DNA from: a virus
Taxonomy: Duplodnaviria > Heunggongvirae > Uroviricota > Caudoviricetes
DNA: 55,118 nucleotides
Virus record (IMG/VR): IMGVR_UViG_2563366941_000007
Location: 1-55,118 of that record
Reading direction: 5' to 3' (one strand)
Both the position numbers and the translations under genes were made by a program. Below are positions 1 through 55,118 of this stretch, in pieces. The notes below the pieces were generated by a model. It was not told the origin of the DNA. It searched no databases and worked only from the letters and a program-made list of their open reading frames with translations. The number at the start of each line of letters is the position of its first letter. The stretch's first letter is position 1.

Positions 1-71
1 TTTGTTGTCTGATTATTGATTTTTGGCGAAACCATTTGATCATATGACAAGATGTGTATCTACCTTAACTT

Positions 72-93
72 AATGATTTTGATAAAAATCATT
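72..93. repeat. 22-bp palindrome AATGATTTT-GATA-AAAATCATT directly upstream of where invertase homology begins
   Basis: Perfect 9-bp inverted arms around a 4-bp centre; contains TTTTGATAA, resembling hix/gix-type half sites of serine invertases (from memory). Confidence 0.35.
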
Positions 94-95
94 AG

Positions 96-572
96 GGGAT
101 TCATCAGGGCTCAGCAGCAACCAGTGAGCGTCCTGGTTTTAACCGGTTGCTTGCTCGCCTGAAATGTGGTGATCAATTGATTGTGACAAAACTGGATCGC
201 CTTGGTTGTAATGCAATGGATATCAGGAAAACAGTGGAACAACTGACCGAAACAGGTATCAGAGTGCATTGCTTAGCATTGGGGGGCATTGACCTGACCA
301 GTCCAACAGGAAAAATGATGATGCAAGTAATTTCAGCAGTCGCTGAATTTGAACGAGACCTTTTACTTGAACGCACTCATTCCGGGATAGTAAGAGCCCG
401 CGGCGCAGGGAAACGTTTTGGTCGACCACCTGTGTTAAATGAAGAACAGAAACAGGCGGTATTCGAACGAATTAAGTCAGGTGTAAGTATAAGTGCCATT
501 GCCCGGGAATTCAAAACCTCGCGGCAAACCATTTTAAGAGCCAAAGCAAAACTTCAGACACCTGACATATAA
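96..572 (+). pseudogene. Serine recombinase/DNA invertase (Pin/Hin/Gin family), N-terminally truncated remnant
   Basis: Translation ...[29 protein letters not shown]... matches the resolvase/invertase core and C-terminal HTH; the frame is closed by TAG at 93-95 and no upstream frame encodes the catalytic-serine N-terminus. Confidence 0.6.
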
Positions 573-669
573 AAAATAATCTCGGTGTGAGATGCTTTAC
601 GTCTTCCAAGCCCCCTTCCTTGCCGTAAATGGAAAGATACATCTAATTATAGAATTTATATGTTTTACC

Positions 670-1245
670 CTACGGCAGTGCTGGCCATTCAATATCCTGT
701 GCAGTTGACGTATCAACACGGTTCAGCAATACCCGATACTTTTTCCATGCTTCCAGCAACGAGATTTCTTCCTCCGTTGCAATTTCCAGATCTGCAGCAT
801 CCTGAAGCGGCGCAATATGCTCACTGGCTACCTGCATCAGGTTGTTTTTTGTTTCTTCCGCCTCCCGGATCCGGAACAGTTTTTCTGCTTCCGTATCCTT
901 CACCCAGGCTGTGCCGTTCCACTTCTGAAACTCCCCTTCCGGCGATAACCAGGTAACATTTTCCGGTAACGGACCGAGTTCAGAAATAAATAACGCGTCG
1001 CCGGAAGCCACGTCATAAACCGTTTTACCCCGATGATCTTCAACGAGATGCCACGATGACTCATCACTGTTGAAAACAGCCACGAAGCCAGCCGGAATAT
1101 CTGGCGGTGCAATATCGGTACTGTTTGCTGGCAGACCTGTATGAGGCGGAATATATGCATCACCTTCACCAATAAATTCATTAGTTCCGGCCAGCAGATT
1201 ATAAATTTTTATGGTCCGTGGTTGTTCACTCATTCTGAATGCCAT
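670..1245 (-). CDS. tfa: Tail fiber assembly protein (Tfa)
   Basis: 191-aa [27 protein letters not shown]... typical of lambdoid Tfa (TfaQ-like); immediately downstream of stf. Confidence 0.9.
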
Positions 1246-4200
1246 TATGCAAGCCTCACAATATAGTTAAATGCGATGTTTTTGACGGTGTTTTCCGCGT
1301 TACCAGCAGCGTTAACGGTGATGGTGTGTCCATGTGAACCAATCGCAACGGAGTGCGTATGAGCACCAATACCGACAGTATGTGCATGTGCGCCTGCGCT
1401 TGCAGCAGTGCCGGACAGCGAGTGGGTATGAGCACCATCTGATGATGTCTTCCCTGCATTACGAGTCTGGCCACTACCGCTTGTTGTGCTCATAATCCCC
1501 GCGCTTAGATTTGAAATCGCGGTATAACCATTAGGGAAAATGCTCGTGTTCGTGCCACCAAATGCACCGGAACTCTTGTGTTGGTGCGCACCGGCACTAT
1601 TTGCGGTCCCGCTAATACTATGGGTATGCGCCCCGGTGTTATTCGTGGATTTGGTTCCGTAATCAAACGACGATGTGGTTTTCGTCCCCAAATCCGTACT
1701 GGATGCGCTGGCGCTGTGGGTGTGCGATTTAATGCCGTCCTGTTCCTGAGATAATACGGCCCGACCACTGGCGGGCTTGCCCTTAATCGTCCAGCCACGC
1801 ATATCAGGGATCACGCCTGACGGATAAGCAACTGCAAGTTTCGGGTATGCAGATTTGTCAAAAGTCTGCCCCTGCATCAGGGCATAACCAGACGGAACGG
1901 TATCTGATGGCCACGGGATTGGTGCACCGACTGGATAAAACTCTGCAGGAGGATGAGCCGAGGTGTAAAGCTGCGCCCACGGCGACCAGTTTGCGTCGGT
2001 CGTATCCCGTCGTGAACGAATAAATGCCGGAGCATGAGCACCGCTTGTACCACTCCAGCCGATGAGTAACTCACCTTCGCCAACGGCTGTCATCCCTTTC
2101 AGGTGAATGATATTTCCATACGCTGTTGGATATCCGTTGTTATACACCTCGTATAACTCAAGACCTGCTGCCCCCTGCGTATTGTCTGTCAGCGCGGTTA
2201 CCCGACCTTTTGAAGCCAGATTAACTGATGATACTGCTGTTCCACCTGACGGTAACGCCCCGATCTCTGATGCCGTTGGCTTATTTCTGGAGTTATAGTC
2301 CCTTCGCCAGCCAGGTGAATAATCTGTTCCGTGATTAATATAGGTAAACTGGGCGTTAGTTGTTCCACCACCAGTGGAGGTGGTCGGTGTGGTAATGCGG
2401 ATCGTCATCGCTGACTTTATCCCCATTACTTCAATGACAGCTCCGGCGAGATGAATATTACCGCAGTCAGTATCAGTAATGATTTTATTATTGCCATAAG
2501 ACCAGGAACCCTTGCACATCCAGTATGGATGGTTAAATGCTCCCTGAGAATCCAGCCACTCGATAAACTGTGCAGTCGTCCAGTTTCCTGTTGTTGTGCT
2601 TACTGACCCACCGAAGGCACGGCAGGCACCAATATTTTTCGTAAAGGTATCTTTGCCAGGGATATCCGCACCGTTCTGATCTTTCTGCAGACGTTTCTCA
2701 GCATTGTCATTGGCTGCTTTTACTGCCTTTGGTGTCGCGGCAAGCGTTTCAGACGTGCTGTTGGTCGCGCTGCTTAGCTGGATTATCCCTTTCTGTGCTG
2801 TCGTTGCATCCTGTGCGGTGTATTTCCCGTTAGCCAGGTCATACGCGGCCTTAACGGCTTTTGGTGTTGCCGCCAGTGACTCGGAAGTGCTGTTAGTCGC
2901 ACTACTGAGCTGTACTATCCCCTTTTTCGTCGTGCTCGCATCCTCAAGCGCCACGGCGGATGCAATATCCTCTGCCCGTTTTGCTGCTGTCTCGGCGCGC
3001 GTTGCTGCGGATTCTGCCGTACTTTTGCTCTGTGCTGCCGCTGCCGCACTGCCAGCAGCCTCTGTCGCCTTCGTGGATGCCGTCGTGGCGCTGCCCCTCG
3101 CTGCTGACGCCTGTCTGGTCGCCTCATCTTTTGAAGCAGACGCCGATGATGCCGATGACGCCGCCGAACTGGCGGACGATGCGGCAGCCGTTTTTGAGGA
3201 TTCTGCGCTGGTTTCCGACGCTTTCGCGTTCGTTTCGGATGTCTTCGCTGCGGAAGCAGACCTCGCTGCTGCGCTGGCCTGTTCAGTGGCTTCGCCAGCC
3301 TTCGTTGTGGCTGTTGAAGCGGATGATGCGGCGCTTTCTGCCGATTTTCCGGCGGCGGTGGCACTGACTGCTGCCTCCTCTGCCTTAATGGACGCCTCAC
3401 GGGCCGATGATGCAGCTGTTGTCTCAGAGTCTGCCGCAGCTGAGGCGCTCTGTCCCGCTGCCGTTTCAGAAGACCTGGCGTTCGTCTCTGACGTTTTTGC
3501 CGCCTTCGCGGAATTTCCTGCCGCTGTTGCCGAGGAAGCTGCGCTACTGGCGCTCGAGGATGCGTTCGTTTCTGATGATTTCGCTGCCTCTTTTGAGGCC
3601 GCCGCATCCCGGGCTGAGGTGGCAGCTTCTGACGCCTTCGTGGTCGCGGCGGATGCAGAAGTGGCTGCTGATTGTTGTGACGCTGCCGCATTCGTTTCTG
3701 ACGTTTTCGCCGCAGCGGCACTGGTAGCTGCCGCGCTTTTTGAGGACTCTGCAGCAGCAGCACTTTTCGATGCTTCACTGGCCTTTGTTGATGCCGTTCC
3801 TGCGCTGGAAGATGCTGACTGAGCCGACGACGCGGCCTGTCCGGCTGACGTGCTGGCTGCGCGTGCTGAGCCTGCAGCATCAGTCGCATGGGTTGCCGCC
3901 TCACGGGCTGATGTGCTGGCATCGCTGGCTGACTTCTTCGCGGCTGCCGTGTTCTGTGCCACCGCGGACGCGTTACGCGCCACCTCTTCCACCATCAGTT
4001 CAAAACGGCGCAGTGCCTCAGGACGGGCATCATCCTCCGTCATGGCACCGAGAAAATCATTCAGCGTACCGGGTCGGGAATCTTCATACACGGTGATGGT
4101 CCCGGCATGTGACGGCGGGAATCCCTCCACCAACAGAATAACGCTGTACTGCCCGTACTCAACGTCCATGCTGTAACGCCCGGCTTCATCCGGATTTTCT

Positions 4201-4325
4201 GAGGCCAGCGTGTTCACCACCACCGTGGTGCTGTTACGTTTTGCTTTCAGCTGGATTGTGCAGTTCTGTACCGGTTTTCCTGTGCCGTCTTTCAGTACAC
4301 CTGAAATCTTTACTGCCATATTCAC
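1245..4325 (-). CDS. stf: Side tail fiber protein (Stf), long form with Ala/Ser-rich repeat region and GAHTHS C-terminal repeats
   Basis: 1026-aa ORF; conserved N-terminus [19 protein letters not shown]..., long low-complexity A/S/T-rich central region, C-terminal GAHTHS-type repeats. Confidence 0.9.
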
Positions 4326-4328
4326 CCC

Positions 4329-4357
4329 ACAAAAAAGCCCGCCTGAACCGGCGGGCT
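4329..4357 (-). terminator. Rho-independent terminator-like hairpin downstream of lom
   Basis: GC stem AGCCCGCC/GGCGGGCT with a T-run on the minus strand. Confidence 0.45.
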
Positions 4358-4383
4358 GTCATAACACTGTGTTACCTGGCTAA

Positions 4384-4983
4384 TCAGAATTTATAACCGA
4401 CACCCACGATGAAACCGTCAGTGCGCCAGTCACCACTGCCGGAGCCTTCATAAGCAATATCAATGGCCACGGATTCGGTCGGGTTAAACTGCACGCCAGC
4501 CCCCCACGCCAGAGACGTGTTGCTGTGGCGACCGTCATCACTTCCGGTCAGCACATCGTGCTTTTTCCCCTTGTTGTCAGTTACGCGGAGATAATCCCCG
4601 GAGAAAGTCGACACACGGCTGTAAGCCACACCCGCCATCGCATACGCGCTGAACCATTCATTCACGCGCACAGACGGCCCCGCCATTACGCTGAACCAGC
4701 GGTTACGAACGGAATCTTCATGCCAGCGGGTATCGCTGTAACGGGTCAGCTGGCGATTCTTGTCTCCTGCATAGCTGAATGACGTCACCAGCCCCAGTGT
4801 GTCCGTAAACTCATAACGGTATTTCACGTTAATCCCGTTCAGATCATCACTGCCGGGGACGTTCGTCGAGGCATGAAGATACCCCGCGCTCAGCGTGGAC
4901 TGATGTTCAGACGCCCATGCAGGCGCACCGGATACGGCCAGACAAATGGCTGCGGACAAAATTGCTGCACAAACTTTACGCAT
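4384..4983 (-). CDS. lom: Outer membrane protein Lom (Ail/Lom family)
   Basis: 199-aa ORF with signal peptide MRKVCAAILSAAICLAVSGAPAWA and near-identity to recalled lambda Lom. Confidence 0.95.
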   Translation of the reverse strand: MRKVCAAILSAAICLAVSGAPAWASEHQSTLSAGYLHASTNVPGSDDLNGINVKYRYEFTDTLGLVTSFSYAGDKNRQLTRYSDTRWHEDSVRNRWFSVMAGPSVRVNEWFSAYAMAGVAYSRVSTFSGDYLRVTDNKGKKHDVLTGSDDGRHSNTSLAWGAGVQFNPTESVAIDIAYEGSGSGDWRTDGFIVGVGYKF

Positions 4984-5053
4984 AATTACCTCTCGCTTTT
5001 CTGCAATAAAAAAGGCGTCATTCCTGACGCCCTTTATTGGGGTTATAAATATT

Positions 5054-8000
5054 TCAACGAATACTGATGCCGGAAGCGGCTTTTTTGGTCACAATCACCG
5101 TACAGTCGGTGATATTGCCTGCCCCCTGATTGCCTTTCTGGAAAATCTTAAACTCCAGAGTGACGCTTCCCCTGCCACTCGGCATATCAATAACTGCACT
5201 GTAACTACCGGGAATGGCCCCTTTAGTTTCTCTGGATGCGATTAATACGCCGTTTTTGCGAACTTCAAAACCATAACCCGTGTATCGCGTGCCTCCTGGG
5301 TTATTTCCGCTCCCCGGATCGTCATACGCTATACCGTTAAAAATAATGGGCGGAATAATAATCTGGCGGTCAAAGTTATGATCATCGCTGATGGTGACTG
5401 TAACCGTACCGTTTGGTGTTTCCGTGTTACCCCACGTACCGACTTTTTTCGGGAAGGCTTTTGATACAGCTTTAACGAAATCTCCTCTGACCTGGGTCGC
5501 CTCCAGCATGCCCTTAATCGTACAGTTCTGGTTAATCGTGACATTGTTGAGCGTTCCTGAGTTCGCATTCACACTGCCACTGATATCCGCATTTTTCGCC
5601 GTCAGTCTCCCGTCTGATGTCAGGGAAAATGCCGGAGGATTACCGCCGCTGGTAATGGTGGGGGCCGTCAGGCGTTTCAGGAACACTTCATTCATGAATA
5701 TCTGATCGCCCTGACCAACAAACATCGGCTTTGTGTTGCCATTCGCAGGATTAATCATCGCAATCCTGTCTGCTGCCAGCAGCACCTGACTCTGCATGCC
5801 GTCAGGGGTGTTCTCAATACCGGCACCGATACCCGCAATATAAAGGCGTCCGTCCTGCATCTGCTGCAGCTTCACTGCCCACATGCTGTTCAGGTTATTA
5901 TTTGTATCAACCTGAACCTTCTGTATCTGCTGGATCGCTGCACTCTGGTCTTCCAGTTTCTTATTGACGGTCTGCGTGATTTCATTGCTGACATCCGTTA
6001 TGGACGTCCTGATTTCAGTCAGGTCAGGCGCAAGCTGACCGTTATCAATCTGCGTCCACAGCTCCTGAGCCAGATGGGTTTTCCCTATCTCGCCTTTGAA
6101 AAAATCCAGATAGCCTGATGCATCATCACTCGGCTGACCGACAGCCTCCACGAATGCCGATTTGCCAACGGTGTTCACACTGCGAACGTAAAAATAATAA
6201 TCATGGCCCGGTTTGATATTGATACTGGCGGCTATCCAGTACAGTGCCGTACCAAGATAACGCGCGCTGGTTTCAACCTGCCTGATATCCGCAATCCGTT
6301 TTTCCGAGAACCAGAACTCAAACTGTACCGTCGGGTCATAAACCGCAAGATGCGGCGTGGCGGTTATCTGAAAATAGCCCGGCGTCAGCTCAATCCGCGA
6401 CGGCGCTGCCGGTGCGGCAATCCGGAACGATACCGACGCCGGATCGCCCTGCTGCCCCCACGCATTTACTGCCCGGACTGTCAGCCTGTAGTTCCCCAGA
6501 GCCAGTTGTGTGAAGCGGTAAGTGGTTTCCGTCGTCCGGGCCGTGCTGACCAGCCGCTCACGGCCGTCATCCGCTGCCACGGTCAGGCGAAGCAGGAAGC
6601 TCACGCCCTTCACCACCTTCGGCGTGTCCCAGCGCGCCAGCACCTGGTATTCCCCGCTGTCTGCGGTGACTTCTGCGGTCAGGTGCTGCACCGCTGGCGG
6701 CGTGACACCATTTACCGTGCCGCTCTGGTCGCCGTCAAAGTGCGCCCCGTTATCCACGATGGCCTCTTTTTCCGGTACATGCTGCACGGCGGTGATGGCA
6801 TACGTGCCGTCGTCGTTCTCACGGATACTCACGCAGCGGAACAGGCGCTGGCGCAACGTCGGCAGCTTCAGCCCCCATACGCTGTATTCAGCAACGCCGT
6901 CAGGAACACGGCTCACTTTCACCTTCACGCCGTCGGTGACGGACTGAACCTCCACGCTGACCGGACTCCCCTGCCCGTCAACCAGGCTTATCAGCGTGGT
7001 GCCGGAAGATGGCAGCGTGATTTCACGGTCGAGCGTCAGCGTCCGGGTCTGGCTGTTTACCGCCAGCACGCGCCCGCCGGTGCGGATACCGGCATAGTCA
7101 TCATCGCAGATTTCAATGACATCGCCCGGTACATGGCGAAGCCCTTCGGCACCCACGCTGAAGTCCACGGTCTGCGTTTCCAGCAGTTCTGTTTTAATCA
7201 GCCACAGCCCGGCGCGGTGTGCCTGCCCCCGGCTGGTACAGCCAAAAGCATCCATCTTCGTGACGTTACGACCGTAACGGGCAATGGCCTGCGTGTCCTC
7301 CACAAGCTCTGTCGCCGTCTCCCAGCCGTTATTCGGGTCAATCCAGTTCACCTCAACGGCATTATGGCGGTCCTTCAGGGCGCTGAAGCTGTAGCGGAAC
7401 GGCGCACCATCATCCGGCATCACCACATTACTGCGGTTATAGGTCCACACCTTATCCGACGGTCGGTCCTGCACGAACGTCAGCGTCTGCCCGTTCCATA
7501 CCGGCATACAGCGCATCGCAGAGCAGAAATCACTGAGCACATCCCACGCCTTGCGCTGTGTGGTCAGGTACGCATTACAGGTGATGCGCGGCTCTGTGCC
7601 GCCAAAACCGTCCGGCACCGACTGATCGCAATGCTGGCCGATGACATACAGCGCCCATTTGTCCACATCCGCCGCACCAAGACGTTTCCCCATGCCGTAG
7701 CGCGGATGGGTCAGCATATCCCACAGACACCAGGCCATGTTGTTGCTGTATGCTGGCTTAAACGTTCCGTCCCAGATACCGCTGTATTGCCGCGTCTGCG
7801 GGTTATAGTTCGACGGCACCTGCAGAATGCGCCCGCGCAGATGATAATTACGGCTCACCTGCTGGCTGCCGAACTGCTCCGAATCCACCTGCACGCCGAC
7901 CAGTGCCGTGTTCGGGTAGCACTGTTTCACATCGATGATTTCGGTGTATGACGACCAGAGCGTTTTGTTCTGCAGCTGGTCTGTGGTGCTGTCCGGCGTC

Positions 8001-8551
8001 ATCCTGCGCATCCGTATATTGAACGGGCGCGGCGGCAGGTTACCCACCACCACCGAGGCCAGATACTGCGAGGTGGTTTTGCCCTTAATGGTGATGTCTT
8101 TTTCCGTCACCCAGCCACCATTACGCTGGATCTGAACCAGCAGGCGGACTTCCGACGGATTCCGGTCCCCCTTTGAGGTGGTTTCCACCAGTGCCTGCAC
8201 GCCGAAGGTAAAGCGCAGACGGTCGATGTTTGCAGACGTAATGGTGCGGGTGATCGGCGTGTCATATTTCACTTCCGTACCCAGCACCGTCTCGGAGCCG
8301 GAGGATTCAAACCCCTCCGGCGGTGTCTGCTCCTGCTCACCGGCACGGAACACCACCGTGACACCGGAGATGTTGGTATTCCCCTCAGTGTCCAGCACCG
8401 GCGTACTGTTCAGCAGCACGCTTTTTAATCCATCCACCGGACCTTCAACCGGCCCTTCGCTGATGGCATCGATCACACTCAGCAACTGCGTGGACTTCAG
8501 GTTGTCCTTCGCTTCGCGCGGGGTATGCCCCTTACTGCTGCCTTTACCCAT
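5054..8551 (-). CDS. J: Tail tip/host specificity protein J
   Basis: 1165-aa ORF; N-terminal about 900 aa match recalled lambda gpJ ([24 protein letters not shown]...); C-terminal receptor-binding region diverges. Confidence 0.95.
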
Positions 8552-8611
8552 TCCTCACGCTCCATAAATGACAAAACCGCCCGCAGGCGGTTTCACATAA
8601 AACATTTTGCA

Positions 8612-9283
8612 TCAGCGACCAATCACCACAACCTGACCACCGTCCCCTTCGTCTGCCGTGCTGATCTCCTGAGAAACCACGCGAGACCCCACGCGCATTT
8701 CCCCGTACAGAACAGGCAGAACATTGCCCTGGGCAACCATGTTATCCAGTGAGGAGAAATAGGTGTTCTGCTTACCGTTATCCGTTGTCTGTGTACGGGG
8801 AGTTCTGGCTTTCGGTGCCAGCATCTGCGCCACACCACCGAGCACCATACTGGCACCGAGAGAAAACAGGATGCCGGTCATACCACCGGTCCCAATGGCT
8901 GCCCCCCATGCTGCAAGGGTGGCTCCGGCGGTAAAGAATGATCCGGCAATGGCGGCAGCCCCCAGGACAATCTGGAATACGCCACCTGACTTGGCCCCGG
9001 CGACTCTGGGAACAATATGAATCACAGCGCCATCAGGCAGAGTCTCATGTAACTGCGCCGTTAACCCGGACGTGCTGACGTCCCGCCCGGCAATCCGTAC
9101 CTGATACCAGCCGTCGCTCAGTTTCTGACGAAACGCCGGGAGCTGTGTGGCCAGTGCCCGGATGGTTTCAGCCCCCGTTTTCACACGAAGGTCGATGCGG
9201 CGACCAAATCGTTGTAAATCCCCGTAAAGGCAGATGCGCGCCATGCCCGGTGACGCCAGAGGGAGTGTGTGCGTCGCTGCCAT
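8612..9283 (-). CDS. I: Tail tip assembly protein I
   Basis: 223-aa ORF matching lambda gpI; position between K and J. Start may instead be the GTG at 9186 overlapping the K stop. Confidence 0.85.
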   Translation of the reverse strand: MAATHTLPLASPGMARICLYGDLQRFGRRIDLRVKTGAETIRALATQLPAFRQKLSDGWYQVRIAGRDVSTSGLTAQLHETLPDGAVIHIVPRVAGAKSGGVFQIVLGAAAIAGSFFTAGATLAAWGAAIGTGGMTGILFSLGASMVLGGVAQMLAPKARTPRTQTTDNGKQNTYFSSLDNMVAQGNVLPVLYGEMRVGSRVVSQEISTADEGDGGQVVVIGR

Positions 9284-9924
9284 TTGTCGGTGTACCTCTC
9301 TCGTTTGCTCAGTTGTTCAGGAATATGGTGCAGCAGCTCGCCGTCGCCGCAGTAAATTGCGGCGTGATTCGGCACTGATGAACCAAAACAGCACAGCAGC
9401 ACATCGCCCGGCTGTGCCGCTGACAACGGCACCTGATACAGCCCCGTCGCCTCCAGATTATCCAGATAGAGATTCTGGCCGTTACGCCACCAGTCATCCT
9501 CACGATAAAAGTCCGGCATCTCAATCCCCGCCAGATGATAAGCATCCCGGAACAGTGTGTAACAGTCCGTCACACCGTGCTCAAAGCGCCGCCCGGTGAG
9601 ATGCGGCACACAGCGGAACTTATGAATCGTCCCCCGGCAGACCAGCCACCACGGCAAATCACTCTGCACCTGCAGCCGCCGGTCGGCCTCACTCAGCCAG
9701 GGCAGACCACCGGGGTGGCTGTGGACCAGCGCCACAATCTCACCCTGCATTTCTGCCTGCAGCCAGTCTTCCGGCGACATACGGAAATACGCCTCCGGCT
9801 CACCGGAGATATTCACGCAGGGAAAATATCTTTCCCCCTCCGGCGTGCTTACCACGAAGCCGCACGACTCCGCTGGCGCACATCGCCGGGCGTGCGCCAG
9901 AATCGCTGATTCTGTCTGTGTCAT
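9181..9924 (-). CDS. K: Tail assembly protein K (JAMM/MPN + NlpC/P60 domains)
   Basis: ORF with HSHPGG JAMM-like motif, matching lambda gpK; the annotated lambda start may correspond to the internal Met at 9780. Confidence 0.85.
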   Translation of the reverse strand: MTQTESAILAHARRCAPAESCGFVVSTPEGERYFPCVNISGEPEAYFRMSPEDWLQAEMQGEIVALVHSHPGGLPWLSEADRRLQVQSDLPWWLVCRGTIHKFRCVPHLTGRRFEHGVTDCYTLFRDAYHLAGIEMPDFYREDDWWRNGQNLYLDNLEATGLYQVPLSAAQPGDVLLCCFGSSVPNHAAIYCGDGELLHHIPEQLSKRERYTDKWQRRTHSLWRHRAWRASAFTGIYNDLVAASTFV

Positions 9925-9929
9925 GGGAT

Positions 9930-10635
9930 TTACTGCGAAAGTTTGTTAATGGAAAGGAAGCCGCCAAAGTTGCCGACGTTATTGCGGAACTTACAACCGC
10001 TCAGGCATTTGCTGCATTTATCCTTCGTGATATCGGACGTTGGCTGGTCATATTCATCCGCGACAGCCGGACCGCTATAACCGCACTCGTCACCGCGATA
10101 GGTCCAGGTGCAGGTGTTGGCCAGCATGATACGTCCCGGAAAAACAGCGCCATCCGTTTCCGTCGGCGTGGACAGTACAAAGGAGGCACTCACCGCGCTC
10201 AGTTCGCTGCACTGCTCAATGCGCCAGCGGCTGATCACCTCCTGCTCCGGATCGGCGTAACTGTTTCCGTTGACGAAGTTCAAAGTTCACCGCATCCAGA
10301 AAACGGGCGTAAACCTTACGCCGGACCACCGTTCCGCCGACCAGACTCTGCATATCTTCCGCCATCCCGGTGACCATACCGTACAGGTTAGAAACCGTCA
10401 GCGTGGGGCGCGTACTGGTGCCTTTGCCATTCAGTTCAAAACCGCTCCCCTGAATGGGATACGGCTGATACTGTCGCCCCTGCCAGGTGACCGGCTCACC
10501 TTTTTCGTTCTGCTCATTACAGAAAAAATAACGTTCTCCACCGACCTCTGTCAGGTCGATTTCCCAGAGCACCACGCTGGCCGACTGCTCCGCACGGGTG
10601 CATTCATTCAGTGTTTCCTGCCGGATATCCTGCAT
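9930..10635 (-). pseudogene. L: Tail tip protein L, frameshifted
   Basis: Two ORFs (10216..10635 and 9930..10283) in different frames together cover gpL (MQDIRQETLNECTRAEQ... and ...NFVNGNSYADPEQ...); the frame break coincides with a 7-bp tandem duplication. Confidence 0.8.
10276..10289. repeat. 7-bp tandem duplication (AAGTTCA x2) causing the L frameshift
   Basis: Direct reading: AAGTTCAAAGTTCA; removing one copy restores ...FLDAVNFVNGNSYADPEQ... Confidence 0.8.
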
Positions 10636-10964
10636 CAGTTCACCACCTGTTCAAACTCTGCGCTGAACTCAACACGCAACATACTGACCCGCGACGACCA
10701 TTTTGCGCAGGTCACCTTTATCTGCCGCCACTCATAAGGCGGCGTCCACAGAAAGGATTTCCAGCCCCCGTGCTCTTCCAGAAACGACTCCAGTACCGTG
10801 GCCTCCTCACGGGGGACAGAAAGCGTCACGCTGTACGTTTTCAGGTTGGCATTCAGCCCGGCAGGCGCTCGCTGAGAATAGCCATCACCAAAGCGCACCT
10901 TTCTTACAGAAGGGACCGAAGCCACATCCATACCGGGTTTCACTTTCCAGCGGAAGGTCTTCAT
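10635..10964 (-). CDS. M: Tail tip protein M
   Basis: 109-aa ORF MKTFRWKVKPGMDVASVPSVRKVRFGDGYSQRAP... = gpM. Confidence 0.95.
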   Translation of the reverse strand: MKTFRWKVKPGMDVASVPSVRKVRFGDGYSQRAPAGLNANLKTYSVTLSVPREEATVLESFLEEHGGWKSFLWTPPYEWRQIKVTCAKWSSRVSMLRVEFSAEFEQVVN

Positions 10965-13522
10965 CGTCCACCTCCGGAGAACAGGCCACCATCACGCATC
11001 TGTGTCTGAATTTCATCACGGGCACCCTTGCGGGCCATGTCATACACCGCCTTCAGAGCAGCCGGACCTATCTGCCCGTTCGTGCCGTCGTTGTTAATCA
11101 CCACATGGTTATTCTGCTCAAACGTCCCGGACGCCTGCGACCGGCTGTCTGCCATGCTGCCCGGTGTACCGACATAACCGCCGGTGGCATAGCCGCGCAT
11201 CAGCCGGTAAAGATTCCCCACGCCAATCCGGCTGGTTGCCTCCTTCGTGAAGACAAATTCACCACGGTGAACAATCCCCGCTGGCTCATATTTGCCGCCG
11301 GTTCCCGTAAATCCTCCGGTTGCAAAATGGAATTTCGCCGCAGCGGCCTGAATGGCTGTACCGCCTGACGCGGATGCGCCGCCACCAACAGCCCCGCCAA
11401 TGGCGCTGCCGATACTCCCGACAATCCCCACCATTGCCTGCTTAAGCAGAATTTCTGTCATCATGGACAGCACGGAACGGGTGAAGCTGCGCCAGTTCTG
11501 CTCACTGCCGGTCAGCATCGCCGCCATATTCTGTGCAATACCATCAAAGGTCTGCGTGGCTGCACTTTTTACCTGCGACATACTGTCCGTGGCGCTCTCT
11601 TCCCACTCACTCCAGCCGGACTTCAGGCCTGCCATCCAGCTCCCGCGAAGCTGGTCTTCAGCCGCCCAGGTCTTTTTCTGCTCTGACATGACGTTATTCA
11701 GCGCCAGCGGATTATCGCCATACTGTTCCTTCAGGCGCTGTTCCGTGGCTTCCCGTTCTGCCTGCCGGTCAGTCAGCCCCCGGCTTTTCGCATCAATGGC
11801 GGCCCGTTTTGCCCGTTGCTGCTGTGCGAATTTATCCGCCTGCTGCGCCAGCGCGTTCAGGCGCTCCTGATACGTAACCTTGTCGCCAAGTGCAGCCAGC
11901 TGGCGTTTGTACTCCAGCGTCTCATCTTTATGCGCCAGCAGGGATTTCTCCTGTGCAGACAGCTGGCGACGTTGCGCCGCCTCCTCCAGTACCGCGAACT
12001 GACTCTCCGCCTTCCACAAATCCCGGCGCTGCTGGCTGATTTTCTCATTTGCTCCGGCATGCTTCTCCAGCGTCCGGAGTTCTGCCTGAAGCGTCAGCAG
12101 GGCAGCATGAGCACTGTCTTCCTGACGATCGCCCGCAGACACCTTCACGCCGGACTGTTTCGGCTTTTTCAGCGTCGCTTCATAGTCCTTTTTCGCCGCC
12201 GCCATCAGCGTGTTGTAATCTGCCTGCAGAATTTTCCCGTCCTTCAGTGCCTTGTTCAGTTCTTCCTGACGGGCGGTATATTTCTCCAGCGGCGTCTGCA
12301 GGCGTTCGTAAGCCTTCTGCGCCTCTTCGGTATATTTCAGCCGTGATGCTTCGGTATCACTCTGCTGCTGCGCATTTTTGTCCTGTTGAGTCTGCTGTTC
12401 AGCCTTCTTTCGGGCGGCTTCAAGCGCAAGACGGGCCTTTTCACGATCATCCCAGTAACGCGCCCGCGCTTCATCGTTAACAAAATAATCATCCTTGCGC
12501 AGATTCCAGATGTCGTCCGCTTTCTTAAACGCTGCTTCGGCTTTCTCCAGCATTTCCTGAGCGGTATCAGGACGACCAATATCCAGCACCGCATCCCACA
12601 TGGATTTGAATGCCCGTGCTGTATTGCCTGCCCAGGTCTCCAGCGTGCCCATGTTCTCTTTCAGGCGGCGGGTCTGGTCATCAAACCCCTGTGTTGCGGC
12701 CTCGTTCGCCGCCTGCAATGCCCCGGCTTCATCGCCGGAACGCTGCAACTGAGCAACATACGCAATCTGCTCCGCCGTCACGTTATGGAACTGGCGTGCC
12801 ATCGCCGTCAACCCCGACGTCGGGTCTGTGGTCAGCTTCCCGAAGGCTTCAGCGACCTTGTCCACCTCCACACCGGATGCAGAGGAGAAACGCGCCACAC
12901 TCTGGCTGATGGACGCAATCTGAGCCTCACCGCTTACTCCCGCCTTAACCAGTGCGCTGAGTGACTCGCTGGTCTGGTTAAACGTCAGCCCTGCCGCCTG
13001 CCCGGCTCTGGACAGGACCAGCATGCGATCTGCCGTCAGACCCGACTGATTGCCGGAAAGGACCAGCGTTTTGTTGAAATCGGACAGGGTTGAGTTGCCC
13101 TGATACCAGGCATACGCCAGCGCACCGGTCGCCACCGCCAGCGAGGTGGCCCCCACCATCGGCAGGGTGATCGCACCGGCAAGCCCCCGGAACATGGGGA
13201 TCATCCCGCCGAAGGAGTCCTTCACCTGACCCCTCTGTTGCAGCAGGATCAGCCACGGACTTTGCCCGCCTGCAAGCTGCGTGGCCACGTCAGTGAACTG
13301 CGCAGGCAGCATACGCATGGCGGCTTTATACTGCCCGACGGAAATTCCCGCTTTCTGTGCAGCCAGCGCCTGCCGGTTCATCGACTGTTCAACGACTGCC
13401 GCTGTTTTTTTCGCATCACTTTCCGTACCGGAAAAATGACGCCTGACTCTGGCCATCTGCTCGTCAAATCTGGCCGCATCCAGACTCAAATCAACGACCA
13501 GATCGCCTACCGGTTCAGCCAT
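10961..13522 (-). CDS. H: Tail tape measure protein H
   Basis: 853-aa ORF matching lambda gpH (MAEPVGDLVVDLSLDAARFDEQMARVRRHF...). Confidence 0.95.
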   Translation of the reverse strand: MAEPVGDLVVDLSLDAARFDEQMARVRRHFSGTESDAKKTAAVVEQSMNRQALAAQKAGISVGQYKAAMRMLPAQFTDVATQLAGGQSPWLILLQQRGQVKDSFGGMIPMFRGLAGAITLPMVGATSLAVATGALAYAWYQGNSTLSDFNKTLVLSGNQSGLTADRMLVLSRAGQAAGLTFNQTSESLSALVKAGVSGEAQIASISQSVARFSSASGVEVDKVAEAFGKLTTDPTSGLTAMARQFHNVTAEQIAYVAQLQRSGDEAGALQAANEAATQGFDDQTRRLKENMGTLETWAGNTARAFKSMWDAVLDIGRPDTAQEMLEKAEAAFKKADDIWNLRKDDYFVNDEARARYWDDREKARLALEAARKKAEQQTQQDKNAQQQSDTEASRLKYTEEAQKAYERLQTPLEKYTARQEELNKALKDGKILQADYNTLMAAAKKDYEATLKKPKQSGVKVSAGDRQEDSAHAALLTLQAELRTLEKHAGANEKISQQRRDLWKAESQFAVLEEAAQRRQLSAQEKSLLAHKDETLEYKRQLAALGDKVTYQERLNALAQQADKFAQQQRAKRAAIDAKSRGLTDRQAEREATEQRLKEQYGDNPLALNNVMSEQKKTWAAEDQLRGSWMAGLKSGWSEWEESATDSMSQVKSAATQTFDGIAQNMAAMLTGSEQNWRSFTRSVLSMMTEILLKQAMVGIVGSIGSAIGGAVGGGASASGGTAIQAAAAKFHFATGGFTGTGGKYEPAGIVHRGEFVFTKEATSRIGVGNLYRLMRGYATGGYVGTPGSMADSRSQASGTFEQNNHVVINNDGTNGQIGPAALKAVYDMARKGARDEIQTQMRDGGLFSGGGR

Positions 13523-13949
13523 ACCGGACTCCTCCTGCGATCCCTTCTGATACTGTCATCAGCATTACGTCATCCTCCGTCATGTCCGCCACATCCGGGG
13601 AAGTAGGGATAACTTCATTCCCGTCCGGGCCAAAACGAACGCCTCCGGCAAGCCCTGCCGCTTTCTGCATCAGCACATCATCTTCAGGCTCTTCGTCAGC
13701 CTCACGCCGGTTAAGCAGACTGAAATCCAGCGGATGCATATCCGGATCGCTGAAAAACAGGCTGAGCACGGTGTACGTCAGCCCGGAAAAGTGCATATCC
13801 AGCAGAACATCATGAAAATAATGGGTACTGTAAAAGCGGTGCCAGTCGGCATACTCCGTGGATGACATCCCGGCAAGCATGGCACGCCAGTCGGGTCGCC
13901 CCATCTCACGCGCCAGTTTCAGGGCAAAACTCAGCTCACCGTCGAACAC
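13515..13949 (-). CDS. T: Tail assembly protein T (expressed as a G-T fusion via -1 frameshift)
   Basis: 144-aa ORF in the -1 frame relative to G, matching gpT. Confidence 0.9.
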   Translation of the reverse strand: MFDGELSFALKLAREMGRPDWRAMLAGMSSTEYADWHRFYSTHYFHDVLLDMHFSGLTYTVLSLFFSDPDMHPLDFSLLNRREADEEPEDDVLMQKAAGLAGGVRFGPDGNEVIPTSPDVADMTEDDVMLMTVSEGIAGGVRYG

Positions 13950-14353
13950 TTTCCCGCAGAAACAGGCTCTGCAGGCCCGGCGTCCTCTGCCTGTTCAGGG
14001 GTATTATTCACAACAAACTCATACATACCGGACAGCCGGTACACCACGTTTTCAGCATGAGAAATTGCCTCTGTGGGCCAGGTGGTAAGCACTTCCTGCT
14101 CAATCTGTTTAACGGCTTCATTCATGGAAGGCAGCTTTGTCTTCTTCGGATGGTTATGCCACAGGGACATCGCCACCAGAAACGCGCCGGTTCTGATGGC
14201 GTCTTCCACAGTAAACTTCCGGTTGCTGTCTGACTCCGCCTGTTCTGCCTGCCGTTTCATCAGGGCGAGATGCTCAATACGCTGCAGGGCTGACAGTTCA
14301 GAAAGCGTGACGGTCACACCGTTATGTTCAAATGATTCGGTTTTCAGGAACAT
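13931..14353 (-). CDS. G: Tail assembly chaperone G
   Basis: 140-aa ORF MFLKTESFEHNGVTVTLSELSALQRIEHL... = gpG. Confidence 0.95.
   Translation of the reverse strand: MFLKTESFEHNGVTVTLSELSALQRIEHLALMKRQAEQAESDSNRKFTVEDAIRTGAFLVAMSLWHNHPKKTKLPSMNEAVKQIEQEVLTTWPTEAISHAENVVYRLSGMYEFVVNNTPEQAEDAGPAEPVSAGKCSTVS
13950..13956 (-). other. Programmed -1 ribosomal frameshift slippery site (GGGAAAG on the minus strand) for G-T
   Basis: Heptamer G GGA AAG at the G/T overlap, as in lambda. Confidence 0.8.
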
Positions 14354-14368
14354 CTCTGACTCTCCGGA

Positions 14369-15109
14369 TTAACTGGCGGTGACGTTGATTTCTGCAACCG
14401 CAGCAAACTCACCATTACCAGATACGACCGGAATGTTGACCTTGCCTGCAGCAACACCTTTCACGGTGATGGTCATACCACTGACCGACACGGTGGCTTT
14501 TGTTTTATCCGCAGACACCGCACGGAAGCTCTTGTCGGTTGCGCCCTCCGGCTGGAATGCCACGGTCAGCGTGGTGCTCTGCCCTTTCACTACGGAAGCA
14601 CTGGCGGGTGTCACCGTCATGCCGGTTGTCGCCGTCACCGTGCTGCGATCTTCTGCCATCGACGGACGTCCCACATTGGTGATCTTCACCGTGCGGGTAA
14701 TCACTTCCTTCGCCGTCACCGCCTTACCGATACTGCTGACCCAGCCACGGAACACATCGACCGTGCCGTTCGGGAAGCGGATTTTATAGGCACGGGTATC
14801 ACCTTCATTAAACCACGCCAGCAGCGCCTGCTGCCCCTGCTCTCCGGGCATCCACGCCAGCGTGAAGCTGGTATCTCCGGCAGATTTCTGCCCCTGCCCG
14901 GTCGCAGTCCAGTCTGCATCTTCATCATCGAGATAGCTGTCGTCATAGGACTCAGCGGTCAGTTCGCCGGGCGTCAGGTCTTTAACTTTTGCCAGACGCG
15001 ACCAGTCAACGTCTGAAAGCGGATTCGCATAAGGGTCACCGCTCCCCTTATAAACCCACAGGGTGGTCCCGGCACCTTTCACCGGCATTGTAGGATTTGG
15101 TACAGGCAT
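14369..15109 (-). CDS. V: Major tail protein V
   Basis: Matches gpV from [16 protein letters not shown]...; start at 15109 is preceded by a GAGGA Shine-Dalgarno; the ORF track extends 10 codons further upstream. Confidence 0.95.
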
Positions 15110-15116
15110 AGCGTCC

Positions 15117-15512
15117 TCACATTTCATAGGTAATGACATAAGTCAGATCGGCTGAACTCCACAGGCCCGCATCATCGTCGCGCCGGTAGTCATAGCCGCT
15201 GGCCACCATACTGGTGATCAAATCTGACAGTGCCGGGATATCACTCATCACCGGATAAATCCGGGACTCCATCCACGCATCCAGCTCTGAATCCGGCACC
15301 TGAGCAGGCAGGAAAACTTCGATATGCAGCTCCGCCTGCCAGGTATCGCTGTCCAGCTCTTCGCCCGTGTATTCAGCGCCGGTGAGATAAACGGCAACTG
15401 CCGGAAAATCCGCCTCATCAAAAACAGCGGGGCGACCATCAAAAAACGTCGCCCCGGTGTCATGCTTCTCCAGTGCATCCAGTACGGCTGCACGGAGTTC
15501 AGTATGTTTCAT
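15117..15512 (-). CDS. U: Tail terminator protein U
   Basis: 131-aa [34 protein letters not shown]... = gpU. Confidence 0.95.
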
Positions 15513-16087
15513 CGCTTTATTACCATCCTCAGTTGATGCTGCAGCGCATAGCCCAGCTCTTTCGGAAGACGTTCACGCCGTATCCGCTCAATATTCTGTT
15601 TAAACGCCGTGGTCAGCGGCACCGCCATCGGGATTTTCACCACATCAATGGGGTAACGGTTTTTCCCGGCCACACGCTGCATGACATGCCACCGGCCATT
15701 TTTCAGTTGCTGAATAAACGCGCCGGGAATACGACGGTTACCCACCACAAGCACGCTGCCGCCACCTTTCAGGGCTGAACGCTGCCCCTTTTTACGACGC
15801 CTGCGTCGGGACAGGACAATCCGCGCGTTACCCAGCTTTATTACGGGCAAATCCCCCCGGTTAACTTTGATTCTGGCCTGCGGATTTTTGACCGTGGCCC
15901 TTTTCAGCCTGGCCCTTTCCTTTACCAGTTTCCGGCGTACCTTTGTCTCACGGGCAACCTGTGACGCCGACTGCGATATCGCGGATGAAGCAACGCGGTT
16001 AATGGCCATTGCGGCGGCACCGGGCACCGCCGTTCTGCTGATACGGCTGAGGTTTTCAACGGCCTGCTCAAGACCTTTTATGGCCAT
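15509..16087 (-). CDS. Z: Tail completion protein Z
   Basis: 192-aa ORF matching gpZ. Confidence 0.95.
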   Translation of the reverse strand: MAIKGLEQAVENLSRISRTAVPGAAAMAINRVASSAISQSASQVARETKVRRKLVKERARLKRATVKNPQARIKVNRGDLPVIKLGNARIVLSRRRRRKKGQRSALKGGGSVLVVGNRRIPGAFIQQLKNGRWHVMQRVAGKNRYPIDVVKIPMAVPLTTAFKQNIERIRRERLPKELGYALQHQLRMVIKR

Positions 16088-16098
16088 ACATCCCCCTT

Positions 16099-16452
16099 TC
16101 AGCGGCGACGGTTAACGGCAGGCGGTACGCCCCGCCCAAGCCAGAGATGACAACTTCCGCCATCATCCGGCGAAACCCGGTCTATCCAGAAGTTTTCCTC
16201 ACCGATGGTCAGCGTGTCTCCACGCCGCAGTTGCCGCACATCATCAGTCCGGACAAACAGGGACGGGCTGGAGCCTTCAACGCGCACGCCCTGTCCGGCA
16301 TAGCTGATATTTTCAGGGTCATCAAAAACACCACGTATTACTGCGCCGGACTGCTCACCGGATGTCATGGTGGCTGACGTTCCCATGTACCCGCGTATCG
16401 TTTCATCGGCGCGGGCAATGGCAGCATCGAACAGGTTATCGAAATCAGCCAC
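16099..16452 (-). CDS. FII: Head-tail joining protein FII
   Basis: 117-aa ORF MADFDNLFDAAIARADETIRGYMG... = gpFII. Confidence 0.95.
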   Translation of the reverse strand: MADFDNLFDAAIARADETIRGYMGTSATMTSGEQSGAVIRGVFDDPENISYAGQGVRVEGSSPSLFVRTDDVRQLRRGDTLTIGEENFWIDRVSPDDGGSCHLWLGRGVPPAVNRRR

Positions 16453-16463
16453 AGCGCCTCCCG

Positions 16464-16862
16464 TTATTGCATTCTGGCCAGGCCGCGCTCTGTCATTTCG
16501 GCTGCCACACCGGCAGAGACACGAAACGCCGTTCCCGGCAGCACAAATGCCACAGGTTCATCCCGCGTGGCGTGAAGTGCATCAGTATGCAGCTTCACCA
16601 GTGCCACGACCGTGACCAGTTCAGACGTATCCAGAATCACGGTATCCGGCTGCGCTGATCCCACCTCATTTTCATGTCCGGTCAGCACATTTTCCCGGCT
16701 GAGAGGGGTGTCCTGACCGGCAGTTTCATCCGTGTCATCAAGCTCCTCTTCCAGCTCTGCCACACGGAGCGCCAGTTCTTCTTTCGTCCCCGTCAGGCTG
16801 ACATCACGGTTCAGTTGTTCACCCAGCGACCGGAGACGGGCAATCAGTTCATCTTTCGTCAT
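16464..16862 (-). CDS. FI: DNA packaging/head completion protein FI
   Basis: Matches gpFI from MTKDELIARLRSLGEQLNRD...; start 16862 is preceded by GGAGGA. Confidence 0.9.
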   Translation of the reverse strand: MTKDELIARLRSLGEQLNRDVSLTGTKEELALRVAELEEELDDTDETAGQDTPLSRENVLTGHENEVGSAQPDTVILDTSELVTVVALVKLHTDALHATRDEPVAFVLPGTAFRVSAGVAAEMTERGLARMQ

Positions 16863-16903
16863 GGACTCCTCCACAGAGAGAAAATGGCCCCGAAGGGCCA
16901 TGA

Positions 16904-17694
16904 TTACGCCAGTTGAACGGACACGAACTCATCAGGATCAGCCAGCAGCATCAGCGGTGCTGACTGAATCATGGTGAACTCTCGCGCCGGATCGCCGGAT
17001 GTCTTCCAGTTTTTCGGATAACGGGGAGACGCATTAATACCCTCACTCAATGCATCCGCATCCTGAATACAGCCATAGGTGCGCAGACCGCGTGCATGAG
17101 TGTTACCCAGCACCATCGTGTTGTCCGGCAGGAAGTTCTTTTTGACGCCGTTTTCCACGTACTGTCCGGAATACACGACGATGGCCACATCTCCATACAT
17201 TCCCTTATAAGACACCGCTTTGCCCAGGTCTTTTACCGCTGTCTCCAGTTCGGAATGAGAGCCGCGACGGGTATCCAGCTTCTCCCTGACGGCTTTGAAG
17301 GAACGGAACAGCGCCCAGCCTTTCGGATCAAACACGATGATATTCACCACGCCGCTGGCGTTCAGCGCGTAGGCTTCGATATCGTCGGTCGGATCATACG
17401 TGGACTTGTCACGCTTGCTCCACTCCGTGCCGCCGGACTGCGTGATGTTGTTGGCCGCACTGCGGCCCATATCCACCTCAACCGGATCGAAGGCTTCACC
17501 AGTCATGGTGTATTTGCCCTTGAGCACGGCAGAAACGGCCTGCATCTCTTCGACCTGAGCAATGGCCAGCTCTTCGTCACGCATGTTCTGCATGATGATG
17601 CGACGGCGGCGGTAAGCCGGGTCCGCCAGATTCTGCGGATCTTCATCCGGCAGGCGACGCAGGGTCATCTGCGGATTCACCTCATGCTTGGGTT
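16904..17694 (-). pseudogene. E: Major capsid protein E, C-terminal fragment (codons from ...KPKHEVNPQMTLRRL to the stop)
   Basis: Translation matches about 260 C-terminal residues of lambda gpE; the N-terminal 91 codons lie 11.6 kb away at 29261..29536. Confidence 0.9.
17685..17694. repeat. 10-bp direct-repeat core TGCTTGGGTT, left copy (element/E junction)
   Basis: Identical 10-mer at 29292..29301; both sit exactly where E homology breaks. Confidence 0.8.
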
Positions 17695-17766
17695 ACATGA
17701 GTCAAATATGAAAGGAACTGAATGATTTTTAATGAAATAAATGGCTCTCTCTATCAAAATACAGCT

Positions 17767-17792
17767 AAAAAGCAATACACGTAGCAATACAG
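17767..17792. repeat. Tandem GCAATACA(N) motifs (AAAAAGCAATACACGTAGCAATACAG), candidate integrase arm-type sites, left end
   Basis: Near-identical motif AAAAAGCAATACAAGCTGCAATACAG at 29139..29164 at the opposite end of the element. Confidence 0.45.
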
Positions 17793-17821
17793 CGCTTCGC
17801 AAAGGTATGTCACTATATCTA

Positions 17822-18790
17822 CTAGTGCCAACCAGAATACGAATATCTTTGCTTTGCTTCTTCTGGGCTCATACCCACTAGTAAAGATACTAATTCAAAG
17901 TCAGGTTGTGGAATTGGAATCAATGCAGCCAAATATGCTGGCTTATTGAGAACAATTGTTGATAATTTAGCTTTATTCACCTTAGATAACTCAATATTAC
18001 TTTCCGCTACCTTCGGGAACTCCATAATAAATGAATCAATTTCCCTTATGAGATAATCGATCAACGCCACTATACTTTCTGTCAAATCAATATATTTTGA
18101 CAACTCACTAGCACCAATTTCTTTCTTTATTTCATCCAATTTAATTTCAAACACTGGCTTGTCTTTACTGGCAATATTAGACAAACGTTTCTTTAAATCT
18201 GAATCAAGCTGATTCCTGACAATTAAACTTTTCAAAACAAAATTATAATTAAACAAAAAAGCATCAATTCGAGCAATATTCCTCCATGACTTTCCAATTT
18301 CTTCATCTGACGGCATAATAAGTTCATGTTTTAGTATCTTGTACTTAATAAAAAAAACAAACCTCTCAAATAGAGATTTATTAGCTGTGGGTATCTTTTT
18401 TATAAATGAAAGACGGCTAATATCGAAATTTACCTCCCCGGCGTTAAATAAAAATTCATTTATTGCCAGCGCTCTTAATATTGGATTTCTAGATCTCAAA
18501 CCAATATAACTACTTTTAATTCCCACAAGTGTATTTATCATCTGAAAAGAAACCATCATAAGCGTATTAGCAGAATTAAATTTCTCCGTTTCTATTTTAA
18601 TCTTCTCCTGCCTATTATTGATGCAATAAGCAGTTAAGCCTCCCATAAGCGCCGATAAAAAAGATAATGCAATAGGGAATACATAATCTTTTGTATAATC
18701 AACATCTGCTTTCAACATTAGTATTGCTTTAGCAATCAAAACTGCATCAGGGGTCATGTTAGAGCCGTCATTAAAAATTAAACACAACAC
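17822..18790 (-). CDS. Hypothetical membrane-anchored protein (N-terminal TM segments plus ~250-aa soluble domain), AT-rich cargo gene
   Basis: 322-aa ORF in a conspicuously AT-rich segment; hydrophobic stretches AVLIAKAILML and VFPIALSFLSALMGGLTAYCI near the N-terminus; no recognisable family by eye. Confidence 0.55.
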   Translation of the reverse strand: MLCLIFNDGSNMTPDAVLIAKAILMLKADVDYTKDYVFPIALSFLSALMGGLTAYCINNRQEKIKIETEKFNSANTLMMVSFQMINTLVGIKSSYIGLRSRNPILRALAINEFLFNAGEVNFDISRLSFIKKIPTANKSLFERFVFFIKYKILKHELIMPSDEEIGKSWRNIARIDAFLFNYNFVLKSLIVRNQLDSDLKKRLSNIASKDKPVFEIKLDEIKKEIGASELSKYIDLTESIVALIDYLIREIDSFIMEFPKVAESNIELSKVNKAKLSTIVLNKPAYLAALIPIPQPDFELVSLLVGMSPEEAKQRYSYSGWH

Positions 18791-19454
18791 CCATAAAATA
18801 TAACAGCTTATTGTTTAGAAAAGCAATATCATACACTCTATGATAAGCGTAATATCTGACAGGCATGGTGTGTTACGACACTTAATTAAACGTAATTTGC
18901 TAAAATTTTACACACAGAATCACACCAGGCTCTAACTCTCCTTTCATTACAATTGTAAGCATACAATTATCCTACCAGAACTTTATTGTTGAGCTCTCCC
19001 TTTTGAGCCCATCCCATAATGAATTGACGAAAGAACCGTATCTGTGGAGTAATCATTTCTGCGCGGTTCTATGTCGAAGACAAAATGTGGTATGCGCATC
19101 TAGTCAGAGGGAAAGCAATTTTTCAGGGAAATATCATCTCTACATGGTTAAAACAACCAGAAGAAGTTATCAAGCAAGTTGGGTATGAAGATTTTCCTAT
19201 AATAGTAACGAAACGGGTTTCACCTGAGCGGTTGTGTTCGATCCGCCACAATACGCATAGGATGCCCTGTAATCCGTATTCTGCTTACTCAACAGCTTAC
19301 CAGCAGGACTCGTAAGGCTGTTGCGATAGTGCAGAAGTAGGCCACGACCATAAAGTGAAGCCAGTGGCGCGTTATCGACTACTTTAGTGTAGAGCCTGAT
19401 TTCAACGCAAGCATGAGAGTTTTTTCTGGCGATAGGCCGTGACAAACAGCAACA

Positions 19455-19675
19455 AAATCAGAGAAAGGAAACGGCAGAGGCCAAAAAGCCCGTTTTCAGC
19501 GCCTGTCATTTCCTTTCTTTTCAGGGGGTATTTTAAATAAAAACATAAAGTTACGGCAAAGAAGAACGGAAAAGCCTTAAACCGGAAAATTTCCATAAAT
19601 AGAGAAAAACTGCGCGCCTGACGCCCCGTAACGTTCTGGATCGCCGGAAAGGACCCGCCAGCCAGAGCGGGCCCT
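19455..19675. other. cos-like packaging site of the satellite (cosB R-site and IHF-site homologs; divergent cosN)
   Basis: Aligns base-for-base with much of the prophage cos region 35480..35720 (e.g. GAAAGGAAACGRCAGAGGCC, TTTCCTTTCTTTTCAGGGGGTATTTTAAATAAAAACAT, CCTTAAACCGGAAAATTT); differs at about 5 positions within the cosN-equivalent segment. Confidence 0.75.
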
Positions 19676-19682
19676 AATTTCA

Positions 19683-20066
19683 TCAACCAATCAGCTTATA
19701 GCGACCATCCCGTGCATTGCGGCGTACACGCTCAATCTTGAGGCATAGCGCCGCATCTGGCTTTTTTGGGACAGGTACGCGGCAATATTCAGAAGCGCGA
19801 GGAATATTATTTATCCAGTCGATCACTTCACTTAAATACCAGGCCTTACGCCCTTCCGTAACCTGCACACGCTCCGGGAACTCTCCACTAGCCTCAAGGT
19901 TTAGCAGTGTACGACGACTCAGGGTTGTAATTTCCATCACCTGATTCATATCAACAAGGCGCTCGCTTAAACACATTTTGTCAGCGATAGCTTTTAATTC
20001 CTCTACAGCTGGATTCGGGTACATCATTTCGGCAATTGGCTTAAGGTCATTGTAATCATTCTGCAT
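19683..20066 (-). CDS. AlpA/Nu1-like HTH protein next to cos; candidate packaging-redirection (Rpp-like) or regulatory protein
   Basis: 127-aa ORF with HTH-like segment MEITTLSRRTLLNLEASGEFPERVQVTEGRKAWYLSEVIDWI; functional call is inference from position beside cos. Confidence 0.45.
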   Translation of the reverse strand: MQNDYNDLKPIAEMMYPNPAVEELKAIADKMCLSERLVDMNQVMEITTLSRRTLLNLEASGEFPERVQVTEGRKAWYLSEVIDWINNIPRASEYCRVPVPKKPDAALCLKIERVRRNARDGRYKLIG

Positions 20067-20077
20067 TGTATCCCCCT

Positions 20078-20419
20078 TTACACACGAGCCAGCGGCTGAA
20101 CAGAAATACCTGAGCCAACAAACGCTGCAACCTTTACTGACAGTTCTTTAACAGACTCAGGCCAGTTCAGAGCATCAACATTTAAGACACCTGTCTTATA
20201 GACCTGAGCCTGTGTTTTTTTCGCGGTGTCGATTTGTACAGCGGAAACATAAACCGCTTTACCTACGCTCGAACCATCCCATACCACCAGTGCACCTGTT
20301 GCATCTTCCTGCATCAGTGGCGTAAATGCAGGAATTACCCCTTTATTAGCTGAAAATATCCCCAGCGTAGTCACCAGTGCTTCAGTGCCAGCCATGAGTT
20401 CAGTGTAATGAGTAGCCAT
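20078..20419 (-). CDS. Head decoration protein, divergent homolog of lambda gpD
   Basis: 113 aa; shares PLM...VVWDGS...YKTG...WPE...AAFVGSGISV pattern with gpD (PLML...VAWDGT...YKSG...WPE...[10 protein letters not shown]). Confidence 0.7.
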   Translation of the reverse strand: MATHYTELMAGTEALVTTLGIFSANKGVIPAFTPLMQEDATGALVVWDGSSVGKAVYVSAVQIDTAKKTQAQVYKTGVLNVDALNWPESVKELSVKVAAFVGSGISVQPLARV

Positions 20420-20428
20420 TGCTCCCCC

Positions 20429-21469
20429 TTAGCCAATGCGAACGGTAACAAAACGATTGATGCGGGCCGGTATTGGCTGTGGTGCTGAATGTGTCTGCAC
20501 ATATTCAATAGCCGGATCACCAGGCACAATATAGTTTTTCGGTGCAAGTTCGGCTTTAGTCAGCCCCATTCGGATTAGCTCCGGATCCTGAATACCGCCA
20601 TAGGCGACAATCCCCTGAAGAGCCGTATTGCCAAGCACCATCAAATCAGGATCAAGGAAATGTTTTTCTGTTCCGTCCTCGTCGGTATAACGCCCGCTGT
20701 AAACAACAATCGCAACATCGCCCATATACCCTTTAAAACTCACCGAATCACCAAGGTCTTTAAGGGCCGTTTCCAGTTCGGAATTAGAACCACGACGGGT
20801 ATCCAAAGCCTCTTTTATCGCTCTGAATGAACGGTATTTCTTCCATACATTACCACCCATAATGATGATATTAGTGACGCCCTCACTAAATTCTGCGTAG
20901 CTCTCAATATCATCATTTGGATCAAAAGTTTCTTTATCCTTACCTGACCACTCAGTACCGCCAGACTGAGTGATGATATTTTGTGGTTTTATATTCCAGT
21001 CCAGCTCATAACGTTCAATACCATCGCCCTCAATGATATTTTTCCCCGTTGTGATTGCCTGAACAGCAAGCCATTCAATACGTGCACGAATAGCTTTAGC
21101 CTGATTTACAATCGCCTGTTTAACTTTAATATTACGCGCCCCAAAAGCATTGTATTGCTCAGGTGACACACCAACAGGGCGCACAGCTAACTTATTTGGA
21201 TCAATGCTGCTTTTCGGCTTCATATAACCTGGACGAATTGTTTTTGATTCGTATCCCTCATCTCGTGAAACTTTACTGCCCACCATAGGAGAGCAAAACG
21301 CCGCGATCGGGATATTTGGATCGTCGATCGTATCAAGAATAATGTCTCTCGATTCAAACATTACCGAGCGAGTGAAAAACAAACTGGTAAACAACGCATT
21401 TAATTTTTTTTGTACATCTACAGCATTAACCACCTGTACAAGCTGAGTAGGCGAATATAAATCAACCAT
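20429..21469 (-). CDS. Major capsid protein, divergent homolog of lambda gpE
   Basis: Shares PGYMKPK, QSGGTEWS, DTRRGSNSELETALKDLG, GDVAIVVYSG, MVLGNT blocks with gpE; start at 21469 is preceded by AAGAGGA. Confidence 0.8.
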   Translation of the reverse strand: MVDLYSPTQLVQVVNAVDVQKKLNALFTSLFFTRSVMFESRDIILDTIDDPNIPIAAFCSPMVGSKVSRDEGYESKTIRPGYMKPKSSIDPNKLAVRPVGVSPEQYNAFGARNIKVKQAIVNQAKAIRARIEWLAVQAITTGKNIIEGDGIERYELDWNIKPQNIITQSGGTEWSGKDKETFDPNDDIESYAEFSEGVTNIIIMGGNVWKKYRSFRAIKEALDTRRGSNSELETALKDLGDSVSFKGYMGDVAIVVYSGRYTDEDGTEKHFLDPDLMVLGNTALQGIVAYGGIQDPELIRMGLTKAELAPKNYIVPGDPAIEYVQTHSAPQPIPARINRFVTVRIG

Positions 21470-21751
21470 ACGCATCCTCTTTGCATTCATTAAAAATAAT
21501 TGTGGATATATGCTATCACCGATATTTGTCATGCGAACACATGCAACCGAGTGCAATGTTGTATAAAGTTTTGGGGTGACAACTTCAGTGCGGACAATTA
21601 GTGTTAATATCTTCACTCCCTTTGGTCGGGATTTATGTAGCATGCCGGAAAATTTATTTTTTCCGGCCTTTTTTTATTGGCAATATTTAAAACGGGGGTG
21701 ATGCTGCCAACTTACTGATTCAGTGTATGATGGTGTTTTTGAGGTGCTCCA

Positions 21752-22027
21752 GTGGCTTCTGTTTCTATCAGCTGTCCCTCCTGTTCAGCTACTGACGGGG
21801 TGGTGCGTAACGGCAAAAGCACCGCCGGACATCAGCGCTATCTCTGCTCTCACTGCCGTAAAACATGGCAACTGCAGTTCACTTACACCGCTTCTCAACC
21901 CGGTACGCACCAGAAAATCATTGATATGGCCATGAATGGCGTTGGATGCCGGGCAACAGCCCGCATTATGGGCGTTGGCCTCAACACGATTTTACGTCAC
22001 TTAAAAAACTCAGGCCGCAGTCGGTAA
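21752..22027 (+). CDS. insA: IS1 InsA
   Basis: 91-aa [43 protein letters not shown]... Confidence 0.95.
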
Positions 22028-22449
22028 CCTCGCGCATACAGCCGGGCAGTGACGTCATCGTCTGCGCGGAAATGGACGAACAGTGGGGCTATGTCGGGGC
22101 TAAATCGCGCCAGCGCTGGCTGTTTTACGCGTATGACAGGCTCCGGAAGACGGTTGTTGCGCACGTATTCGGTGAACGCACTATGGCGACGCTGGGGCGT
22201 CTTATGAGCCTGCTGTCACCCTTTGACGTGGTGATATGGATGACGGATGGCTGGCCGCTGTATGAATCCCGCCTGAAGGGAAAGCTGCACGTAATCAGCA
22301 AGCGATATACGCAGCGAATTGAGCGGCATAACCTGAATCTGAGGCAGCACCTGGCACGGCTGGGACGGAAGTCGCTGTCGTTCTCAAAATCGGTGGAGCT
22401 GCATGACAAAGTCATCGGGCATTATCTGAACATAAAACACTATCAATAA
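21946..22449 (+). CDS. insB: IS1 InsB reading frame (InsAB' transposase made by -1 frameshift)
   Basis: ORF ...[50 protein letters not shown]... typical of IS1 InsB. Confidence 0.9.
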
Positions 22450-22463
22450 GTTGGAGTCATTAC

Positions 22464-22913
22464 CTAAAACGGGATATCATCTCCCCATTGCTCATTATCT
22501 CCCACTGGTGGCTGGCTTCCTTGCTGATCTGCCTGTTGTTTTGCTCTGTTCAGTGCGTCAGTAGCCTGCCCCTGTTGGCCTTTATTGCCGCCCGGTCGCA
22601 CCGATCGCGCACTGATTACGCTGTCTGCGATAACCTGCCAGCCCTGCCGCGTTTCGCCGTTCTGTCCAGTCCACTGGCTCATCTGCATGTTACCCGCCAC
22701 GCTCAGGAGTTCGCCTTTGTGATGCTTTGCCAGCGCGTCGGCTTGTCTGCCAAACGCCAGGACAGATAACCACATCGTCGCCTGACCGTCATCCGACTGA
22801 CTGCAGGGCAGTGATACCGCCATACGCGCCAACGTCATGGGGGTGCCCTTGCTGGTCTGTTTTGTCTGCGGGTCGTCCACCGACCGCCCGTAAACTGATA
22901 TTTGCGCCGTCAT
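22464..22913 (-). CDS. Single-stranded DNA-binding protein (SSB-like)
   Basis: 149-aa ORF with OB-fold-like core and acidic C-terminal tail ending DDIPF; the present stop codon TAG is formed by the last base of IS1 plus the target duplication. Confidence 0.7.
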   Translation of the reverse strand: MTAQISVYGRSVDDPQTKQTSKGTPMTLARMAVSLPCSQSDDGQATMWLSVLAFGRQADALAKHHKGELLSVAGNMQMSQWTGQNGETRQGWQVIADSVISARSVRPGGNKGQQGQATDALNRAKQQADQQGSQPPVGDNEQWGDDIPF

Positions 22914-23155
22914 GCGGCCTGCTCTCCGGACTTAATATTGATTGTTGTCACTTCCTCCGCTTCAGCAATCTCCCGTTCGGTCAGAGTGGCAAAGTTTGCA
23001 GCCGCCGTTGTCATGAATGCGCTAATCAGTTCGGGATGTGCTTTCGCGTATCCTTCCCCGGCGTTGCGGTCGATGATTTTTATCGACACCCTTAACCAGT
23101 ATTCCGTCAAATCAAGGGCGTGCGATTGTGATTTTTTTGTGTGCTTCGCTGTCAT
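22910..23155 (-). CDS. Hypothetical protein (81 aa) upstream of ssb
   Basis: ORF with overlapping ATGA junction to ssb; no recognisable family. Confidence 0.4.
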   Translation of the reverse strand: MTAKHTKKSQSHALDLTEYWLRVSIKIIDRNAGEGYAKAHPELISAFMTTAAANFATLTEREIAEAEEVTTINIKSGEQAA

Positions 23156-23205
23156 AGGCTTTATCTCACAGCAGTAAATTAAAATTTTTGCGTTTTAACC
23201 CTTCA

Positions 23206-23430
23206 TCTGTTCACCTTTTGATATTTTCTCTTTTAATTCATAATGTTAATGGGTAAACAGTTTCACAAAAACTATTCACCAACTGTTCACCACTGTTCAC
23301 CCTTGAAGCTCAATAAACAATCAAAAAGGTGAACAGTGAATAGTTTGGTGAACAGTTCATAAATAACTGTTCACCCTATAATATACTGATATAAAAGATA
23401 TTTATGACAGGGTGAACAGTGGTGAACAGT
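23206..23430. repeat. Iteron cluster (about 9 copies of GGTGAACAGT / ACTGTTCACC in both orientations): candidate replication origin
   Basis: Repeats read directly at 23206, 23272, 23282, 23292, 23328, 23347, 23367, 23411, 23421; AT-rich spacers; immediately 3' of the rep gene. Confidence 0.7.
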
Positions 23431-23442
23431 TATTCCATAAGT

Positions 23443-25263
23443 TTAATTTTTGCTATCGTCATTAGTGACCGATACACATGATGGCATCCAGTCTTCTGAT
23501 TCCTCCGTCAGTGTCACGTTTGAACGCAAACCGTGCTTCGTTTTCCGTTTCATATACTCCCTGCCATATTCCGCCATTGCCCCCGGCATATCTTTACCGA
23601 AGCGCGTCAGTGTTACAGGTTTACCAAACCCATGTGCCCTCATATAAGCCAGATAGGCATGATAGAGATACCTGCGTGGGCTGAATGGCACAATTTCAGC
23701 ATTACCCACTAACAGGCCATCACACATTACCGATGCCATGAGATAGCCGCAGAAGTCCACCAGCGAATCCCCCTCTCGCTTTATCGCCAGTGCTTCTTCA
23801 GATTTCTGCTGCTCATATAACAGGCGTCTGGCTTCGTCCTGATCAGCAAACCGTGTAAGCAGATGACGAATCACTACCGCCAGCTCACCTTCTATTTTTT
23901 CCGCCAGCATCGAATCGCGTTCGTTCTCCGGTACAACTTCCGAAAAATTGAATATCACCCGACGACGTGAGATCCCCCCGCTGCGGTCACTGAATGACAT
24001 GGCGTTATTGTTAACCGCCAGCACTACTGCCGGAATACGCGTTGAATAGGGGGCTTTGTGTTTCGGGTCAATTGCCACCTTGTCACCGCCTGTAATGGCC
24101 TTAATCCCTGCCCCATCACCAGCGTAGCGGGTCATATCCGGCATGATAATCAGCGAAAAGCCAACCACTAACGCACGTTCCCTTGCATCTTCCAGCGCCT
24201 TCATGCTTGCTGATACTGTATTAGCCTTACCCGCCAGCATGGTGCAAATCTCCGCCATCACACTTTTACCACTTCCCCCCGGCCCTGTTACCTCAATGAA
24301 TAACTGCCAGTCGTACCGGTTCGCCAGCACCATGAATAATGCCGCCAGTACGCGATCTGCCTTGCGGTCATTCTCAGCCACCGAACGGCGCAACCACTTC
24401 CAGAAATTCGGCGCATGTGTTGCCAGCGTTTCCCCCTCTGCTGGTGGGCTGAAAGGTAATTCACTGGCAATTAACAACCAGTCGTTTTTGTTATGCTCCC
24501 GAAAATTACCAGTTCTGGTATCAAATACCCCGTTACTGAATCCAATCAGGTTACGGGCTGTATTCCCCATTACAGGCAAACTTAACTTCATGGTATCTAC
24601 CGCCGATTTAATAGCGTTCTGCGAATAGCTGATCTCCGCATCAATGAAAATCTGCGCCATAGCACGCTGTAACTCTTTATCCTGAACCGGCTCCCATACA
24701 ACGCCGTTGTAATGATGAACGGTGTCAGAGTCGGCATTGATTGCCAGTTCACCGCCATAATGTGCAAGGAGAACTTCACCGCGCTGGCTGGCCCCCATCT
24801 GATTCAACGCCAAAGATGAAGCACGCTCGTCATTTTTGCGCTCTGCCTTCTTCACTGGCAGTTCAATCACCAGACTTTCCCCATGCTCCGCTTCAGCTTT
24901 TAGGCCGACAAGGCGCGGAGTCCAGTCTTCAGGCTCTCGATCAACAAAGCTACGGTAACAACGTGCTTCCTTTACGCCTGCAATAGCAAGTAATGTCGCA
25001 ACCTTCGTCAGACTTTTCTCTGCAATCTTTCCGGCACGATAAACACGCACATAATGACGGCCTTCATCGATAATTTGCATATCATCCAGGTTTTCCAGTT
25101 GTTCCGTACCCAGAATGACTGGTGGTGTATCATCTGCTGCAATATGCTTACCTGCCCATTCATTCCATTCTTTTGCATGGCTCCAGGCATCACTGCCAGC
25201 AAAAATGATGACTTCCGTCATTTTGTCGCGCGGTTGGTATTTTAAGTTCGGAGCACGTTTCAT
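23443..25263 (-). CDS. Replication initiator, P4-alpha/D5-type SF3 helicase family (primase-helicase-like)
   Basis: 606-aa ORF with Walker A GPGGSGKS and surrounding D5/SF3-helicase-like sequence; adjacent to the iteron cluster. Confidence 0.7.
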   Translation of the reverse strand: MKRAPNLKYQPRDKMTEVIIFAGSDAWSHAKEWNEWAGKHIAADDTPPVILGTEQLENLDDMQIIDEGRHYVRVYRAGKIAEKSLTKVATLLAIAGVKEARCYRSFVDREPEDWTPRLVGLKAEAEHGESLVIELPVKKAERKNDERASSLALNQMGASQRGEVLLAHYGGELAINADSDTVHHYNGVVWEPVQDKELQRAMAQIFIDAEISYSQNAIKSAVDTMKLSLPVMGNTARNLIGFSNGVFDTRTGNFREHNKNDWLLIASELPFSPPAEGETLATHAPNFWKWLRRSVAENDRKADRVLAALFMVLANRYDWQLFIEVTGPGGSGKSVMAEICTMLAGKANTVSASMKALEDARERALVVGFSLIIMPDMTRYAGDGAGIKAITGGDKVAIDPKHKAPYSTRIPAVVLAVNNNAMSFSDRSGGISRRRVIFNFSEVVPENERDSMLAEKIEGELAVVIRHLLTRFADQDEARRLLYEQQKSEEALAIKREGDSLVDFCGYLMASVMCDGLLVGNAEIVPFSPRRYLYHAYLAYMRAHGFGKPVTLTRFGKDMPGAMAEYGREYMKRKTKHGLRSNVTLTEESEDWMPSCVSVTNDDSKN

Positions 25264-25526
25264 TTGTTACCTCCGGCAACTAACATTGCCCGAATTTTAC
25301 GGATATAGCCTGCGGCACGCCTCTGATTATCTGTCTTGCAATTTTTTACCAGAATGAAATCTCTTTCGAACTGCTGACGCGGCATAACACATTCAAAATC
25401 ATAACCATCACGCAAATAAGAGACACGACGATCATCAACCGAAATAATCTTTACCCGATAGCCATAGCTGTCTTTGAAAATATCCCCAAGGCTGATTTTT
25501 GAATGAGTGGATTTGACCGCTGGCAA
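25260..25526 (-). CDS. Hypothetical protein (88 aa), translationally coupled to rep
   Basis: ORF with ATGA overlap to the rep start. Confidence 0.4.
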   Translation of the reverse strand: MPAVKSTHSKISLGDIFKDSYGYRVKIISVDDRRVSYLRDGYDFECVMPRQQFERDFILVKNCKTDNQRRAAGYIRKIRAMLVAGGNK

Positions 25527-25554
25527 TAAAGCCAGAAAATTTATTTTTCATTTT

Positions 25555-25779
25555 TTATTCTCCGGTATAGCTCTGGTCGTGTATTTTTATAGCTTCATCC
25601 AGCTCTTTGATGACAGGATCAAGTAACGTAATTAACGCTCCAGCTAAATTAGCATCCCGTTCATCGTGTTCCGCATTTGTTGTCCCATCAAGCCAGGTTG
25701 ATAAGATTTCTCGCATATTTTTGCCACAAACGAGCGCGTTTTCAGCATGTGTCAGCACTTTAAAATAAAGATCATTCAT
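25555..25779 (-). CDS. Hypothetical protein (74 aa)
   Basis: ORF in the same operon orientation; overlaps the upstream ORF by 8 nt. Confidence 0.4.
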   Translation of the reverse strand: MNDLYFKVLTHAENALVCGKNMREILSTWLDGTTNAEHDERDANLAGALITLLDPVIKELDEAIKIHDQSYTGE

Positions 25780-25975
25780 GGCACACCTCCTGACGAATAC
25801 GGGCGGCGAATATCATCACGTAGCCAGTTGGGGATTGCAGCCGGGCTTCCTGTTCGCTGGCGGCCTCGATGGTAATCACGCGCGGTTGTGCCGTACTCAG
25901 GGCGATAAAACGCCAGATGTATTTATTCAGGTTGTGCGGGTCCCGCCCTTGCGGGTGTGTGGTATGATTTCTCAT
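25772..25975 (-). CDS. Hypothetical protein (67 aa), first gene of the leftward replication operon
   Basis: Start at 25975 is preceded by GAGG at good spacing; the ORF track's longer 104-aa version is probably over-extended. Confidence 0.4.
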   Translation of the reverse strand: MRNHTTHPQGRDPHNLNKYIWRFIALSTAQPRVITIEAASEQEARLQSPTGYVMIFAARIRQEVCHE

Positions 25976-26010
25976 AGCTACCTCGATACTGTTGCTATCG
26001 TTGGTGGTTA

Positions 26011-26056
26011 GAAGCCCGTTGGTGTTCCTAGCACCTTCGGGCTTTGCTTTTTTAAG
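26011..26056 (+). terminator. Two-tier GC hairpin followed by a T-run (terminator-like or small RNA 3' end)
   Basis: GAAGCCCG...CGGGCTTT stem enclosing GGTG...CACC, followed by GCTTTTTT; no plus-strand gene upstream. Confidence 0.3.
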
Positions 26057-26068
26057 TGCCTCCGTGTT

Positions 26069-26118
26069 AAGGTGGTCACCTAACAATGAAAAGGCTAATT
26101 CAATAGGTGGTCACTTGT
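26069..26118. promoter_or_regulatory. Direct repeats AGGTGGTCAC (two copies ~36 bp apart) upstream of the RHH gene; candidate operator
   Basis: AAGGTGGTCACCTAACA at 26069 and AGGTGGTCACTTGTCAACG at 26105, in the divergent intergenic region. Confidence 0.35.
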
Positions 26119-26174
26119 CAACGATCAAACGCGATAAAAGTCCTAAGGGTGATGGGCAATCTCCACAATTCAGA

Positions 26175-26306
26175 ATGCGAATTTCTCCAGAGCTAAAAGA
26201 GCAATTCGACAAAGAAGCGCAGAGCGACGGCATAAGCCTAGCCAACTGGCTTAAAGAATTAGGGCGCAAAGAGCTGCTACGGCGCGGTATTGAACCAAAA
26301 GGATAA
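26175..26306 (+). CDS. Ribbon-helix-helix (Arc/CopG-like) DNA-binding protein
   Basis: 43-aa product MRISPELKEQFDKEAQSDGISLANWLKELGRKELLRRGIEPKG has an RHH-like strand-helix-helix pattern; start chosen inside the longer ORF 25992..26306. Confidence 0.5.
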   Translation: MRISPELKEQFDKEAQSDGISLANWLKELGRKELLRRGIEPKG

Positions 26307-26333
26307 GAATAATTGAAGTCAAGGAGCTAACAC

Positions 26334-26690
26334 ATGAAATACGAATTCTTCGCAACAAGTAGCAGTAGTTTGGATGTATACATAGTCACTGTATCAAACG
26401 ATTCTGGCTCTCTAATCATGACTTGTAATTGTCCAGCAGGAAGTAAAGGTATTCTATGTAGACACCGTAAAGCTTTAATTACCGGAAAAATCCGCGGTAT
26501 ATTCACTCCCCCAAGAAGGAATAATCCCGAAAAATTACAAGAAGCTATAAATTTAATAGCCACATATGGCATAGATAAAACATTAAAGTTGTACACTGAT
26601 GAGTTAGAACGAGCAGAACAGACTTGGATAAGTGTTCGCGATAATTTGAGAGCAATGATAAACGCTCTTGTTGAACCACCTAAATATTGA
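26334..26690 (+). CDS. Small SWIM-type zinc-finger protein (CxCx9CxH), AT-rich cargo gene
   Basis: 118 aa; motif MTCNCPAGSKGILCRH; strongly AT-rich coding sequence. Confidence 0.5.
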   Translation: MKYEFFATSSSSLDVYIVTVSNDSGSLIMTCNCPAGSKGILCRHRKALITGKIRGIFTPPRRNNPEKLQEAINLIATYGIDKTLKLYTDELERAEQTWISVRDNLRAMINALVEPPKY

Positions 26691-26821
26691 ACTGTTCACA
26701 TTGCCTATCAGGCGATAACCTCGTATTCTGATTAAGGCTAACTATATACTCACATTGGCGACCAATTCTGGTCGCCTTTATCTACCATTTTTATAATATC
26801 ATAGATTAAGAGTGTTAATCC

Positions 26822-27676
26822 TTACCCCCTGAATGGAATTGATGAGGATTTAATTTCCACAGAACCAAATCCTCTTGAATCCAAAAACATTTTTATACCA
26901 GCCTCAATAAAATCATAATCGCTTGTCGGGCCAATTGTAATGCTTTTAATTGGTAACTTTCTATTATCTTTATTATTAATAATGATATAAGGGATGATAC
27001 CATTATTATTTATTCTAAATTTCACATCTGGCATTTGTATCCACGGAGTAAACACCAGTCTAAATTCATTTTCTTCGATAAAACTAGGATGTTTAAAAAA
27101 TGGGATATATTTAGATATAAATTGATACGTAGAGACCATTGTTACAAAATGATCATTCATTTCTTTAATGTTAATACCATTACAAGAAAAAAACTCATCC
27201 AACTCCTTACTCATCTTTGTAATATCGTCATTATTTGAATATATAACATCATGTGCAACACAATTTAAATAAATATTTTGACAAAAACTCACAAGTTCAT
27301 CCGCATCAAATTCAATGCAAACGCCCTGTTTATTTCCGTAACCTCTCCACTGACTTAACTTATCGTTTTCTTTACAAAAAGATATGCTATAAACATGTTT
27401 ATCAATCCCTTTTTCTTTTTGTAACTTCCCTTTCTCATACATGTCAAGAGACTTGAGCAAAATAGTTTTCTTATCTTTTGGGATGATATTATCATCAACT
27501 ATTTTAATTGTATTTCGAAAACATTCACATCCATGGTTAGACTCCTCTTTATCATTTAAGAAATATATATTTGTAGCCCATAAAGAATTAGAGTCTAATA
27601 TACCTTTCAAACCAAAAAGATCTGTATAATGAAATATAGCCACAATGCCCCACCTAATAGTTAAGTCGTTTCCCAC
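26822..27676 (-). CDS. DUF2971-like protein, AT-rich cargo gene (candidate defence-associated)
   Basis: 284 aa; N-terminal FHYTDLFGLKGILDSNSLWATNIYFLNDKEE fits the DUF2971 signature as recalled; AT-rich. Confidence 0.55.
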   Translation of the reverse strand: MGNDLTIRWGIVAIFHYTDLFGLKGILDSNSLWATNIYFLNDKEESNHGCECFRNTIKIVDDNIIPKDKKTILLKSLDMYEKGKLQKEKGIDKHVYSISFCKENDKLSQWRGYGNKQGVCIEFDADELVSFCQNIYLNCVAHDVIYSNNDDITKMSKELDEFFSCNGINIKEMNDHFVTMVSTYQFISKYIPFFKHPSFIEENEFRLVFTPWIQMPDVKFRINNNGIIPYIIINNKDNRKLPIKSITIGPTSDYDFIEAGIKMFLDSRGFGSVEIKSSSIPFRG

Positions 27677-27891
27677 TCACCTCGAATCCATGCCTGCACT
27701 TCTGAAAGACGATATGCAACAGCAGTGGAACCAATCTTGATCCGCTTAGGAAATTTTCCTTCCTTCTCCAGCTTCCAGCGTGTGCTGTTCGCAAGAGTGG
27801 TTAGCTCCCGACATTCTTTCTCACGGATCATACGATCGATGTTAGGAATGTACTCCAGACCCTTTTTATCAACAATTGCCATTTTTTTCAT
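27661..27891 (-). CDS. alpA: AlpA-family transcriptional regulator/excisionase-like HTH protein
   Basis: 76 aa; ...LTTLANSTRWKLEKEGKFPKRIKIGSTAVAYRLSEVQAWIRG matches the AlpA (CP4-57 regulatory) family; adjacent to int. Confidence 0.75.
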   Translation of the reverse strand: MKKMAIVDKKGLEYIPNIDRMIREKECRELTTLANSTRWKLEKEGKFPKRIKIGSTAVAYRLSEVQAWIRGEWETT

Positions 27892-27892
27892 G

Positions 27893-29128
27893 TTAACCAG
27901 CCTTTTGTTTGAGGATTGTCACTTTTGAATCAGCACCTGCGATGCTATTGAGATATGTAGTCCAGAGTTCCAGAGCATCCAGTTTTTTAGCCATAAACTT
28001 ACTCCGGTTGTAAACACCCGCCACGCCAGGTAGCGCATGGCCTAACAGTTGTTCTACTACATAAAATTCAACACCGAGATCACTTAGATGAGTAGATAGC
28101 GTTCTTCTAAGGTCGTGTAGTGACCATTGTTTTTCATGGCCCAAACGTTTACCGATTTTCCCCCCAATCTTGCTTACGCTTTCTCTAATTCGCAGACTTC
28201 CCAGCACATAACCAGTATGTCTTGTCTCTTCGTGAACATCCGTTACCCACTGTCGTAGAATTTCAGGTACTGGTCTGACGATTTCAACACCAGTTTTTGA
28301 GTGATCTTTTGGTACCGTCCAAACCCAACTTTCGAGATCCCATTCGCTCCATTCAGATAATCGGGCTTCACTCATTCGACATCCAAATACTGTACAAAGC
28401 ACAAACATTTTTCGCGTGTATTCAGACATTAGTTTTAAATCAGGCTCGACAAAAATTGCCTTCCAGAGCTGGCCCAGTTCGGCTTCATCCAGAACCCGAT
28501 CCCGCTTACCTGCAATCTGCCCCACATCACTCATGCGCAAATCCTTTAAAGCATCACATGTCGCGTACTGGCGTACCCGACAAAAACGAAGAGCTAATTT
28601 AGTGTCAGAAAAAACATACGCCGCCATAACTGGTGCATTACGTTTAATTCGGTCAAAACAGTCCAGCCATTCATATAGGTGAGTGTCATTTACAGGCAAA
28701 TGACCGATATAGGGAAAGATATGCTTTCGAAATCTGCCAAGCGTTACAGCATGAGTTTTACGACGCACCTTACAGTAATTTTCATACCAGTAATTTAGTG
28801 CATCCTCCACTGTGACCGGCTTTAAGCGTTCTTCAGCCTGAATCTTAATCTGGATACGCGGATCACGTTTGTCAGCCAACCAACCACGGCACTCGTCGCG
28901 CTTTTCCCTTGCCTGTTTGAGTGACATATCAGGATATTTACCCAACGTTAGCCAGACCGGAGCAGCCCGGCCACCTGCTAACCTGTAGAAGAAAACAAAG
29001 CTCACAGCCCCCTTGGTACTCACACGAATAGAAAGCCCCTTTCCATCAGCAATGGTGATCTGCTTTTCTCTGGGTTTCCCCAGATATCCTTTAAGCGCTT
29101 TGTCGCTCAGTTTGTTCTCGCCAGCCAT
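27893..29128 (-). CDS. int: Tyrosine integrase, P4-like family
   Basis: Start MAGENKLSDKALKGYLGKPREKQITIADGKGLSIRVSTKG... has a P4-integrase-like N-terminus; C-terminal HDLRRT...LLGH...Y catalytic-region motifs; sits at the element end. Confidence 0.85.
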   Translation of the reverse strand: MAGENKLSDKALKGYLGKPREKQITIADGKGLSIRVSTKGAVSFVFFYRLAGGRAAPVWLTLGKYPDMSLKQAREKRDECRGWLADKRDPRIQIKIQAEERLKPVTVEDALNYWYENYCKVRRKTHAVTLGRFRKHIFPYIGHLPVNDTHLYEWLDCFDRIKRNAPVMAAYVFSDTKLALRFCRVRQYATCDALKDLRMSDVGQIAGKRDRVLDEAELGQLWKAIFVEPDLKLMSEYTRKMFVLCTVFGCRMSEARLSEWSEWDLESWVWTVPKDHSKTGVEIVRPVPEILRQWVTDVHEETRHTGYVLGSLRIRESVSKIGGKIGKRLGHEKQWSLHDLRRTLSTHLSDLGVEFYVVEQLLGHALPGVAGVYNRSKFMAKKLDALELWTTYLNSIAGADSKVTILKQKAG

Positions 29129-29138
29129 TTTTAGCCCC

Positions 29139-29164
29139 AAAAAGCAATACAAGCTGCAATACAG
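29139..29164. repeat. Tandem GCAATACA(N) motifs (AAAAAGCAATACAAGCTGCAATACAG), candidate arm-type/operator sites, right end
   Basis: Matches the motif at 17767..17792; lies just upstream of the int start codon. Confidence 0.45.
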
Positions 29165-29260
29165 AGATGATTGCAACACACAGATAACGAGGAAAATTCA
29201 GTGAAAGCGCCAGATAAACTTATTCTTTATTATCAAAAGATTAAGTGTAAAAACCAGCAA

Positions 29261-29536
29261 CTACACGAAAGCCTCAGAAAGCCATGCTAAGTGCTTGGGT
29301 TTGACATATCCCGGCGTAAATTCAGAGGTGGAGCCGCCACGGGAGCGGATAACCTCACCGGAAACAATCGGCGAAACGTACAGCGCCATGTTTACCAGTC
29401 CCGGAATTTGTGAGAGATAGACTTTCTCCGTAGTGAAGGGATAGCTCTCACGGAAAAAGAGACGCAGAAACAGCGGATCAAACTTAAATTTCTGCTCATT
29501 TGCCGCCAGCAGTTGGGCGGTTGTGTACATCGACAT
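29261..29536 (-). pseudogene. E: Major capsid protein E, N-terminal fragment (91 codons) fused to 9 element-derived codons
   Basis: MSMYTTAQLLAANEQKFKFDPLFLRLFFRESYPFTTEKVYLSQIPGLVNMALYVSPIVSGEVIRSRGGSTSEFTPGYVKPKH then LAWLSEAFV-stop. Confidence 0.9.
29292..29301. repeat. 10-bp direct-repeat core TGCTTGGGTT, right copy (element/E junction)
   Basis: Identical to 17685..17694. Confidence 0.8.
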
Positions 29537-29555
29537 AAAAAAATCCCGTAAAAAA

Positions 29556-29571
29556 AGCCGCACAGGCGGCC
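29556..29571 (-). other. GC hairpin with minus-strand T-run between D and E (terminator/attenuator-like)
   Basis: GCCGC-ACAG-GCGGC stem flanked by an A-run on the plus strand. Confidence 0.3.
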
Positions 29572-29591
29572 TTTAGTGATGAAGGGTAAAG

Positions 29592-29924
29592 TTAAACGAT
29601 GCTGATTGCCGTTCCGGCAAACGCGGTCCGTTTTTTCGTCTCGTCGCTGGCAGCCTCCGGCCAGAGCACATCCTCATAACGGAACGTGCCGGACTTGTAG
29701 AACGTCAGCGTGGTGCTGGTCTGGTCAGCAGCAACCGCAAGAATGCCAACGGCAGCACCGTCGGTGGTGCCATCCCACGCAACCAGCTTACGGGTGGAGG
29801 TGTCCAGCATCAGCGGGGTCATTGCAGGCGCTTTCGCACTCAATCCGCCGGGCGCGGTTGCGGTATGAGCCGGGTCACTGTTGCCCAGCGGCTGGTAATG
29901 GGTAAAGGTTTCTTTGCTCGTCAT
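29592..29924 (-). CDS. D: Head decoration protein D
   Basis: [27 protein letters not shown]... matches gpD (110 aa); true start two codons inside the ORF-track call. Confidence 0.95.
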
Positions 29925-29933
29925 AAACATCCC

Positions 29934-31233
29934 TTACACTGGTGTGTTCAGCAAATCGTTAACGGCATCAGATGCCGGGTTACCTGCAGCCAGCGGTGCC
30001 GGTGCCCCCTGCATCAGACGATCCAGCGCAGTGTCACTGCGCGCCTGTGCACTCTGTGGTGCTGCAGCCAGAATGCGGCGGGCCGTTTCCACGGTCATAC
30101 CGGGGGTTTCTGCCAGCACGCGGGCCTGTTCTTCGCGTCCGTGAGCCTCCTCACAGTTGAGGATCCCCATAATGCGGCTGTTTTCTGCCGCAACCGCAGC
30201 GGTGATCTGCGCGTTCACGTCCGGCTGCGCCGCGCTGGCGTTTTCGCCCTCCGTCGCTGGCACCACGTCAGTAACGTCAGCCTGCGAAGCAGTGGCTGAA
30301 ACAGTTGTTGATTGAGTCTCTTTGGTCATTCGCCCTCCTGAGAGACGGGATTTACGCGCATCCAGTGCATCACGCATAACGGTGATCGCATCGGTGCTGT
30401 TGACAAGTTCATCAGCCAGTCCGGCATCAATGGCCTCCTGACCGCTGTACACTGCAGCCTCGGTATCCAGCACAGCCTGCACAGACAGGCCGGTATATGC
30501 CGACACCTTCTGCGCAAACATCCGGCGGGTTGCGTCCATCCGGGACTGCAGTGTCTCCCGGACGTCATCCGGAAGATGGCTGTAGGGGTTGCCATCCACC
30601 TTATGGCTGCCGCTGTAAATCAGCGTGATTTCCACGCCCTGTTTCTCCAGGGCAGCACCGTAATTACTGTGAGCCATCATGACGCCGATGGAGCCTGTCC
30701 GGGCGGTCTGCGTGACCAGACGCCGGGAGGCGGCGCTGGCAAGCAGCTGACCTGCACTGCAGTTCATGTCGTTGGCCAGCGCCCATACCGGCTTTATGTC
30801 ACGCACACGGGCGATGATGTCAGCGCAGTCAAATGCCCCTGCCACCATCCCGCCTGGCGTGTCCATATCGAGCAGAATGCCGTCCACCATCGGGTCGCTG
30901 GCAGCCTGTTGCAGACGGGCGATAATGCCGTTGTAACCGGTCATCCCCGAATACGGCTGCAGCGCCCGCGTCCGGCTGACCAGCGTGCCGGACACCGGCA
31001 GCACGGCGATGCCGTTCATGACCTGATAACTGCGGGCCTGTCGTGGTCAGTCATCATCAACGGATAACGCCAGCGCCGCGGGTGCCTCTCCGGCAGTCAG
31101 GCTGTCGCCGGACACCGCATCCGTCAGGCGGCTGATCCCAAGCTGGCCTGCAAGCGCACAAAAGAAAACCCGCGCATAGGCGGGTTCAAGCATCAGCGGC
31201 TCATTAAAGGCCATGCTGGCAATATGCGGGAGA

Positions 31234-31253
<20 letters not shown>
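29934..31253 (-). pseudogene. C: Head protease/scaffold C (with internal Nu3 frame), interrupted by an in-frame TGA
   Basis: N-terminal part (GTG start, VTAELRNLPHIASMAFNEPLM...) and the 361-aa C-terminal ORF are in the same frame, separated by a single TGA at 31044..31046. Confidence 0.75.
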
Positions 31254-34934
<3,681 letters not shown>

Positions 34935-34960
<26 letters not shown>

Positions 34961-35480
34961 TCAGCAACCCCGGTATCAGTTCATCCAGCGCGGCTGCTTT
35001 GTTCATGGCTTTGATGATATCCCGTTTCAGGAAATCAACATGTCGGTTTTCCAGTTCCGGAAAACGCCGCTGCACCGACAGGGGGATCCCGTCGAGAATA
35101 CTGGCAATTTCACCTGCGATCCGCGACAGCACGAAAGTACAGAATGCGGTTTCCACCACTTCAGCGGAGTCTCTGGCATTTTTCAGCTCCTGTGCGTCGG
35201 CCTGCGCACGCGTAAGTCGATGGCGTTCGTACTCAATAGTCCCTGGCTGGAGATCTGTCTCGCTGGCCTGCCGCAGTTCTTCAACTTCCCGGCGCAGCTT
35301 TTCGTTCTCAATTTCAGCATCCCTTTCGGCATACCATCTTATAACGGCGGCAGAGTCATAAAGCACCTCATTACCCTTGCCACCGCCTCGCAGAACGGGC
35401 ATTCCCTGTTCCTGCCAGTTCTGAATGGTACGGATACTCGCACCGAAAATGTCAGCCAACTGCTTTTTGTTGACTTCCAT
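34935..35480 (-). CDS. Nu1: Terminase small subunit Nu1
   Basis: 181-aa ORF MEVNKKQLADIFGASIRTIQNWQEQGMPVLRGGGKGNEVLYD... = gpNu1. Confidence 0.95.
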
Positions 35481-35720
35481 TGTTCATTCCACGGCCAAAA
35501 ACAGAGAAAGGAAACGACAGAGGCCCAAAAGCTCGTTTTCAGCACCTGTCGTTTCCTTTCTTTTCAGGGGGTATTTTAAATAAAAACATTAAGTTACGAC
35601 GAAGAAGAACGGAAATGCCTTAAACCGGAAAATTTTCATAAATAGCGAAAACCCGCGAGGTCGCCGCCCCGTAACCTGTCGGATCGCCGGAAAGGACCCG
35701 CAAAATGATAATAATTATCA
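35480..35720. other. cos: Prophage cos site (cosB R-sites/IHF site and cosN; cohesive-end 12-mer AGGTCGCCGCCC at 35667..35678 on the plus strand)
   Basis: Reverse complement of the lambda left-end sequence GGGCGGCGACCTCGCGGGTTTTCGCTATTTATGAAAATTTTCCGG..., directly upstream of Nu1. Confidence 0.9.
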
Positions 35721-35868
35721 TCTGCATGTCACAACGTGCATCTACGCCATCAAACCACGTCAAATAATCAATTATGACGCAGGTATCATATTAATTGATC
35801 TGCATCAACTTAACGTAAAAACAACTTCAGACAATACAAATCAGCGACACTGAATACGGGGCAACCTC

Positions 35869-36102
35869 ATGTCAACGAAGAACAGAACCCGCAGAACAAC
35901 AACCCGCAACATCCGCTTTCCTAACCAAATGATTGAACAAATTAACATCGCTCTTGAGCAAAAAGGGTCCGGGAATTTCTCAGCCTGGGTCATTGAAGCC
36001 TGCCGCCGGAGACTGTGCTCAGAAAAAAGAGTTTCTTCTGAAGCAAACAAAGAAAAGAGTGACATTACTGAATTGCTCAGAAAACAGGTCAGACCAGATT
36101 GA
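35869..36102 (+). CDS. Small RHH-like protein (YnfO-like, Qin-type prophage)
   Basis: 77-aa ORF MSTKNRTRRTTTRNIRFPNQMIEQINIALEQKGSGNFSAWVIEACRRRL... Confidence 0.6.
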   Translation: MSTKNRTRRTTTRNIRFPNQMIEQINIALEQKGSGNFSAWVIEACRRRLCSEKRVSSEANKEKSDITELLRKQVRPD

Positions 36103-36144
36103 AGCAATTTAGATAATCGTGCAGACTACGCCCCCTCATATCAC

Positions 36145-36570
36145 ATGGAAGGTTTATCTATGGATCAGGTAGTCATTTTTAAACAAATATTTGATAAAGT
36201 TCGAAACGATTTAAACTATCAATGGTTTTATTCTGAGCTAAAACGTCACAATGTCTCACATTACATTTACTATTTAGCCACAGAGAATGTTCATATTGTA
36301 TTAAAAAATGATAATACAGTGTTATTAAAGGGCCTAAAAAACATTGTGTCTGTCAAATTTTCAAAGGATAGGCATCTTATAGAAACGACCTCTAATAAGC
36401 TGAAATCCAGAGAGATCACATTTCAGGAATACAGAAGAAACCTTGCTAAAGCAGGAGTTTTTCGGTGGGTTACAAATATCCACGAACAAAAAAGATATTA
36501 CTATACCTTTGATAATTCATTACTATTTACTGAAAGCATCCAGAAAACTACACAGATCTTACCACGCTAA
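36145..36570 (+). CDS. DUF1398-family protein (YdfO/YbcV-like)
   Basis: 141-aa ORF ...[30 protein letters not shown]...; family recalled from Qin/DLP12 prophages. Confidence 0.6.
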
Positions 36571-36721
36571 ACCATAACGTCCGGCTTCTCTCACTCCTGA
36601 GCCGGACTGCATTGGTTTAATAAAAACCATCAACAATTGTGATTTAGATATTCGGAACCATTCAAATATAACAAAACCCCGTAAAAACGAGGTTTATGGA
36701 TAAATTTTATTATTGAATACA

Positions 36722-36895
36722 TCAGATTAAATTAATCTTGACATCATAGCTTTCAAGACCCGTCATTTTTTCCCGTGCGGTAAACTGAATACTGGTAACT
36801 TCTTTCCCGGTCTTTTTCTTAAGTTCAATAATTTTTTTTGTTATATATTCAGAAATATCTGCTTCTGCTTTTGTTTTTAAGTTTTCAATATTCAT
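36722..36895 (-). CDS. Gns-family small protein (GnsB-like)
   Basis: Short ORF (under the 60-aa track cutoff) MNIENLKTKAEADISEYITKKIIELKKKTGKEVTSIQFTAREKMTGLESYDVKINLI, preceded by AAGAGGAAA. Confidence 0.55.
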   Translation of the reverse strand: MNIENLKTKAEADISEYITKKIIELKKKTGKEVTSIQFTAREKMTGLESYDVKINLI

Positions 36896-37066
36896 CATTT
36901 CCTCTTTTAGTCTGTTATGACTTTCCAGTTACACAGTAAGTCGATTATATGGTGCAAACGTGTAAAAGATAAGATGAAACATCGCAATAATCAACATACG
37001 ATAGTCTAAATTTTACACAAACAGACAAAGAGAATTTTCCTGAATTATCAATGCAATAGCATCAAA

Positions 37067-37297
37067 TCAACTCAAGAGCCTTATTGCTGCTTCCAGAATT
37101 TCTTCTGAAGTAACATGTCGATCCGCGGCTACATAAATGACTTTATGATCTCCGGTCAGAGATGGAAACCCTGCGGCCATTACAGTAAGGTGTGTTTTTT
37201 CGCCATTTGGATATTCACGCATGATGGTGTTAACTCCAGTCATCGCTGGCACTACCACTGCTGGTTCAGAGTTAAAAAAAACTATGATTTTTTTCAT
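37067..37297 (-). CDS. Hypothetical small protein
   Basis: ORF MKKIIVFFNSEPAVVVPAMTGVNTIMREYPNGEKTHLTVMAAG...; start chosen at the internal Met. Confidence 0.4.
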   Translation of the reverse strand: MKKIIVFFNSEPAVVVPAMTGVNTIMREYPNGEKTHLTVMAAGFPSLTGDHKVIYVAADRHVTSEEILEAAIRLLS

Positions 37298-37568
37298 GAT
37301 GTTACCGTAGTATGTGAGTATCCATCGAATAGACACCAAGCAAAAAAGCTCCCGAAGGAGCCTTCATTTTCACTTTTTTAAATCCAACGACAGACGGCTG
37401 GCATTTAAGTATTGTGAAATATTATCAAATGTAATCATCATTGATTTACAAAAGATACATTTTGCCCCGAAAGGATTCATGTCAGAAACATCAAAAGATG
37501 ATGTTCTATACTGGGAACCATGACAACACGGGCATCTAAAGTGAATATGGTTTGTAATATTGTCTACC

Positions 37569-37781
37569 TCAAAGCGCCACTACATGAACAGCGGCAGGAC
37601 CTTTAGGTCCGTTCTCAATACCAAATTCAACTTCCTGATTCTCAGTTAATGTTTTGAAATCGTTGCTCTGAATTGCTGAGAAATGGACAAACACATCTTT
37701 GCTGCCATCTTTCGGCGTGATGAAACCAAAACCTTTTTCAGGGTTAAACCATTTCACTAAACCAGTCATTTTGTTAGACAT
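37569..37781 (-). CDS. cspI: Cold shock protein CspI-like
   Basis: 70-aa [45 protein letters not shown]... Confidence 0.85.
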
Positions 37782-38143
37782 AATTATTACCTTTTGAAGA
37801 AATTAGCCCTTGGGCAGAATGGTCCGAAAAAAAATATCAGAGAGAAAAACCAACAAGGAAATCTCAAGAGGTACAAATAATAAAATTATAACAATGACTG
37901 CTTCAGATAAATTTGTAACAAACCAGAACACCATTAACGCATGATTAACCACCCATAGCAAGGATTACTTTTGTAAAGAAAAACACAGCAATGAAAGAAT
38001 AGCTTTATTTATTAATAAAACGTGTCATTCTGATTAAGACCTTTTATCTTACCCTTAAGATTTCAGGAATTTTGGCTCATGGAAGAGTCCTTTTTATTTA
38101 AATTTTACATTCCGCGATGTAAATGTTCCGATTTAATATTACC

Positions 38144-39167
<1,024 letters not shown>

Positions 39168-39171
<4 letters not shown>

Positions 39172-39479
39172 AGATATTTATGATGAGGACGCTCGTGCTT
39201 ATTGGCAGGATTTTCAATCTTAAAGGAGTACTGATGCTGCAGATAAGACTCAACTTTTTCTGACAATTTTTCTGCTACTTCCAGGAAGACTTGCCGGACG
39301 CTCCTTCTGGCTGCTGCCTCATAAAACTCCAGCGCAGCTCCTTCAACACGGTCCATGGCGACATCCAGGTCAAAAATTTCACCGTCAAAGCGTTCTTTGT
39401 CCTGTAAGGCTACAGTTACCGTAACTTTATTCTCAAAATTACGGACTCCTTTCACAACCAGTTCATAGTCTTGAGTCAT
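39168..39479 (-). CDS. ydfR: YdfR-like protein (between holin and endolysin)
   Basis: 103-aa ORF MTQDYELVVKGVRNFENKVTVTVALQDKERFDGEIFD... Confidence 0.7.
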
Positions 39480-39483
39480 TGGA

Positions 39484-39699
39484 TTACTCTCCTCTCGCAG
39501 CCTTACGCCTGTCTTCTTTAATCTTGAAATAAAGATTTGTCAGATACGTCAGCAGGCCAAAAACCAGGCTACCCAGCACACCGATTGCAGCCCACTGTGA
39601 CGGAGTTACTTTATCGAGTAACTGCAATGCCCAGAAACCAGCATTACCCGCCGATGTGCCATAGGCAACACCTGTTGTTAACTTATCCATTGATTTCAT
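39484..39699 (-). CDS. essQ: Holin, phage-21 S-type (class II; dual start)
   Basis: [71 protein letters not shown]. Confidence 0.85.
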
Positions 39700-39918
39700 A
39701 TCCTCACCCCGATGTACACGGATGGTGCAATATGTTTGAAAAGATCGGAGTCTACGGGGTAGTTTTGACAGCACACGTTGTTCTCAACGGCGCTAAAAAA
39801 ACATACACATTAAAAATGTGGGTAATTATTTTGAAAGAAAGTCATATATAAAATAATAATACGAGAAATGTTTTCATATTTAGTGTACTGTATACGGCCA
39901 TTTATACAGGAAAAGCCT

Positions 39919-40089
39919 ATGTCAGAACGTAAAAACTCAAAATCACGCCGTAATTATCTCGTTAAATGTTCCTGCCCAAACTGCACCCAAGAGTCAGAAC
40001 ACAGTTTTTCAAGAGTACAAAAAGGTGCCCTTTTGATCTGCCCTCATTGCAACAAAGTATTCCAGACAAATCTTAAAGCTGTAGCCTGA
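39919..40089 (+). CDS. Small zinc-ribbon protein (YnfU-like)
   Basis: MSERKNSKSRRNYLVKCSCPNCTQESEHSFSRVQKGALLICPHCNKVFQTNLKAVA with CxxC...CxxC. Confidence 0.5.
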   Translation: MSERKNSKSRRNYLVKCSCPNCTQESEHSFSRVQKGALLICPHCNKVFQTNLKAVA

Positions 40090-40145
40090 TTGATTTTATT
40101 AGTAACAAGTATTTTTTATATTTTAATAATATATTTAAAGCAGAT

Positions 40146-40171
40146 AATAAAAAACCCGCCTGAGCGGGTTT
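40146..40171 (-). terminator. Rho-independent terminator downstream of cspB
   Basis: AACCCGCC-TGA-GCGGGTT hairpin with a minus-strand T-run. Confidence 0.6.
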
Positions 40172-40452
40172 GAGATTGTGGTGCTTTTTGTGGGAGTCAT
40201 CCACTTACGCACTTTGTTTTGCCATGCCAGCAGTTAGCTTCTGCTGTAAAACTATTCATGCAGCAAACCTGCACTTCACCACAATGGTTAGCATACTTTT
40301 CCTGATTAAGATTTTGCCAAATATGCTAGCCATTGTTTCATGTATTGGACCTCCTTACTTTTTATTAAAGAGATCCAATATTCACTACTCTGTCCGTATC
40401 TCTACTCAGGCATCAGCCTTCTTCGTTATCGTATACAGACGAGCGATGAATT

Positions 40453-40668
40453 TTAATCAGTAATGATGACATTTGCTGCTGCAGGACCTTTAGCACCACT
40501 CTCTATAGAGAAGGTAACCTTTTGACCTTCAAATAAGGTTCGATAATTATCATTCTGAATCGCAGAAAAATGCACAAACACATCTTTACTACCATCAACA
40601 GGAGAAATAAAGCCGAAACCTTTATCAGCGTTAAACCATTTTACTAAACCAGTCATTTTATTTGACAT
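40453..40668 (-). CDS. cspB: Cold shock protein CspB
   Basis: 71-aa [53 protein letters not shown]... Confidence 0.9.
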
Positions 40669-40968
40669 TCTACATTCCTTAACTTGAGCCTTTCGGCATA
40701 AATGGTTTGCATAACAGAAACGACTTCGTACTTAATTGGAGAGACTCAAAGAAGGAATAAGTGAATAACACCTGAAATGAGAACTGCTTTAGTAAACTAC
40801 TTCGTATATCGTCTGTTCTTCAAACCGACGCAATCATTAACGCATAGTTGAACATATGAAGCAATGTTTATTTTAGACATCCAGCCATCTTCAACCCCAT
40901 CAAAAAACTATAGCTTTCTTCAGGAACGTGTGTATAGTGCGCCAAGTTATCAGTATTAAGGAATTTTT

Positions 40969-41181
40969 TTGTCCCGTAAAATGACAGGAATTGTCAAAAC
41001 CTTTGACGGCAAAAGCGGCAAGGGTCTTATCACCCCATCCGATGGTCGTATCGATGTCCAGCTTCATGTTTCAGCGCTCAATCTCCGCGATGCAGAAGAA
41101 ATTACCACCGGATTACGCGTGGAATTTTGCCGGATAAATGGTCTGCGTGGCCCTTCAGCTGCCAATGTTTACCTTTCATGA
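40969..41181 (+). CDS. cspF: Cold shock-like protein (CspF/CspH type)
   Basis: 70-aa [53 protein letters not shown]... Confidence 0.75.
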
Positions 41182-41473
41182 GCTATATTAAAGCTTTAAT
41201 TTCAGGCCCCATCGGATCACACATGGAGAGTTTTTATGAATAACCCCGTCTGTCTTGATGACTGGTTGATTGGCTTTAAAAGCTTATGCTGTACTTTGGC
41301 CGTAATAGCTCTGCTAATAATATAATAAGCAGACTCATTGTGTTTAGGGACATTGTACTGGAAGAAAACATTTTAAACATCAGGCAAATAACCAAGTCAC
41401 CAGCTAAATAATAAGTTAACAGACATGAGTCCCGGGATGAGATTCAACATTACCATTGCCCCATTTAAAGCAC

Positions 41474-41508
41474 AAAACCCGCTCATCAGCGGGTTTTCTA
41501 CTTTTTCT
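41474..41508. terminator. Bidirectional rho-independent terminator between cspF and quuQ
   Basis: AAACCCGCTCATCAGCGGGTTTT hairpin with T-runs on both strands. Confidence 0.6.
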
Positions 41509-41602
41509 TAACGTCGGGTATACAAAGCCCATCGTTGAAAAAATTTTATCCATATTTTTTGAAAAATGCAAACATCATGTCGCCATCTTCAGCAAAAATC
41601 AT

Positions 41603-42355
41603 TTATCTCGTCACCTTCCTCAATTGCGCTTCCGCGTATGCTTCTTCCTGCCAGCACTTTGTTACCAGTTTACCAATGACGTCCGCATACCCCTTATACC
41701 ACTGATAATCGGTCAGGTCTGGTACCAGCTTCTGGACATGACGTCGTGCCAGCGTGGTCGGTAAACGACTAAACCGGTTTCCATTACAACGCCCACAAAT
41801 CTTATATACCGGTACGCCATGAAACCGGGTTCTTTTTTCATCCAGAACAATCCCTTTACCCTTACACCCTCTGCACGCTGTGCTGGCTTCGCCCTTACCA
41901 TGGCAATGCTGACATAGTTCCTTCACCCATTCTTCCTTGATTACAGATTCCCCGCGTCTGTAGTGTTTCACCACTTCGCGCAATACATTATAAAATCCCG
42001 TACCTGAACAATGCTCACAGCGAGCCTTACTTGCCGCAGACCTGGAGTAATCAGCAAAGGCAAAACTCACGAGGTAAGGAATAATCTGTAACCGGATTTC
42101 TTCACTCAATTTGTTCAATGTCGGGTTATCCAGTGCCATCGCGTAATTTAGCAGGCCTTCAATCGCAAACTGAGGGTCCTGAACACCAACTTTTGCCAGA
42201 AATAAGGCCAACCCAAGTGGTGCTTTCGACTGCACCATCCCCTGCGCTGCCATTACATCCGTAATTGTTAAACAACCGGTGCCTGTCGCTGGAGCGTCAT
42301 CGCTCAATTTTGGAGATTTTGGGGAGTAATATTTTGGTAAGGCTTCAAGGTTCAT
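41603..42355 (-). CDS. quuQ: Late-gene antiterminator Q (QuuQ type)
   Basis: MNLEALPKYYSPKSPKLSDDAPATGTGCLTITDVMAAQGM... with C-terminal Cys-rich zinc-binding region; start chosen at the internal Met. Confidence 0.85.
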   Translation of the reverse strand: MNLEALPKYYSPKSPKLSDDAPATGTGCLTITDVMAAQGMVQSKAPLGLALFLAKVGVQDPQFAIEGLLNYAMALDNPTLNKLSEEIRLQIIPYLVSFAFADYSRSAASKARCEHCSGTGFYNVLREVVKHYRRGESVIKEEWVKELCQHCHGKGEASTACRGCKGKGIVLDEKRTRFHGVPVYKICGRCNGNRFSRLPTTLARRHVQKLVPDLTDYQWYKGYADVIGKLVTKCWQEEAYAEAQLRKVTR

Positions 42356-42368
42356 GCTCGTTCTCCAC

Positions 42369-43457
42369 TTACGCCAGTACGCCAATTGTCAGCGCGCGAT
42401 CGATAAAACGAAATATCAGCTCCAGTTGGGAGCCATACTTATCTTCAAATGCCACTGTATCCGTATGCAGCTCGTTGTGATGCTTTCTGCACAAAGGCAA
42501 CACAAAGAGATCATGTGCTTTTGTTCCCATTCCGCCCTGCCCGTGACCAATCAGATGATGCGGATCGTCGGCTGGCATACCGCAGCAAGCACACGGCTGT
42601 GTCTTAACCCAACGTGTGTATTTCTCCTTAACCCAGCGGCGACGTTTAGGCAGCTTCATGAAAGATTCCGGAGACTCTGGATCAACGGTGATGCTTACCA
42701 CCGTCTTTTCCTGTGGTGATTTTTGTTGCTGGTGGGCGTAAGGCAACGGTGCAAGATTTTTTGTGCGTTGTTTCAATATGCTGGTGGCGGTCTGCTCTCC
42801 CGGTACGATGTCGCTTTCGCGGTACACCGAGCAGATTTTTTCCGCTGGTAATCCCAGCGAACGACGCGATACAGCCTCAGGTAGTGCATCCACCACCTGA
42901 TTGCAGACCGCCCACCAGGATAATTCAGCCAAAGATAATTCCCGCTCCTGCGTACCGCTTATTGCGTGACGGATGACGTCAATCACCCATGCTGTCAGAT
43001 TTTGTTGAGCAAGCAGCTCCAGTGATTCCGATGTCTGGTCACGCAGTTGGTTGTCGCAGTGCCAGCACAACACCATTGCGCCGGTACCATAACGGTGAAT
43101 GACTGTTTCAGTGTGATGGTAATCGCCATTAGGCCACTGGCAGGATGTAACATGACGTAATAGCCAGTCGGACAATGCGCCAACGCCGCCAGCAGCACGA
43201 ATCACCCGTTCGTTACTAAAAAACGGCAGCAATGTTTTGTCTTCCGCCAGCGGCTGGCGAACGGCAGGAACGACTCCGGATGGCAGATTACGCATGCTTT
43301 TTGGTTCCGGTTCCACCAGCACTCGAGGATTATGAAATATCTGTATGGATTCACGGCCCGGCTTAAGGACCACCAGCCCAAGCTCAGGCACCAGAACAGG
43401 TCTAAGTAATACCCGCACGTTACCTCCAGATCCGTTGCTGGAAAGTGCGGGACGCAC
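42369..43457 (-). CDS. ydfU: DUF968-family protein (YdfU-like); start uncertain
   Basis: ORF with C-terminal ...CACCGMPADDPHHLIGHGQGGMGTKAHDLFVLPLCRKHHNELH motif typical of the family; the first ATG overlaps the upstream ORF. Confidence 0.6.
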   Translation of the reverse strand: MRPALSSNGSGGNVRVLLRPVLVPELGLVVLKPGRESIQIFHNPRVLVEPEPKSMRNLPSGVVPAVRQPLAEDKTLLPFFSNERVIRAAGGVGALSDWLLRHVTSCQWPNGDYHHTETVIHRYGTGAMVLCWHCDNQLRDQTSESLELLAQQNLTAWVIDVIRHAISGTQERELSLAELSWWAVCNQVVDALPEAVSRRSLGLPAEKICSVYRESDIVPGEQTATSILKQRTKNLAPLPYAHQQQKSPQEKTVVSITVDPESPESFMKLPKRRRWVKEKYTRWVKTQPCACCGMPADDPHHLIGHGQGGMGTKAHDLFVLPLCRKHHNELHTDTVAFEDKYGSQLELIFRFIDRALTIGVLA

Positions 43458-43698
43458 GTGGTGGGCGTCCGGAATAAGGCAGCCTGACAGAGATTATCCA
43501 GTGCCGATAGTCGAGACTGAGAGCTTTCTTAACCTCGAACCCGCGCCTGCGGTAAGAATGAATCAGCCATTCGGCCTGTTCTGCAGTGCATGGAGGGTGC
43601 TGGAACCATTCAGACTTGAATGCGTGAGAATACCACCCGTGCGTGCAGGCAAGAACGGGCGAATTATCAGAATTGTAATATTTTGCGTTGCGTGCCAT
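43420..43698 (-). CDS. Hypothetical protein (92 aa)
   Basis: ORF MARNAKYYNSDNSPVLACTHGWYSHAFKSEWFQHPPCTAEQAEWLIHSYRRRGFEV... Confidence 0.45.
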   Translation of the reverse strand: MARNAKYYNSDNSPVLACTHGWYSHAFKSEWFQHPPCTAEQAEWLIHSYRRRGFEVKKALSLDYRHWIISVRLPYSGRPPRASRTFQQRIWR

Positions 43699-43764
43699 CG
43701 GTTTTCTCCGGTGGCACGGTGTTACTCAGCGGGAGTTCAGCCCCGCGCAAGATTGTAGATGAGT

Positions 43765-44016
43765 TTATTCTCCTGAAAAAGCAGAAAAGCCAGCTTTTAT
43801 TCCGATCTCTTTCAATGCCTGTAATGAAGTGACAAACTCACCTTCGCGCAAGATAAATCCGTCCGTGACCCGAGCATCCACAAAATTAATTAACGCAGCC
43901 CCATTCTTTCGCAAACACATAATGCGGTAATGACTAACAAGATTTCCATTTTCAACGCACACAGCATAGAGGCCATCTTCACAAAAAATTTTACGCAGTT
44001 CTTCGATGTTCATCAT
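43765..44016 (-). CDS. Hypothetical protein (83 aa); possibly the Qin rem-equivalent
   Basis: ORF MMNIEELRKIFCEDGLYAVCVENGNLVSHYRIMCLRKNGAALINFVD...; assignment to rem is by size and position only. Confidence 0.4.
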   Translation of the reverse strand: MMNIEELRKIFCEDGLYAVCVENGNLVSHYRIMCLRKNGAALINFVDARVTDGFILREGEFVTSLQALKEIGIKAGFSAFSGE

Positions 44017-44130
44017 CAGAATCCTTCCGGATAATTAGCTCTCCCCTTTAAGGGACCATCCCTCTTATCCCTGCGCGCTACTTAAGTATTTTTGATTCTA
44101 TTCCGGCACCGTCCAGAACTTCAAACGCGT

Positions 44131-44164
44131 TGAAAATAAAAACAAAAACCCGCCGAAGCGGGTT
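44131..44164 (-). terminator. Rho-independent terminator downstream of hokD
   Basis: AACCCGCC-GAA-GCGGGTT hairpin with a long minus-strand T-run. Confidence 0.6.
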
Positions 44165-44232
44165 AAGTGCGGGTGCGTTGAGGATGCCTGCCACATCAGA
44201 GGTGGCGAGGGATTTCTCCCCCGCCGGGTCTC

Positions 44233-44388
44233 TTACTCCTCAGGTTCGTAAGCTGTGAAGACAGCGACCTCCGTCTGGCCGGTTCGGATTCGTACCTCGC
44301 AGAGGTCTTTCCTCGTTACCAGTGCCGTCACTATGACGGTTAAACAGATGACGATCAGGGCGATTAACATCGCCTTTTGCTGCTTCAT
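44233..44388 (-). CDS. hokD: Hok-family toxin HokD (RelF); type I toxin-antitoxin
   Basis: 51-aa MKQQKAMLIALIVICLTVIVTALVTRKDLCEVRIRTGQTEVAVFTAYEPEE (below the ORF-track cutoff; read by hand). Confidence 0.9.
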   Translation of the reverse strand: MKQQKAMLIALIVICLTVIVTALVTRKDLCEVRIRTGQTEVAVFTAYEPEE

Positions 44389-44459
44389 AGCCTGCTTCTC
44401 CTGTCAACGCAAAGCAGAAGTGTCACCTTCGGTGCGAAACAGAGATGTCATGCTTTGGT

Positions 44460-44747
44460 TCAGAGAATGCGTTTGACCGCCTCGCTATATACTTCCGAGC
44501 GTTCTCTTTTCCCAACAGAAATCACGAAAACGACAACTTTCTCGTCTATAACCTGGTATACAAGGCGATAGCCTGAAGACCGGAGCTTAATCTTGTAACA
44601 ATCAGGCATACCACGGAGCTTGTTTGCTTCAATCCGGGGTGACTCAAGTACTTCAACCAGCTTCTTTTTCAACTGTTCACGTACCGTCGAGCCCAGCTTT
44701 CGCCATTCCTTTAGTGCCCGCTCGTCAAAATCCAGAAAATACGCCAT
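44460..44747 (-). CDS. relE: RelE toxin (mRNA interferase)
   Basis: 95-aa MAYFLDFDERALKEWRKLGSTVREQLKKKLVEVLESPRIEANKLRGMPDCYKIKLR... Confidence 0.95.
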   Translation of the reverse strand: MAYFLDFDERALKEWRKLGSTVREQLKKKLVEVLESPRIEANKLRGMPDCYKIKLRSSGYRLVYQVIDEKVVVFVISVGKRERSEVYSEAVKRIL

Positions 44748-44986
44748 CAGAGTTCATCCAGCGTCACACGTACTGGCTTAGGATTACGAAGCCGTTCTTT
44801 CACTATCTCCACAAGTTCAGCATCTTCATCACTCAGGAGTGTCTGTTTGAACGGCAAGCGTTCATTGTCAGCGATATACTCGAGCATGAGACGAAGCGCT
44901 TCAGAAGGAGTTACACCCATTTTTTCAAGCGCGGCGTAAGAACGCGCTTTAAGTTCATCGTCAATACGCAGGTTAATGCTACCCAT
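44747..44986 (-). CDS. relB: RelB antitoxin
   Basis: 79-aa MGSINLRIDDELKARSYAALEKMGVTPSEALRLMLEYIADNERLPFKQ... Confidence 0.95.
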   Translation of the reverse strand: MGSINLRIDDELKARSYAALEKMGVTPSEALRLMLEYIADNERLPFKQTLLSDEDAELVEIVKERLRNPKPVRVTLDEL

Positions 44987-45010
44987 GTCTTACACCTCTT
45001 GTAATTACAA

Positions 45011-45316
45011 ATGTCATTACAAGTATCGCACTACAACATGCTTAGGGCAAGTCACGAAGGAAGTCAGAAAGTAGTCGTAAGAACGGTGATCACTGTCCGC
45101 TTTGTGCCAGGAGCAGCCATTGCTAAGTCCATCCTGTATTGTGCAGGTCAGCTCGTTTTTAAAGAGTCCGGCCATCATCTTACTGGTACAGACACCATAT
45201 ACTTTGTGACGGTCAGGCTACATATGCACAACTCAACTTATTCATCTATTTTTTGCTTTAGCATGTCAGTGTTGCTTTCTCGTCGGCGGGTGAGCGGTGA
45301 CCTGACCTGTCGATAA
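45011..45316 (+). CDS. Hypothetical protein (YdfV-like by position and length)
   Basis: 101-aa ORF between relB and flxA; weak coding appearance. Confidence 0.3.
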   Translation: MSLQVSHYNMLRASHEGSQKVVVRTVITVRFVPGAAIAKSILYCAGQLVFKESGHHLTGTDTIYFVTVRLHMHNSTYSSIFCFSMSVLLSRRRVSGDLTCR

Positions 45317-45518
45317 AGGAACGTAACACGTTTTATGCAACACCCGCATGCGGCAGAAAATTATTGCCGAACGTTTACCCCTGTCAACAAGCTTTACTTT
45401 CTGAGGCGCGCCAGCCCGCGAGGAAAACAATCTGAACATCAAACAATTAATGACACAAGAAATACGATTAAAGATTTTTTTGTGCATGCCGATAGTGCTT
45501 TTTTAAAAGGAGAAATCT

Positions 45519-45851
45519 ATGTCTGTCACAATTCAGGGAAATACCTCAACCGTTATTTCAAACAACTCCGCCCCGGAAGGAACATCAGAAATAGCCAAAA
45601 TCACAAGACAAATTCAGGTGCTGACTGAAAAGCTTGGGAAAATCTCATCGGAAGAGGGGATGACGACACAGCAGAAAAAAGAAATGGCTGCATTGGTACA
45701 GAAGCAAATTGAAAGCCTCTGGGCTCAACTGGAGCAGTTGTTAAGGCAGCAGGCAGAGAAAAAGAATGAAGACGCGACAGTTCAGCCTGATAAAAAAGAA
45801 GAGAAAAAAGACGATACAAATACCGCTGGCACCATTGATATTTACGTCTAA
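45519..45851 (+). CDS. flxA: FlxA (FliA-regulated protein)
   Basis: 110-aa MSVTIQGNTSTVISNNSAPEGTSEIAKITRQIQVLTEKLGKISSEEGMTTQQKKEMAALVQKQIESLWAQLEQL... Confidence 0.85.
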   Translation: MSVTIQGNTSTVISNNSAPEGTSEIAKITRQIQVLTEKLGKISSEEGMTTQQKKEMAALVQKQIESLWAQLEQLLRQQAEKKNEDATVQPDKKEEKKDDTNTAGTIDIYV

Positions 45852-46287
45852 GTGACAGCCGTATTGTGGCCCTCATCGGGCCACTTTTCGCCATCAGCCT
45901 TTTCTTTAAAGACATATTATCTTTGTATCATTTCTGATAGTTAACATTACAAGATATAAGTAATGGACGCACTCCCAATTAGTCTATTTAAATCGCCACG
46001 AGTTTAACTGACAACCCATGATCAATTATGAATTGCAACTATTTCTGTAGTCACTTTTGTGGGGACAGTCCACAAAACTGCCAACTTCCGCTTCTTGCTC
46101 TTAGCGGACATTAGCATAGGCTATTTACCATAACGCCTCATTACGCGCACCGCCCAGACTGACTCAGCGCGTTTCTGGCATATCCCCGGTAAAACAAGTA
46201 ACAAACCACCCGAAAATGAACACCAGAAACGCGACTTAAGAATCTACCCTATGAATGGATATGCACTCAACCGAATCGATCTTGGTT

Positions 46288-47601
46288 TCAATCTTTTTTA
46301 TCGGGATCAGGCTTCTTTTTAGGTAACTTCGGGGGCTTAACTTGCTGATGACTTTGCGTTCGGCGCGTAAGCCAGGGATGGTCAGCTTTAGGTTTAACAT
46401 AGTATTTTGAGCGTAAATCAATACGGGCATTATCCACTCGTTCATGGACACTCTTTTCATCATCCAGTGGTATAGGCTCCGGGCCATCAACATACTTTTC
46501 CCAGCCCAGCGCTTTCCCGTCATACAGAACGTTAATTTCACCGTCAAAGTTCTCGCATACAGTAACAACCGAATGCCTAAGTCGATATCCCCGGCCCTCA
46601 CTGCGTACCTGAAACGCACTGCTTTTGTACTGGAAAGTGAGATTTTTAGACAGAACGCGCTTCGCCTGTAGGCTGAAGATATAACCCAGTTCCTCTTCAG
46701 AATGGTGCACATCAAGATGAGCATTATCAGTAGTACGAGGCGACGTAGCGAACCGGTTGTTATAGGCTTCAATAAAGGTCGGCAACCATGCATTTGCTGT
46801 TTCAATATCACTGATATTCTGAAGCCGCATTTCTTTGACCAGCCTGTCCTGTAGTGTCTGATTGGCGCGCTCTACCCGCCCTTTTGCCTGCGGGCTGTTG
46901 GCATGGATTGGCTCGATGCCCAGTGTCTTTATCGCACGAGTGAACTGGGTCAGCTCACCTTCCCGCTCTGGGTTATTTACCCTGAATATACTGTGTCTAT
47001 CAGAGTAGAGAGCGAGCGGTACGCCATGATCATTAAGGTAACCCCGGAGGGTTTCCATGTAAGCCCGGGTTGTTTCAGCAGGCACAAAACGCAACGCCAT
47101 CAACGCACTGGTGGCATCATCAATGAAAACGATCAGTGTACATCTGGGGCCTCGATTTTCAAACCAGTCATGAGGTGAGCCATCAATCTGGATCAGTTCA
47201 CCGTAAGATGGTCATCGCATGCGGCGTTGATATATACGGGCAATTTTACGACGGCGTTCACGCCATAACCCCTCTTCTATCATCCACTTTCTGAGAGTTT
47301 CAACGGATAAAGATAAACCGTGTATCTCGCGCAATTTTTCGCACGCAAACGTAGGTCCAAAATCAGCGTAACGGCCTTTGAGGAGTGAAATTACTGTTGC
47401 TCTGAATTCAGTAGAAAAGGAATTATTAGGACGCTTTCCACGTCGGTGGGAAACCAGACCAGAAGGCCCTTCATTTCTATACCGTTGCACCAGACGTTTA
47501 ACCTGCCGAATAGAAATGCCAATGCGTGCCGCAGCTTGTTCCTGAATAATCTGAAGTCGGTGGAGTTCCTTATGACTCATCGTAACAGTCTCTTTGATCA
47601 T
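46288..47601 (-). pseudogene. DDE transposase (N-terminal HTH + integrase-core domain) interrupted by an in-frame TGA
   Basis: ORFs 47212..47601 (HTH part) and 46288..47103 (core with ...GELIQIDGSPHDWFE...FIDDATS...) are in one frame separated by TGA at 47212..47214; IS family not resolved by eye. Confidence 0.6.
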
Positions 47602-49177
47602 GAAAAATCCCCCAGAGAATTGTCTGGGGACATTTTAGAATGGTTCAAAGGGGACATTACAGCTTGGTGTTAACAATAGCCTGCTTCTCCGTGCCTTTCG
47701 GCACGTAAGAGGCTAACCTACATGTGTCTAGCATGAAATTGGCCTCAGATTAATGTTAAGCGTCTTGCAGGACGCGTAATGTTAACTGGGGCTTTTCTCT
47801 ATCTGCCGTTGGTGTCCATGCCCGAGGCAGATAGCCTCAAGCACCCGCAGTCATTCTACTTAACTAAGATTTCCCCGCAAACCGTTTTTGTCCAGCACAG
47901 TAAATATCCAACTAAACCAATGGAGTTCGCTGTATTTACCGCCAGTATTCAATGCACATGACCGCCATGAACACCCCTAAAAAAAGGGCATTTATATATC
48001 CAAATATTAATATCAAAACATCAACTTTTTCCATATACCTTGCTGTGAAGATGATGGGCATACATGATGCGAACAACCAGAACGCAACAAACAAAAACTG
48101 CAATGCGTTTTTCATTATTCCTCCTACAATCAATGTGCAATTACATTTAAACACACCTCAATTTGGCCGGACATATAAATATCTAAACCAGAAAAAATCA
48201 CTTACATAGCGTTACAAACTCTTTAGTCTAAAGGTTCATCGTAAAACATTCCCCATACTTATCAGTCCGTTCCGCGCCAGGTAGCTCATTGCCTTATCTG
48301 GCAACCTGTAATCAGGTTTCCGCTTTTTCAGTTGGCTGGTCGTTTAACCGACATAGTTAATCCATTAATCTAGTTGCCGGATGTTGGTGGATTTTCGCGT
48401 TTTAGTTGTTCATAAAAGTGCACAGCTTTAACCAGTTCTTCTGATGTAACTGGGACTGGTGAGGCAGTGAATAAGGCCTGAATTTGATAGTTCGGCCTGT
48501 CGTTACAATCCTCTTTTTTCGGTACATATTTCCAGTCACCAGACCACTACTTCCCCTGAAAGTCCGTAACGCCTTTTTTCACGTAGCGATATCGCCATGC
48601 CACTGGTTTTACTTGCCCCGCCGTTTCATGCCCTTCCTGATAATTAATCTCGCTCATTCATCGCCCCACTCATCACAATATGCTTCGACCGGAGTTTTTC
48701 CCGCTTCATAGTCATCACGCTAGGATTCGACATCAGCAGCACTTCCACCGCGTAACTCACCATAGTCCATTAATAGTTCATCCCGCTCTTCAAAACTGAT
48801 GTTATATTTAGCTGAACAAAAATCAGCCACTTTGTTCTTCCTCATCGTCTTTTATTTCGTGGTATGAGTAATTGCAGTAGTTAAAGAAAATTTCTTATGC
48901 TCCGTCATGAATTTCCTCAGGTGTTGCGTCATCGTCCACTTCGAATACATCCTCAAAATCTCCACCAGCTATTCCCGTTTCAATAATAATTTTGAACTTT
49001 CGCATTTCACTACCGCCCTTTCGGGCGGCCTCCTGATGTTCTGAGGGTGCGGAAATCCATCCGGTTAAGGATTAAATTTTATTTACAGAACTGAATTTAA
49101 TTATTCAGATATACGTATCTGTAGCCTTACGAATCTACTCACTGGATGCCTCTTTCATAAAAATAATCCAGTGGGTT

Positions 49178-49624
49178 TTATCGTTTTTTCCCTGTTCGTT
49201 GACAGATAACAGGTTTTCTGTCTGTCAGTGCCAGAATCTGGCTTACCGGTATTTGCGTTTCATTCCATTAAAAAATCAGAACGCCGTGCGGCCTCAACAC
49301 CCGAAAGGCTTCTTTAAATCTCTGTCGCGAATCATCACGCCAGGCATCTTTATTCAGCCGTCCATATTTCTTTCCCATCCAGGCGTTATCACCAACACTC
49401 TCAAGATGCGGAGGGTCTAATACAACCATCGAAAAAGATGCGTCTGCAAATGATAATGCACGAAAATCTGCGATAATGTCAGGGCTGATAATCAAGCGTC
49501 TCCCATTGCGTAATGTGTATCCTTCTTTTCTGATATCGCTGAATATCGCCCGTTCGTCAGACTTATCGAACCAGAACATGCGGCTGCCACAGCACATATC
49601 AAGAATGGTTGCCGGTGCACTCAC
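49178..49624 (-). pseudogene. SAM-dependent DNA methyltransferase (DPPH motif) interrupted by an in-frame TAA
   Basis: MSAPATILDMCCGSRMFWFD...VVLDPPHLE...; the frame continues after TAA at 49268..49270 for 29 more codons. Confidence 0.5.
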
Positions 49625-50043
49625 TGCGCCACGTCCTGAAAATTACCCTGATAGAAAGCCAGTATGCGCTGCATAACTTCGCTCTTCCGGCACTCGCGAC
49701 AGATTATGTTTAGGCGACTGTCGTAGCGACGTATTTCTCCGTCAGGTGATGACCAGATAAGGTCCGGATCAACCACAGCAGGTTTCTTCACCTTTGCCCT
49801 CGAGAGTTTTTTGCGGGCGTTTTGCCAGTCCTTACGCGCCTGTTCAGAGGGGAATAACCCGTAGCCGGAGTTGTATACATCGCCACTGGCTACCAGCTCT
49901 CTGGCAAGAACGCTCATCAGATATCTAGTCGCACCTGTTTTAGCTTCCAGTTGCCGTAACGTCTCACGGCCGCTCTGGCGCACGAGTTCCACCACCTGCC
50001 ATTTAATTTTTTCCCGCTCTTCTTGTGTAAAAACTTTTGCCAC
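49621..50043 (-). CDS. Hypothetical phage protein (140 aa)
   Basis: ORF MAKVFTQEEREKIKWQVVELVRQSGRETLRQLEAKTGATRYLMSVLAREL... (possible winged-HTH-like N-terminus). Confidence 0.45.
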   Translation of the reverse strand: MAKVFTQEEREKIKWQVVELVRQSGRETLRQLEAKTGATRYLMSVLARELVASGDVYNSGYGLFPSEQARKDWQNARKKLSRAKVKKPAVVDPDLIWSSPDGEIRRYDSRLNIICRECRKSEVMQRILAFYQGNFQDVAQ

Positions 50044-50083
50044 AAGTCCCCCTTAAAATTACCTCATGACCTGAAATCAACAC

Positions 50084-50572
50084 TTATCCTCTGAAACCAG
50101 GCGGAATTTCTGTATCCGGTTCAGAAATATGATTAACACAACGCTGTACAGGTGAACGTCCCAGGCGGATGACCAGTTCGTCCCATTTTTCGCGGAGCTT
50201 TGACGGGCTCATGATGTTTTTTACCCAGAATGGATCTCGCTGAACCCGACCAAACATTTCGCAAATTTGTCTGTGGCTTCTGCCATCCAGCATCCGCATT
50301 GTGCGCACGTCATTGGCCCAGGCAGTCCAGTTAGGCTCTTTTGGTCGCATGATCTCGCCATCATCACTGGCTGCCTGTTCGTAGAGACCCACGATCCGCC
50401 CCCAGATCCACTGCGCACACGCCAAATCCTCCCTGCTACCCCACTGGCGTTTTTTCGCACTAAACACAACCGCGTCGGAGTTCCGGGTTAAAAAATCCTG
50501 TTCAGTCGTCTGCGGGTCCGGTTGCGAAGCTTCCGGACGAAAAGTGTTTTTATTCTCTGTAGTAATCTCTGT
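50084..50572 (-). pseudogene. Replication-initiator (O-like / replisome organizer) gene, C-terminal fragment distal to IS629
   Basis: The reading frame is open from the IS junction (TEITTENKNTFRPEAS...) into the ORF 50084..50467. Confidence 0.5.
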
Positions 50573-50614
50573 TGAACCGCCCCGGGTTTCCTGGAGAGTG
50601 TTTTATCTGTGAAC

Positions 50615-51505
50615 TCAGGCTGCCAGATCATCGTTTCCGATGGAAGCATAATAAGCTTTTTCTGCTTCTGCCGGAGGAGTATGGCCCAGCCTTTCCAGCA
50701 ATCGTCGATTGTTATACCAGTCCACCCACGTGAGTGTGGCCAGTTCCACTTCTGCACGGTTTTTCCAGCTCTTACGGTGTATTACCTCCGCTTTGTAAAG
50801 ACCATTGATGCTCTCCGCCATCGCGTTGTCATACGAGTCGCCTGTACTTCCTGTTGATGCCAGTAATCCGGCTTCCTTAAGCCGCTGTGTGTAGGCCAGC
50901 GATACATACTGAGAACCTTTATCACTGTGATGGACCGTGCCGGACGGTCGACGGGCCCATAACGCCTGCTCCAGTGCATCCAGCACGAATGTCGTTTCCA
51001 TGGACGATGAGACCCGCCACCCCACGATGTATCCGGCAAACACATCAATGATGAACGCCACATAGACGAAGCCCCGCCATGTGCTGACGTAAGTAAAATC
51101 AGCCACCCACAGCTGGTCAGGTCGTTCTGCCACGAACTGACGGTTTACGCGGTCGCCTGCGGCAACGGCTTTCCGGCTGATGGTCGTACGGACCTTTTTA
51201 CCCCGGAGAACACCGGCAAGTCCCATAACCGCCATGAGACGTGCCACAGTGCATCTGGCCACTCTGATACCTTCCCGTAACAACTGACGCCAGACTTTAC
51301 GCACACCGTATACCTTGTGATTTTCATCGTATACGCGCTGTATCTCTTTCTTCAGCCAGTCATCGCGCTGCGCACGGGCACTGCGTTTATCCGGATGATG
51401 TCGCTGTTGCTGACAGTGGTAATACGTTGACGGGGCAATATGCAGTTCGCTGCATAGCGGTCCGACCCCGTACTGCTCACGCAGCTTATCCAGCAGTGGC
51501 ATCAT
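50615..51505 (-). CDS. IS3-family transposase OrfB (expressed as OrfAB via -1 frameshift)
   Basis: DDE integrase-core sequence ...[34 protein letters not shown]...HHSDKGSQY... Confidence 0.85.
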
Positions 51506-51828
51506 TTTTTCCAGAGGCGGTCGAACTCCGCCTTCGCAAAATAAGCGGAAGCCTGGCGAAGGATATCGTTACTGCGGCGCAGTTCACGATTTTCACGTTC
51601 CAGCTCTTTCAGACGCTGACGTTCAGCGGTGGTGAGTCCTCCATCACCGCCCCCGGTATCCCGCTCATGCTGGCGAACCCAGACACGCAGAGTCTCCGGC
51701 GTACAGCCAATCTTTGGAGCAATGGAACAAATTGTCGCCCATTGTGAGTCATATTCGCTCTGACTTTCCAGAACCATACGGACTGCCCGTTGACGGACTT
51801 CGGGGGAAAAACGAGTATTTTTAGTCAT
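51502..51828 (-). CDS. IS3-family transposase OrfA
   Basis: 108-aa [55 protein letters not shown]... with leucine-zipper-like C-terminus. Confidence 0.85.
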
Positions 51829-51882
51829 CCTGTTTACCTCTTTCTCAGGAAGTTTAGTCTCCAGGATTCCCGGGGCGGTTCA

Positions 51883-52417
51883 CAGTTGTATTCTCTGTAA
51901 GATCATCAGGCCATTTTGACCCGATGACATTGGGTCGTTTTGAACCAATGGAGCGTTTCATTTTGACCTCTTCCATCGTGTCATTTTGACCTGATGGAGC
52001 GGCGCATTTTGAACCGATGGATTCGCTCAATTTGCCACCATCTAAAAGCTCGCTCCCATAGTTGATCGTGTAGAAATTGGTCATATCGCGCTTTGATTTA
52101 TTGAGCTTTTCACAACGCAAAAGCCCCAGCGTTTTCAGACTTGCAAACGCGCGCTTTAACGTTGACTCTGACCAGAATGGGAACTGTTCCAGCCATTGTT
52201 CCGTTGTGTTATAAATCCAGCGAACACCATCACATTCCATGCCGGAGTTGGTATCTCTCAACCAGTAGTGCAGTTGTTGCAAAACAATGGCTTCGTTTAA
52301 GCCAATTTTCATTGCCAGTTGCGTGTTTATAACCAGTGGGCGTTCAGCAAAAAGAAGGCTCATAATTCCATCCAGCTTTTTGTTGGTATTGCTGTCGATA
52401 CGCAAGTTTGAAAGCAA
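51883..52417 (-). pseudogene. Replication-initiator (O-like / replisome organizer) gene, N-terminal fragment with intragenic iterons, truncated by IS629
   Basis: N-terminal DnaD/replisome-organizer-like sequence (...LVINTQLAMKIGLNEAIVLQQLHYWL...GVRWIYNTTEQWLEQFPFWSESTLKRAF...); the last 9 codons of the ORF come from the IS end. Confidence 0.55.
51911..52010. repeat. Five to six iterons CATTTTGA(C/A)C-YGATGGA inside the O-like gene (prophage ori-like)
   Basis: Repeats read directly; encode the repeated peptide motif IGSK; analogous to the lambda ori lying within O. Confidence 0.6.
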
Positions 52418-52865
52418 TTGCTTTTTCTATAAGTTCGTCAGTTTCACGATCCACTACGGCAGGATCAGCAAAAAGCAGTCCGGACTCCACCACATCGCCA
52501 TATTCTTTGTTTAACCCGGCGATCATGCACGTGATGCTTTTTCCGTCAGTAATTTCACGATACAACCTGAAATCATTAATCCGGATAGCCTCCATAATTG
52601 CAGGCACTAGCGCCGTGAACTTTTCACGCTTATCCCTGGTGTCGATAGCCTTCCAGCGTTCAAATATCTTCACTCGATTAACGCCAAGCGCTCGCTGATC
52701 AATCGCGCCACCTTCATATGTGACACGCTGAACATCGATGTTCGGGCGCTCTTTCAAAGCCCAGAATGCTTCAGTGATTAATATCGTCGCCTGCTCCTGT
52801 GTCATTCCTGGTCGACATATCCAGGCATCCAGAGCCTCACGAGCCTGTTCAGGAGTGATTTTCAT
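52344..52865 (-). CDS. Hypothetical early-region protein (173 aa) downstream of the cro-like gene (YdaT/CII-position)
   Basis: ORF MKITPEQAREALDAWICRPGMTQEQATILITEAFWALKERPNIDVQRV...; family not confidently recognised. Confidence 0.45.
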   Translation of the reverse strand: MKITPEQAREALDAWICRPGMTQEQATILITEAFWALKERPNIDVQRVTYEGGAIDQRALGVNRVKIFERWKAIDTRDKREKFTALVPAIMEAIRINDFRLYREITDGKSITCMIAGLNKEYGDVVESGLLFADPAVVDRETDELIEKAIAFKLAYRQQYQQKAGWNYEPSFC

Positions 52866-53079
52866 TGTTCAACCGCCCCGCCCGCTTCGTCTTACGATAT
52901 TCATCATAAACTTTGGGATCATACTGAAGCTCCCCGCCAGATGCCTCCTGTAGACGCATCGCGCGACCTTCGGGAACTAAATCCCCTTTCCAGCTATAAA
53001 GCGAAGCCAAACGAATACCTGCTGCTTGTGCAAGTTTTGTTTTTGAACCGAAATACAAAAGAGCGTCAGTTTTAAGCAT
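52849..53079 (-). CDS. dicC: Cro-like HTH repressor DicC
   Basis: 76-aa MLKTDALLYFGSKTKLAQAAGIRLASLYSWKGDLVPEGRAMRLQEASGGELQYDP... Confidence 0.9.
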   Translation of the reverse strand: MLKTDALLYFGSKTKLAQAAGIRLASLYSWKGDLVPEGRAMRLQEASGGELQYDPKVYDEYRKTKRAGRLNNENHS

Positions 53080-53162
53080 TTAAAACACCTTTATTGTTAG
53101 TCATAACTAACAAGATAGATGTTAACAAAAACATAGTCAATACGATTTAGCATTAGCTAACT

Positions 53163-53570
53163 ATGGAAACAAAAAATTTAACTATCGGCGAACGCATCAG
53201 GTATCGTCGGAAAAACCTCAAACACACCCAAAGGTCTCTTGCTAAAGCCCTGAAAATCTCCCATGTGTCTGTATCACAATGGGAACGGGGTGATAGTGAA
53301 CCTACAGGGAAGAACCTTTTTGCCCTCAGCAAAGTATTGCAATGCTCACCAACATGGATTCTATTTGGCGATGAAGACAAGCAACCAACACCACCTGTTG
53401 AGAAGCCAGTTGCCTTATCCCCCAAAGAACTAGAGCTCCTTGAGCTGTTTAATGCACTGCCAGAATCAGAACAGGATACCCAGCTCGCCGAAATGCGAGC
53501 TCGAGTAAAAAACTTCAATAAACTCTTTGAAGAATTACTAAAAGCCCGTCAGCGGACAAATAAAAGATAA
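53163..53570 (+). CDS. dicA: CI-like HTH repressor DicA
   Basis: 135-aa METKNLTIGERIRYRRKNLKHTQRSLAKALKISHVSVSQWERGDSEPTGKNLFALSKVLQ... Confidence 0.95.
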   Translation: METKNLTIGERIRYRRKNLKHTQRSLAKALKISHVSVSQWERGDSEPTGKNLFALSKVLQCSPTWILFGDEDKQPTPPVEKPVALSPKELELLELFNALPESEQDTQLAEMRARVKNFNKLFEELLKARQRTNKR

Positions 53571-53736
53571 CATCATCAATGAGTTATCTTTTACTACATC
53601 AATCATGTTAGCTATAGCATACAAAATTACTTGACCGATATGTTAGTCATGGCTAATCTTGTTTGCATCAACACACCGCACGGTGTTCTCAGCAAACAGT
53701 TCCGCTACCCCAGCGTTAAGGGGAAATGAGGTCAGC

Positions 53737-53892
53737 ATGGATACTATCGATCTTGGCAACAACGAATCTCTGGTGTACGGCGTGTTTCCAAACCAGGACG
53801 GCACGTTCACCGCAATGACGTATACCAAAAGCAAAACGTTTAAAACCGAAAATGGTGCCCGTCGCTGGCTGGAAAGAAACTCAGGTGAGTGA
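53737..53892 (+). CDS. ydfA: YdfA
   Basis: 51-aa MDTIDLGNNESLVYGVFPNQDGTFTAMTYTKSKTFKTENGARRWLERNSGE. Confidence 0.85.
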   Translation: MDTIDLGNNESLVYGVFPNQDGTFTAMTYTKSKTFKTENGARRWLERNSGE

Positions 53893-53893
53893 T

Positions 53894-54022
53894 ATGGATT
53901 TCGACACAATCATGGAAAAGGCTTACGAAGAATACTTCGAAGGCCTTGCCGAAGGCGAAGAAGCTCTCAGCTTCAGTGAATTTAAACAGGCGCTTTCCAG
54001 TTCGGGAAAATCTAACGGCTGA
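53894..54022 (+). CDS. ydfB: YdfB
   Basis: 42-aa MDFDTIMEKAYEEYFEGLAEGEEALSFSEFKQALSSSGKSNG (read by hand). Confidence 0.8.
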   Translation: MDFDTIMEKAYEEYFEGLAEGEEALSFSEFKQALSSSGKSNG

Positions 54023-54051
54023 TAAGCGAAACAGCACCGCGAGGAATCAGT

Positions 54052-54270
54052 ATGCAGAAACGAGAACCCGTCATCATCGCGCCAGACTATACCGATGATG
54101 AACTTTATGAGTGGATGCGCCAGAAAATTAATGCAGCGCAGGATCTGAAATGGGCTAATGAAGCCAGGGCTAAGCAGGCTGAAAATCTGTCCGCTCTGGA
54201 GCAGGATATCACCAATCTGGAAAAAGCAGCGGCATTAAGCATTGCCAGAATGATTACATACCCGCGTTAG
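54052..54270 (+). CDS. ydfC: YdfC
   Basis: 72-aa MQKREPVIIAPDYTDDELYEWMRQKINAAQDLKWANEARAKQAENLSALEQD... Confidence 0.85.
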   Translation: MQKREPVIIAPDYTDDELYEWMRQKINAAQDLKWANEARAKQAENLSALEQDITNLEKAAALSIARMITYPR

Positions 54271-54610
54271 TAGCTAATCAACAAAGCTAAGGTTAGTAAT
54301 TAAGGAGTTCTCCACGGGTGAGGTGGAGTGCGTGCGCCGGACACGGGTGCGCATCCGGAACTGACAGTTTACTGAAAGGATATTTCCCTGAAAAGTCAGA
54401 CCATAACGCGAAAGCGCACGGCGAGGTAGCTGGTTCATAGATAGCCTGTCGTTAAATTTTCGTCGACCGTGCGCTTCCGGTTGTGGCAACCCGCGAAATG
54501 GCGCGGCGGTAAGTATGGCGGGGTTATTCCTTCCCCGTTGAGGACACCGGGTTGTCAGGTTGACCATACGCTTAAGTGACAACCCCGCTGCAACGCCCTC
54601 TGTTATCAAT

Positions 54611-54663
54611 TTTCTGGTGACGTTTGGCGGTATCAGTTTTACTCCGTGATTGCTCTGCCGCCC
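54611..54663 (+). ncRNA. dicF: DicF small regulatory RNA (ftsZ-targeting sRNA), followed by a T-run
   Basis: TTTCTGGTGACGTTTGGCGGTATCAGTTTTACTCCGTGATTGCTCTGCCGCCC matches recalled DicF with one mismatch; terminator T-run at 54664..54668. Confidence 0.85.
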
Positions 54664-54837
54664 TTTTTAAAGTGAATTTTGTGATGTGGTGAATGCGGCT
54701 GAGCGCACGCGGAACAGTTAAAACCAAAAACAGTGTTATGGGTGGATTCTCTGTATCCGGCGTTAATTGTTAACTGGTTAACGTCACCTGGAGGCACCAG
54801 GCACTGCATCACAAAATTCATTGTTGAGGACGCGATA

Positions 54838-55026
54838 ATGAAAACGTTATTACCAAACGTTAATACGTCTGAAGGTTGTTTTGAAATTGGTGTCACTATC
54901 AGTAACCCAGTATTTACTGAAGATGCCATTAACAAGAGAAAACAAGAACGGGAGCTATTAAATAAAATATGCATTGTTTCAATGCTGGCTCGTTTACGTC
55001 TGATGCCAAAAGGATGTGCACAATGA
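54838..55026 (+). CDS. dicB: Cell division inhibitor DicB
   Basis: 62-aa MKTLLPNVNTSEGCFEIGVTISNPVFTEDAINKRKQERELLNKICIVSMLARLRLMPKGCAQ. Confidence 0.95.
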   Translation: MKTLLPNVNTSEGCFEIGVTISNPVFTEDAINKRKQERELLNKICIVSMLARLRLMPKGCAQ

Positions 55027-55118
55027 ATTCAGCATTTGTGCTTGTTCTGACAGTTTTTCTTGTTTCCGGAGAGCCAGTTGATATTGCAGTCAGTGTTCAC
55101 AGGACAATGCAGGAGTGT
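55023..55118 (+). CDS. ydfD: YdfD, 5' portion (runs off the window end)
   Basis: MNSAFVLVLTVFLVSGEPVDIAVSVHRTMQEC...; ATGA overlap with the dicB stop. Confidence 0.8.
   Translation, partial: MNSAFVLVLTVFLVSGEPVDIAVSVHRTMQEC

What the first reader, a model, noticed from the sequence alone, without database searches (positions are those of the whole stretch)
16904..29563. Major capsid gene E of the prophage is split by an 11.6-kb integrative element; precise excision would restore E
Two same-strand fragments translate as the C-terminal ~260 residues (16904..17694, from ...KPKHEVNPQMTLRRL) and the N-terminal 91 residues (29261..29536, ending ...TPGYVKPKH then 9 foreign codons and a stop) of a lambda-type gpE. 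The break sits exactly on a 10-bp direct repeat TGCTTGGGTT (17685..17694 and 29292..29301). Joining the flanks through one repeat copy reads ...PGYVKPKHEVNPQ... in frame. A tyrosine integrase lies just inside one junction. This is the signature of site-specific integration into a protein-coding target inside a prophage structural gene, rather than the tRNA or intergenic chromosomal sites usual for P4-like and PICI elements.
Basis: partly seen in the sequence, partly recalled or inferred. Interest (0 to 1): 0.9.

Follow-up and report, generated by a model that had tools for sequence, protein, structure and literature searches.

The report
Known satellite embedded in lambda capsid gene
The capsid gene of a lambda-like prophage really is split by an 11.6-kb mobile element that could excise and restore it, but this is a near-identical copy of the "helper-embedded" phage satellite 11capE described in E. 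coli in 2023, so it is a correct observation of an already known system.

Summary
Gene E of a lambda-like prophage is split at a perfect 10-bp direct repeat (17685-17694 and 29292-29301). Deleting 17695-29301 in silico gives an intact 341-aa gpE, 97% identical to lambda gpE without gaps.

The insert is a phage satellite of the Gram-negative PICI type. It carries int, alpA, a primase, ssb, an iteron ori, its own E-like and D-like capsid genes, and a cos-like site.

It is the already published helper-embedded PICI 11capE (Tommasini, Mageeney and Williams 2023, PMC10111431).
- The crossover block is the same (AACCCAAGCA).
- The integrase is 409/411 identical and the primase 605/606.
- The family-specific doubled TGTATTGC motif lies 81 bp and 131 bp from the attP centre (published 81±2 and 132±2).

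That paper catalogued 201 copies at this site and showed precise, late excision after mitomycin C. An integrase-plus-junction query is at least 80% covered in 174 of 5,426 complete E. coli genomes.

This copy differs in having an IS1 between ssb and the capsid gene, and different cargo genes. Its helper also has a stop codon in protease gene C and a 7-bp frameshift in tail gene L, so restoring E alone would not give a viable phage.

One under-described feature is the satellite's cos. It has helper-like cosB, a non-canonical cosN, and no Rpp.

The parts
16904..17694 (-). C-terminal part of helper major capsid gene E (from codon 79/80 to the stop)
   Evidence: Frame 3 of the reverse strand reads PKHEVNPQMTLRRL.... 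It is part of the 341-aa reconstruction that is 97% identical to lambda gpE.
17685..17694 (.). att identity block, tail-side junction (TGCTTGGGTT; AACCCAAGCA on the gene strand)
   Evidence: It is identical to the published 11capE identity block 'aacccaagca'.
17772..17791 (-). Doubled arm-type motif TGTATTGCtacgTGTATTGC (upstream arm of attP)
   Evidence: One of only 2 matches in the window, against 0.04 expected by chance. It lies 81 bp from the attP centre; the published value is 81±2.
17822..18790 (-). Low-GC cargo ORF (322 aa), function unknown, in the variable 3' hotspot
   Evidence: No Pfam or PADLOC hit. Matches phrog_21267 of unknown function at 1e-132. Replaced by HEPN plus DUF262 genes or a restriction endonuclease in relatives.
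19453..19658 (-). cos-like site: helper-type cosB flank with a non-canonical cosN core (GGGCGTCAGGCG)
   Evidence: 89% identical over 207 bp to the helper cos region at 35496-35701. The alignment shows that the cosN core differs. The variant is also present in relatives.
19683..20066 (-). AlpA-family winged-HTH protein (127 aa) just upstream of cos
   Evidence: Pfam Phage_AlpA at 7.6e-9. PDB 8c3t (AlpA) at 2e-9. phrog_2790. 127/127 identical to the 11capE protein. No similarity to RppA.
20078..20419 (-). Satellite head-decoration protein (gpD homologue, 113 aa)
   Evidence: Pfam HDPD at 4.5e-15. 38% identical to helper D and 54% to the EcCICFT073 homologue.
20429..21469 (-). Satellite major capsid protein (gpE homologue, 346 aa)
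   Evidence: Pfam Phage_cap_E at 9.4e-41. 42% identical to helper E and 55% to the EcCICFT073 capsid protein. 343/346 identical to the 11capE protein.
21697..22464 (+). IS1 insertion (768 bp) with 9-bp target duplication TAAAACGGG (21688-21696 and 22465-22473)
   Evidence: InsA and IS1 transposase domains. Ends and duplication read from the sequence. Absent from 11capE, whose alignment blocks overlap by 8 bp. This junction is not found in 5,426 complete E. coli genomes.
22464..22913 (-). Single-strand DNA-binding protein (149 aa, intact; stop codon changed from TAA to TAG by the IS1 insertion)
   Evidence: Pfam SSB at 5.9e-15. The ORF ends in DDIPF. 143/149 identical to the 11capE protein.
23206..23435 (.). 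Probable origin of replication: about 9 iterons GGTGAACAGT/ACTGTTCACC in an AT-rich gap downstream of pri
   Evidence: Repeat families D1 and D2 and many inverted pairs. GC content 0.38. The position matches the ori reported downstream of pri in Gram-negative PICIs.
23443..25263 (-). Primase-helicase (D5_N, DUF5906 and Pox_D5 domains; 606 aa)
   Evidence: 605/606 identical to the 11capE protein.
25260..26086 (-). Small conserved genes: DUF4222, a 74-aa hypothetical, and an Icd-like/repressor-like ORF
   Evidence: Pfam DUF4222 at 2.8e-22. phrog_2196 and phrog_6196. RefSeq names in relatives: DUF4222 and Icd-like.
25992..27676 (.). Variable 'Bro-zone' cargo: an Arc/YlcI-like ORF (+), a SWIM zinc-finger ORF (+), and a low-GC DUF2971 ORF (-)
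   Evidence: Pfam SWIM and DUF2971, with only weak PADLOC candidate-system hits. This region is not collinear with 11capE. Other cargo sits here in relatives, for example an Abi-like gene.
27661..27891 (-). AlpA (excisionase/regulator, 76 aa)
   Evidence: Pfam Phage_AlpA at 3e-15. 73 identical residues to the 75-aa 11capE protein.
27893..29128 (-). Tyrosine integrase (411 aa from the annotated ATG)
   Evidence: Pfam Arm-DNA-bind_3 and Phage_integrase. 409/411 identical to the 11capE integrase.
29144..29163 (-). Doubled arm-type motif TGTATTGCagctTGTATTGC (downstream arm of attP)
   Evidence: It lies 131 bp from the attP centre; the published value is 132±2.
29292..29301 (.). att identity block, integrase-side junction
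   Evidence: The flanking sequence is identical to a published E:Phage_cap_E:80 attL and differs from the Eco567 (11capE) attL only in the E flank.
29261..29536 (-). N-terminal part of helper gene E (82 codons) fused to 9 element codons and a stop
31047..31049 (-). Context: premature TGA in helper prohead protease gene C (Gly69 to stop)
   Evidence: Translation. G to T at 31049 compared with two related helpers.
10276..10289 (-). Context: 7-bp tandem duplication (TGAACTT twice) that frameshifts helper tail gene L
   Evidence: tblastn splits L into two frames. Base-level alignment to lambda.
35658..35669 (-). Context: canonical cosN of the helper (GGGCGGCGACCT)

Best explanation
The 11.6-kb insert is a phage satellite of the Gram-negative PICI type. 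It belongs to the published helper-embedded PICI (HE-PICI) family whose type element is 11capE of E. coli NRG857c.

Its P4-type tyrosine integrase recombines the satellite attP with a 10-bp identical sequence at codons 79-82 of the helper's major capsid gene E. attP consists of the core AACCCAAGCA flanked by two doubled TGTATTGC arm motifs. The satellite therefore sits inside its own helper prophage, co-oriented with the late operon.

While it is integrated, E is truncated after 82 residues and the helper cannot make capsid protein.

On induction, events are inferred to follow the 11capE experiments. The whole composite excises and replicates. Helper late transcription then reads through Nu1-A-W-B-C-D and the E stub into int and alpA. 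The satellite excises late, leaving one copy of the 10-bp block and an intact E.

The free satellite replicates from its own iteron ori using its primase and SSB. It is presumed to be packaged through its cos-like site by the helper terminase into lambda-type heads, probably as about 4-mers (46 kb). This step is an inference and is unproven even for 11capE.

Shown here: the anatomy, the intact reconstruction of E, and identity with 11capE.
Shown in the literature for 11capE: precise, late excision.
Inferred: read-through activation, the packaging mode, and the role of the satellite's own E and D homologues.

In this particular copy the helper is additionally broken (stop in C, frameshift in L) and the satellite carries an IS1. 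The composite is probably no longer a self-sufficient phage-satellite pair.
For: - Split and reconstruction of E.
- Gene content: int, two AlpA-family genes, primase, SSB, gpE and gpD homologues, plus ori iterons.
- Published description of the same configuration, the same 10-bp block, and excision experiments: PMC10111431.
- Direct comparison with 11capE from NC_017634. Integrase 409/411, primase 605/606, capsid 343/346, D-like 112/113, HTH 127/127. DNA is collinear at 96-99% except for two cargo regions and the IS1.
- Doubled motif found only twice in the window, both co-oriented, at 81 and 131 bp from the attP centre against the published 81±2 and 132±2.
- The same E-fragment / element / E-fragment arrangement in unrelated genomes. 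An integrase-plus-junction query is at least 80% covered in 174 of 5,426 complete E. coli genomes. Of 34 IMG/VR loci, 27 show E junctions.
- The element-free site exists in lambda itself.
- A cos-like segment is shared with the helper, as the paper reports for 11capE.
- No terminator-like site on the gene strand between the E stub and int.
Against: - No experiment exists for this copy.
- The authors of the 2023 paper could not recover virions or plaques from the 11capE/50icd pair. Transfer and packaging are therefore unproven for the whole family.
- The cosN core of the satellite differs from the helper's at 5 of 12 positions, so cutting by the helper terminase is not assured.
- No C4/isrK immunity RNA was detected, and no Bro-N domain was found in the 'Bro zone'.
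- IS1 separates the replication genes from the late-zone genes and could be polar.
- The helper's C and L lesions mean that excision here would not rescue a viable phage.
Confidence: 0.93

Rival explanations
1. Dead composite. The arrangement arose by HE-PICI integration, but this copy is now an inert fossil. The helper prophage is decaying and the satellite is trapped, so no regulated excision or transfer occurs any more.
For: - The helper has a premature stop in C and a 7-bp frameshift in L, both essential morphogenesis genes.
- An IS1 has landed inside the satellite.
- No free attP form was seen in any of 34 viral-contig copies.
Against: - The satellite's int, alpA, pri, ssb, capsid genes, both att cores and both arm motifs are intact and 96-100% identical to the excision-competent 11capE.
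- IS1 disrupts no ORF.
- A superinfecting lambdoid phage, or another resident one, could still supply helper functions.
- This rival concerns the current activity of the copy, not its identity.
Confidence: 0.35
2. A P4-like satellite of a P2-type helper, or a generic integrative island, landed by accident at a secondary site that happens to lie in E. There is no functional relationship to the lambda-like prophage.
For: - The integrase has the Arm-DNA-bind_3 and Phage_integrase domains of P4-type integrases, by my recollection.
- The primase is of the D5_N/Pox_D5 type.
- Relatives annotate an Icd-like gene at the corresponding position.
Against: - The same site is used in many independent genomes. 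The top 40 hits in complete E. coli genomes all include two capsid-gene annotations, and the literature records 201 copies at this site.
- The element carries lambda-type E and D homologues and a lambda-type cos segment 89% identical to that of its host prophage.
- No Psu, Sid or Delta-type domains were found by Pfam.
- The arm motifs are positioned precisely around this core.
Confidence: 0.02
3. Assembly artefact, or a homologous-recombination chimera between the helper's E and the satellite's own E homologue.
For: Two E-family genes lie within 12 kb on the same strand.
Against: - The two capsid proteins are only 42% identical.
- The only DNA similarity between the element's capsid gene and helper E is a 55-bp stretch, at window 20751-20805 and 17223-17277, away from the junctions.
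- The junctions share just a 10-bp block, and the satellite's own capsid gene is complete.
- Identical junctions occur in finished genomes from many laboratories.
Confidence: 0.01

Closest known systems
HE-PICI Eco567.11capE (E. coli NRG857c, CP001855.1:1199333-1210409), site group E:Phage_cap_E:80; Tommasini, Mageeney and Williams 2023, NAR Genom Bioinform 5:lqad036
   Same: - Same target codons in lambda-type E and the same 10-bp identity block.
- Same attP arm motifs at the same spacing.
- Same gene order and orientation.
- Integrase 99.5% identical, primase 99.8%, satellite capsid 99.1%, HTH protein 100%.
- Same cos-like segment with the same variant cosN.

   Different: - Different cargo in the two variable regions. 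The window has DUF2971, SWIM and a 322-aa unknown protein; 11capE has a 178-aa hypothetical protein and HEPN plus DUF262 genes.
- An IS1 lies between ssb and the capsid gene.
- The helper here carries a nonsense codon in C, which the NRG857c helper lacks. It also carries a frameshift in L that is absent from lambda.

EcCICFT073, the model Gram-negative PICI (Fillol-Salom et al. 2018; 2019 Mol Cell, PMC6739421)
   Same: - Same backbone order in the part of EcCICFT073 that I fetched: Icd-like, DUF4222, pri, small ORF, ssb, capsid, decoration, then cos. The int end of that element lay outside the fetched locus.
- Lambdoid helper.
- Capsid 55% and decoration 54% identical.

   Different: - EcCICFT073 sits in the chromosome next to phoQ, so it interacts with its helper only in trans.
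- It has two cos sites with the canonical cosN but a non-helper cosB.
- It encodes RppA, a Nu1-like winged-HTH protein that retargets helper TerS.
- The window's element has helper-like cosB, a variant cosN and no Rpp homologue.

Satellite phage P4
   Same: - Size of about 11.6 kb, by my recollection of P4.
- A tyrosine integrase with the Arm-DNA-bind_3 domain, an AlpA-type regulator and a D5-type primase.
- Variable cargo positions. That they hold defence genes, as P4 hotspots do, is my inference from gene names.
   Different: - From general knowledge, P4 integrates in a tRNA-Leu gene, uses P2-type helpers, and remodels the helper capsid with Sid and Psu.
- None of those domains was detected here.
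- The late genes and cos here are lambda-type.

Capsid-forming PICIs (cfPICIs; Alqurainy et al., bioRxiv 10.1101/2022.09.08.507074)
   Same: The satellite encodes its own HK97-fold major capsid protein.
   Different: cfPICIs are reported to encode all the proteins needed to make and fill their own small capsids (abstract). The component list of portal, protease, connectors and small terminase is my recollection. This element has only the capsid and decoration genes.
Regulated gene integrity and 'active lysogeny' elements (for example the Listeria comK prophage, or the B. subtilis skin element in sigK)
   Same: An integrative element interrupts a coding gene, and precise excision at a defined time restores it.
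   Different: In those systems, from general knowledge, the interrupted gene is a host gene and the switch serves the host's programme. Here the interrupted gene belongs to another mobile element (the helper phage), and the timing serves the satellite (discussion of PMC10111431).

Membership tests
HE-PICI (helper-embedded PICI), site group E:Phage_cap_E:80 | Integrated inside a late gene of a lambdoid prophage, here the major capsid gene E at about codon 80 | tested here: met
   The break covers E codons 79-82. The flanks rebuild a 341-aa gpE that is 97% identical to lambda's. The surrounding genes are lambda Nu1 to J at 82-100% aa identity.
HE-PICI (helper-embedded PICI), site group E:Phage_cap_E:80 | int, alpA and pri co-oriented with the interrupted late gene | tested here: met
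   All lie on the minus strand, as do E and the helper late operon.
HE-PICI (helper-embedded PICI), site group E:Phage_cap_E:80 | Integrase belongs to the HE-PICI clade or subclade | tested here: met
   409/411 identical to the founding 11capE integrase. No phylogeny was run, but at 99.5% identity none is needed.
HE-PICI (helper-embedded PICI), site group E:Phage_cap_E:80 | att identity block aacccaagca (or a close variant) shared by attL and attR | tested here: met
   AACCCAAGCA at both junctions. The published block is identical.
HE-PICI (helper-embedded PICI), site group E:Phage_cap_E:80 | Two co-oriented copies of the doubled motif tgTGTATTGCantgTGTATTGCa, 81±2 bp upstream and 132±2 bp downstream of the attP centre | tested here: met
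   Exactly two matches in the window (0.04 expected), at 81 bp and 131 bp in the reconstructed attP.
HE-PICI (helper-embedded PICI), site group E:Phage_cap_E:80 | Four ordered zones: Integration, Bro (dynamic), Replication, Late | tested here: met
   The order is int-alpA, then variable cargo, then Icd-like-DUF4222-pri-ori-ssb, then capsid-decoration-HTH-cos. Caveat: no Bro-N domain and no C4/isrK RNA was found in the dynamic zone. The paper reports the immunity RNAs in only some members.
HE-PICI (helper-embedded PICI), site group E:Phage_cap_E:80 | Precise excision after induction of the composite, restoring the late gene | not testable with these tools
   Shown for 11capE by qPCR and deep sequencing. 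Here only the sequence-level prerequisites (int, alpA, att cores, arm motifs) could be verified as intact.
Gram-negative PICI (EcCICFT073 type) | 10-20 kb element with unidirectional int, alpA and pri, an ori downstream of pri, and often a capsid gene and cos | tested here: met
   11.6 kb (10.8 kb without the IS1), with the gene set and iterons as above.
Gram-negative PICI (EcCICFT073 type) | Rpp protein redirecting helper TerS to a satellite-specific cosB | tested here: not met
   There was no hit to the deposited Rpp structures, 6HLK and 6HN7, in the PDB search with the 127-aa HTH protein at E up to 1. There was no blastp similarity to CFT073 RppA at E up to 10. cosB here is helper-like rather than divergent. 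Only the HTH protein was compared directly; the other small ORFs were scanned only against Pfam, PHROGs and PADLOC.
Gram-negative PICI (EcCICFT073 type) | Helper-induced excision, replication and high-frequency transfer | not testable with these tools
   Experimental. Not achieved even for 11capE, since no virions were recovered.
P4-like satellites | Capsid-size and regulatory genes sid, psu, delta and epsilon, with a P2-type helper | tested here: not met
   Pfam scans of the element's ORFs gave no such domains. The late genes and cos are lambda-type.
Capsid-forming PICI (cfPICI) | A complete own head module (capsid, portal, protease, connectors, small terminase) | tested here: not met
   Only gpE-like and gpD-like genes are present. 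Some relatives add a Nu1-like terS, but this copy does not.

The most novel reading that the evidence does not exclude
The satellite's cos may be a deliberately altered packaging site adapted to life inside the helper genome. It keeps a helper-type cosB (89% identical) and the left half of cosN, but the 12-nt cohesive-end core is GGGCGTCAGGCG instead of GGGCGGCGACCT. It has no Rpp.

In 2.9 million viral contigs this variant was found only next to this satellite late module (34 of 34 hits).

If it is functional, three consequences are possible.
1. It could stop the helper terminase from cutting the composite concatemer at the embedded satellite before excision.
2. It could give the satellite cohesive ends that are incompatible with the helper's.
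3. It could act as an uncuttable TerS decoy.

Any of these would be a packaging-interference logic different from the Rpp mechanism of EcCICFT073. It might also explain why no 11capE virions were recovered. The published paper notes only that a 258-bp segment is 90% identical to the helper's cos region.
Probability: 0.2. Interest if true: 0.45.

Novelty: already known. Interest (0 to 1): 0.2.

Why it matters
The biology is interesting. A satellite holds its helper's capsid gene hostage and is switched on in cis by the helper's own late transcription. This makes it a clean example of one mobile element using 'regulated gene integrity' against another.

[quoted passage not shown] This window therefore adds one more, slightly degraded, copy.

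Its practical value is for annotation. Two 'partial major capsid protein' pseudogenes about 11 kb apart in a lambdoid prophage should be read as one interruptible gene plus a satellite, not as prophage decay.

How, and whether, these satellites are packaged remains open. The non-canonical cosN noted here is a concrete handle on that question.

Tried and rejected
- Rfam scan of 17000-30000 at E up to 0.1 for the C4/isrK immunity RNAs reported in some HE-PICIs: no hits.
- Search for an Rpp homologue. A PDB sequence search with the 127-aa HTH protein found only AlpA (8c3t), not RppC. blastp against the CFT073 small ORFs, including RppA, found nothing. Rejected.
- Search for a canonical cosN inside the element with up to 2 mismatches: none. 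Only the helper's own cosN at 35658 was found.
- Looked for free, excised or packaged forms among 34 IMG/VR contigs carrying the variant cosN. Every contig with att sequence shows integrated junctions, and none has a joined attP. Metagenome contigs of about 11 kb are simply the element plus 60-170 bp of E on each side.
- Looked for bona fide phages with the variant cosN. Lambda-like phages match the surrounding segment at about 93%, but the exact variant was seen only in satellites. The 'phages' collection cannot be pattern-searched, so this is not exhaustive.
- PADLOC scan of cargo ORFs for known defence systems: only weak hits to candidate systems (PDC-S31, PDC-S62). No assignment was made.
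- Tried to identify the source genome through the unique IS1 junction. It is not present in 5,426 complete E. coli genomes.
- Considered homologous recombination between the two capsid genes, and accidental secondary-site integration. Both were rejected (see rivals).
- Not used, because the answer did not depend on them: structure prediction, the large protein-database searches, and the metagenome and genome-contig scans.

Full report

Yes. On the minus strand, an ORF at 29261-29536 encodes the first 82 residues of a lambda-type major capsid protein (MSMYTTAQLL…TPGYVKPKH), followed by nine unrelated codons and a stop. The rest of the protein (PKHEVNPQMTLRRL… to the natural stop) is encoded at 16904-17694.

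The 10-mer TGCTTGGGTT occurs exactly twice in the window, at 17685-17694 and 29292-29301. Sequence identity between the two junctions does not extend beyond it.

Deleting 17695-29301 (11,607 bp) gives a continuous 341-aa ORF. That ORF aligns with lambda gpE over all 341 residues at 97% identity without gaps and matches Pfam Phage_cap_E at E = 7.6e-72. The block covers E codons 79-82.

The flanking genes are lambda Nu1, A, W, B, C, D on one side and FI, FII, Z, U, V, G, H, M, L, K, I, J on the other. They are 97-100% identical in protein sequence to lambda, except J at 82%. The flanks are therefore contiguous in an element-free phage, lambda itself.

**2. What is the insert?**

Its genes are almost all co-oriented with the helper late operon. 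In order from the E stub, the features are as follows.
- A tyrosine integrase (27893-29128).
- AlpA (27661-27891).
- A variable low-GC segment with DUF2971, SWIM and Arc/YlcI-like ORFs.
- An Icd-like or repressor-like ORF, a 74-aa ORF, and a DUF4222 ORF.
- A D5_N/DUF5906/Pox_D5 primase-helicase (23443-25263).
- An AT-rich gap with about nine GGTGAACAGT iterons (23206-23435), the probable ori.
- An 81-aa ORF and SSB.
- A gpE homologue (20429-21469) and a gpD homologue (20078-20419).
- A 127-aa AlpA-family HTH protein (19683-20066).
- A cos-like segment (19453-19658).
- A second low-GC cargo ORF of 322 aa (17822-18790).

This is the gene plan of a Gram-negative phage-inducible chromosomal island (PICI). 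It is not the plan of a phage or of P4.

**3. It is already described.**

[quoted passage not shown] The paper reports the following.
- An 11-kb satellite, 11capE, sits inside capsid gene E of a lambda-like prophage (50icd) of E. coli NRG857c.
- The attL/attR identity block is 10 bp long, and the satellite carries its own capsid gene.
- There are 201 further copies at the same site (named E:Phage_cap_E:80) and 290 copies at 13 other sites in late genes.
- After mitomycin C, the composite excises and replicates. The satellite then excises precisely, later (at about 2 h), restoring attB.

The supplement gives the block as 'aacccaagca'. It also lists attL sequences for this site group. One of them matches the window's integrase-side junction base for base. 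The Eco567 (11capE) entry differs from it only at two bases in the E flank.

I fetched 11capE from NC_017634 and compared it directly.
- Integrase 409/411.
- AlpA 73 identical residues (76 aa against 75 aa).
- Primase 605/606.
- SSB 143/149.
- Capsid 343/346.
- Decoration protein 112/113.
- HTH protein 127/127.

The DNA is collinear at 96-99% except for the two cargo regions and an IS1.

The family-specific doubled motif TGTATTGCnnnnTGTATTGC occurs only twice in the window (0.04 expected by chance). Both copies lie inside the element and are co-oriented. In the reconstructed attP they sit 81 bp upstream and 131 bp downstream of the core centre, matching the published 81±2 and 132±2.

Every testable defining feature of the family is therefore met.

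**4. How common is it?**
- The top 40 hits to the element in complete E. coli genomes all include two 'major capsid protein' annotations.
- Two that I opened show E C-fragment / element / E N-fragment inside a lambda-type head-tail operon, with different cargo. One has a restriction endonuclease, the other an Abi-like gene.
- A query made of the integrase gene, the junction and 60 bp of E is at least 80% covered in 174 of 5,426 complete genomes. The paper notes that a few close integrases instead sit at tRNA-Phe, so this number is an upper estimate for the E site.
- No functional follow-up to the 2023 paper was found in the library.

**5. How it most likely works.**

Shown here or in the literature:
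- Integration is by site-specific recombination at a 10-bp core.
- While integrated, E ends after 82 residues.
- Excision of the near-identical 11capE is precise and occurs after composite replication.

Inferred:
- The element is co-oriented with the late operon, and no terminator-like site lies on the gene strand between the E stub and int. Q-antiterminated late transcription should therefore read into int and alpA and trigger late excision. The satellite is replicated passively until then.
- After excision it can use its own ori, primase and SSB.
- Packaging is presumed to go through the cos-like site.
- At 11.6 kb (10.8 kb without the IS1), four copies come to 46.4 kb (43.3 kb). By my recollection that falls within lambda's packaging range. 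It is also consistent with the concatemer packaging reported for EcCICFT073.
- The role of the satellite's E and D homologues is unknown. They are 42% and 38% identical to the helper's proteins. In EcCICFT073 the capsid gene is dispensable for transfer.

**6. What is particular to this copy.**

(a) An IS1 (21697-22464, opposite strand) has a 9-bp target duplication, TAAAACGGG. It inserted exactly at the ssb stop codon. SSB remains intact (TAA became TAG), but the replication genes are now separated from the late-zone genes. This junction is not present in any of 5,426 complete E. coli genomes.

(b) The helper has two more lesions.
- A G-to-T change at 31049 creates a TGA at codon 69 of prohead protease gene C, compared with two related helpers.
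- A 7-bp tandem duplication (TGAACTT, 10276-10289) frameshifts tail gene L.

Excision would repair E, but this prophage would still lack C and L. The composite is probably a decaying pair that would need another lambdoid helper.

**7. A loose end worth noting.**

The satellite's cos-like segment is 89% identical to the helper's cos over 207 bp, including the cosB side up to about 16 bp before where Nu1 starts in the helper. The 12-nt cosN core, however, is GGGCGTCAGGCG rather than GGGCGGCGACCT.
- The variant is shared by 11capE and two other genomic copies.
- In IMG/VR it occurs in 34 contigs. All of them are satellites with this late module. One of them has an integrase only 52% identical to the window's.
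- Three relatives carry a Nu1-like terS right after the site.
- The model PICI EcCICFT073 does the opposite. It has a canonical cosN, a divergent cosB, and an RppA protein that retargets TerS.
- No Rpp homologue was found here.

I cannot tell whether this cos is cut by the helper terminase. The 2023 authors recovered no virions. Because the whole family is 96-99% identical, conservation of the variant is weak evidence for function. I rate the 'adapted cos' reading at about 0.2.

**8. Verdict.**

The novelty claim fails, because this is a member of a published family, nearly identical to its type element. Interest is low as a discovery. The window is still useful as an annotation lesson and as one more natural variant: an IS1-bearing satellite in a degraded helper.

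Noticed in passing
window 31047-31049 (helper gene C, minus strand): The lambda-type prohead protease gene C has a premature TGA (Gly69 to stop; G to T at 31049 compared with two related helpers). The nested Nu3 frame downstream is intact.
   Followed up: yes
window 10276-10289 (helper gene L, minus strand): A 7-bp tandem duplication (TGAACTT twice) relative to lambda frameshifts minor tail gene L into two overlapping ORFs (10216-10635 and 9930-10283).
   Followed up: yes
window 21688-22473: A 768-bp IS1, only about 94% identical to IS1A copies in E. coli, has a 9-bp target duplication and sits exactly on the ssb stop codon of the satellite. No ORF is broken, but the late zone is cut off from the replication zone. 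This junction is absent from 5,426 complete E. coli genomes.
   Followed up: yes
window 19453-19658 compared with 35496-35701: The satellite cos-like site keeps a helper-type cosB but has a non-canonical cosN core (GGGCGTCAGGCG). The variant was seen only in satellites carrying this late module (34 of 34 IMG/VR hits). No Rpp is present, unlike EcCICFT073.
   Followed up: partly
L019 3081-3614, L023 2050-2583, L036 841-1374: Some family members carry a Nu1-like small terminase gene immediately after the variant cos. Its first ~340 nt lie within a stretch about 93% identical to lambda, and the 3' part diverges. The window's element lacks this gene and has cargo in that place.
   Followed up: partly
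L028 (IMG/VR 2740892440_000002), 8873-10057 compared with 1270-3053: A relative has an integrase only 52% identical and a primase about 45% identical to the window's. It nevertheless carries the same capsid, decoration, HTH and cos module at 99-100% protein identity. This indicates modular exchange of the late zone between satellite lineages.
   Followed up: no
window 17822-18790 and 26334-27676: Two low-GC cargo positions (GC about 0.29-0.34) hold ORFs of unknown function: a 322-aa protein (phrog_21267), a DUF2971 protein and a SWIM protein. The same positions in relatives hold a restriction endonuclease, an Abi-like gene, and HEPN plus DUF262 genes. This suggests defence-gene hotspots, but no known system was matched here.
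   Followed up: partly
L019 1144-1914 and L023 113-883: Copies of the satellite are also found in a divergent E lineage (the C-terminal fragment is only 65% identical to this helper's E). This is consistent with the alternative core variants, such as agccgaagca, listed in the paper's supplement.
   Followed up: no
window 5054-8551, 4384-4983 and 36000-55118: The helper is mosaic. Its head and tail-shaft genes are almost lambda, but J is 82% identical and lom 46%. Q and O are only distantly related to lambda's (33-36%). Lambda's S, R, Rz, P and immunity-region proteins gave no tblastn hit.
   Followed up: no

Follow-up and report, generated by a model that had tools for sequence, protein, structure and literature searches.

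Why does the same short doubled repeat lie just inside both ends of an integrated phage satellite, and which protein reads it? The question is raised by the 55,118-nucleotide stretch of viral DNA analysed here (the window), in which the element at 17695-29301 is a PICI satellite of the helper-embedded kind (HE-PICI), splitting gene E of a lambda-like prophage. Joining 16904-17694 to 29302-29563 gives an in-frame, intact lambda-type major capsid protein E. The boundaries of the element are as follows.

17685-17694, no strand assigned: 10-bp att identity block TGCTTGGGTT as present in attL; its reverse complement, aacccaagca, codes KPKH of gpE
29292-29301, no strand assigned: attR copy of the identity block TGCTTGGGTT, equal to the attL copy
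16904-17684, minus strand: 3' fragment of the helper prophage gene E
29302-29563, minus strand: 5' fragment of the helper prophage gene E (major capsid protein), co-oriented with int

A functional attL/attR pair had been proposed from the sequence, and the site group's published founder does have a working att pair, with precise attB and attP formation about 2 h after induction (PMC10111431). Since both att arms are intact, the 11.6-kb insert is probably still able to excise, and it is confirmed as a complete member of the published satellite family. An IS1 is present in the window's copy of the satellite. As argued below, the satellite's own integrase is likely to bind the four GCAATACA half-sites, two on each arm, as its arm-type sites.

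Two 26-mers had been picked out by a sequence-only reading, AAAAAGCAATACACGTAGCAATACAG at 17767-17792 and AAAAAGCAATACAAGCTGCAATACAG at 29139-29164; both were found as described and belong to a repeat family that is 88% identical. Within them, the doubled form GCAATACA-N4-GCAATACA occurs twice in the 55-kb window with zero mismatches, both copies being on the plus strand and co-oriented.

17772-17791, minus strand: distal (P'-arm-like) doubled motif, plus-strand sequence GCAATACAcgtaGCAATACA, in the sense of int TGTATTGC-N4-TGTATTGC
29144-29163, minus strand: int-proximal (P-arm-like) doubled motif, plus-strand sequence GCAATACAagctGCAATACA
29172-29180, minus strand: degenerate third copy, TGCAACACA, set 17 nt from the proximal pair on the side of the core

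The same degenerate copy is also present in four close relatives (L127, L021, L031 and L108), and a full third copy lies between the pair and int in other subgroups of relatives. A search for extra copies gave no further doubled match in the window, even when 3 mismatches were allowed. The single 8-mer GCAATACA would be expected 2.24 times and is present in 8 copies, a number reached by 0 of 100 shuffles. Apart from the short length of the 8-mer, nothing favours the idea that the likeness of the two ends is a matter of chance or a functionless remnant of a duplication. This origin is refuted by the shuffles, by the uniqueness of the doubled matches and by conservation across relatives, where both sequence and position are kept in front of integrases just 47-56% identical, and it can be regarded as extremely improbable.

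The motif and spacing of these repeats are already known, having been published in 2023. Tommasini, Mageeney & Williams described the site group E_Phage_cap_E_80 with the motif tgTGTATTGCantgTGTATTGCa and an 81/132 bp geometry, and their HE-PICI survey also found motif and geometry kept across elements with other cores (PMC10111431). Both copies in the window match all 16 conserved bases of tgTGTATTGCantgTGTATTGCa. Measured, following the published description, from the edge of the 23-nt motif to the centre of the identity block, they lie 81.5 bp (left) and 131.5 bp (right) away, both on the plus strand, compared with published distances to the attP centre of 81 ± 2 and 132 ± 2 bp for the two co-oriented copies. 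The right copy, which had been placed directly upstream of the int start, ends 15 nt from the int ATG. In addition, the identity block of the window is the published aacccaagca of E_Phage_cap_E_80, and its attR equals the published attR over the stretch of the supplement that was compared; the window's feature itself shows no difference from the HE-PICI motif (PMC10111431). The 2023 paper left the binder open, naming the Int arm domain, AlpA or an unknown factor (PMC10111431).

A comparison set of about 90 related loci was used to follow the repeats beyond the window. A doubled 9-mer with a 12-nt period was found at most 120 nt upstream of int in 78 of 86 related loci, as against 33 of 1720 shuffled controls, and a clean 12-nt doubled motif upstream of int was absent in the other 8 loci. 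The doubled motifs of the relatives fall into at least 7 sequence classes, GTGTATCAC being an example of a class different from that of the window. The window's own proximal motif is kept upstream of int in 10 non-redundant integrases from viral contigs and in 12 genome loci, and motif and 81/132 geometry are retained in elements with other cores (ATCGCCTTTA, TTTGGCT and ATGATGATCCA). Each arm carries repeats in the same orientation, at a fixed distance from the core and unrelated to it in sequence. The distal copy could be checked in just 8 complete loci and in L381; the distal end bears the same motif class in 8 of the 8 elements with their far end inside the fetched locus, with no other doubled copies in about 21 kb. 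L381 is a terminally redundant viral contig of 11.1 kb, an excised relative and the sole element in which an intact attP is directly seen. Here, 233 nt separate the two pairs; in the attP reconstructed from the window, the figure is 235 nt. Had the motif been missing from relatives, this would have spoken against an integrase site; instead, the same arm-domain type is accompanied by the same motif, and a different type by a different doubled motif in the same place. PICIs at the fis site, which are not helper-embedded, match this doubled architecture and geometry but use other repeat sequences. Four motif classes share the fis 3' end as core, and single genomes hold elements of 2-3 motif classes, with up to three in one Xenorhabdus strain.

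Two adjoining genes of the satellite encode candidate readers of the repeats.

27893-29128, minus strand: int, a P4/PICI-type heterobivalent tyrosine integrase of 411 aa (Pfam PF13356, PF14659/PF22022 and PF00589)
28844-29128, minus strand: int codons 1-95, the arm-type DNA-binding domain (PF13356) and proposed reader of the repeats
27661-27891, minus strand: alpA, a winged-helix protein (PF05930), presumed excisionase/regulator

The int start codon (29126-29128, minus strand) is an internal ATG of the mechanical open reading frame 27893-29179 and agrees with the N-termini of all homologues. The integrase falls in a 99% identical cluster of 1098 members. Its N-terminal arm DNA-binding domain is recognised as PF13356 (E 4.1e-19), and its homologues include the arm-binding domains of the HAI7 and HPI integrases, for which structures have been solved (3JU0, 3JTZ). 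In an AlphaFold2 model of the protein (mean pLDDT 82.5), the arm domain is a four-stranded sheet with a helix at a pLDDT of about 87-91, comprising a helix at residues 9-15, strands at 24-29, 32-36, 42-48 and 58-65, and a helix at 70-85. The positions that discriminate between motif classes (23-25, 30, 41, 47 and 54-58) are found in or beside these modelled beta strands. Among the 10 non-redundant integrases bearing the window's motif, the arm domain is the best-conserved part, with a mean pairwise identity of 67% compared with 46% for the core-binding and 48% for the catalytic domain.

The sole gene segment tracking the motif class is the 5' end of int. In comparisons uncorrected for phylogeny, with 9 motif-class assignments made by hand, Int residues 1-70 predicted the class with an AUC of 0.988 and a correct nearest neighbour in 78 of 79 cases, against 0.73 and 66/79 for the core-binding domain, 0.74 and 68/79 for the catalytic domain, and 0.83 and 52/79 for AlpA. 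Natural chimeras point in the same direction: L152 and L123 share 90% identity in the core-binding domain, 97% in the catalytic domain and just 54% in the arm domain, and differ in their motifs, while the AlpA proteins of L147 and L188 are identical over all 77 aligned columns and their motifs differ. Taken together, covariation and natural domain swaps favour the Int arm domain over AlpA as the reader of the motif. It should be kept in mind that no more than about 100 bp separate the proximal pair from the arm-domain codons, the distal pair being about 235 bp further away in the circle, so that co-inheritance of arm domain and motif could partly reflect linkage of one small module and not recognition.

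AlpA would nevertheless be a natural candidate, as its gene adjoins int, its identity is somewhat associated with the motif class (the AUC given above), and directionality factors of the AlpA kind bind direct repeats in att arms, e.g., TorI in KplE1. However, AlpA proteins that are 95-100% identical over the aligned columns go with different motif classes in L147/L188, L146/L173 and L141/L162, while identity drops to 39-49% inside the GCAATACA class. Likewise, AlpAs of fis-site PICIs with a different motif are 48-57% identical to that of the window, and AlpAs of the GCAATACA class are no closer. The repeats are moreover present on both arms, whereas sites of directionality factors typically occupy one arm. 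As the site sequence fails to co-vary with AlpA, the repeats were rejected as sites of a directionality factor (AlpA/Xis/TorI), and binding by AlpA appears highly improbable.

Another protein of the satellite, the helper or the host could also be the reader, for example a helper late protein timing excision. The motif has been called unique to helper-embedded satellites (PMC10111431), which would suit a helper-derived signal. Yet the doubled architecture and geometry are shared, with other sequences, by the fis-site PICIs and by phage P4, neither of them helper-embedded; this implies that the motif is not unique to HE-PICIs, contrary to the suggestion of the 2023 paper. The comparison shows that, at the level of sequence, the HE-PICI motif is one variant of an architecture common to phage P4 and fis-site PICIs. 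The presence of 2-3 motif classes in single genomes speaks against specific reading by a host factor, the gene found between int and alpA of fis-site PICIs is missing from the window, and no gene segment besides the int 5' end follows the motif class. A reader of this kind is thus very unlikely.

The arm between the core and int has two further features.

29231-29243, plus strand: exact IHF consensus TATCAAAAGATTA (WATCAANNNNTTR), roughly halfway from the core to the proximal repeats, a consensus match only
29222-29251, minus strand: sigma-70 promoter-like TTTACA-18-AAGAAT (9/12), a consensus match only, bracketing the IHF consensus

Arms of different motif classes share this arrangement: in most of the 73 non-identical ones, 77-83 nt separate the proximal motif from an IHF consensus with 0-1 mismatch; on the short arm, viewed by eye, no clear IHF site was seen. 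The promoter-like site is the sole one found upstream of int and is placed at least 58 nt upstream of the repeats, not over them. The proximal repeats could be regarded as a mere operator or promoter element of int with no part in the recombination complex: they sit between the promoter-like site and the int ATG, P4 Int and KplE1 IntS use sites in the corresponding region to repress the promoters from which they are expressed, and in classes 4 and 5 a promoter-like element, TTGACG-17-CAnACT, abuts the repeats, as read by eye from the upstream sequences. Against this, the same doubled motif is found at the far end, which in the prophage is some 11 kb away from int, with no gene start beside it and at a fixed distance from the core, a copy that a pure operator would not need. 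Autoregulation is, in any case, compatible with arm-type sites and no substitute for them, and the operator-only view seems very improbable. As the sole promoter-like site is located upstream of the repeats, an autoregulatory role is suggested for them only by analogy with P4 and KplE1.

The arm-type interpretation given in the sequence-only reading is upheld by the PF13356 domain, the fixed geometry on both arms, the motif classes linked to the arm domain, the layout of the P4 record and the working att pair of the published founder. In the excised circle, the attP reconstructed from the window would run from the distal pair through 81 bp, the core, 132 bp, the proximal pair and 15 nt to the int ATG. 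The C-terminal domains of an Int tetramer would, judging from the family, bind and cut the core TGCTTGGGTT, and the covariation suggests that the four N-terminal arm domains (residues 1-95) occupy the four half-sites. From its consensus and position, IHF may bend the DNA in the middle of the long arm, and the arm-bound and core-bound domains of one protein could then meet. After integration in the lambda-type gene E, the distal pair would stay in attL, and attR would hold int together with the proximal pair and the IHF site. As the 5' E fragment is co-oriented with int, helper late transcription can read into int, and no minus-strand terminator-like site was found in 28900-29400. Such transcription probably crosses the 5' fragment of E and goes on into int and alpA, as suggested here and in PMC10111431, where a cis-regulatory reading of helper transcription into int was given, and the read-through would lead to late excision with gene E restored. 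Since the proximal sites fall between the sole promoter-like element and the int ATG, Int bound to them may in addition reduce transcription of its own gene, by analogy with P4 and KplE1.

The wider value of these results is modest but real: the question of the motif reader, open in 2023, now points to the Int arm domain, and the comparison makes simple binding and swap experiments directly designable, besides suggesting a set of naturally orthogonal pairs of arm sites and arm domains. Tentatively, it could be proposed that Int residues 1-70 and the four half-sites form a small swappable specificity cassette, with at least 7 mutually orthogonal classes among P4/PICI-type integrases. If so, satellites that compete for one core or reside together in one genome would avoid cross-excision via differing arm codes, and the helper-embedded clade would have kept one arm code and re-targeted its core-binding domains to 14 prophage late-gene sites. 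The published view of the doubled motif as unique to HE-PICIs would be corrected, and a natural parts list for orthogonal integrase/att pairs would be at hand.

Among known systems, the layout resembles that of phage P4 (NC_001609), whose annotated attP arm repeats are two adjacent 12-nt units 16 nt upstream of the int ATG, with a second co-oriented repeat pair across the core and a third single copy near int, and whose Int has the same PF13356 arm domain. The P4 repeat is GGGGGCA and not TGTATTGC, the distances from the core centre to its repeats are about 122 and 63 bp, compared with 132 and 81 bp in the window, and its core lies in a tRNA-Leu gene instead of a phage capsid gene. P4 Int was absent from the best 120 hits of the window's Int, the two integrases being only distant relatives. 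The attP of phage lambda has the arm-type sites P1, P2 and P'1-P'3 and the IHF sites H1, H2 and H'. It shares with the window a heterobivalent integrase and arm sites that are distinct from the core, present on both arms and, as proposed for the window, brought to it by IHF bends. However, lambda has five arm sites (2 + 3) and an arm domain of another family, while the window has 2 + 2 sites with a 12-bp period, one degenerate copy, and an IHF site proposed from a consensus match only. Finally, KplE1 (CPS-53) is similar in that int adjoins the att site, that the stretch from the core to the int ATG contains arm-type sites, and that the recombination directionality factor is of the AlpA/TorI kind. 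There, the P' arm sites of IntS overlap the mapped -10 box of the intS promoter and repression has been measured (Panis et al. 2010, PMC2951348), making KplE1 the precedent for negative autoregulation by Int, whereas the promoter in the window is a weak consensus match upstream of the repeats.

The satellite at 17695-29301, a PICI embedded in its helper (HE-PICI), splits gene E of a lambda-like helper prophage, and a lambda-type major capsid gene is divided between the ORFs on the two flanks. When 16904-17694 is joined to 29302-29563 over one copy of TGCTTGGGTT, an in-frame, intact gpE results. A tRNA gene was rejected as the integration target, since a search across the window found none and the target is gene E. 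The G+C content is 32-46% in most 1-kb windows of the element, reaching 51-56% at IS1 and the primase gene, and 55-62% in the flanks. The segment spanning int and attR was found in 179 of 5,426 complete E. coli genomes, and a 'major capsid protein' annotation adjoins it in all 29 full-length matches listed.

Features of the satellite and its att region
Tyrosine integrase (Int) gene, with a PF13356 arm DNA-binding domain
AlpA gene
23443-25263, minus strand, D5-type primase-helicase gene, followed by iterons
SSB gene
Genes for the element's own homologues of lambda gpE and gpD
21697-22464, complete IS1 between the satellite capsid gene and ssb, with the InsB ORF at 21946-22449
29172-29180, degenerate third copy of the arm motif, TGCAACACA

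The IS1 is 99.6% identical to the IS1 copies of P1 and SfIV. Close relatives differ in the distance between their two motif pairs (10.5-11.4 kb), so the satellite copy in the window has extra cargo. The satellite gpE homologue (20429-21643, minus strand) has an N-terminus ~60 amino acids longer than that of the helper gpE and retains the PGYMKPK motif, which corresponds to the helper gene's att core region, with diverged DNA; this divergence has been suggested to prevent self-integration (PMC10111431). Beside attL, in the kilobase with the lowest G+C of the element (32%), lies a 322-aa ORF (17822-18790, minus strand) that gave no match in Pfam and PADLOC searches and is a candidate accessory gene. 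The zone after alpA carries a SWIM zinc-finger ORF (26334-26690, plus strand) and a DUF2971 ORF (26822-27676, minus strand), for which PADLOC, run on the accessory ORFs, gave weak matches only, to the candidate defence families PDC-S62 and PDC-S31.

Two 26-mers, described in the sequence-only reading as near-identical repeats by both att cores, are located exactly at 17767-17792 and 29139-29164, and a repeat finder placed them in one family (D5, 88% identity). Both duplexes contain TGTATTGC and belong to motif class 1. As also claimed there, the right-hand pair lies just upstream of int, 15 nt from its ATG (29126-29128, minus strand). The half-site GCAATACA occurs eight times in the window, compared with 2.24 expected, a count reached in none of 100 shuffles, and the doubled form GCAATACA-N4-GCAATACA occurs exactly twice, with no mismatches and on one strand; searching the window for additional copies gave no third doubled match even at three mismatches. 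Single copies at 7783, 12620, 21151 and 41980 are undoubled, lie within coding sequence and were taken as chance. Replication iterons were rejected as the identity of the att repeats, as the iterons are a separate repeat of the TGTTCACC family beside the primase gene. This dense set at 23268-23444, directly downstream of the primase gene, combines TGTTCACC / GGTGAACAG repeats in direct and inverted orientation; it is probably where replication of the satellite starts, and it has no relation to the att repeats.

Since the motif, its geometry and the site group have been published, the finding rediscovers them. Eco567.11capE of E. coli NRG857c, the founder, is an 11-kb PICI that lies in gene E (capsid) of a lambdoid prophage integrated at icd, has a 10-bp identity block, and was demonstrated to excise precisely upon induction (Tommasini, Mageeney & Williams 2023, PMC10111431). 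The published motif, tgTGTATTGCantgTGTATTGCa, has two copies in each element, which share one orientation and lie 81 +/- 2 bp and 132 +/- 2 bp from the centre of attP (PMC10111431); measured in the same way, the pairs in the window are at 81.5 and 131.5 bp. The supplement lists the identity block aacccaagca for site group E_Phage_cap_E_80, and the attR of the window agrees with the attR stretch given there for this group (PMC10111431). A literature search with the motif string matched 899 papers, largely through primers, and the HE-PICI paper was the sole relevant one among the matches listed. Its authors named three candidate binders for the four half-sites, namely the arm domains of an Int tetramer, AlpA and an unknown protein, and the present interpretation is the first of these hypotheses.

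Comparison with related integrases revealed analogous pairs of equal geometry. Scanning viral contigs gave 119 doubled-pattern matches. After a check for a neighbouring int, many were discarded as unrelated, among them giant-virus contigs, tandem arrays (e.g., contigs L078 and L118) and contig L052, whose recombinase is convergent. The scan recovered around ten different int-proximal contexts, all with a P4-type int that begins 12-53 nt away from the pair. The geometry is kept in complete elements with other cores (77-82 and 133-135 bp), where the crossover was placed by the longest common substring and distances for L040, L067, L127, L148, L122 and L162 were excluded owing to an imperfect or short identity block. 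Ten non-redundant motif-bearing integrases share a mean pairwise identity of 67% in the arm domain, 46% in the core-binding domain and 48% in the catalytic domain. A genome-wide scan with integrase alignment added 80 loci, and of 86 loci, 78 have a doubled 9-mer of 12-nt period in the 120 nt upstream of int, versus 33 of 1,720 shuffled controls. The surveyed loci fall into at least seven motif sequence classes, class 2 having the duplex sequence GTGTATCACgtgGTGTATCAC. At all eight loci whose far end was inside the locus, that end bears a pair of the same class, and the locus has no other pair; the chimera pairs L152/L123 and L147/L188 are outside this comparison, as their far ends lie beyond the fetched loci.

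Int homologues of ~50% identity have two N-terminal types with equal core-binding and catalytic identity. The second type is that of fis-site PICIs, which carry a comparable doubled motif, also of 12-nt period, whose two positions and geometry are those of the window's pairs but whose sequences differ, e.g., GTGTATCAC and GGTGTAGTCT. The same fis 3'-end core (…GTTCATGCCGTA) is used by L120, L121, L123 and L124 (int upstream regions) and by L198, with four or five doubled arm motifs: GTGTATCAC, GGTGTAGTCT, GTGGGGTACA, TGTATAAAC and GTGTACAT. The arm code varies while the core target is constant. In the Klebsiella fis-site PICI L122, the palindrome GTGATATCAC occurs twice, 21 nt apart, just upstream of alpA (9132-9162); it includes TATCAC, the core of the L122 arm motif, and may be an operator or a coincidence.

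Two further contigs bear on the layout. L381 (IMGVR_UViG_3300045988_152974; regions 1-420 and 10980-11098) is a viral contig of 11.1 kb whose ends are identical (terminal redundancy), and it appears to be a related PICI in excised, packaged or circular form. It has an intact attP, with two GTGTAGTC pairs 233 nt apart and int directly after, the corresponding distance in the reconstructed attP of the window being 235 nt. In L519, a high-G+C element, GTGGGGTAAG pairs lie 191 nt apart just upstream of a P4-type int (reverse strand, about 3767-4400), and the doubled 12-nt arm layout therefore reaches well beyond Enterobacterales.

Motif class covaries most closely with the Int arm domain.

Prediction of motif class in 80 elements (AUC; nearest neighbour of the same class, scored out of 79; statistics not phylogeny-corrected)
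Int residues 1-70 (arm domain): AUC 0.988; 78/79
Int core-binding domain: AUC 0.73; 66/79
Int catalytic domain: AUC 0.74; 68/79
AlpA: AUC 0.83; 52/79

Loci L125, L144, L175, L201 and L202 lack a clean class and were left unclassified; L163, assigned to class 4 by hand, is the single nearest-neighbour miss of the arm domain and was dropped only from the position analysis. Since the motif and the arm-domain codons are physically close, the covariation could partly reflect linkage. On the identity of the motif reader, natural chimeras are the sharpest evidence. In the pair L152/L123, the core-binding domain (90%), catalytic domain (97%) and AlpA (86%) are similar, the arm domain is only 54% identical, and the motifs differ; in L147/L188, AlpA is identical across all aligned columns and the motifs differ. 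Elements of two or three motif classes coexist within single genomes, which argues against a host factor as the reader. Geometry, conservation in relatives and covariation with the arm domain thus support the earlier proposal of arm-type sites, and the doubled repeats are very likely binding sites for the Int arm domain.

Solved structures of arm-binding domains from the HAI7 and HPI integrases (3JU0, 3JTZ) match the arm domain of the window's Int, and the AlphaFold2 model of this domain displays a four-stranded sheet and a helix (pLDDT about 87-91). Most class-discriminating positions (23-25, 30, 41, 47 and 54-58) are in or beside the modelled strands. A separate protein, P0004 (391 aa), combines a lambda Nu1-like N-terminus (PF07471) with an integrase body whose core-binding and catalytic domains are 74% and 88% identical to those of the window's Int, the arm domain missing; it resembles the product of a fusion or deletion where a satellite had entered the helper's gene for the small terminase.

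An exact match to the IHF consensus, TATCAAAAGATTA, is found at 29231-29243, and across motif classes an IHF-like site recurs with this offset, 77-83 nt away from the proximal pair. Four Int arm domains probably bind the four half-sites, and IHF would bend the long arm. Read-through from the helper, running from the E 5' fragment into int, may drive late excision; no terminator-like site was found on that strand in 28900-29400. A promoter scan gave one weak promoter-like site (29251-29222), upstream of the repeats. Autoregulation of Int via the repeats, also considered in the sequence-only reading, is kept only as an analogy to P4 Int and KplE1 IntS, because a promoter overlapping the repeats could not be established.

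The added value relative to the HE-PICI paper is mostly the evidence on the binder and the class-specific arm code. The doubled motif was also stated to be unique to HE-PICIs (PMC10111431). Yet, the reference record of phage P4 annotates 12-nt 'attP arm sequence repeat' pairs (GGGGGCA) on both sides of the core, as in the window, one lying upstream of int, 16 nt from the ATG, and the other across the core. Since these repeats have the same architecture, with P4 spacings of about 122 and 63 bp, the structure is not unique to HE-PICIs, and the doubled motif is the form that the P4-type arm repeats take, in sequence, in the HE clade.

Follow-up and report, generated by a model that had tools for sequence, protein, structure and literature searches.

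A phage satellite within the major capsid gene of a lambda-like Escherichia coli prophage

The insert at positions 17695-29301 of the window (the whole 55,118-nucleotide stretch of viral DNA that was analysed) is a genuine phage satellite located in a lambda-like E. coli prophage, whose major capsid gene it interrupts. Very likely, in our view, the satellite belongs to the helper-embedded phage-inducible chromosomal islands (HE-PICIs), falls in site group E:Phage_cap_E:80 as a close variant of Eco567.11capE, has a Qin-type lambdoid prophage as its host element and follows the life cycle proposed below. The satellite class, the integration site and the element family are already published. HE-PICIs were described by Tommasini, Mageeney & Williams (NAR Genomics Bioinform 2023; PMC10111431), whose survey contains 201 instances at the E:Phage_cap_E:80 site. 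The present element is therefore a rediscovery and not a new kind of element; what is new is minor, namely a cohesive-end sequence private to the satellite and at least seven alternative cargo alleles.

Boundaries and insertion site

The following features define the edges of the satellite and the capsid gene that it interrupts.

17695-29301 (-): whole satellite (HE-PICI), 11,607 bp including one core copy and IS1, delimited by in-silico excision, the empty site and identity to 11capE
17685-17694: 10-bp identity block at attR, TGCTTGGGTT (in gene orientation AACCCAAGCA), matching the published attR and the published block (aacccaagca)
29292-29301: attL copy of the 10-bp identity block, matching the published attL
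29261-29536 (-): N-terminal part of helper capsid gene E, covering positions 1-78 of the Pfam profile, with its end in satellite DNA
16904-17694 (-): helper capsid gene E, C-terminal fragment, Phage_cap_E positions 94-328 (7e-50), from reconstruction
17771-17792 (-): doubled motif cTGTATTGCtacgTGTATTGCt of the arm type, at about 81 bp from the centre of the core, member of a repeat family
29139-29164 (-): second doubled TGTATTGC motif of the repeat family, located between int and the truncated helper E gene at about 132 bp (about 132.5) from the core centre

The satellite measures 11.6 kb (10.8 kb once IS1 and its target duplication are subtracted) and is flanked by a 10-bp direct repeat of TGCTTGGGTT, as a discrete insertion with exact edges. 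The initial annotation had placed the element at exactly 17695-29301, and the repeat, the restoration of gene E in silico and a natural empty site agree with these limits to the base. The lambda-E-type major capsid gene of the prophage is split by the satellite, and deletion of 17695-29301 in silico joins the ORFs 29261-29563 (-) and 16904-17680 (-) into a single 341-aa gene. The product of this rebuilt gene is 97% identical to what we take to be the sequence of lambda gpE. A natural empty site is present in a prophage of strain USDA-ARS-USMARC-51408, with 97-99.7% identity, and by similarity to this prophage the helper would be positioned between ydfJ and rspB. The same junction was found in 170 of 5,426 complete E. 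coli genomes. The 3,051 other genomes bearing a lambda-type E gene match only up to the core, with the matches breaking exactly at 29292. The same element also occurs in prophages at other chromosomal sites, e.g., at icd in NRG857c.

As in the published site group, the insertion lies in a late gene near codon 80 of the Phage_cap_E profile, is co-oriented with its target and carries no replacement sequence for it. The attP organization also agrees with that of HE-PICIs: doubled tgTGTATTGCantgTGTATTGCa occurs twice, for which the published distances from the centre are 81 ± 2 bp on the upstream side and 132 ± 2 bp on the downstream side. All core satellite genes are on the minus strand, which is the direction of the helper late operon, and between int and the truncated E gene that strand showed no terminator-like sites.

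Gene content and related satellites

The integration, regulation and replication genes and the two cargo regions are arranged as follows.

27893-29128 (-): tyrosine integrase of the P4-like type, Arm-DNA-bind_3 (4e-19) and Phage_integrase (2e-16); the mechanically called ORF extends to 29179
27661-27891 (-): AlpA, excisionase/regulator family, 76 aa, PF05930 (3e-15)
26087-27676: variable cargo region 1, with a DUF2971 protein at 26822-27676 (-), PF11185 (8e-12), and a SWIM-zinc-finger ORF at 26334-26690 (+); GC 0.34-0.39
25260-26086 (-): three small leader genes, Icd-like (25772-26086), phrog_2196 (25555-25779) and DUF4222 (25260-25526)
23443-25263 (-): primase-helicase, 606 aa, with D5_N, DUF5906 SF3 ATPase and Pox_D5 domains and the Walker A motif GPGGSGKS at residue 327
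23207-23430: putative replication origin, eight exact GGTGAACAG iterons, four per orientation, in AT-rich DNA
22464-23155 (-): phrog_1231 protein (22910-23155) and SSB (22464-22913)
17822-18790 (-): variable cargo region 2 (cos-attR hotspot), a 322-aa ORF (311 aa from the first ATG) of GC 0.32, whose N terminus appears to contain a hydrophobic stretch

Earlier calls of a P4-type integrase, AlpA, an AT-rich cargo island, a three-gene leader, ssb, capsid genes and an HTH protein were each upheld by profile searches, and the 606-aa D5/P4-alpha-type SF3 helicase was recovered with its Walker A motif in place. The iteron cluster also noted there consists of the eight copies of GGTGAACAG, a nonamer that within the 55-kb window is confined to 23207-23430, and the second AT-rich cargo gene before the far att site is the 322-aa ORF. 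Terminase, portal and tail genes had been described as missing; Pfam and PHROG profile searches of the satellite found no such domains and no lysis domains either. The co-oriented int and alpA at one end, the primase-replicase with an adjacent origin, the size in the range of about 10-15 kb and the lack of lysis, tail and terminase genes are those of a Gram-negative PICI.

The core proteins are 90-100% identical to those of the type element Eco567.11capE (Int, 99.5% over 411 aa; AlpA, 100%; primase, 99.8%; capsid protein, 99.1%; decoration protein, 99.1%; 127-aa HTH protein, 100%). The integrase is placed in the 11capE clade by its 99.5% identity. Both elements have the same integration site, 10-bp identity block, attL and attR sequences, doubled arm motif at 81 and 132 bp, gene order and cos, including the variant cosN. 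They differ in cargo: where the present satellite has DUF2971 and SWIM proteins in region 1 and the 322-aa protein in region 2, 11capE has a hypothetical protein with YlcI/YnfO and GmrSD_N with HEPN, respectively. Furthermore, the present satellite has an extra IS1 and resides in a mutationally crippled Qin-type helper, whereas the helper of 11capE is the icd-integrated 50icd.

The product names in cargo region 1 come from RefSeq, via identical DNA. This allele occurs in 36 genomes, and the stretch is not shared with 11capE. The 322-aa ORF of region 2 matches phrog_21267 (1e-132) and gave no match in Pfam, NCBIfam or PADLOC. Its allele occurs in 17 genomes, and at least seven alternative alleles, several of them defence-like, are found at the same position. 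The sequences thus support the cos-attR region as an exchange hotspot for defence-like cargo, which was not stressed in the original HE-PICI paper.

A comparison with known E. coli PICIs, proposed in the initial annotation, revealed a common gene order with EcCICFT073 (Fillol-Salom et al. 2018, 2019): Icd-like, DUF4222, primase, SSB, major capsid, head decoration, cos. The two elements also have in common the absence of terS and the dependence on a lambdoid helper. However, EcCICFT073 is found at a chromosomal position away from the icd-located prophage that serves as its helper, and its cos1 differs in cosB and depends on RppA for redirection of the helper TerS, whereas in the present satellite cosB resembles that of the helper and no RppA homologue could be detected.

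Only half of the earlier "PICI/P4-like" label held: the element is of the PICI type and not of the P4 type. With phage P4 the satellite does share the integrase type, the primase-helicase family, cos-dependent helper packaging, a size of about 11.6 kb and defence cargo hotspots. A P4-like satellite, with a P2-type helper, a Sid-type external scaffold and CI RNA immunity, would account for the P4-type N-terminal domain of the integrase, AlpA, the Icd-like gene and the P4-alpha-like primase-helicase, whose TIGR01613 match is below the curated cutoff. Yet no ORF contains a Sid, Psu, Delta or Epsilon-type domain (Pfam, PHROG), and neither C4 nor isrK RNA was found with Rfam, even at E <= 1. In addition, cos is of the lambda type and not the P2 type, the capsid genes belong to the lambda E and D families, and the insertion site and neighbouring genes, like the helper, are lambdoid and not P2-like, making a P4-type element very improbable. 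It is equally hard to regard the element as a cf-PICI (capsid-forming PICI), which is self-sufficient in complete capsids and packaging machinery and relies on a helper for tails alone: major capsid and decoration proteins are indeed encoded, but the terminase subunits, portal, protease/scaffold and head-tail connector genes needed for autonomous capsids are absent. A mosaic or moron region of the prophage with duplicated head genes, rather than an autonomous element, might be suggested by the location inside a prophage and the presence of head-gene homologues. This reading can practically be dismissed in view of the exact insertion with its direct repeat, the target gene that is intact in the 3,051 genomes breaking at the same base, the element's own integrase, replication module and cos, and its occurrence in prophages located elsewhere in the chromosome.

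Capsid genes and cos

The satellite, here taken as an HE-PICI, carries a cassette of head genes that ends at a cos site.

20429-21469 (-): satellite major capsid protein, lambda E family, 346 aa, Phage_cap_E (9e-41)
20078-20419 (-): satellite head decoration protein, lambda D family, 113 aa, HDPD (4.5e-15), 38% identical to helper D
19683-20066 (-): second AlpA-family HTH protein, 127 aa, PF05930 (8e-9), phrog_2790 (1e-49) and AlpA in PDB 8c3t (2e-9)
19453-19658 (-): satellite cos (cosQ-cosN-cosB-like), 89% identical to the helper cos across 206 bp
35496-35701 (-): cos of the helper prophage, located immediately upstream of Nu1 and containing an exact copy of lambda cosN (GGGCGGCGACCT, 35658-35669)

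The satellite capsid protein shares 41.6% identity with helper E, 55% with its EcCICFT073 counterpart and 99.1% with that of 11capE. A diverged homologue of the helper major capsid protein in a cos-type satellite is also found in SaPIbov5 (Ccm). Whereas Ccm forms small capsids, for the present satellite there is no evidence of small capsids. EcCICFT073 is packaged in full-size capsids according to its paper, and a later paper reported that knockout of a PICI capsid gene was tolerated.

The cos-like site that had been noticed beside the HTH gene is confirmed by its similarity to the helper cos. The 127-aa HTH gene is located 56 bp upstream of the satellite cosN motif in all 33 testable loci. 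The predicted 12-nt cohesive end, GGGCGTCAGGCG at 19615-19626, differs from that of the helper at 5 of 12 positions; cutting of the satellite cos by the helper terminase is for that reason only assumed. The variant cosN is kept in 11capE and HYM1. A cohesive-end sequence unlike the helper's, kept across the satellite family, thus has sequence support here and was not stressed in the original paper. There is no sign of RppA/B/C-type redirection of packaging: the 127-aa HTH protein has no similarity to RppA or its neighbour, a PDB search at E <= 1 returned no RppC chain, and the cosB region, within the 89%-identical alignment, is close to the helper's, contrary to what Rpp-type redirection would require.

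The invariant cassette of capsid protein, decoration protein, 127-aa AlpA-like HTH protein and variant cos could conceivably constitute a private head-and-packaging module, an idea that we regard as unlikely but worth stating. With helper E split until excision, the first shells would be built from the satellite E-like and D-like proteins on the helper portal and scaffold, and the satellite's own cohesive end together with the adjacent HTH protein would confer a packaging specificity distinct from that of the helper. If true, this would be a route unlike both Rpp-type TerS redirection and Sid/Cpm-type size redirection.

Proposed life cycle and decay of the composite

For 11capE, precise excision after mitomycin C, later than the time at which the composite excises and replicates, was observed by qPCR and deep sequencing (PMC10111431). 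Virions of 11capE or its helper were never detected (PMC10111431), and because of this packaging and transfer are unproven for the whole HE-PICI family. In the life cycle that we propose, the integrated satellite would keep helper E split, with no replacement sequence for it. Upon helper induction, late transcription would read through the truncated E gene into the co-oriented int and alpA. Int and AlpA would then recombine the two 10-bp cores, releasing a satellite circle and restoring E, with the doubled TGTATTGC arm motifs probably positioning Int. The circle would replicate from the iteron origin by means of its own primase-helicase and SSB. Its lambda-like cos, with a cosB close to that of the helper, would be recognised and cut by the helper terminase, so that the DNA enters heads that are joined to helper tails. 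The E-like and D-like proteins of the satellite probably add to or replace the helper shell. The two AT-rich variable regions would hold exchangeable cargo, often anti-phage defence genes.

The present copy carries an insertion sequence.

21697-22464 (+): IS1, 768 bp, DDE_Tnp_IS1 (2e-78), with a 9-bp target duplication TAAAACGGG at 21688-21696 and 22465-22473

This IS1 has inserted at the stop codon of ssb and separates that gene from the capsid gene; neither 11capE nor the HYM1 copy has it. It keeps the SSB frame, recreates the TAG stop at the junction and breaks no ORF, but it may be polar on the late cassette. The genes C (head protease), L (tail) and O (replication) of the Qin-type helper carry a nonsense codon, a frameshift caused by a 7-bp duplication and an IS, respectively. 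Both the IS1 and the crippled state of the helper are absent from the initial annotation. The surrounding prophage had been named there as the helper, which is correct for the helper type; judged by the inactivated genes C, L and O, this prophage cannot supply all functions and could not act as a helper here without complementation. With these losses and the IS1 in the satellite, a second, intact lambdoid helper would therefore be needed for this copy, which is probably stranded.

It is a serious possibility, although we hold it to be somewhat improbable, that satellite and prophage are both decaying and that this copy is a dead remnant with no excision, replication or transfer left. Such a verdict would concern the status of the copy and not the kind of element. 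The IS1, the three inactivating helper lesions in addition to split E, and the published survey, in which many helpers of such satellites look truncated, are in line with a remnant. On the other hand, all eleven core satellite genes keep open frames with 90-100% identity to a type element for which excision was shown experimentally (PMC10111431), the two cores and the two arm motifs are undamaged, the IS1 interrupts no ORF, and helper functions could come from an incoming lambdoid phage.

As already published for helper-embedded satellites, a phage capsid gene is used as the landing site, leaving the helper without capsid protein until the parasite leaves. The window adds one further composite of this type, in a Qin-type prophage, and, through the IS1 of the satellite and the three inactivated helper genes, shows the course that decay of such a composite takes.

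The satellite and its site in the capsid gene

Profile searches on the ORFs of the satellite, which occupies 17695-29301 on the minus strand, bore out all gene calls of the initial annotation. The features are listed below, with the identities obtained when the window proteins were compared directly with those of Eco567.11capE (11capE), the type element of the helper-embedded PICIs.

Features of the satellite, with protein identity to 11capE
27893-29128, minus: tyrosine integrase (Int) with a P4-type arm-binding domain; 99.5%
27661-27891, minus: AlpA; 100%
AT-rich region: DUF2971 protein (minus) and a SWIM-finger ORF on the opposite strand
Minus: three small genes, Icd-like (90%, over 51 aligned residues), phrog_2196 (100%) and DUF4222 (95%)
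Minus: primase-helicase, 606 aa, D5_N/DUF5906/Pox_D5, Walker A GPGGSGKS at residue 327; 99.8%
Iterons: eight exact GGTGAACAG in an AT-rich stretch, absent from the rest of the window
Minus: phrog_1231 protein (98.8%) and SSB (96%)
Minus: lambda-E-family major capsid protein (99.1%) and lambda-D-family decoration protein (99.1%)
Minus: second AlpA-family HTH protein, 127 aa; 100%
19453-19658, minus: cos site
Minus: AT-rich ORF, 322 aa, between cos and attR

The claim that terminase, portal and tail genes are missing also held, as profile searches found no terminase, portal, protease, tail or lysis domains inside the satellite. Its capsid protein is 41.6% identical to E of the helper, the surrounding prophage, and 55% identical to the EcCICFT073 capsid protein, while the decoration protein shares 38% identity with helper D. 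An N-terminal extension of the capsid protein, as in the 404-aa mechanical ORF, was rejected: the Pfam match begins at residue 70 and RefSeq homologues have 346 aa.

The GC content of the satellite is 0.32-0.56, against 0.55-0.62 in the flanking late-gene DNA. Two flanking ORFs match Pfam Phage_cap_E positions 1-78 and 94-328 and are the halves of a lambda-E-type capsid gene. The 10-bp sequence TGCTTGGGTT is present at 17685-17694 and at 29292-29301, and in-silico deletion of the 11,607 bp between the copies regains an uninterrupted 341-aa gene. This restoration of the capsid gene, together with the profile searches, confirms the proposed discrete satellite at 17695-29301. The rejoined gene is 97% identical to lambda gpE. 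In strain USDA-ARS-USMARC-51408, a prophage 97-99.7% identical to the helper has its capsid gene intact. Among 5,426 complete E. coli genomes, 170 contain the int-attL-E junction; the capsid side alone was matched in a further 3,051, where the matches end exactly at base 29292.

Judged by comparison with the USDA-ARS-USMARC-51408 prophage, which sits between ydfJ and rspB, the helper is a full-length relative of Qin. Its genes include dicA, dicB, dicC, DicF, relBE, hokD, cspB, cspF and cspI, and its late operon is lambda-type from Nu1 through the side tail fibre. Rfam matches in the window lie at 1-62, 704-902, 37542-37927, 40437-40829, 47675-47846 and 54612-54663. They comprise an IS10 RNA-OUT that the start of the window truncates, an IS009 sRNA inside the tail-fibre assembly region, a pair of cspA-type thermoregulators, the sok RNA of hokD, and DicF. 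These RNAs and genes such as dicC and relBE identify the helper as a Qin-type prophage of full length. At 16467-16862 the helper encodes FI, a DNA-packaging protein with only 88.6% identity to that of the empty-site relative from USDA-ARS-USMARC-51408, against 96-100% for neighbouring late proteins; by these identities FI marks a local patch of mosaicism, immediately downstream of the point where the satellite inserted.

Relation to published helper-embedded PICIs

Helper-embedded PICIs (HE-PICIs) were described by Tommasini, Mageeney and Williams (2023; PMC10111431). The founding member, 11capE of E. coli NRG857c, is integrated into a lambda-E-like capsid gene, within codon 80, and 201 instances were reported for this position, designated E:Phage_cap_E:80 (PMC10111431). 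The published attL, attR and identity block "aacccaagca" of 11capE are the same as the window junctions. A doubled motif, TGTATTGC-n4-TGTATTGC, which the paper describes as peculiar to the attP sites of HE-PICIs, occurs at 17771-17792 and 29139-29164. Its distances to the core centres are about 81 and 132.5 bp, the published spacings being 81 ± 2 and 132 ± 2 bp (PMC10111431). The satellite cos (19453-19658) and the helper cos (35496-35701) share 89% identity; the published satellite-helper match is 258 bp at 90% (PMC10111431). Differences between 11capE and the window are confined to the alpA/Icd-like interval (25927-27672), the cos/attR interval (17728-19452) and an IS1. The satellite class, the site group and essentially the sequence family were thus already published in 2023. 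The configuration is unusual biology, no surprise to a specialist and not made newly testable by this window.

The initial annotation had described the architecture as PICI/P4-like. The satellite reading stands, and the element is of the PICI type, not the P4 type. No P4 CI/C4/isrK-type immunity RNA was found by Rfam in the whole window at gathering scores or in the satellite at E ≤ 1, the sole matches being at chance level.

The IS1 (768 bp, 21697-22464) went unmentioned in the initial annotation and occurs neither in 11capE nor in the copy of strain HYM1. It is flanked by the 9-bp target duplication TAAAACGGG at 21688-21696 and 22465-22473, and its insertion point is exactly the stop codon of ssb. 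SSB retains its reading frame, which ends in DDIPF, with a TAG stop remade from the target duplication and the IS1 end. The capsid-decoration-HTH-cos cassette is now parted from the upstream genes by IS1.

Variable cargo and a predicted variant cohesive end

The cos-attR region was compared across 26 loci with both the variant cos and attR. It is always 1.7-2.1 kb long with a GC content of 0.32-0.42, and holds at least seven alternative alleles.

Alleles of the cos-attR region
GmrSD_N and HEPN (the 11capE allele)
Mrr_cat restriction endonuclease
TIR_2 and DUF3298
DUF2971 protein
DUF3892 and a 228-aa protein
438-aa protein without assigned function
Window allele: 311 aa when counted from the first ATG, 322 aa with the GTG start of the mechanical ORF

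The window protein has an apparent hydrophobic stretch at its N-terminus. RefSeq labels a further allele, present in other genomes, a putative abortive-infection protein. Neither PADLOC nor NCBIfam placed the cargo proteins of this window convincingly in a defence system; the only matches, to PDC-S31 and PDC-S62, were weak. The proposed cargo hotspots are therefore supported for the satellite family. Rousset et al. 2022 and Fillol-Salom et al. 2022 reportedly found cargo hotspots in P4-like satellites and PICIs, in agreement with this family.

For the satellite, the predicted 12-nt cohesive end is GGGCGTCAGGCG (19615-19626); the lambda-type end of the helper, GGGCGGCGACCT (35658-35669), has other bases at 5 of the 12 positions. 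The variant is also present in 11capE and the HYM1 copy, and the 21-mer around it occurs in 34 related IMG/VR contigs (L005-L038). Wherever the upstream side is present (33 of 33 contigs), the 21-mer is placed 56 bp downstream of the gene for the 127-aa HTH protein, which in turn comes after the satellite capsid and decoration genes. Among L005-L038 this late cassette (capsid, decoration, HTH, cos) is 95-100% identical, and it is joined to at least three primase types (100%, 85% and 43-49% identity); L013 has a different integrase (52% identity). From these combinations, whole modules appear to have been exchanged between satellites. In L018, L023, L029 and L031, a homologue of Nu1, the small terminase subunit, about 70% identical to helper Nu1, directly follows the variant cos. 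It may be that some members of the family have a terS of their own, or that the variant cos came from lambdoid phages with this type of Nu1. Of the deposited phage genomes listed as best full-length matches, none exceeds about 90% identity to the satellite cos. The predicted variant end is a small, previously unreported detail.

Proposed cycle and state of the helper

For 11capE, mitomycin C leads first to excision and replication of the whole composite of helper and embedded satellite, and then to precise satellite excision that restores gene E (PMC10111431). Late transcription of the helper would continue past the end of truncated E and enter int-alpA, which has the same orientation; on that strand, the scan showed no terminator-like site between truncated E and int. 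The excised circle would replicate from the iteron origin through its own primase-helicase and SSB. Consensus scans for promoters and terminators gave counts not above those in shuffled sequence and were therefore not used to map transcription.

The helper terminase would then recognize the satellite cos, whose cosB region closely resembles that of the helper within the 89%-identical cos alignment. EcCICFT073, in contrast, has RppA and a divergent cosB. Neither is found in the satellite, and Rpp redirection is therefore not indicated. The 127-aa HTH protein was considered as an Rpp homologue and rejected, as BLASTP against EcCICFT073 RppA and its neighbour gave nothing; a PDB sequence search returned solely AlpA (8c3t), and an AlphaFold single-sequence model (mean pLDDT 39) was discarded. 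Published work states that capsids of full size package EcCICFT073, and knockout of a PICI capsid gene has been reported as tolerated. No virions were recovered for the 11capE family (PMC10111431).

Comparison with the empty-site relative exposed helper lesions that the initial annotation did not report. In gene C, for the head protease/scaffold (an S49 peptidase), Gly69 has become a premature stop (GGA to TGA, 31047-31049), and a 7-bp tandem duplication (TGAACTT, 10283-10289) shifts the frame of minor tail gene L. An IS3-family element of 1,310 bp (50575-51884), in which Rfam identified an ALIL pseudoknot at 51431-51547, splits replication gene O. By its ends (TGAACCGCCCCGGG) and length, this insertion looks like IS629. 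The surrounding prophage thus has the helper-type architecture that had been proposed, but with C, L and O damaged it is not able to supply all functions in this genome. The satellite's own genes and sites look intact, so that a lambdoid phage entering the cell could still elicit a response from it, a possibility that the published survey raises for "abandoned" HE-PICIs (PMC10111431).

What the first reader, a model, noticed from the sequence alone, without database searches (positions are those of the whole stretch)
17822..18790. Second AT-rich cargo gene at the 3' end of the satellite: 322-aa membrane-anchored protein of unknown family
This gene sits between the cos-like site and the far att junction, the position of the second accessory hotspot in satellite-type elements. 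It encodes an N-terminal hydrophobic anchor (one or two predicted TM segments) followed by a ~250-aa soluble domain and is strongly AT-rich. A ~650-bp stretch with no convincing ORF separates it from cos. Membrane-anchored single-gene effectors are a common form of abortive-infection or superinfection-exclusion proteins.
Basis: inference. Interest (0 to 1): 0.6.

Follow-up and report, generated by a model that had tools for sequence, protein, structure and literature searches.

The report
Uncharacterised membrane-anchored cargo gene in satellite
A real, conserved gene for a membrane-anchored protein of unknown family sits in the swappable cargo slot at the far end of a phage satellite that is inserted in its helper prophage's capsid gene; it is a reasonable but untested candidate anti-phage gene.

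Summary
The ORF at 17822-18790 (-) is a real gene, with dN/dS of about 0.1 against homologues in three other genera. The true start is most likely ATG 18757, giving 311 aa rather than 322. It has 32% GC, one N-terminal TM helix and an all-helical C-terminal domain. It lies between a lambda-type cos site (19452-19658) and the att core (17685-17694) of an 11.6-kb '11capE'-type helper-embedded PICI. That satellite interrupts the lambda-E-like capsid gene of a lambdoid prophage, a configuration already published.

The slot is a genuine swap site. Sibling satellites at the same site carry a TIR protein, a restriction endonuclease, DUF262+HEPN or DUF2971 instead. Homologues occur in several other mobile contexts:
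- the P2 old/tin hotspot of phage AC1, next to but outside the validated 2TM+1TM+TIR system;
- beside PD-T7-1 and beside a SIR2 protein;
- on plasmids;
- between tail genes I and J in at least four lambdoid prophages.

No Pfam, NCBIfam, PADLOC or PDB relative was found, only PHROG 21267, which has no known function. Function is therefore inferred. I favour a stand-alone inner-membrane anti-phage protein, either abortive-infection-like or superinfection exclusion. It is a new candidate of a known kind and of moderate interest.

The parts
17822..18757 (-). Coding sequence of the 311-aa protein (stop codon 17822-17824; ATG 18755-18757)
   Evidence: ORF list. The start is set by PHROG 21267 alignment, by the homologue alignment and by the E. 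cloacae upstream comparison. Purifying selection, dN/dS 0.10-0.24.
18617..18685 (-). Single transmembrane helix (residues 25-47) carrying a conserved small-xxx-small pattern S35/G39/A43 plus A36/G40
   Evidence: Hydropathy. Invariant columns S35 A36 G39 G40 A43. Helix 21-81 in the AlphaFold2 model. Flanking charges over 61 family members: K+R 1.75 on the N side against 3.28 on the C side.
18758..18790 (-). Upstream extension of the mechanical ORF (GTG 18790); probably 5' UTR and not translated
   Evidence: Not conserved as coding in E. cloacae. Homologues and the PHROG profile start at the ATG.
18797..18826 (-). Candidate own promoter: -35 TTGCTT (18821-18826), 18-nt spacer, extended -10 TGT-TATATT (18797-18805)
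   Evidence: Read by eye on the alignment of the E. coli and E. cloacae upstream regions, where both elements are conserved. The consensus scan did not call it. This is inference only.
18350..18357 (-). T8 homopolymer inside the gene; a T7 allele splits the ORF in 3 of 17 E. coli complete genomes
17714..19190 (.). Variable cargo module of the satellite (swap slot). Similarity to sibling satellites carrying other cargo stops at 17713 and resumes at about 19193-19321
   Evidence: BLAST against the TIR-bearing sibling L003. Coverage pattern in E. coli genomes. Alternative cargos.
17771..17790 (-). Doubled GTATTGCT motif of the HE-PICI attP arm, 81-100 bp from the att centre; it bounds the slot 32 nt after the stop codon
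   Evidence: Position matches Tommasini et al. 2023 (PMC10111431).
17685..17694 (-). att identity block (AACCCAAGCA) at the end of the satellite next to the cargo gene; second copy at 29292-29301
   Evidence: Joining the capsid reading frame across the two sites reconstitutes a lambda-E-like protein.
19452..19658 (-). Satellite cos site (cosQ/cosN/cosB-like); the cosN-equivalent 12-mer is at 19615-19626
   Evidence: 89% identity to helper cos 35496-35701 and 91% to lambda cosB.
19683..20066 (-). AlpA-like helix-turn-helix gene, the last conserved satellite gene before cos and the cargo slot
   Evidence: ORF. RefSeq annotation of the identical locus. The corresponding gene in the Citrobacter PICI hits Phage_AlpA.
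16904..17680 (-). 3' part of the interrupted helper major capsid gene (lambda E-like), directly downstream of the satellite end
   Evidence: annotated 'major capsid protein, missing N-terminus'.

Best explanation
Shown:
- The gene encodes a conserved 311-aa protein with one N-terminal TM helix and an all-helical domain.
- It is the sole occupant of the swappable 3' cargo slot, between cos and the attP arm, of an 11capE-type helper-embedded PICI.
- Relatives travel as single genes on satellites, P2-like and lambdoid prophages, integrative islands and plasmids.

Inferred:
- It is a stand-alone anti-phage protein that benefits the lysogen and thereby the satellite.
- It is expressed from its own weak promoter, and also by read-through of helper late transcription.
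- The favoured mode is AbiP-like. The protein is tethered to the inner membrane with its helical domain in the cytoplasm. That domain recognises a phage component or an infection cue at the membrane. The TM helices, which carry a small-xxx-small motif, then associate and compromise membrane function, aborting the infection.

My estimates: an anti-phage role of some kind about 0.6; this particular abortive-type mode about 0.3-0.35.
For: - Slot variability. Otherwise syntenic satellites at the same att site carry TIR-DUF3298, 'restriction endonuclease', DUF262+HEPN or DUF2971 in this slot.
- PICI 3' ends are a reported immune hotspot (PMC11364771).
- Homologue neighbourhoods:
  - P2 old/tin hotspot of AC1, next to the validated 2TM+1TM+TIR system (PMC9122126);
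  - adjacent to PD-T7-1 in a Leclercia island;
  - near a 652-aa SIR2_2 protein in E. cloacae;
  - the same terminal slot of a chromosomal Citrobacter PICI;
  - plasmids.
- Strong purifying selection.
- Conserved TM with invariant S35/A36/G39/G40/A43.
- Charge bias favours N-out/C-in.
- Invariant polar residues in the helical domain across 72 distant members: K81, R95 and E227, with N170 and D234 nearly invariant.
- All copies are AT-rich, 31-39% GC, as is typical of horizontally moving cargo.
- 3 of 17 E. coli copies are frameshifted, which is compatible with a costly gene.
Against: - There is no experimental evidence for any family member.
- No hit to 5027 PADLOC models for this protein or for 71 relatives, and no Pfam or NCBIfam family.
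- In phage AC1 the cloned three-gene fragment lacking the homologue reproduced the lysogen's defence phenotype, so the homologue was not needed for it.
- The topology call rests on a modest charge difference.
- Guilt by association with hotspots also fits non-defence morons.
- The family is rare: 17 of 5426 E. coli genomes, 1 of 50,697 phage records and 1 of 72,556 plasmids.
Confidence: 0.4

Rival explanations
1. Superinfection exclusion. The protein sits in the inner membrane and blocks genome entry of incoming siphophages, for example by interfering with the tape-measure or tail-tip route through the membrane. No cell death is involved.
For: In at least four different lambdoid prophage lineages the homologue is inserted between tail assembly gene I (phrog_32) and tail-tip gene J. 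From my own knowledge, known exclusion genes sit next to the tail genes they are coupled to: cor, T5 llp and HK97 gene 15. The protein is a single gene with a conserved membrane anchor and no enzymatic signature. The family has a narrow gammaproteobacterial distribution.
Against: The charge bias predicts that the 260-aa conserved domain is cytoplasmic. Known injection blockers are mostly small proteins, by recollection. The family also sits in hotspots and plasmids with no linkage to tail genes. The 24-40 bp gaps to gene I in prophages suggest late co-transcription rather than a classic lysogen-expressed moron.
Confidence: 0.25
2. Orphan or auxiliary membrane effector that works only with a partner supplied elsewhere, for example a TIR-type signal producer. 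It would be inert on its own in this satellite.
For: The AC1 homologue lies directly downstream of a TIR plus TM-protein system. The sibling slot allele is a TIR protein. In one C. freundii island the homologue is tightly flanked by 367-aa and 485-aa unknown proteins, with a 3-bp gap upstream.
Against: It is the only gene in the slot here, and the spacer holds no degraded partner. It is solitary in most contexts. The AC1 system works without it. It does not match the TM components of that system.
Confidence: 0.08
3. A function serving the mobile element's own lytic cycle, such as a late membrane protein that adjusts lysis timing or protects the producing cell, rather than defence of the lysogen.
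For: The gene is co-oriented with the helper late operon and with all satellite genes, so helper late transcription should read into it (PMC10111431). No terminator-like site is found around it. In lambdoid prophages it sits inside the tail operon. Its architecture of a short N-terminus, one TM and a large C-terminal domain resembles class III holins, by recollection.
Against: The same family occurs on plasmids and in chromosomal islets without any lytic machinery. The slot is dispensable and replaced by TIR, REase or HEPN genes in siblings.
Confidence: 0.08
4. A passenger with a host-fitness role unrelated to phages, or a decaying gene of no current use in E. coli.
For: It is rare in E. coli (17 of 5426 genomes), and 3 of those 17 copies are frameshifted at a T8 tract. 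A truncated-product cluster has 90 member sequences. No functional domain is recognisable.
Against: dN/dS is about 0.1 across genera. The length and motifs are conserved in 337 clusters of the 50%-identity protein library. The family is repeatedly associated with phage-related mobile elements and defence genes.
Confidence: 0.1

Closest known systems
3'-terminal immune cargo of Gram-negative PICIs (Fillol-Salom et al. 2022, as summarised in PMC11364771)
   Same: The position is the same: the end of the satellite opposite int, after the packaging/cos region and against attR. The cargo is single-gene and AT-rich, and is replaced by other defence-type genes in sibling elements.
   Different: The protein matches none of the defence families in PADLOC v2. 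No activity has been tested. I could not read the 2022 paper, so I could not check whether one of its hypothetical-protein systems is a relative.
11capE-type helper-embedded PICI (Tommasini, Mageeney and Williams 2023, PMC10111431)
   Same: The carrier element matches. It is an 11.6-kb element in the lambda-E-like capsid gene with a 10-bp identity block. It has the doubled TGTATTGC motif about 81 bp from the att centre. It has its own capsid gene, and cos at the same place.
   Different: That paper defines integration, Bro, replication and late zones. It does not describe a defence-type swap slot between cos and attR. 'Defense' occurs once in the text and no passage I read concerned the slot.
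P2 old/tin hotspot and the AC1 2TM+1TM+TIR system (Rst_2TM_1TM_TIR; Rousset et al. 2022, PMC9122126)
   Same: A 27%-identical, full-length homologue (E 3e-16) occupies the last position of that hotspot in phage AC1, right after the three validated genes.
   Different: The homologue is not one of the three system proteins. It also lies outside the cloned fragment: L002 750-3547 against the gene at 3914-4831. The window has no TIR or other TM partner.
Lactococcal AbiP (membrane-anchored abortive-infection protein; my own recollection, not tested here)
   Same: The architecture is similar: an N-terminal membrane anchor followed by a cytoplasmic domain, acting as a single gene.
   Different: No sequence or fold similarity was tested or found. 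The hosts are unrelated. AbiP's nucleic-acid binding has no counterpart that I could detect.
Exclusion morons next to tail genes (HK97 gene 15, cor, T5 llp; my own recollection)
   Same: These are AT-rich single genes for envelope proteins inserted in or beside the tail module. Homologues of this protein sit between I and J in four prophage lineages.
   Different: Those proteins are small or are lipoproteins, and none is a relative. This protein has a large, probably cytoplasmic domain.

Membership tests
PHROG 21267 (phage protein family, function unknown) | Full-length match to the family profile | tested here: met
   E 1.1e-132, residues 12-322 against profile positions 1-291 of 291.
Rst_2TM_1TM_TIR (AC1 system) | The protein is one of the three components (2TM-TIR, 1TM-TIR, TIR-TM) | tested here: not met
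   The PADLOC models hit AC1's 126-, 185- and 315-aa proteins. They hit neither the AC1 305-aa homologue nor the window protein.
Rst_2TM_1TM_TIR (AC1 system) | A TIR gene and the TM partners are adjacent | tested here: not met
   It is the only gene in the slot, and the spacer shows no similarity to TIR or the TM partners, all E > 1.
Any defence family in PADLOC-DB v2.0.0 | HMM match | tested here: not met
   0 families at E <= 1 for the protein and 0 for 72 family members at E <= 1e-3.
Pfam / NCBIfam families | HMM match above the curated cut-off | tested here: not met
   The best Pfam hit has E 0.021 and lies below the cut-off. NCBIfam gave none. None of the 72 relatives matched.
PICI 3' accessory (immune) hotspot cargo | Located at the satellite end opposite int, between packaging/cos and att | tested here: met
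   cos at 19452-19658, gene at 17822-18757, attP-arm motif at 17771-17790, att core at 17685-17694.
PICI 3' accessory (immune) hotspot cargo | Content varies among otherwise collinear sibling elements and includes recognised defence genes | tested here: met
   TIR-DUF3298, restriction endonuclease, DUF262+HEPN and DUF2971 alleles occur at the same site with 96-98% identical flanks.
PICI 3' accessory (immune) hotspot cargo | Confers resistance to phages | not testable with these tools
   Needs plaque and liquid infection assays.
HE-PICI, 11capE type (carrier element) | Integration within the lambda-E-like capsid gene of a lambdoid prophage, with a short identity block | tested here: met
   10-bp block at 17685-17694 and 29292-29301. 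The capsid reading frame is split across the two sites.
HE-PICI, 11capE type (carrier element) | Doubled TGTATTGC motif 81 +/- 2 bp from the attP centre | tested here: met
   GTATTGCT x2 at 17771-17790, which is 81-100 bp from 17690.
Abortive-infection or superinfection-exclusion proteins (functional classes) | Membrane localisation | tested here: inconclusive
   One strongly conserved predicted TM helix. This is in silico only, and the topology is uncertain.
Abortive-infection or superinfection-exclusion proteins (functional classes) | Infection-dependent cell death, or a block of DNA entry | not testable with these tools
   Requires experiments.

The most novel reading that the evidence does not exclude
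The family is a previously unrecognised single-protein, inner-membrane-anchored anti-phage system. It shuttles between satellite cargo slots, the P2 hotspot, plasmids and the I-J interval of lambdoid tail modules. Its recurrent linkage to tail-tip genes would reflect a mechanism aimed at the genome-entry or membrane step of siphophage infection.
Probability: 0.4. Interest if true: 0.5.

Novelty: new member of a known kind. Interest (0 to 1): 0.4.

Why it matters
If validated, this would add one more stand-alone membrane-based defence or exclusion family. It would also show that helper-embedded PICIs have a defence swap slot squeezed between cos and the attP arm. That would extend the satellite hotspot picture to elements living inside their helper. 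The practical value is a short, well-delimited test fragment and a set of natural alleles of the same slot (TIR, REase, DUF262+HEPN, DUF2971) for comparison. The family is rare and there are many such candidates, so the expected impact is moderate.

Tried and rejected
- GTG 18790 as the start: rejected.
- A second TM segment: rejected.
- Membership of the AC1 2TM+1TM+TIR system. I suspected this after the tblastn hit to P2_AC1. The PADLOC models and the primer positions of the cloned fragment rule it out.
- A degraded partner or Nu1-like gene in the 694-bp spacer: no similarity. The spacer occurs only together with this cargo.
- A known RNA in the spacer or the satellite: no Rfam hit at E <= 0.1.
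- Known fold:
  - Foldseek against PDB and BFVD gave nothing.
  - The PDB sequence profile search gave nothing.
  - The AFDB library was unavailable.
- Consensus promoter and terminator scan: nothing above chance.
- Conserved phase-variation tract: the T8 run is not conserved in homologues.
- The second word-indexed profile search added almost nothing.
- The Fillol-Salom 2022 paper is not held.
- The protein accession and 'HE-PICI' terms returned no paper that characterises the gene.

Full report
**1. The observation**

The mechanical ORF 17822..18790 on the minus strand exists. Its GTG start is probably wrong.
- PHROG 21267 aligns from residue 12.
- Every homologue starts at the MTPDA methionine.
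- The 82%-identical Enterobacter cloacae copy has no in-frame start upstream of that ATG.

I therefore take 17822..18757, 311 aa.

The gene is 32% GC. The helper prophage flanks are 57% and the satellite as a whole is 44%.

It is under strong purifying selection. dN/dS is 0.10, 0.10, 0.11 and 0.24 against copies from E. cloacae, Leclercia, Citrobacter sp. and C. freundii, at dS 0.8-2.1.

There is one TM helix, at residues 25-47. AlphaFold2 used a 20-sequence alignment and gave mean pLDDT 86 and pTM 0.77. It predicts a short amphipathic N-terminal helix, a long helix (21-81) that contains the TM segment, and an all-alpha domain. The second hydrophobic patch near the C-terminus is proline-rich and below TM level.

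**2. The setting**

The window is a lambdoid prophage whose lambda-E-like major capsid gene is split.
- The 5' part ends at about 29300 and the 3' part starts at about 17690.
- A 10-bp identity block, AACCCAAGCA, lies at 17685-17694 and 29292-29301.

The 11.6 kb between the two blocks encode integrase, HTH regulators, a DUF2971 and a SWIM protein, an Icd-like protein, primase, SSB, their own E-like capsid and decoration proteins, and an AlpA-like protein. This is the annotation of the 99.5%-identical locus in strain LR-50.

This is the '11capE' helper-embedded PICI of Tommasini, Mageeney and Williams 2023 (PMC10111431).
- That paper reports a 10-bp identity block in E.
- It reports a cos-like segment shared with the helper.
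- It reports a doubled TGTATTGC motif 81 +/- 2 bp from the attP centre.
- I find that motif at 17771-17790.

The satellite cos is real. Region 19452-19658 is 89% identical to the helper's own cos (35496-35701) and 91% identical to lambda cosB.

The target gene therefore lies 694 bp downstream of cos. Its stop codon is 32 nt from the attP-arm motif, which is as far 3' as a cargo gene can sit.

**3. The slot is a swap site**

Against a sibling satellite in strain DSM 103246, similarity stops at 17713 and resumes at 19321. In between, that sibling carries a 380-aa TIR-DUF3298 protein on the opposite strand.

I searched 5426 complete E. coli genomes with a query spanning both flanks. The same site with 96-98% identical flanks holds:
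- this gene, in 17 genomes;
- a TIR protein, in at least 16;
- a 'restriction endonuclease', in 3;
- DUF262 plus HEPN proteins;
- DUF2971 plus a small terminase subunit;
- other hypothetical proteins.

The gene occurs in E. coli only in this slot and only in those 17 genomes. The unique spacer 18780-19190 co-occurs with it.

PICIs are stated to carry immune systems at their 5' or 3' ends (PMC11364771). The kind of locus is therefore known. The HE-PICI paper itself does not describe this slot.

**4. What the protein is related to**

Sequence and fold searches:
- No Pfam, NCBIfam or PADLOC family.
- The word-indexed search found 22 clusters, all 'hypothetical' and all Enterobacteriaceae.
- A full HMMER profile search found 337 clusters at E <= 1e-3. 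Most are 280-320 aa.
- These include Pseudoalteromonas, Zhongshania, Gilvimarinus and Buttiauxella.
- None of 72 diverse members hits Pfam or PADLOC.
- The PDB sequence profile search gave nothing.
- Foldseek against PDB and BFVD gave nothing significant.

Residues invariant across the broad family are L77, K81, R95 and E227. P28, N64, Y84, P92, N170 and D234 are nearly invariant. Within the enterobacterial clade, the TM helix has invariant S35, A36, G39, G40 and A43. This is a small-xxx-small pattern that in other proteins mediates helix association, which is my inference.

Over 61 members, the 15 residues before the TM carry 1.75 K+R on average and the 15 after it carry 3.28. Acidic counts are equal. 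This favours N-out/C-in, with the helical domain in the cytoplasm. It is a modest signal.

**5. Where relatives live**

- Phage P2_AC1. A 305-aa homologue (27% identity, E 3e-16) is the last gene of the old/tin hotspot.
  - The three genes before it are the validated 2TM+1TM+TIR system, by PADLOC models and Table S2A of PMC9122126.
  - The primers of the active clone pFD240 map to L002 750-3547, so the homologue at 3914-4831 was not in it.
  - It is therefore a neighbour of a defence system, not a component of one, and it is untested.
- A Leclercia integrative island, next to a PD-T7-1 homologue and a WYL regulator.
- An E. cloacae chromosomal islet.
  - It lies near a 652-aa SIR2_2 protein.
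  - The copy retains the HE-PICI attP arm downstream, so it is a satellite remnant.
- A chromosomally integrated Citrobacter PICI, in the same terminal slot after a Nu1-like gene.
- A Rouxiella plasmid contig and an Erwinia pyri conjugative plasmid.
- A C. freundii island, tightly flanked by two unknown proteins.
- At least four lambdoid prophage lineages: C. freundii, Lelliottia, Enterobacteriaceae G50 and a metagenomic one. In these it sits between tail assembly gene I (phrog_32) and tail-tip gene J, with gaps of only 18-64 bp.

All copies are 31-39% GC.

**6. Expression**

The consensus scan finds no promoter or terminator above chance.

The 147 bp upstream of the ATG are conserved with the E. 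cloacae copy. They contain a plausible extended -10 (TGT-TATATT, 18797-18805) with a weak -35 (TTGCTT, 18821-18826). This is inference.

The gene is co-oriented with the helper late operon. Anti-terminated late transcription should therefore also read through it, as proposed for 11capE genes in general (PMC10111431).

**7. Interpretation**

Shown:
- It is a real, conserved, membrane-anchored protein of an uncharacterised family.
- It is the sole cargo of a bona fide swap slot in a known kind of satellite.
- Its family is spread over many kinds of mobile elements, often beside defence genes.

Inferred: an anti-phage role, which I put at about 0.6.

I favour an AbiP-like mode, in which a cytoplasmic sensing domain is tethered to the membrane and TM association damages membrane function. 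I put that at about 0.3-0.35.
- The conserved domain is large and probably cytoplasmic.
- The alternative slot alleles are intracellular immune proteins.
- Some copies are frameshifted, which suggests a cost.

Superinfection exclusion at the inner membrane is nearly as likely, at about 0.25. The recurrent I-J placement next to tail-tip genes mirrors cor, llp and HK97 gene 15, which I cite from memory.

The minor rivals are an orphan effector needing a partner, a late function for the element itself, and a phage-unrelated or decaying passenger.

The AC1 result weighs against a necessary role in that phage's lambda/LF82_P8 defence, but it says nothing about other targets.

**8. Novelty and score**

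The carrier element and the idea of terminal defence hotspots in satellites are published. The protein family is not characterised in any library or paper I could search.

I rate it a new candidate member of a known kind. Interest is 0.4: it is a clean, testable candidate, but rare, without a mechanistic clue from sequence or fold, and one of many such candidates.

Noticed in passing
window 19615-19626 and 35658-35669: The satellite's cosN-equivalent 12-mer is GGGCGTCAGGCG. The helper has the lambda sequence GGGCGGCGACCT, so 5 of 12 positions differ. The flanking cosQ/cosB sequence is about 89% identical. Satellite and helper would therefore have non-complementary cohesive ends.
   Followed up: partly
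window 18350-18357: There is a T8 run inside the target gene. A T7 allele is the only difference in strain GPEC1446 and splits the ORF into 141- and 164-aa pieces. Three of 17 E. coli genomes show this. A truncated-product cluster has 90 member sequences. This could be homopolymer assembly error or real on/off slippage. The tract is not conserved in homologues.
   Followed up: partly
window 26334-27676: This is the first AT-rich accessory region, next to the integrase and HTH genes. It holds a DUF2971 protein (26822-27676, -) and a SWIM zinc-finger protein (26334-26690, +). It gives only weak PADLOC candidate hits, PDC-S31 and PDC-S62 at E ~1e-4. DUF2971 also appears as an allele of the 3' slot in sibling satellites.
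   Followed up: partly
L010 10937-11075 (E. cloacae chromosomal contig): Downstream of the E. cloacae homologue, the HE-PICI attP arm with its doubled motif and an att-like core are retained. No integrase lies within 10 kb. This is apparently the stranded 3' end of a satellite, next to a SIR2_2 gene.
   Followed up: partly
L024 5934-7289 (Enterobacteriaceae bacterium G50 prophage): The K-I interval of this lambdoid tail module carries an HxlR regulator and a metallo-beta-lactamase-fold protein with a weak Anti-Pycsar Apyc1 hit. They lie just upstream of the I-homologue-J arrangement, so this tail-tip region collects morons of both kinds.
   Followed up: no
L002 3700-3910 (phage P2_AC1): Between the TIR gene and the homologue there is a short lipoprotein-like ORF: an MKRKLI... 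start and an LLAGC lipobox in different frames across a T5G5 run. It looks frameshifted. I read this by eye from the sequence printed.
   Followed up: no
window 19402-19644: RefSeq annotates an 80-aa 'hypothetical protein' in some genomes (L001 15803-16045). It overlaps the cos site and is most likely spurious.
   Followed up: no

What the first reader, a model, noticed from the sequence alone, without database searches (positions are those of the whole stretch)
19440..20066. Satellite cos site mimics the helper cos (conserved cosB elements) but has a variant cosN, next to an AlpA/Nu1-like HTH gene
19455..19675 aligns with much of the prophage cos region 35480..35720 through the R-site/IHF-site block, with small differences (GAAAGGAAACGGCAG vs GAAAGGAAACGACAG; TCATTTCCTTTCT vs TCGTTTCCTTTCT). 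The segment equivalent to the 12-nt cohesive end and its flanks differs at about five positions (element ...GCGCGCCTGACGCCCCGTAAC vs helper ...CGCGAGGTCGCCGCCCCGTAAC). A 127-aa HTH protein is encoded immediately beside it. This is the expected layout for a cos-type satellite that hijacks helper terminase, possibly with its own specificity factor, though that role is inference.
Basis: partly seen in the sequence, partly recalled or inferred. Interest (0 to 1): 0.7.

Follow-up and report, generated by a model that had tools for sequence, protein, structure and literature searches.

The report
Packaging site of an embedded satellite
This is the lambda-type DNA-packaging (cos) site and a neighbouring AlpA-family regulator gene of a small parasitic element that sits inside the capsid gene of a lambda-like prophage; the system was published in 2023, and the odd sticky-end sequence is a natural, tolerated allele rather than a new packaging mechanism.

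Summary
Window 19459-19656 (minus strand) matches the prophage cos at 35502-35699 at 176/198 positions without indels. The match starts at cosQ and stops at R1. The 12-nt cohesive end differs at 5 positions (GGGCGTCAGGCG vs GGGCGGCGACCT).

The site belongs to an 11.6-kb helper-embedded PICI inserted in the helper's major capsid gene E. This is the "11capE" type of Tommasini et al. 2023, who already reported about 90% cos similarity between satellite and helper.

The cosN variant fits known biology. Four of the five changes lie in the mutation-tolerant right half, and the nick-flanking CG pairs are kept. Lambda-like prophages with about 99%-identical terminase carry the same allele natively. 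The helper terminase is therefore expected to bind and cut this site, though that is inferred, not shown.

The 127-aa protein is AlpA/excisionase-family. It lies upstream of cosQ, not in the Nu1/Rpp position. Identical alleles occur beside every cos type in relatives, so it is unlikely to be a packaging-specificity factor.

One small new point: every relative with a lambda-type cosB carries the variant cosN (25 distinct sequences, 0 canonical). In 6/6 composites checked, satellite and helper cohesive ends differ.

The parts
19459..19656 (-). Satellite cos site, cosQ through R1 (lambda bp -30 to +168)
   Evidence: 176/198 identical to the helper cos with no indels, and homology ends at both edges. 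blastn E=5e-73 to lambda-like phage cos regions.
19650..19656 (-). cosQ core GGGTCCT
   Evidence: The 12 nt GGGTCCTTTCCG are identical to the helper's. The 7-bp extent of cosQ is from my recollection of the lambda literature. High conservation of cosQ is stated in PMC4669245.
19615..19626 (-). Predicted 12-nt cohesive end GGGCGTCAGGCG (cosN), with conserved CG on both flanks
   Evidence: differs from the helper at positions 6, 8, 9, 10 and 12. The same allele is found in 25 distinct satellite cos sequences and 3 Nu1-adjacent phage cos sites.
19562..19577 (-). R3 (AGGCTTTTCCGTTCTT), the Nu1-binding repeat nearest cosN
   Evidence: 1/16 different from the helper, at lambda bp 54 (the fifth base of the 16-nt R3 repeat), which is G in lambda, A in the helper and T here. 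Coordinates of R3 are from PMC9026076.
19524..19561 (-). I1 region (IHF-site interval between R3 and R2)
   Evidence: 35/38 identical to the helper.
19503..19523 (-). R2 (inverted Nu1-binding repeat)
   Evidence: 20/21 identical to the helper.
19459..19478 (-). R1 (Nu1-binding repeat); homology with the helper stops just after it
   Evidence: 19/20 identical; the next 22 nt have 13 mismatches and no Nu1 follows.
19683..20066 (-). 127-aa AlpA-family winged-helix protein ('HTH127')
   Evidence: Pfam PF05930 E=7.6e-9. PDB 8c3t (GIsul2 excisionase) E=2e-9. phrog_2790 E=1e-49. AF2 core residues 36-86 have block-mean pLDDT 76-89, and the best fold hits are excisionases.
20078..20419 (-). Satellite head-decoration protein (gpD-like, 113 aa)
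   Evidence: Pfam HDPD E=4.5e-15.
20429..21643 (-). Satellite major capsid protein (gpE-like). The ORF is 404 aa; RefSeq relatives are annotated at 346 aa
   Evidence: Pfam Phage_cap_E E=9e-41; annotation in L001.
21697..22464 (+). IS1 inserted between the satellite ssb and capsid genes. The left end is the IS1 terminal repeat at 21697; the right end is approximate
   Evidence: Pfam DDE_Tnp_IS1 E=2e-78; IS1 terminal repeat at 21697; absent from the closest relatives.
17685..17694 (-). attR core AACCCAAGCA at the junction with the C-terminal part of helper gene E
   Evidence: lambda E alignment.
29292..29301 (-). attL core AACCCAAGCA at the junction with the N-terminal part of helper gene E
   Evidence: Core-to-core distance is 11,607 bp.
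27893..29179 (-). Satellite tyrosine integrase
   Evidence: Pfam Arm-DNA-bind_3 and Phage_integrase.
17822..18790 (-). orf322, cargo gene in the slot between cos and attR
   Evidence: phrog_21267, function unknown. The same slot holds a TIR protein or an Abi protein in relatives.
35502..35699 (-). Helper prophage cos (cosQ to R1), cohesive end GGGCGGCGACCT at 35658-35669
   Evidence: 96.7% identical to the lambda left end.
34935..35480 (-). Helper terminase small subunit Nu1
   Evidence: Pfam Phage_Nu1 E=2e-101; 98.3% identical to lambda Nu1.
33035..34960 (-). Helper terminase large subunit gpA
   Evidence: 99.4% identical to lambda gpA.

Best explanation
Window 19459-19656 is the functional lambda-type cos site of a helper-embedded PICI of the '11capE' type. 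[quoted passage not shown]

Proposed mechanism (inferred):
- After induction the satellite excises and replicates.
- The helper's Nu1 binds R3/R2/R1, with IHF at I1.
- gpA nicks cosN to give 5'-GGGCGTCAGGCG ends.
- DNA is packaged from cosB through orf322, attP, int, primase, capsid, decoration and HTH127, and packaging terminates at cosQ/cosN.

The cohesive-end variant is a naturally circulating cosN allele that lambda-type terminase tolerates; it does not mark a different packaging specificity. The adjacent 127-aa gene encodes an AlpA/excisionase-family DNA-binding protein of the satellite's late (capsid) module. It is most likely a transcriptional regulator, not the determinant of cos recognition.

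Shown here: the sequence anatomy, the family membership, and the comparative distribution of alleles. Inferred: cleavage by helper terminase, the packaging direction, and the regulatory role of the 127-aa protein.
For: Anatomy of the element. It carries int, small AlpA, DUF2971, D5 primase, SSB, gpE-like and gpD-like genes, HTH127 and cos, and it is bounded by 10-bp cores that split helper gene E. The same arrangement is annotated in other E. coli genomes. It matches PMC10111431, which reports a 10-bp core, an 11-kb element in capsid gene E, and satellite and helper cos about 90% identical.

Functional constraint on cos. Homology with the helper covers exactly cosQ to R1 with no indel. cosQ is 12/12 identical, the nick-flanking CG pairs are intact, and R3, R2 and R1 each differ by a single base.

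Tolerance of the variant cosN. Four of the five changes lie in bp 7-12. PMC4669245 reports that mutations there have minimal effect and that natural variation is common: N15 differs at bp 9 and 12, Gifsy-1 at 8, 9 and 11. Prophage L124 has the variant cosN followed by Nu1 (98.9% identical) and gpA (98.75% identical) to this helper's, plus an intact E. A third allele, GGGCGGAAGGCG, sits before a gpA that is 99.7% identical.

HTH127. It is AlpA family and its best fold matches are excisionases. Alleles 100% identical to the window's lie beside canonical or variant cosN, beside lambda-type or alternative cosB, and with or without a Nu1-like gene downstream.
Against: No experiment shows cleavage or packaging at this site. 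Tommasini et al. could not detect the expected virions of the helper 50icd.

The element is only about a quarter of lambda's length. Packaging would need either cos skipping with multimers (as proposed for EcCICFT073) or small capsids built from its own capsid protein. Neither was tested.

The IS1 upstream of the capsid module may impair this particular copy.

The fixed position of HTH127, about 56 nt from cosN in 80/80 close relatives, leaves room for some cos-related role.
Confidence: 0.8

Rival explanations
1. The cosN divergence is adaptive. Satellites that keep the helper's cosB carry a different cohesive end, so that DNA cut at one satellite cos and one helper cos cannot cyclise. Such DNA could arise in the unexcised composite or after co-injection.
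For: All satellites with lambda-type cosB have the variant cosN (25 distinct sequences, 0 canonical). Nu1-adjacent phage sites are overwhelmingly canonical: at least 33 distinct canonical against 3 variant. In 6/6 composites, satellite and helper cosN differ. Even a 2-nt end mismatch lowers viable yield about four-fold (PMC4669245). Recombination between cosN and cosB evidently occurs, because variant cosN is also found with the alternative cosB.
Against: The pattern could be descent from a single captured cos module. No clear fitness gain for the satellite has been identified. The composites examined are close relatives of one another.
Confidence: 0.15
2. The 127-aa HTH protein is a packaging-specificity factor (Rpp-like or TerS-like) that directs helper terminase to the satellite cos.
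For: The gene lies immediately upstream of cos in 80/80 close relatives, and also in relatives only about 50% identical from Buttiauxella and Scandinavium. Its winged helix belongs to the same broad fold class as the Nu1 DNA-binding domain: 1j9i and 7lw0 appear among weak fold hits.
Against: Identical alleles accompany different cosN and cosB types. The cosB here is already helper-like. The gene is on the cosQ side, whereas Nu1 and Rpp lie downstream of cosB. There is no significant similarity to Nu1 and no sequence hit to Rpp or TerS chains in the PDB. Pluralibacter relatives have the gene but no lambda-like cos after it.
Confidence: 0.08
3. The site is meant for a different helper, a lambda-like phage that carries the variant cosN. 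The resident prophage is only the integration host.
For: Prophages with GGGCGTCAGGCG next to Nu1 exist (L083, L095, L124).
Against: Those phages have terminase subunits about 99% identical to the resident helper's, so no difference in specificity is expected. Every composite examined pairs the variant satellite with a helper that lacks the variant.
Confidence: 0.07
4. The cos is a decaying relic of a captured cos-Nu1 module and is no longer used. The element spreads only passively, inside the composite prophage.
For: Nu1 has been lost downstream of R1, and relatives keep a full Nu1-like gene or only its first bases. No virions were detected for the published prototype.
Against: All subsites and their spacing are conserved across 25 distinct sequences, while the flanks and the downstream cargo vary. 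The composite of about 60 kb would exceed lambda's packaging limit (inference from lambda biology).
Confidence: 0.05

Closest known systems
Helper-embedded PICI 'Eco567.11capE' in prophage 50icd of E. coli NRG857c (Tommasini, Mageeney & Williams 2023, PMC10111431)
   Same: Same insertion site in the lambda-like capsid gene E with a 10-bp att core. Same size class, same co-orientation and same gene order (int, AlpA, primase, SSB, capsid). The cos is about 90% identical to the helper's.
   Different: This copy carries an IS1. The paper does not mention cosN ('cosN' occurs 0 times in its text), and the sections I read do not mention the second AlpA-like gene next to cos.
EcCICFT073 cos1 / RppA system (Fillol-Salom 2018 and 2019; PMC6092414, PMC6739421)
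   Same: An enterobacterial PICI with capsid and decoration genes followed by a lambda-like cosQ-cosN, dependent on helper terminase.
   Different: The cos arrangement is the reverse. EcCICFT073 keeps the canonical cosN, has an unrelated cosB, and encodes Rpp downstream of cos. The window's element keeps the helper-type cosB, changes cosN, and has no Rpp or Nu1 homologue. The EcCICFT073 gene in front of cos (137 aa) is unrelated to HTH127.
Bacteriophage lambda cos (cosQ-cosN-I2-R3-I1-R2-R1) and natural cosN variants (Feiss laboratory; PMC4669245, PMC9026076)
   Same: Same subsite order and spacing. The cohesive-end variation is concentrated in bp 7-12, as in N15 and Gifsy-1, and the nick-flanking CG pairs are conserved.
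   Different: There are five differences, including bp 6, which is more than in the cited variants. No terS gene follows cosB.
AlpA / excisionase family (Pfam PF05930; PDB 8c3t, GIsul2 excisionase)
   Same: Winged-helix core at residues 36-86; 43% identity to 8c3t over 51 aligned positions.
   Different: It is 127 aa, with an N-terminal extension of about 35 residues and a conserved basic C-terminal helix. It lies in the capsid/cos module rather than beside int. A second, small AlpA next to int is only 36% identical to it.

Membership tests
Lambda-type cos site | cosQ element upstream of cosN | tested here: met
   GGGTCCTTTCCG is identical to the helper's and lies at the same distance from cosN.
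Lambda-type cos site | cosN: a 12-bp cohesive-end sequence with conserved left half and conserved CG at both nick positions | tested here: met
   Positions 1-5 and both flanking CG pairs are identical. Positions 6, 8, 9, 10 and 12 differ.
Lambda-type cos site | cosB with R3, I1, R2 (inverted) and R1 at fixed spacing from cosN | tested here: met
   No indels over 198 bp. Each R repeat differs from the helper's by a single base.
Lambda-type cos site | terS (Nu1) gene immediately downstream of cosB | tested here: not met
   Homology ends after R1. The 82-aa ORF there has no Pfam, PHROG or PDB match. Relatives do carry Nu1-like genes in this slot.
Lambda-type cos site | Cleavage by terminase to give 12-nt 5' overhangs | not testable with these tools
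   Needs in vitro cleavage or sequencing of virion DNA ends.
Helper-embedded PICI (HE-PICI) | [quoted passage not shown] | tested here: met
   Helper gene E is split at lambda E nucleotide ~238-245, and all satellite core genes are on the same strand as the helper's late genes.
Helper-embedded PICI (HE-PICI) | int plus AlpA, then primase/SSB, then a late zone; 10-20 kb; no terminase, portal or tail genes | tested here: met
   The element is 11,607 bp core to core.
Helper-embedded PICI (HE-PICI) | Helper-dependent excision, replication and transfer | not testable with these tools
   Excision of the prototype is reported in PMC10111431. Transfer was not shown there.
Rpp-type packaging redirection (EcCICFT073) | cosB unrelated to the helper's, and an Rpp gene downstream of cos | tested here: not met
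   The cosB is helper-like and no Rpp-like ORF is present.
AlpA family (PF05930), for the 127-aa protein | Match to the family profile above the curated threshold | tested here: met
   35.8 bits against a cut-off of 21. The fold matches excisionase 8c3t with TM 0.84 on the target.
Terminase small subunit Nu1 (PF07471), for the 127-aa protein | Profile match, or significant similarity to Nu1 | tested here: not met
   No PF07471 hit. BLASTP vs the helper's Nu1 gives E=0.18 over 48 residues.

The most novel reading that the evidence does not exclude
Embedded satellites that use the helper's own cosB keep a cohesive-end allele different from the helper's, as an isolating device. Chimeric molecules cut at one satellite cos and one helper cos would then have 5 mismatches in 12 and could not cyclise. 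On this reading, enterobacterial cos satellites always differ from their helper in one cos subsite: either cosB (the Rpp or own-TerS route) or cosN (this route).
Probability: 0.15. Interest if true: 0.55.

Novelty: already known. Interest (0 to 1): 0.3.

Why it matters
The main result is a correct filing. The locus is a published kind of satellite, a helper-embedded PICI that splits its helper's capsid gene, and its cos similarity to the helper is already on record.

The extra detail found here is modest. This satellite lineage always pairs a helper-type cosB with the cohesive end GGGCGTCAGGCG. Near-identical lambda terminases occur natively with three different cosN alleles. If the satellite-helper end mismatch turned out to be selected, it would add a second way for cos satellites to stay distinct from their helpers, alongside the Rpp/cosB route. 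It would also be directly testable with cos-plasmid transduction and allele swaps.

Tried and rejected
- Rpp or TerS homologue downstream of cos: the 82-aa ORF (19197-19445) has no Pfam, PHROG or PDB match and looks non-coding.
- Sequenced phage with the variant cosN in a lambda-like context: none among 50,697 phage records (best 89.2% over 74 nt). IMG/VR did yield 3 Nu1-adjacent sites.
- Exact-sequence literature search for the variant cohesive end: only irrelevant hits.
- Transferring knock-out evidence from EcCICFT073 (c1498-c1501 replaced, yet the island is still transferred) to HTH127: rejected, because the EcCICFT073 gene in front of cos is unrelated.
- PDB sequence search with the 35-38% Nu1-like protein of relatives: no Rpp hit. 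Only its C-terminal part matches Pfam Phage_Nu1.
- Promoter and terminator scan of 19100-21800: counts no higher than in shuffles.
- The hairpin overlapping cosQ folds at -22 kcal/mol, but the z-score is only -1.65.
- Rfam over the whole element: no family at gathering score, so no C4/isrK immunity RNA was detected.
- PADLOC: nothing for orf322.
- The paper on natural cosN variation (Vahanian et al. 2017) is not held in the library.

Full report
**Observation.** The coordinates below take lambda bp 1 as the first base of the cohesive end, read on the window's minus strand.

- Satellite 19459-19656 and helper 35502-35699 are identical at 176 of 198 positions, with no insertion or deletion.
- The similarity begins at cosQ, where GGGTCCTTTCCG is 12/12 identical, and ends just after R1.
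- The 14 nt upstream have 12 mismatches and the 22 nt downstream have 13.
- Within the block, each of R3, R2 and R1 differs from the helper by one base. The I1 interval differs by 3 of 38.
- The CG dinucleotides flanking both nick positions are intact.
- The cohesive end reads GGGCGTCAGGCG (19615-19626) against GGGCGGCGACCT (35658-35669). It differs at positions 6, 8, 9, 10 and 12.

The helper site is lambda cos, followed by Nu1 (34935-35480) and A (33035-34960). These are 98.3% and 99.4% identical in protein to lambda's. blastn of the satellite site against 50,697 phage records returns lambda-like cos regions at E=5e-73, so chance is excluded. The 127-aa ORF (19683-20066, minus strand) ends 56 nt before the cohesive end.

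**What the element is.** The minus strand reads as follows:

- the inserted block: a tyrosine integrase, a small AlpA, DUF2971, a SWIM protein, an Icd-like protein, a D5-type primase, SSB, an IS1, a gpE-like capsid protein, a gpD-like decoration protein, the 127-aa HTH protein, cos, and a 322-aa ORF of unknown function;
- the remainder of helper gene E (16904-17680), then FI, FII and the tail genes down to J.

Alignment with lambda E places the break at E nucleotide ~238-245. The two junctions share the 10-bp core AACCCAAGCA, at 29292-29301 and 17685-17694, which are 11,607 bp apart. The same nested arrangement, without the IS1, is annotated in E. coli LR-50, TUM14697, VCSW7, EC-10 and MDR_56.

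**Already published.** Tommasini, Mageeney and Williams (2023, PMC10111431) described exactly this arrangement as a helper-embedded PICI. [quoted passage not shown] They found 491 further examples. They state that a 258-bp sequence is shared at 90% identity between 11capE and 50icd at the position of lambda cos, and they presume packaging by the helper's cos machinery. Their text does not mention cosN. The sections I read do not discuss the second AlpA-like gene beside cos.

**The variant cosN.** Three lines of evidence indicate a tolerated, circulating allele rather than a new specificity.

- Position of the changes. Four of the five changes lie in bp 7-12. [quoted passage not shown] They report that natural variation there is common: N15 differs at bp 9 and 12, Gifsy-1 at 8, 9 and 11. 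They also report that the nick-flanking CG pairs and cosQ are conserved, and that lambda gpA cuts the lambda and N15 cosN equally well. Only the G-to-T change at position 6 falls in the more sensitive left half.
- The allele occurs in phages. An exact-pattern scan of IMG/VR found 52 stretches with the variant. Most are satellites. L083, L095 and L124 carry it in front of Nu1 and A, and L124 continues through an intact E. L124's Nu1 and gpA are 98.9% and 98.75% identical to this window's helper proteins. The VCSW7 helper has a third allele, GGGCGGAAGGCG, with gpA 99.7% identical. Near-identical terminases therefore live with three different cohesive ends.
- The allele is not in sequenced isolates. 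No deposited phage genome carries the variant in a lambda-like context, so it is a minority allele among phages.

**Distribution among relatives.** A peptide-pattern search with the 127-aa protein returned 80 IMG/VR loci at 95% identity or more. Each locus in which I could detect a cos site has it about 60 nt downstream of the gene. The cos sites fall into modules:

- a lambda-type cosB, followed by a full Nu1 homologue (70-74% identical to the helper's, and no closer to any sequenced phage), or by only the first bases of Nu1, or by nothing, as in the window;
- an alternative cosB (GGTGGTGGTTTTGTTGTT), followed by a protein 35-38% identical to Nu1 in which only the C-terminal part matches Pfam Phage_Nu1.

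Counting distinct cos sequences gives:

| Group | Variant cosN | Canonical cosN | Other alleles |
|---|---|---|---|
| Satellites, lambda-type cosB | 25 | 0 | 0 |
| Satellites, alternative cosB | 5 | 13 | 2 |

In all six composites where both sites could be read, the satellite and its resident helper have different cohesive ends. This may reflect descent from a single captured module or selection against matching ends. The sampling is not phylogeny-aware, so I treat selection as a minority possibility.

**The 127-aa protein.**

- Family. It matches Pfam Phage_AlpA (35.8 bits, cut-off 21), PDB 8c3t, the GIsul2 excisionase (E=2e-9), and phrog_2790.
- Structure. An AlphaFold model built on 27 homologues has a confident winged-helix core (residues 36-86, block-mean pLDDT 76-89). 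The N-terminal ~35 residues are poorly predicted, and there is a C-terminal helix at 105-119. Overall pLDDT is 68.5. The best fold matches are excisionases (8c3t, RdfS) and BldC/MerR-type domains. Nu1-type DNA-binding domains appear only far down the list. BLASTP against the helper's Nu1 gives E=0.18. 'Nu1-like' therefore holds only at the level of the broad fold class.
- Against a role in cos specificity. The gene is on the cosQ side, whereas Nu1 and Rpp are encoded downstream of cosB. Alleles 100% identical to the window's accompany canonical or variant cosN, and either cosB type. The cosB here is already helper-like.
- Synteny. The order capsid, decoration, HTH127 is conserved down to about 50% identity in Buttiauxella and Scandinavium, where the cosN differs again. 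In Pluralibacter the gene is present but no lambda-like cos follows it.
- Distribution. The protein has no close homologue in phage records (best 31%). It is 36% identical to the small AlpA next to int.

I infer that it is a regulator belonging to the satellite's late module. Its target is unknown.

**Comparison with EcCICFT073.** The model PICI (located at L251 7931-18655) has capsid and decoration genes, an unrelated 137-aa gene, a terminator, and then cosQ with a canonical cosN. Its cosB is unrelated to the helper's, and RppA follows. Published work shows that Rpp redirects helper TerS to that foreign cosB. The window's element is the mirror image: cosB like the helper's, cosN different, and no Rpp.

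**Mechanism and its limits.** What is shown is sequence anatomy and comparative distribution. Binding of Nu1 and IHF, nicking by gpA, the packaging direction and the ends produced are inferred from lambda biology. At 11.6 kb the element is about a quarter of lambda's length. It may be packaged as roughly four-unit multimers by cos skipping, as proposed for EcCICFT073, or in smaller capsids built from its own capsid protein. Nothing here decides between these. The IS1 between ssb and the capsid gene is absent from close relatives and may reduce the competence of this copy.

**Verdict.** The system is already known and interest is low to moderate. The one new detail is the strict pairing of helper-type cosB with a non-helper cohesive end in this satellite lineage.

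Noticed in passing
window 17695-19458 (between satellite cos and attR): This slot holds variable cargo. Here it contains orf322 (phrog_21267, unknown function, no PADLOC hit). Relatives carry a TIR-domain protein (TUM14697) or an abortive-infection protein (VCSW7) at the same place. It looks like a defence-gene hotspot of the satellite.
   Followed up: partly
window 21697-22464: An IS1 is inserted between the satellite ssb and capsid genes. It is absent from all close relatives in complete E. coli genomes and may be polar on the capsid/decoration/HTH127 module.
   Followed up: partly
L132 35724 (E. coli VCSW7 helper), L017, L048: Further cohesive-end alleles occur in lambda-like cos sites. GGGCGGAAGGCG is found in a helper whose gpA is 99.7% identical to this window's. 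GGGCGGAAGGCG and GGGCGGCTGACG are found in satellites.
   Followed up: partly
L010 5580-6113; L066 10574-11128: Relatives encode their own small-terminase-like proteins just downstream of cos. One kind is a full Nu1 homologue, about 71-74% identical to the helper's and no closer to any sequenced phage. The other kind keeps only the Nu1 C-terminal region behind a different N-terminus, and it always sits next to the alternative cosB.
   Followed up: partly
L126 and L127 (Buttiauxella, Scandinavium): Homologous satellites (HTH127 about 50% identical) are embedded near capsid-E and FI genes of prophages that have baseplate-J/P2-I-type tail genes. Their cosN is quite different, while the cosQ-like and I2-like flanks are shared.
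   Followed up: no
window 19645-19675 (minus strand): A 10-bp GC-rich hairpin directly after the HTH127 stop codon has its 3' arm overlapping cosQ (-22 kcal/mol, z=-1.65). EcCICFT073 has a clear terminator hairpin at the equivalent place.
   Followed up: partly
window 26334-27676: A DUF2971 protein and a divergently oriented SWIM zinc-finger protein lie between the small AlpA and the replication genes. They give weak PADLOC hits to candidate systems PDC-S31 and PDC-S62. Relatives carry an Abi-like protein in this zone.
   Followed up: no
L163, L165, L173, L183, L187, L209: Several IMG/VR contigs have two canonical cosN sequences in inverted orientation, 866 bp apart. This probably corresponds to the cos1/cos2 pair reported for EcCICFT073.
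   Followed up: no
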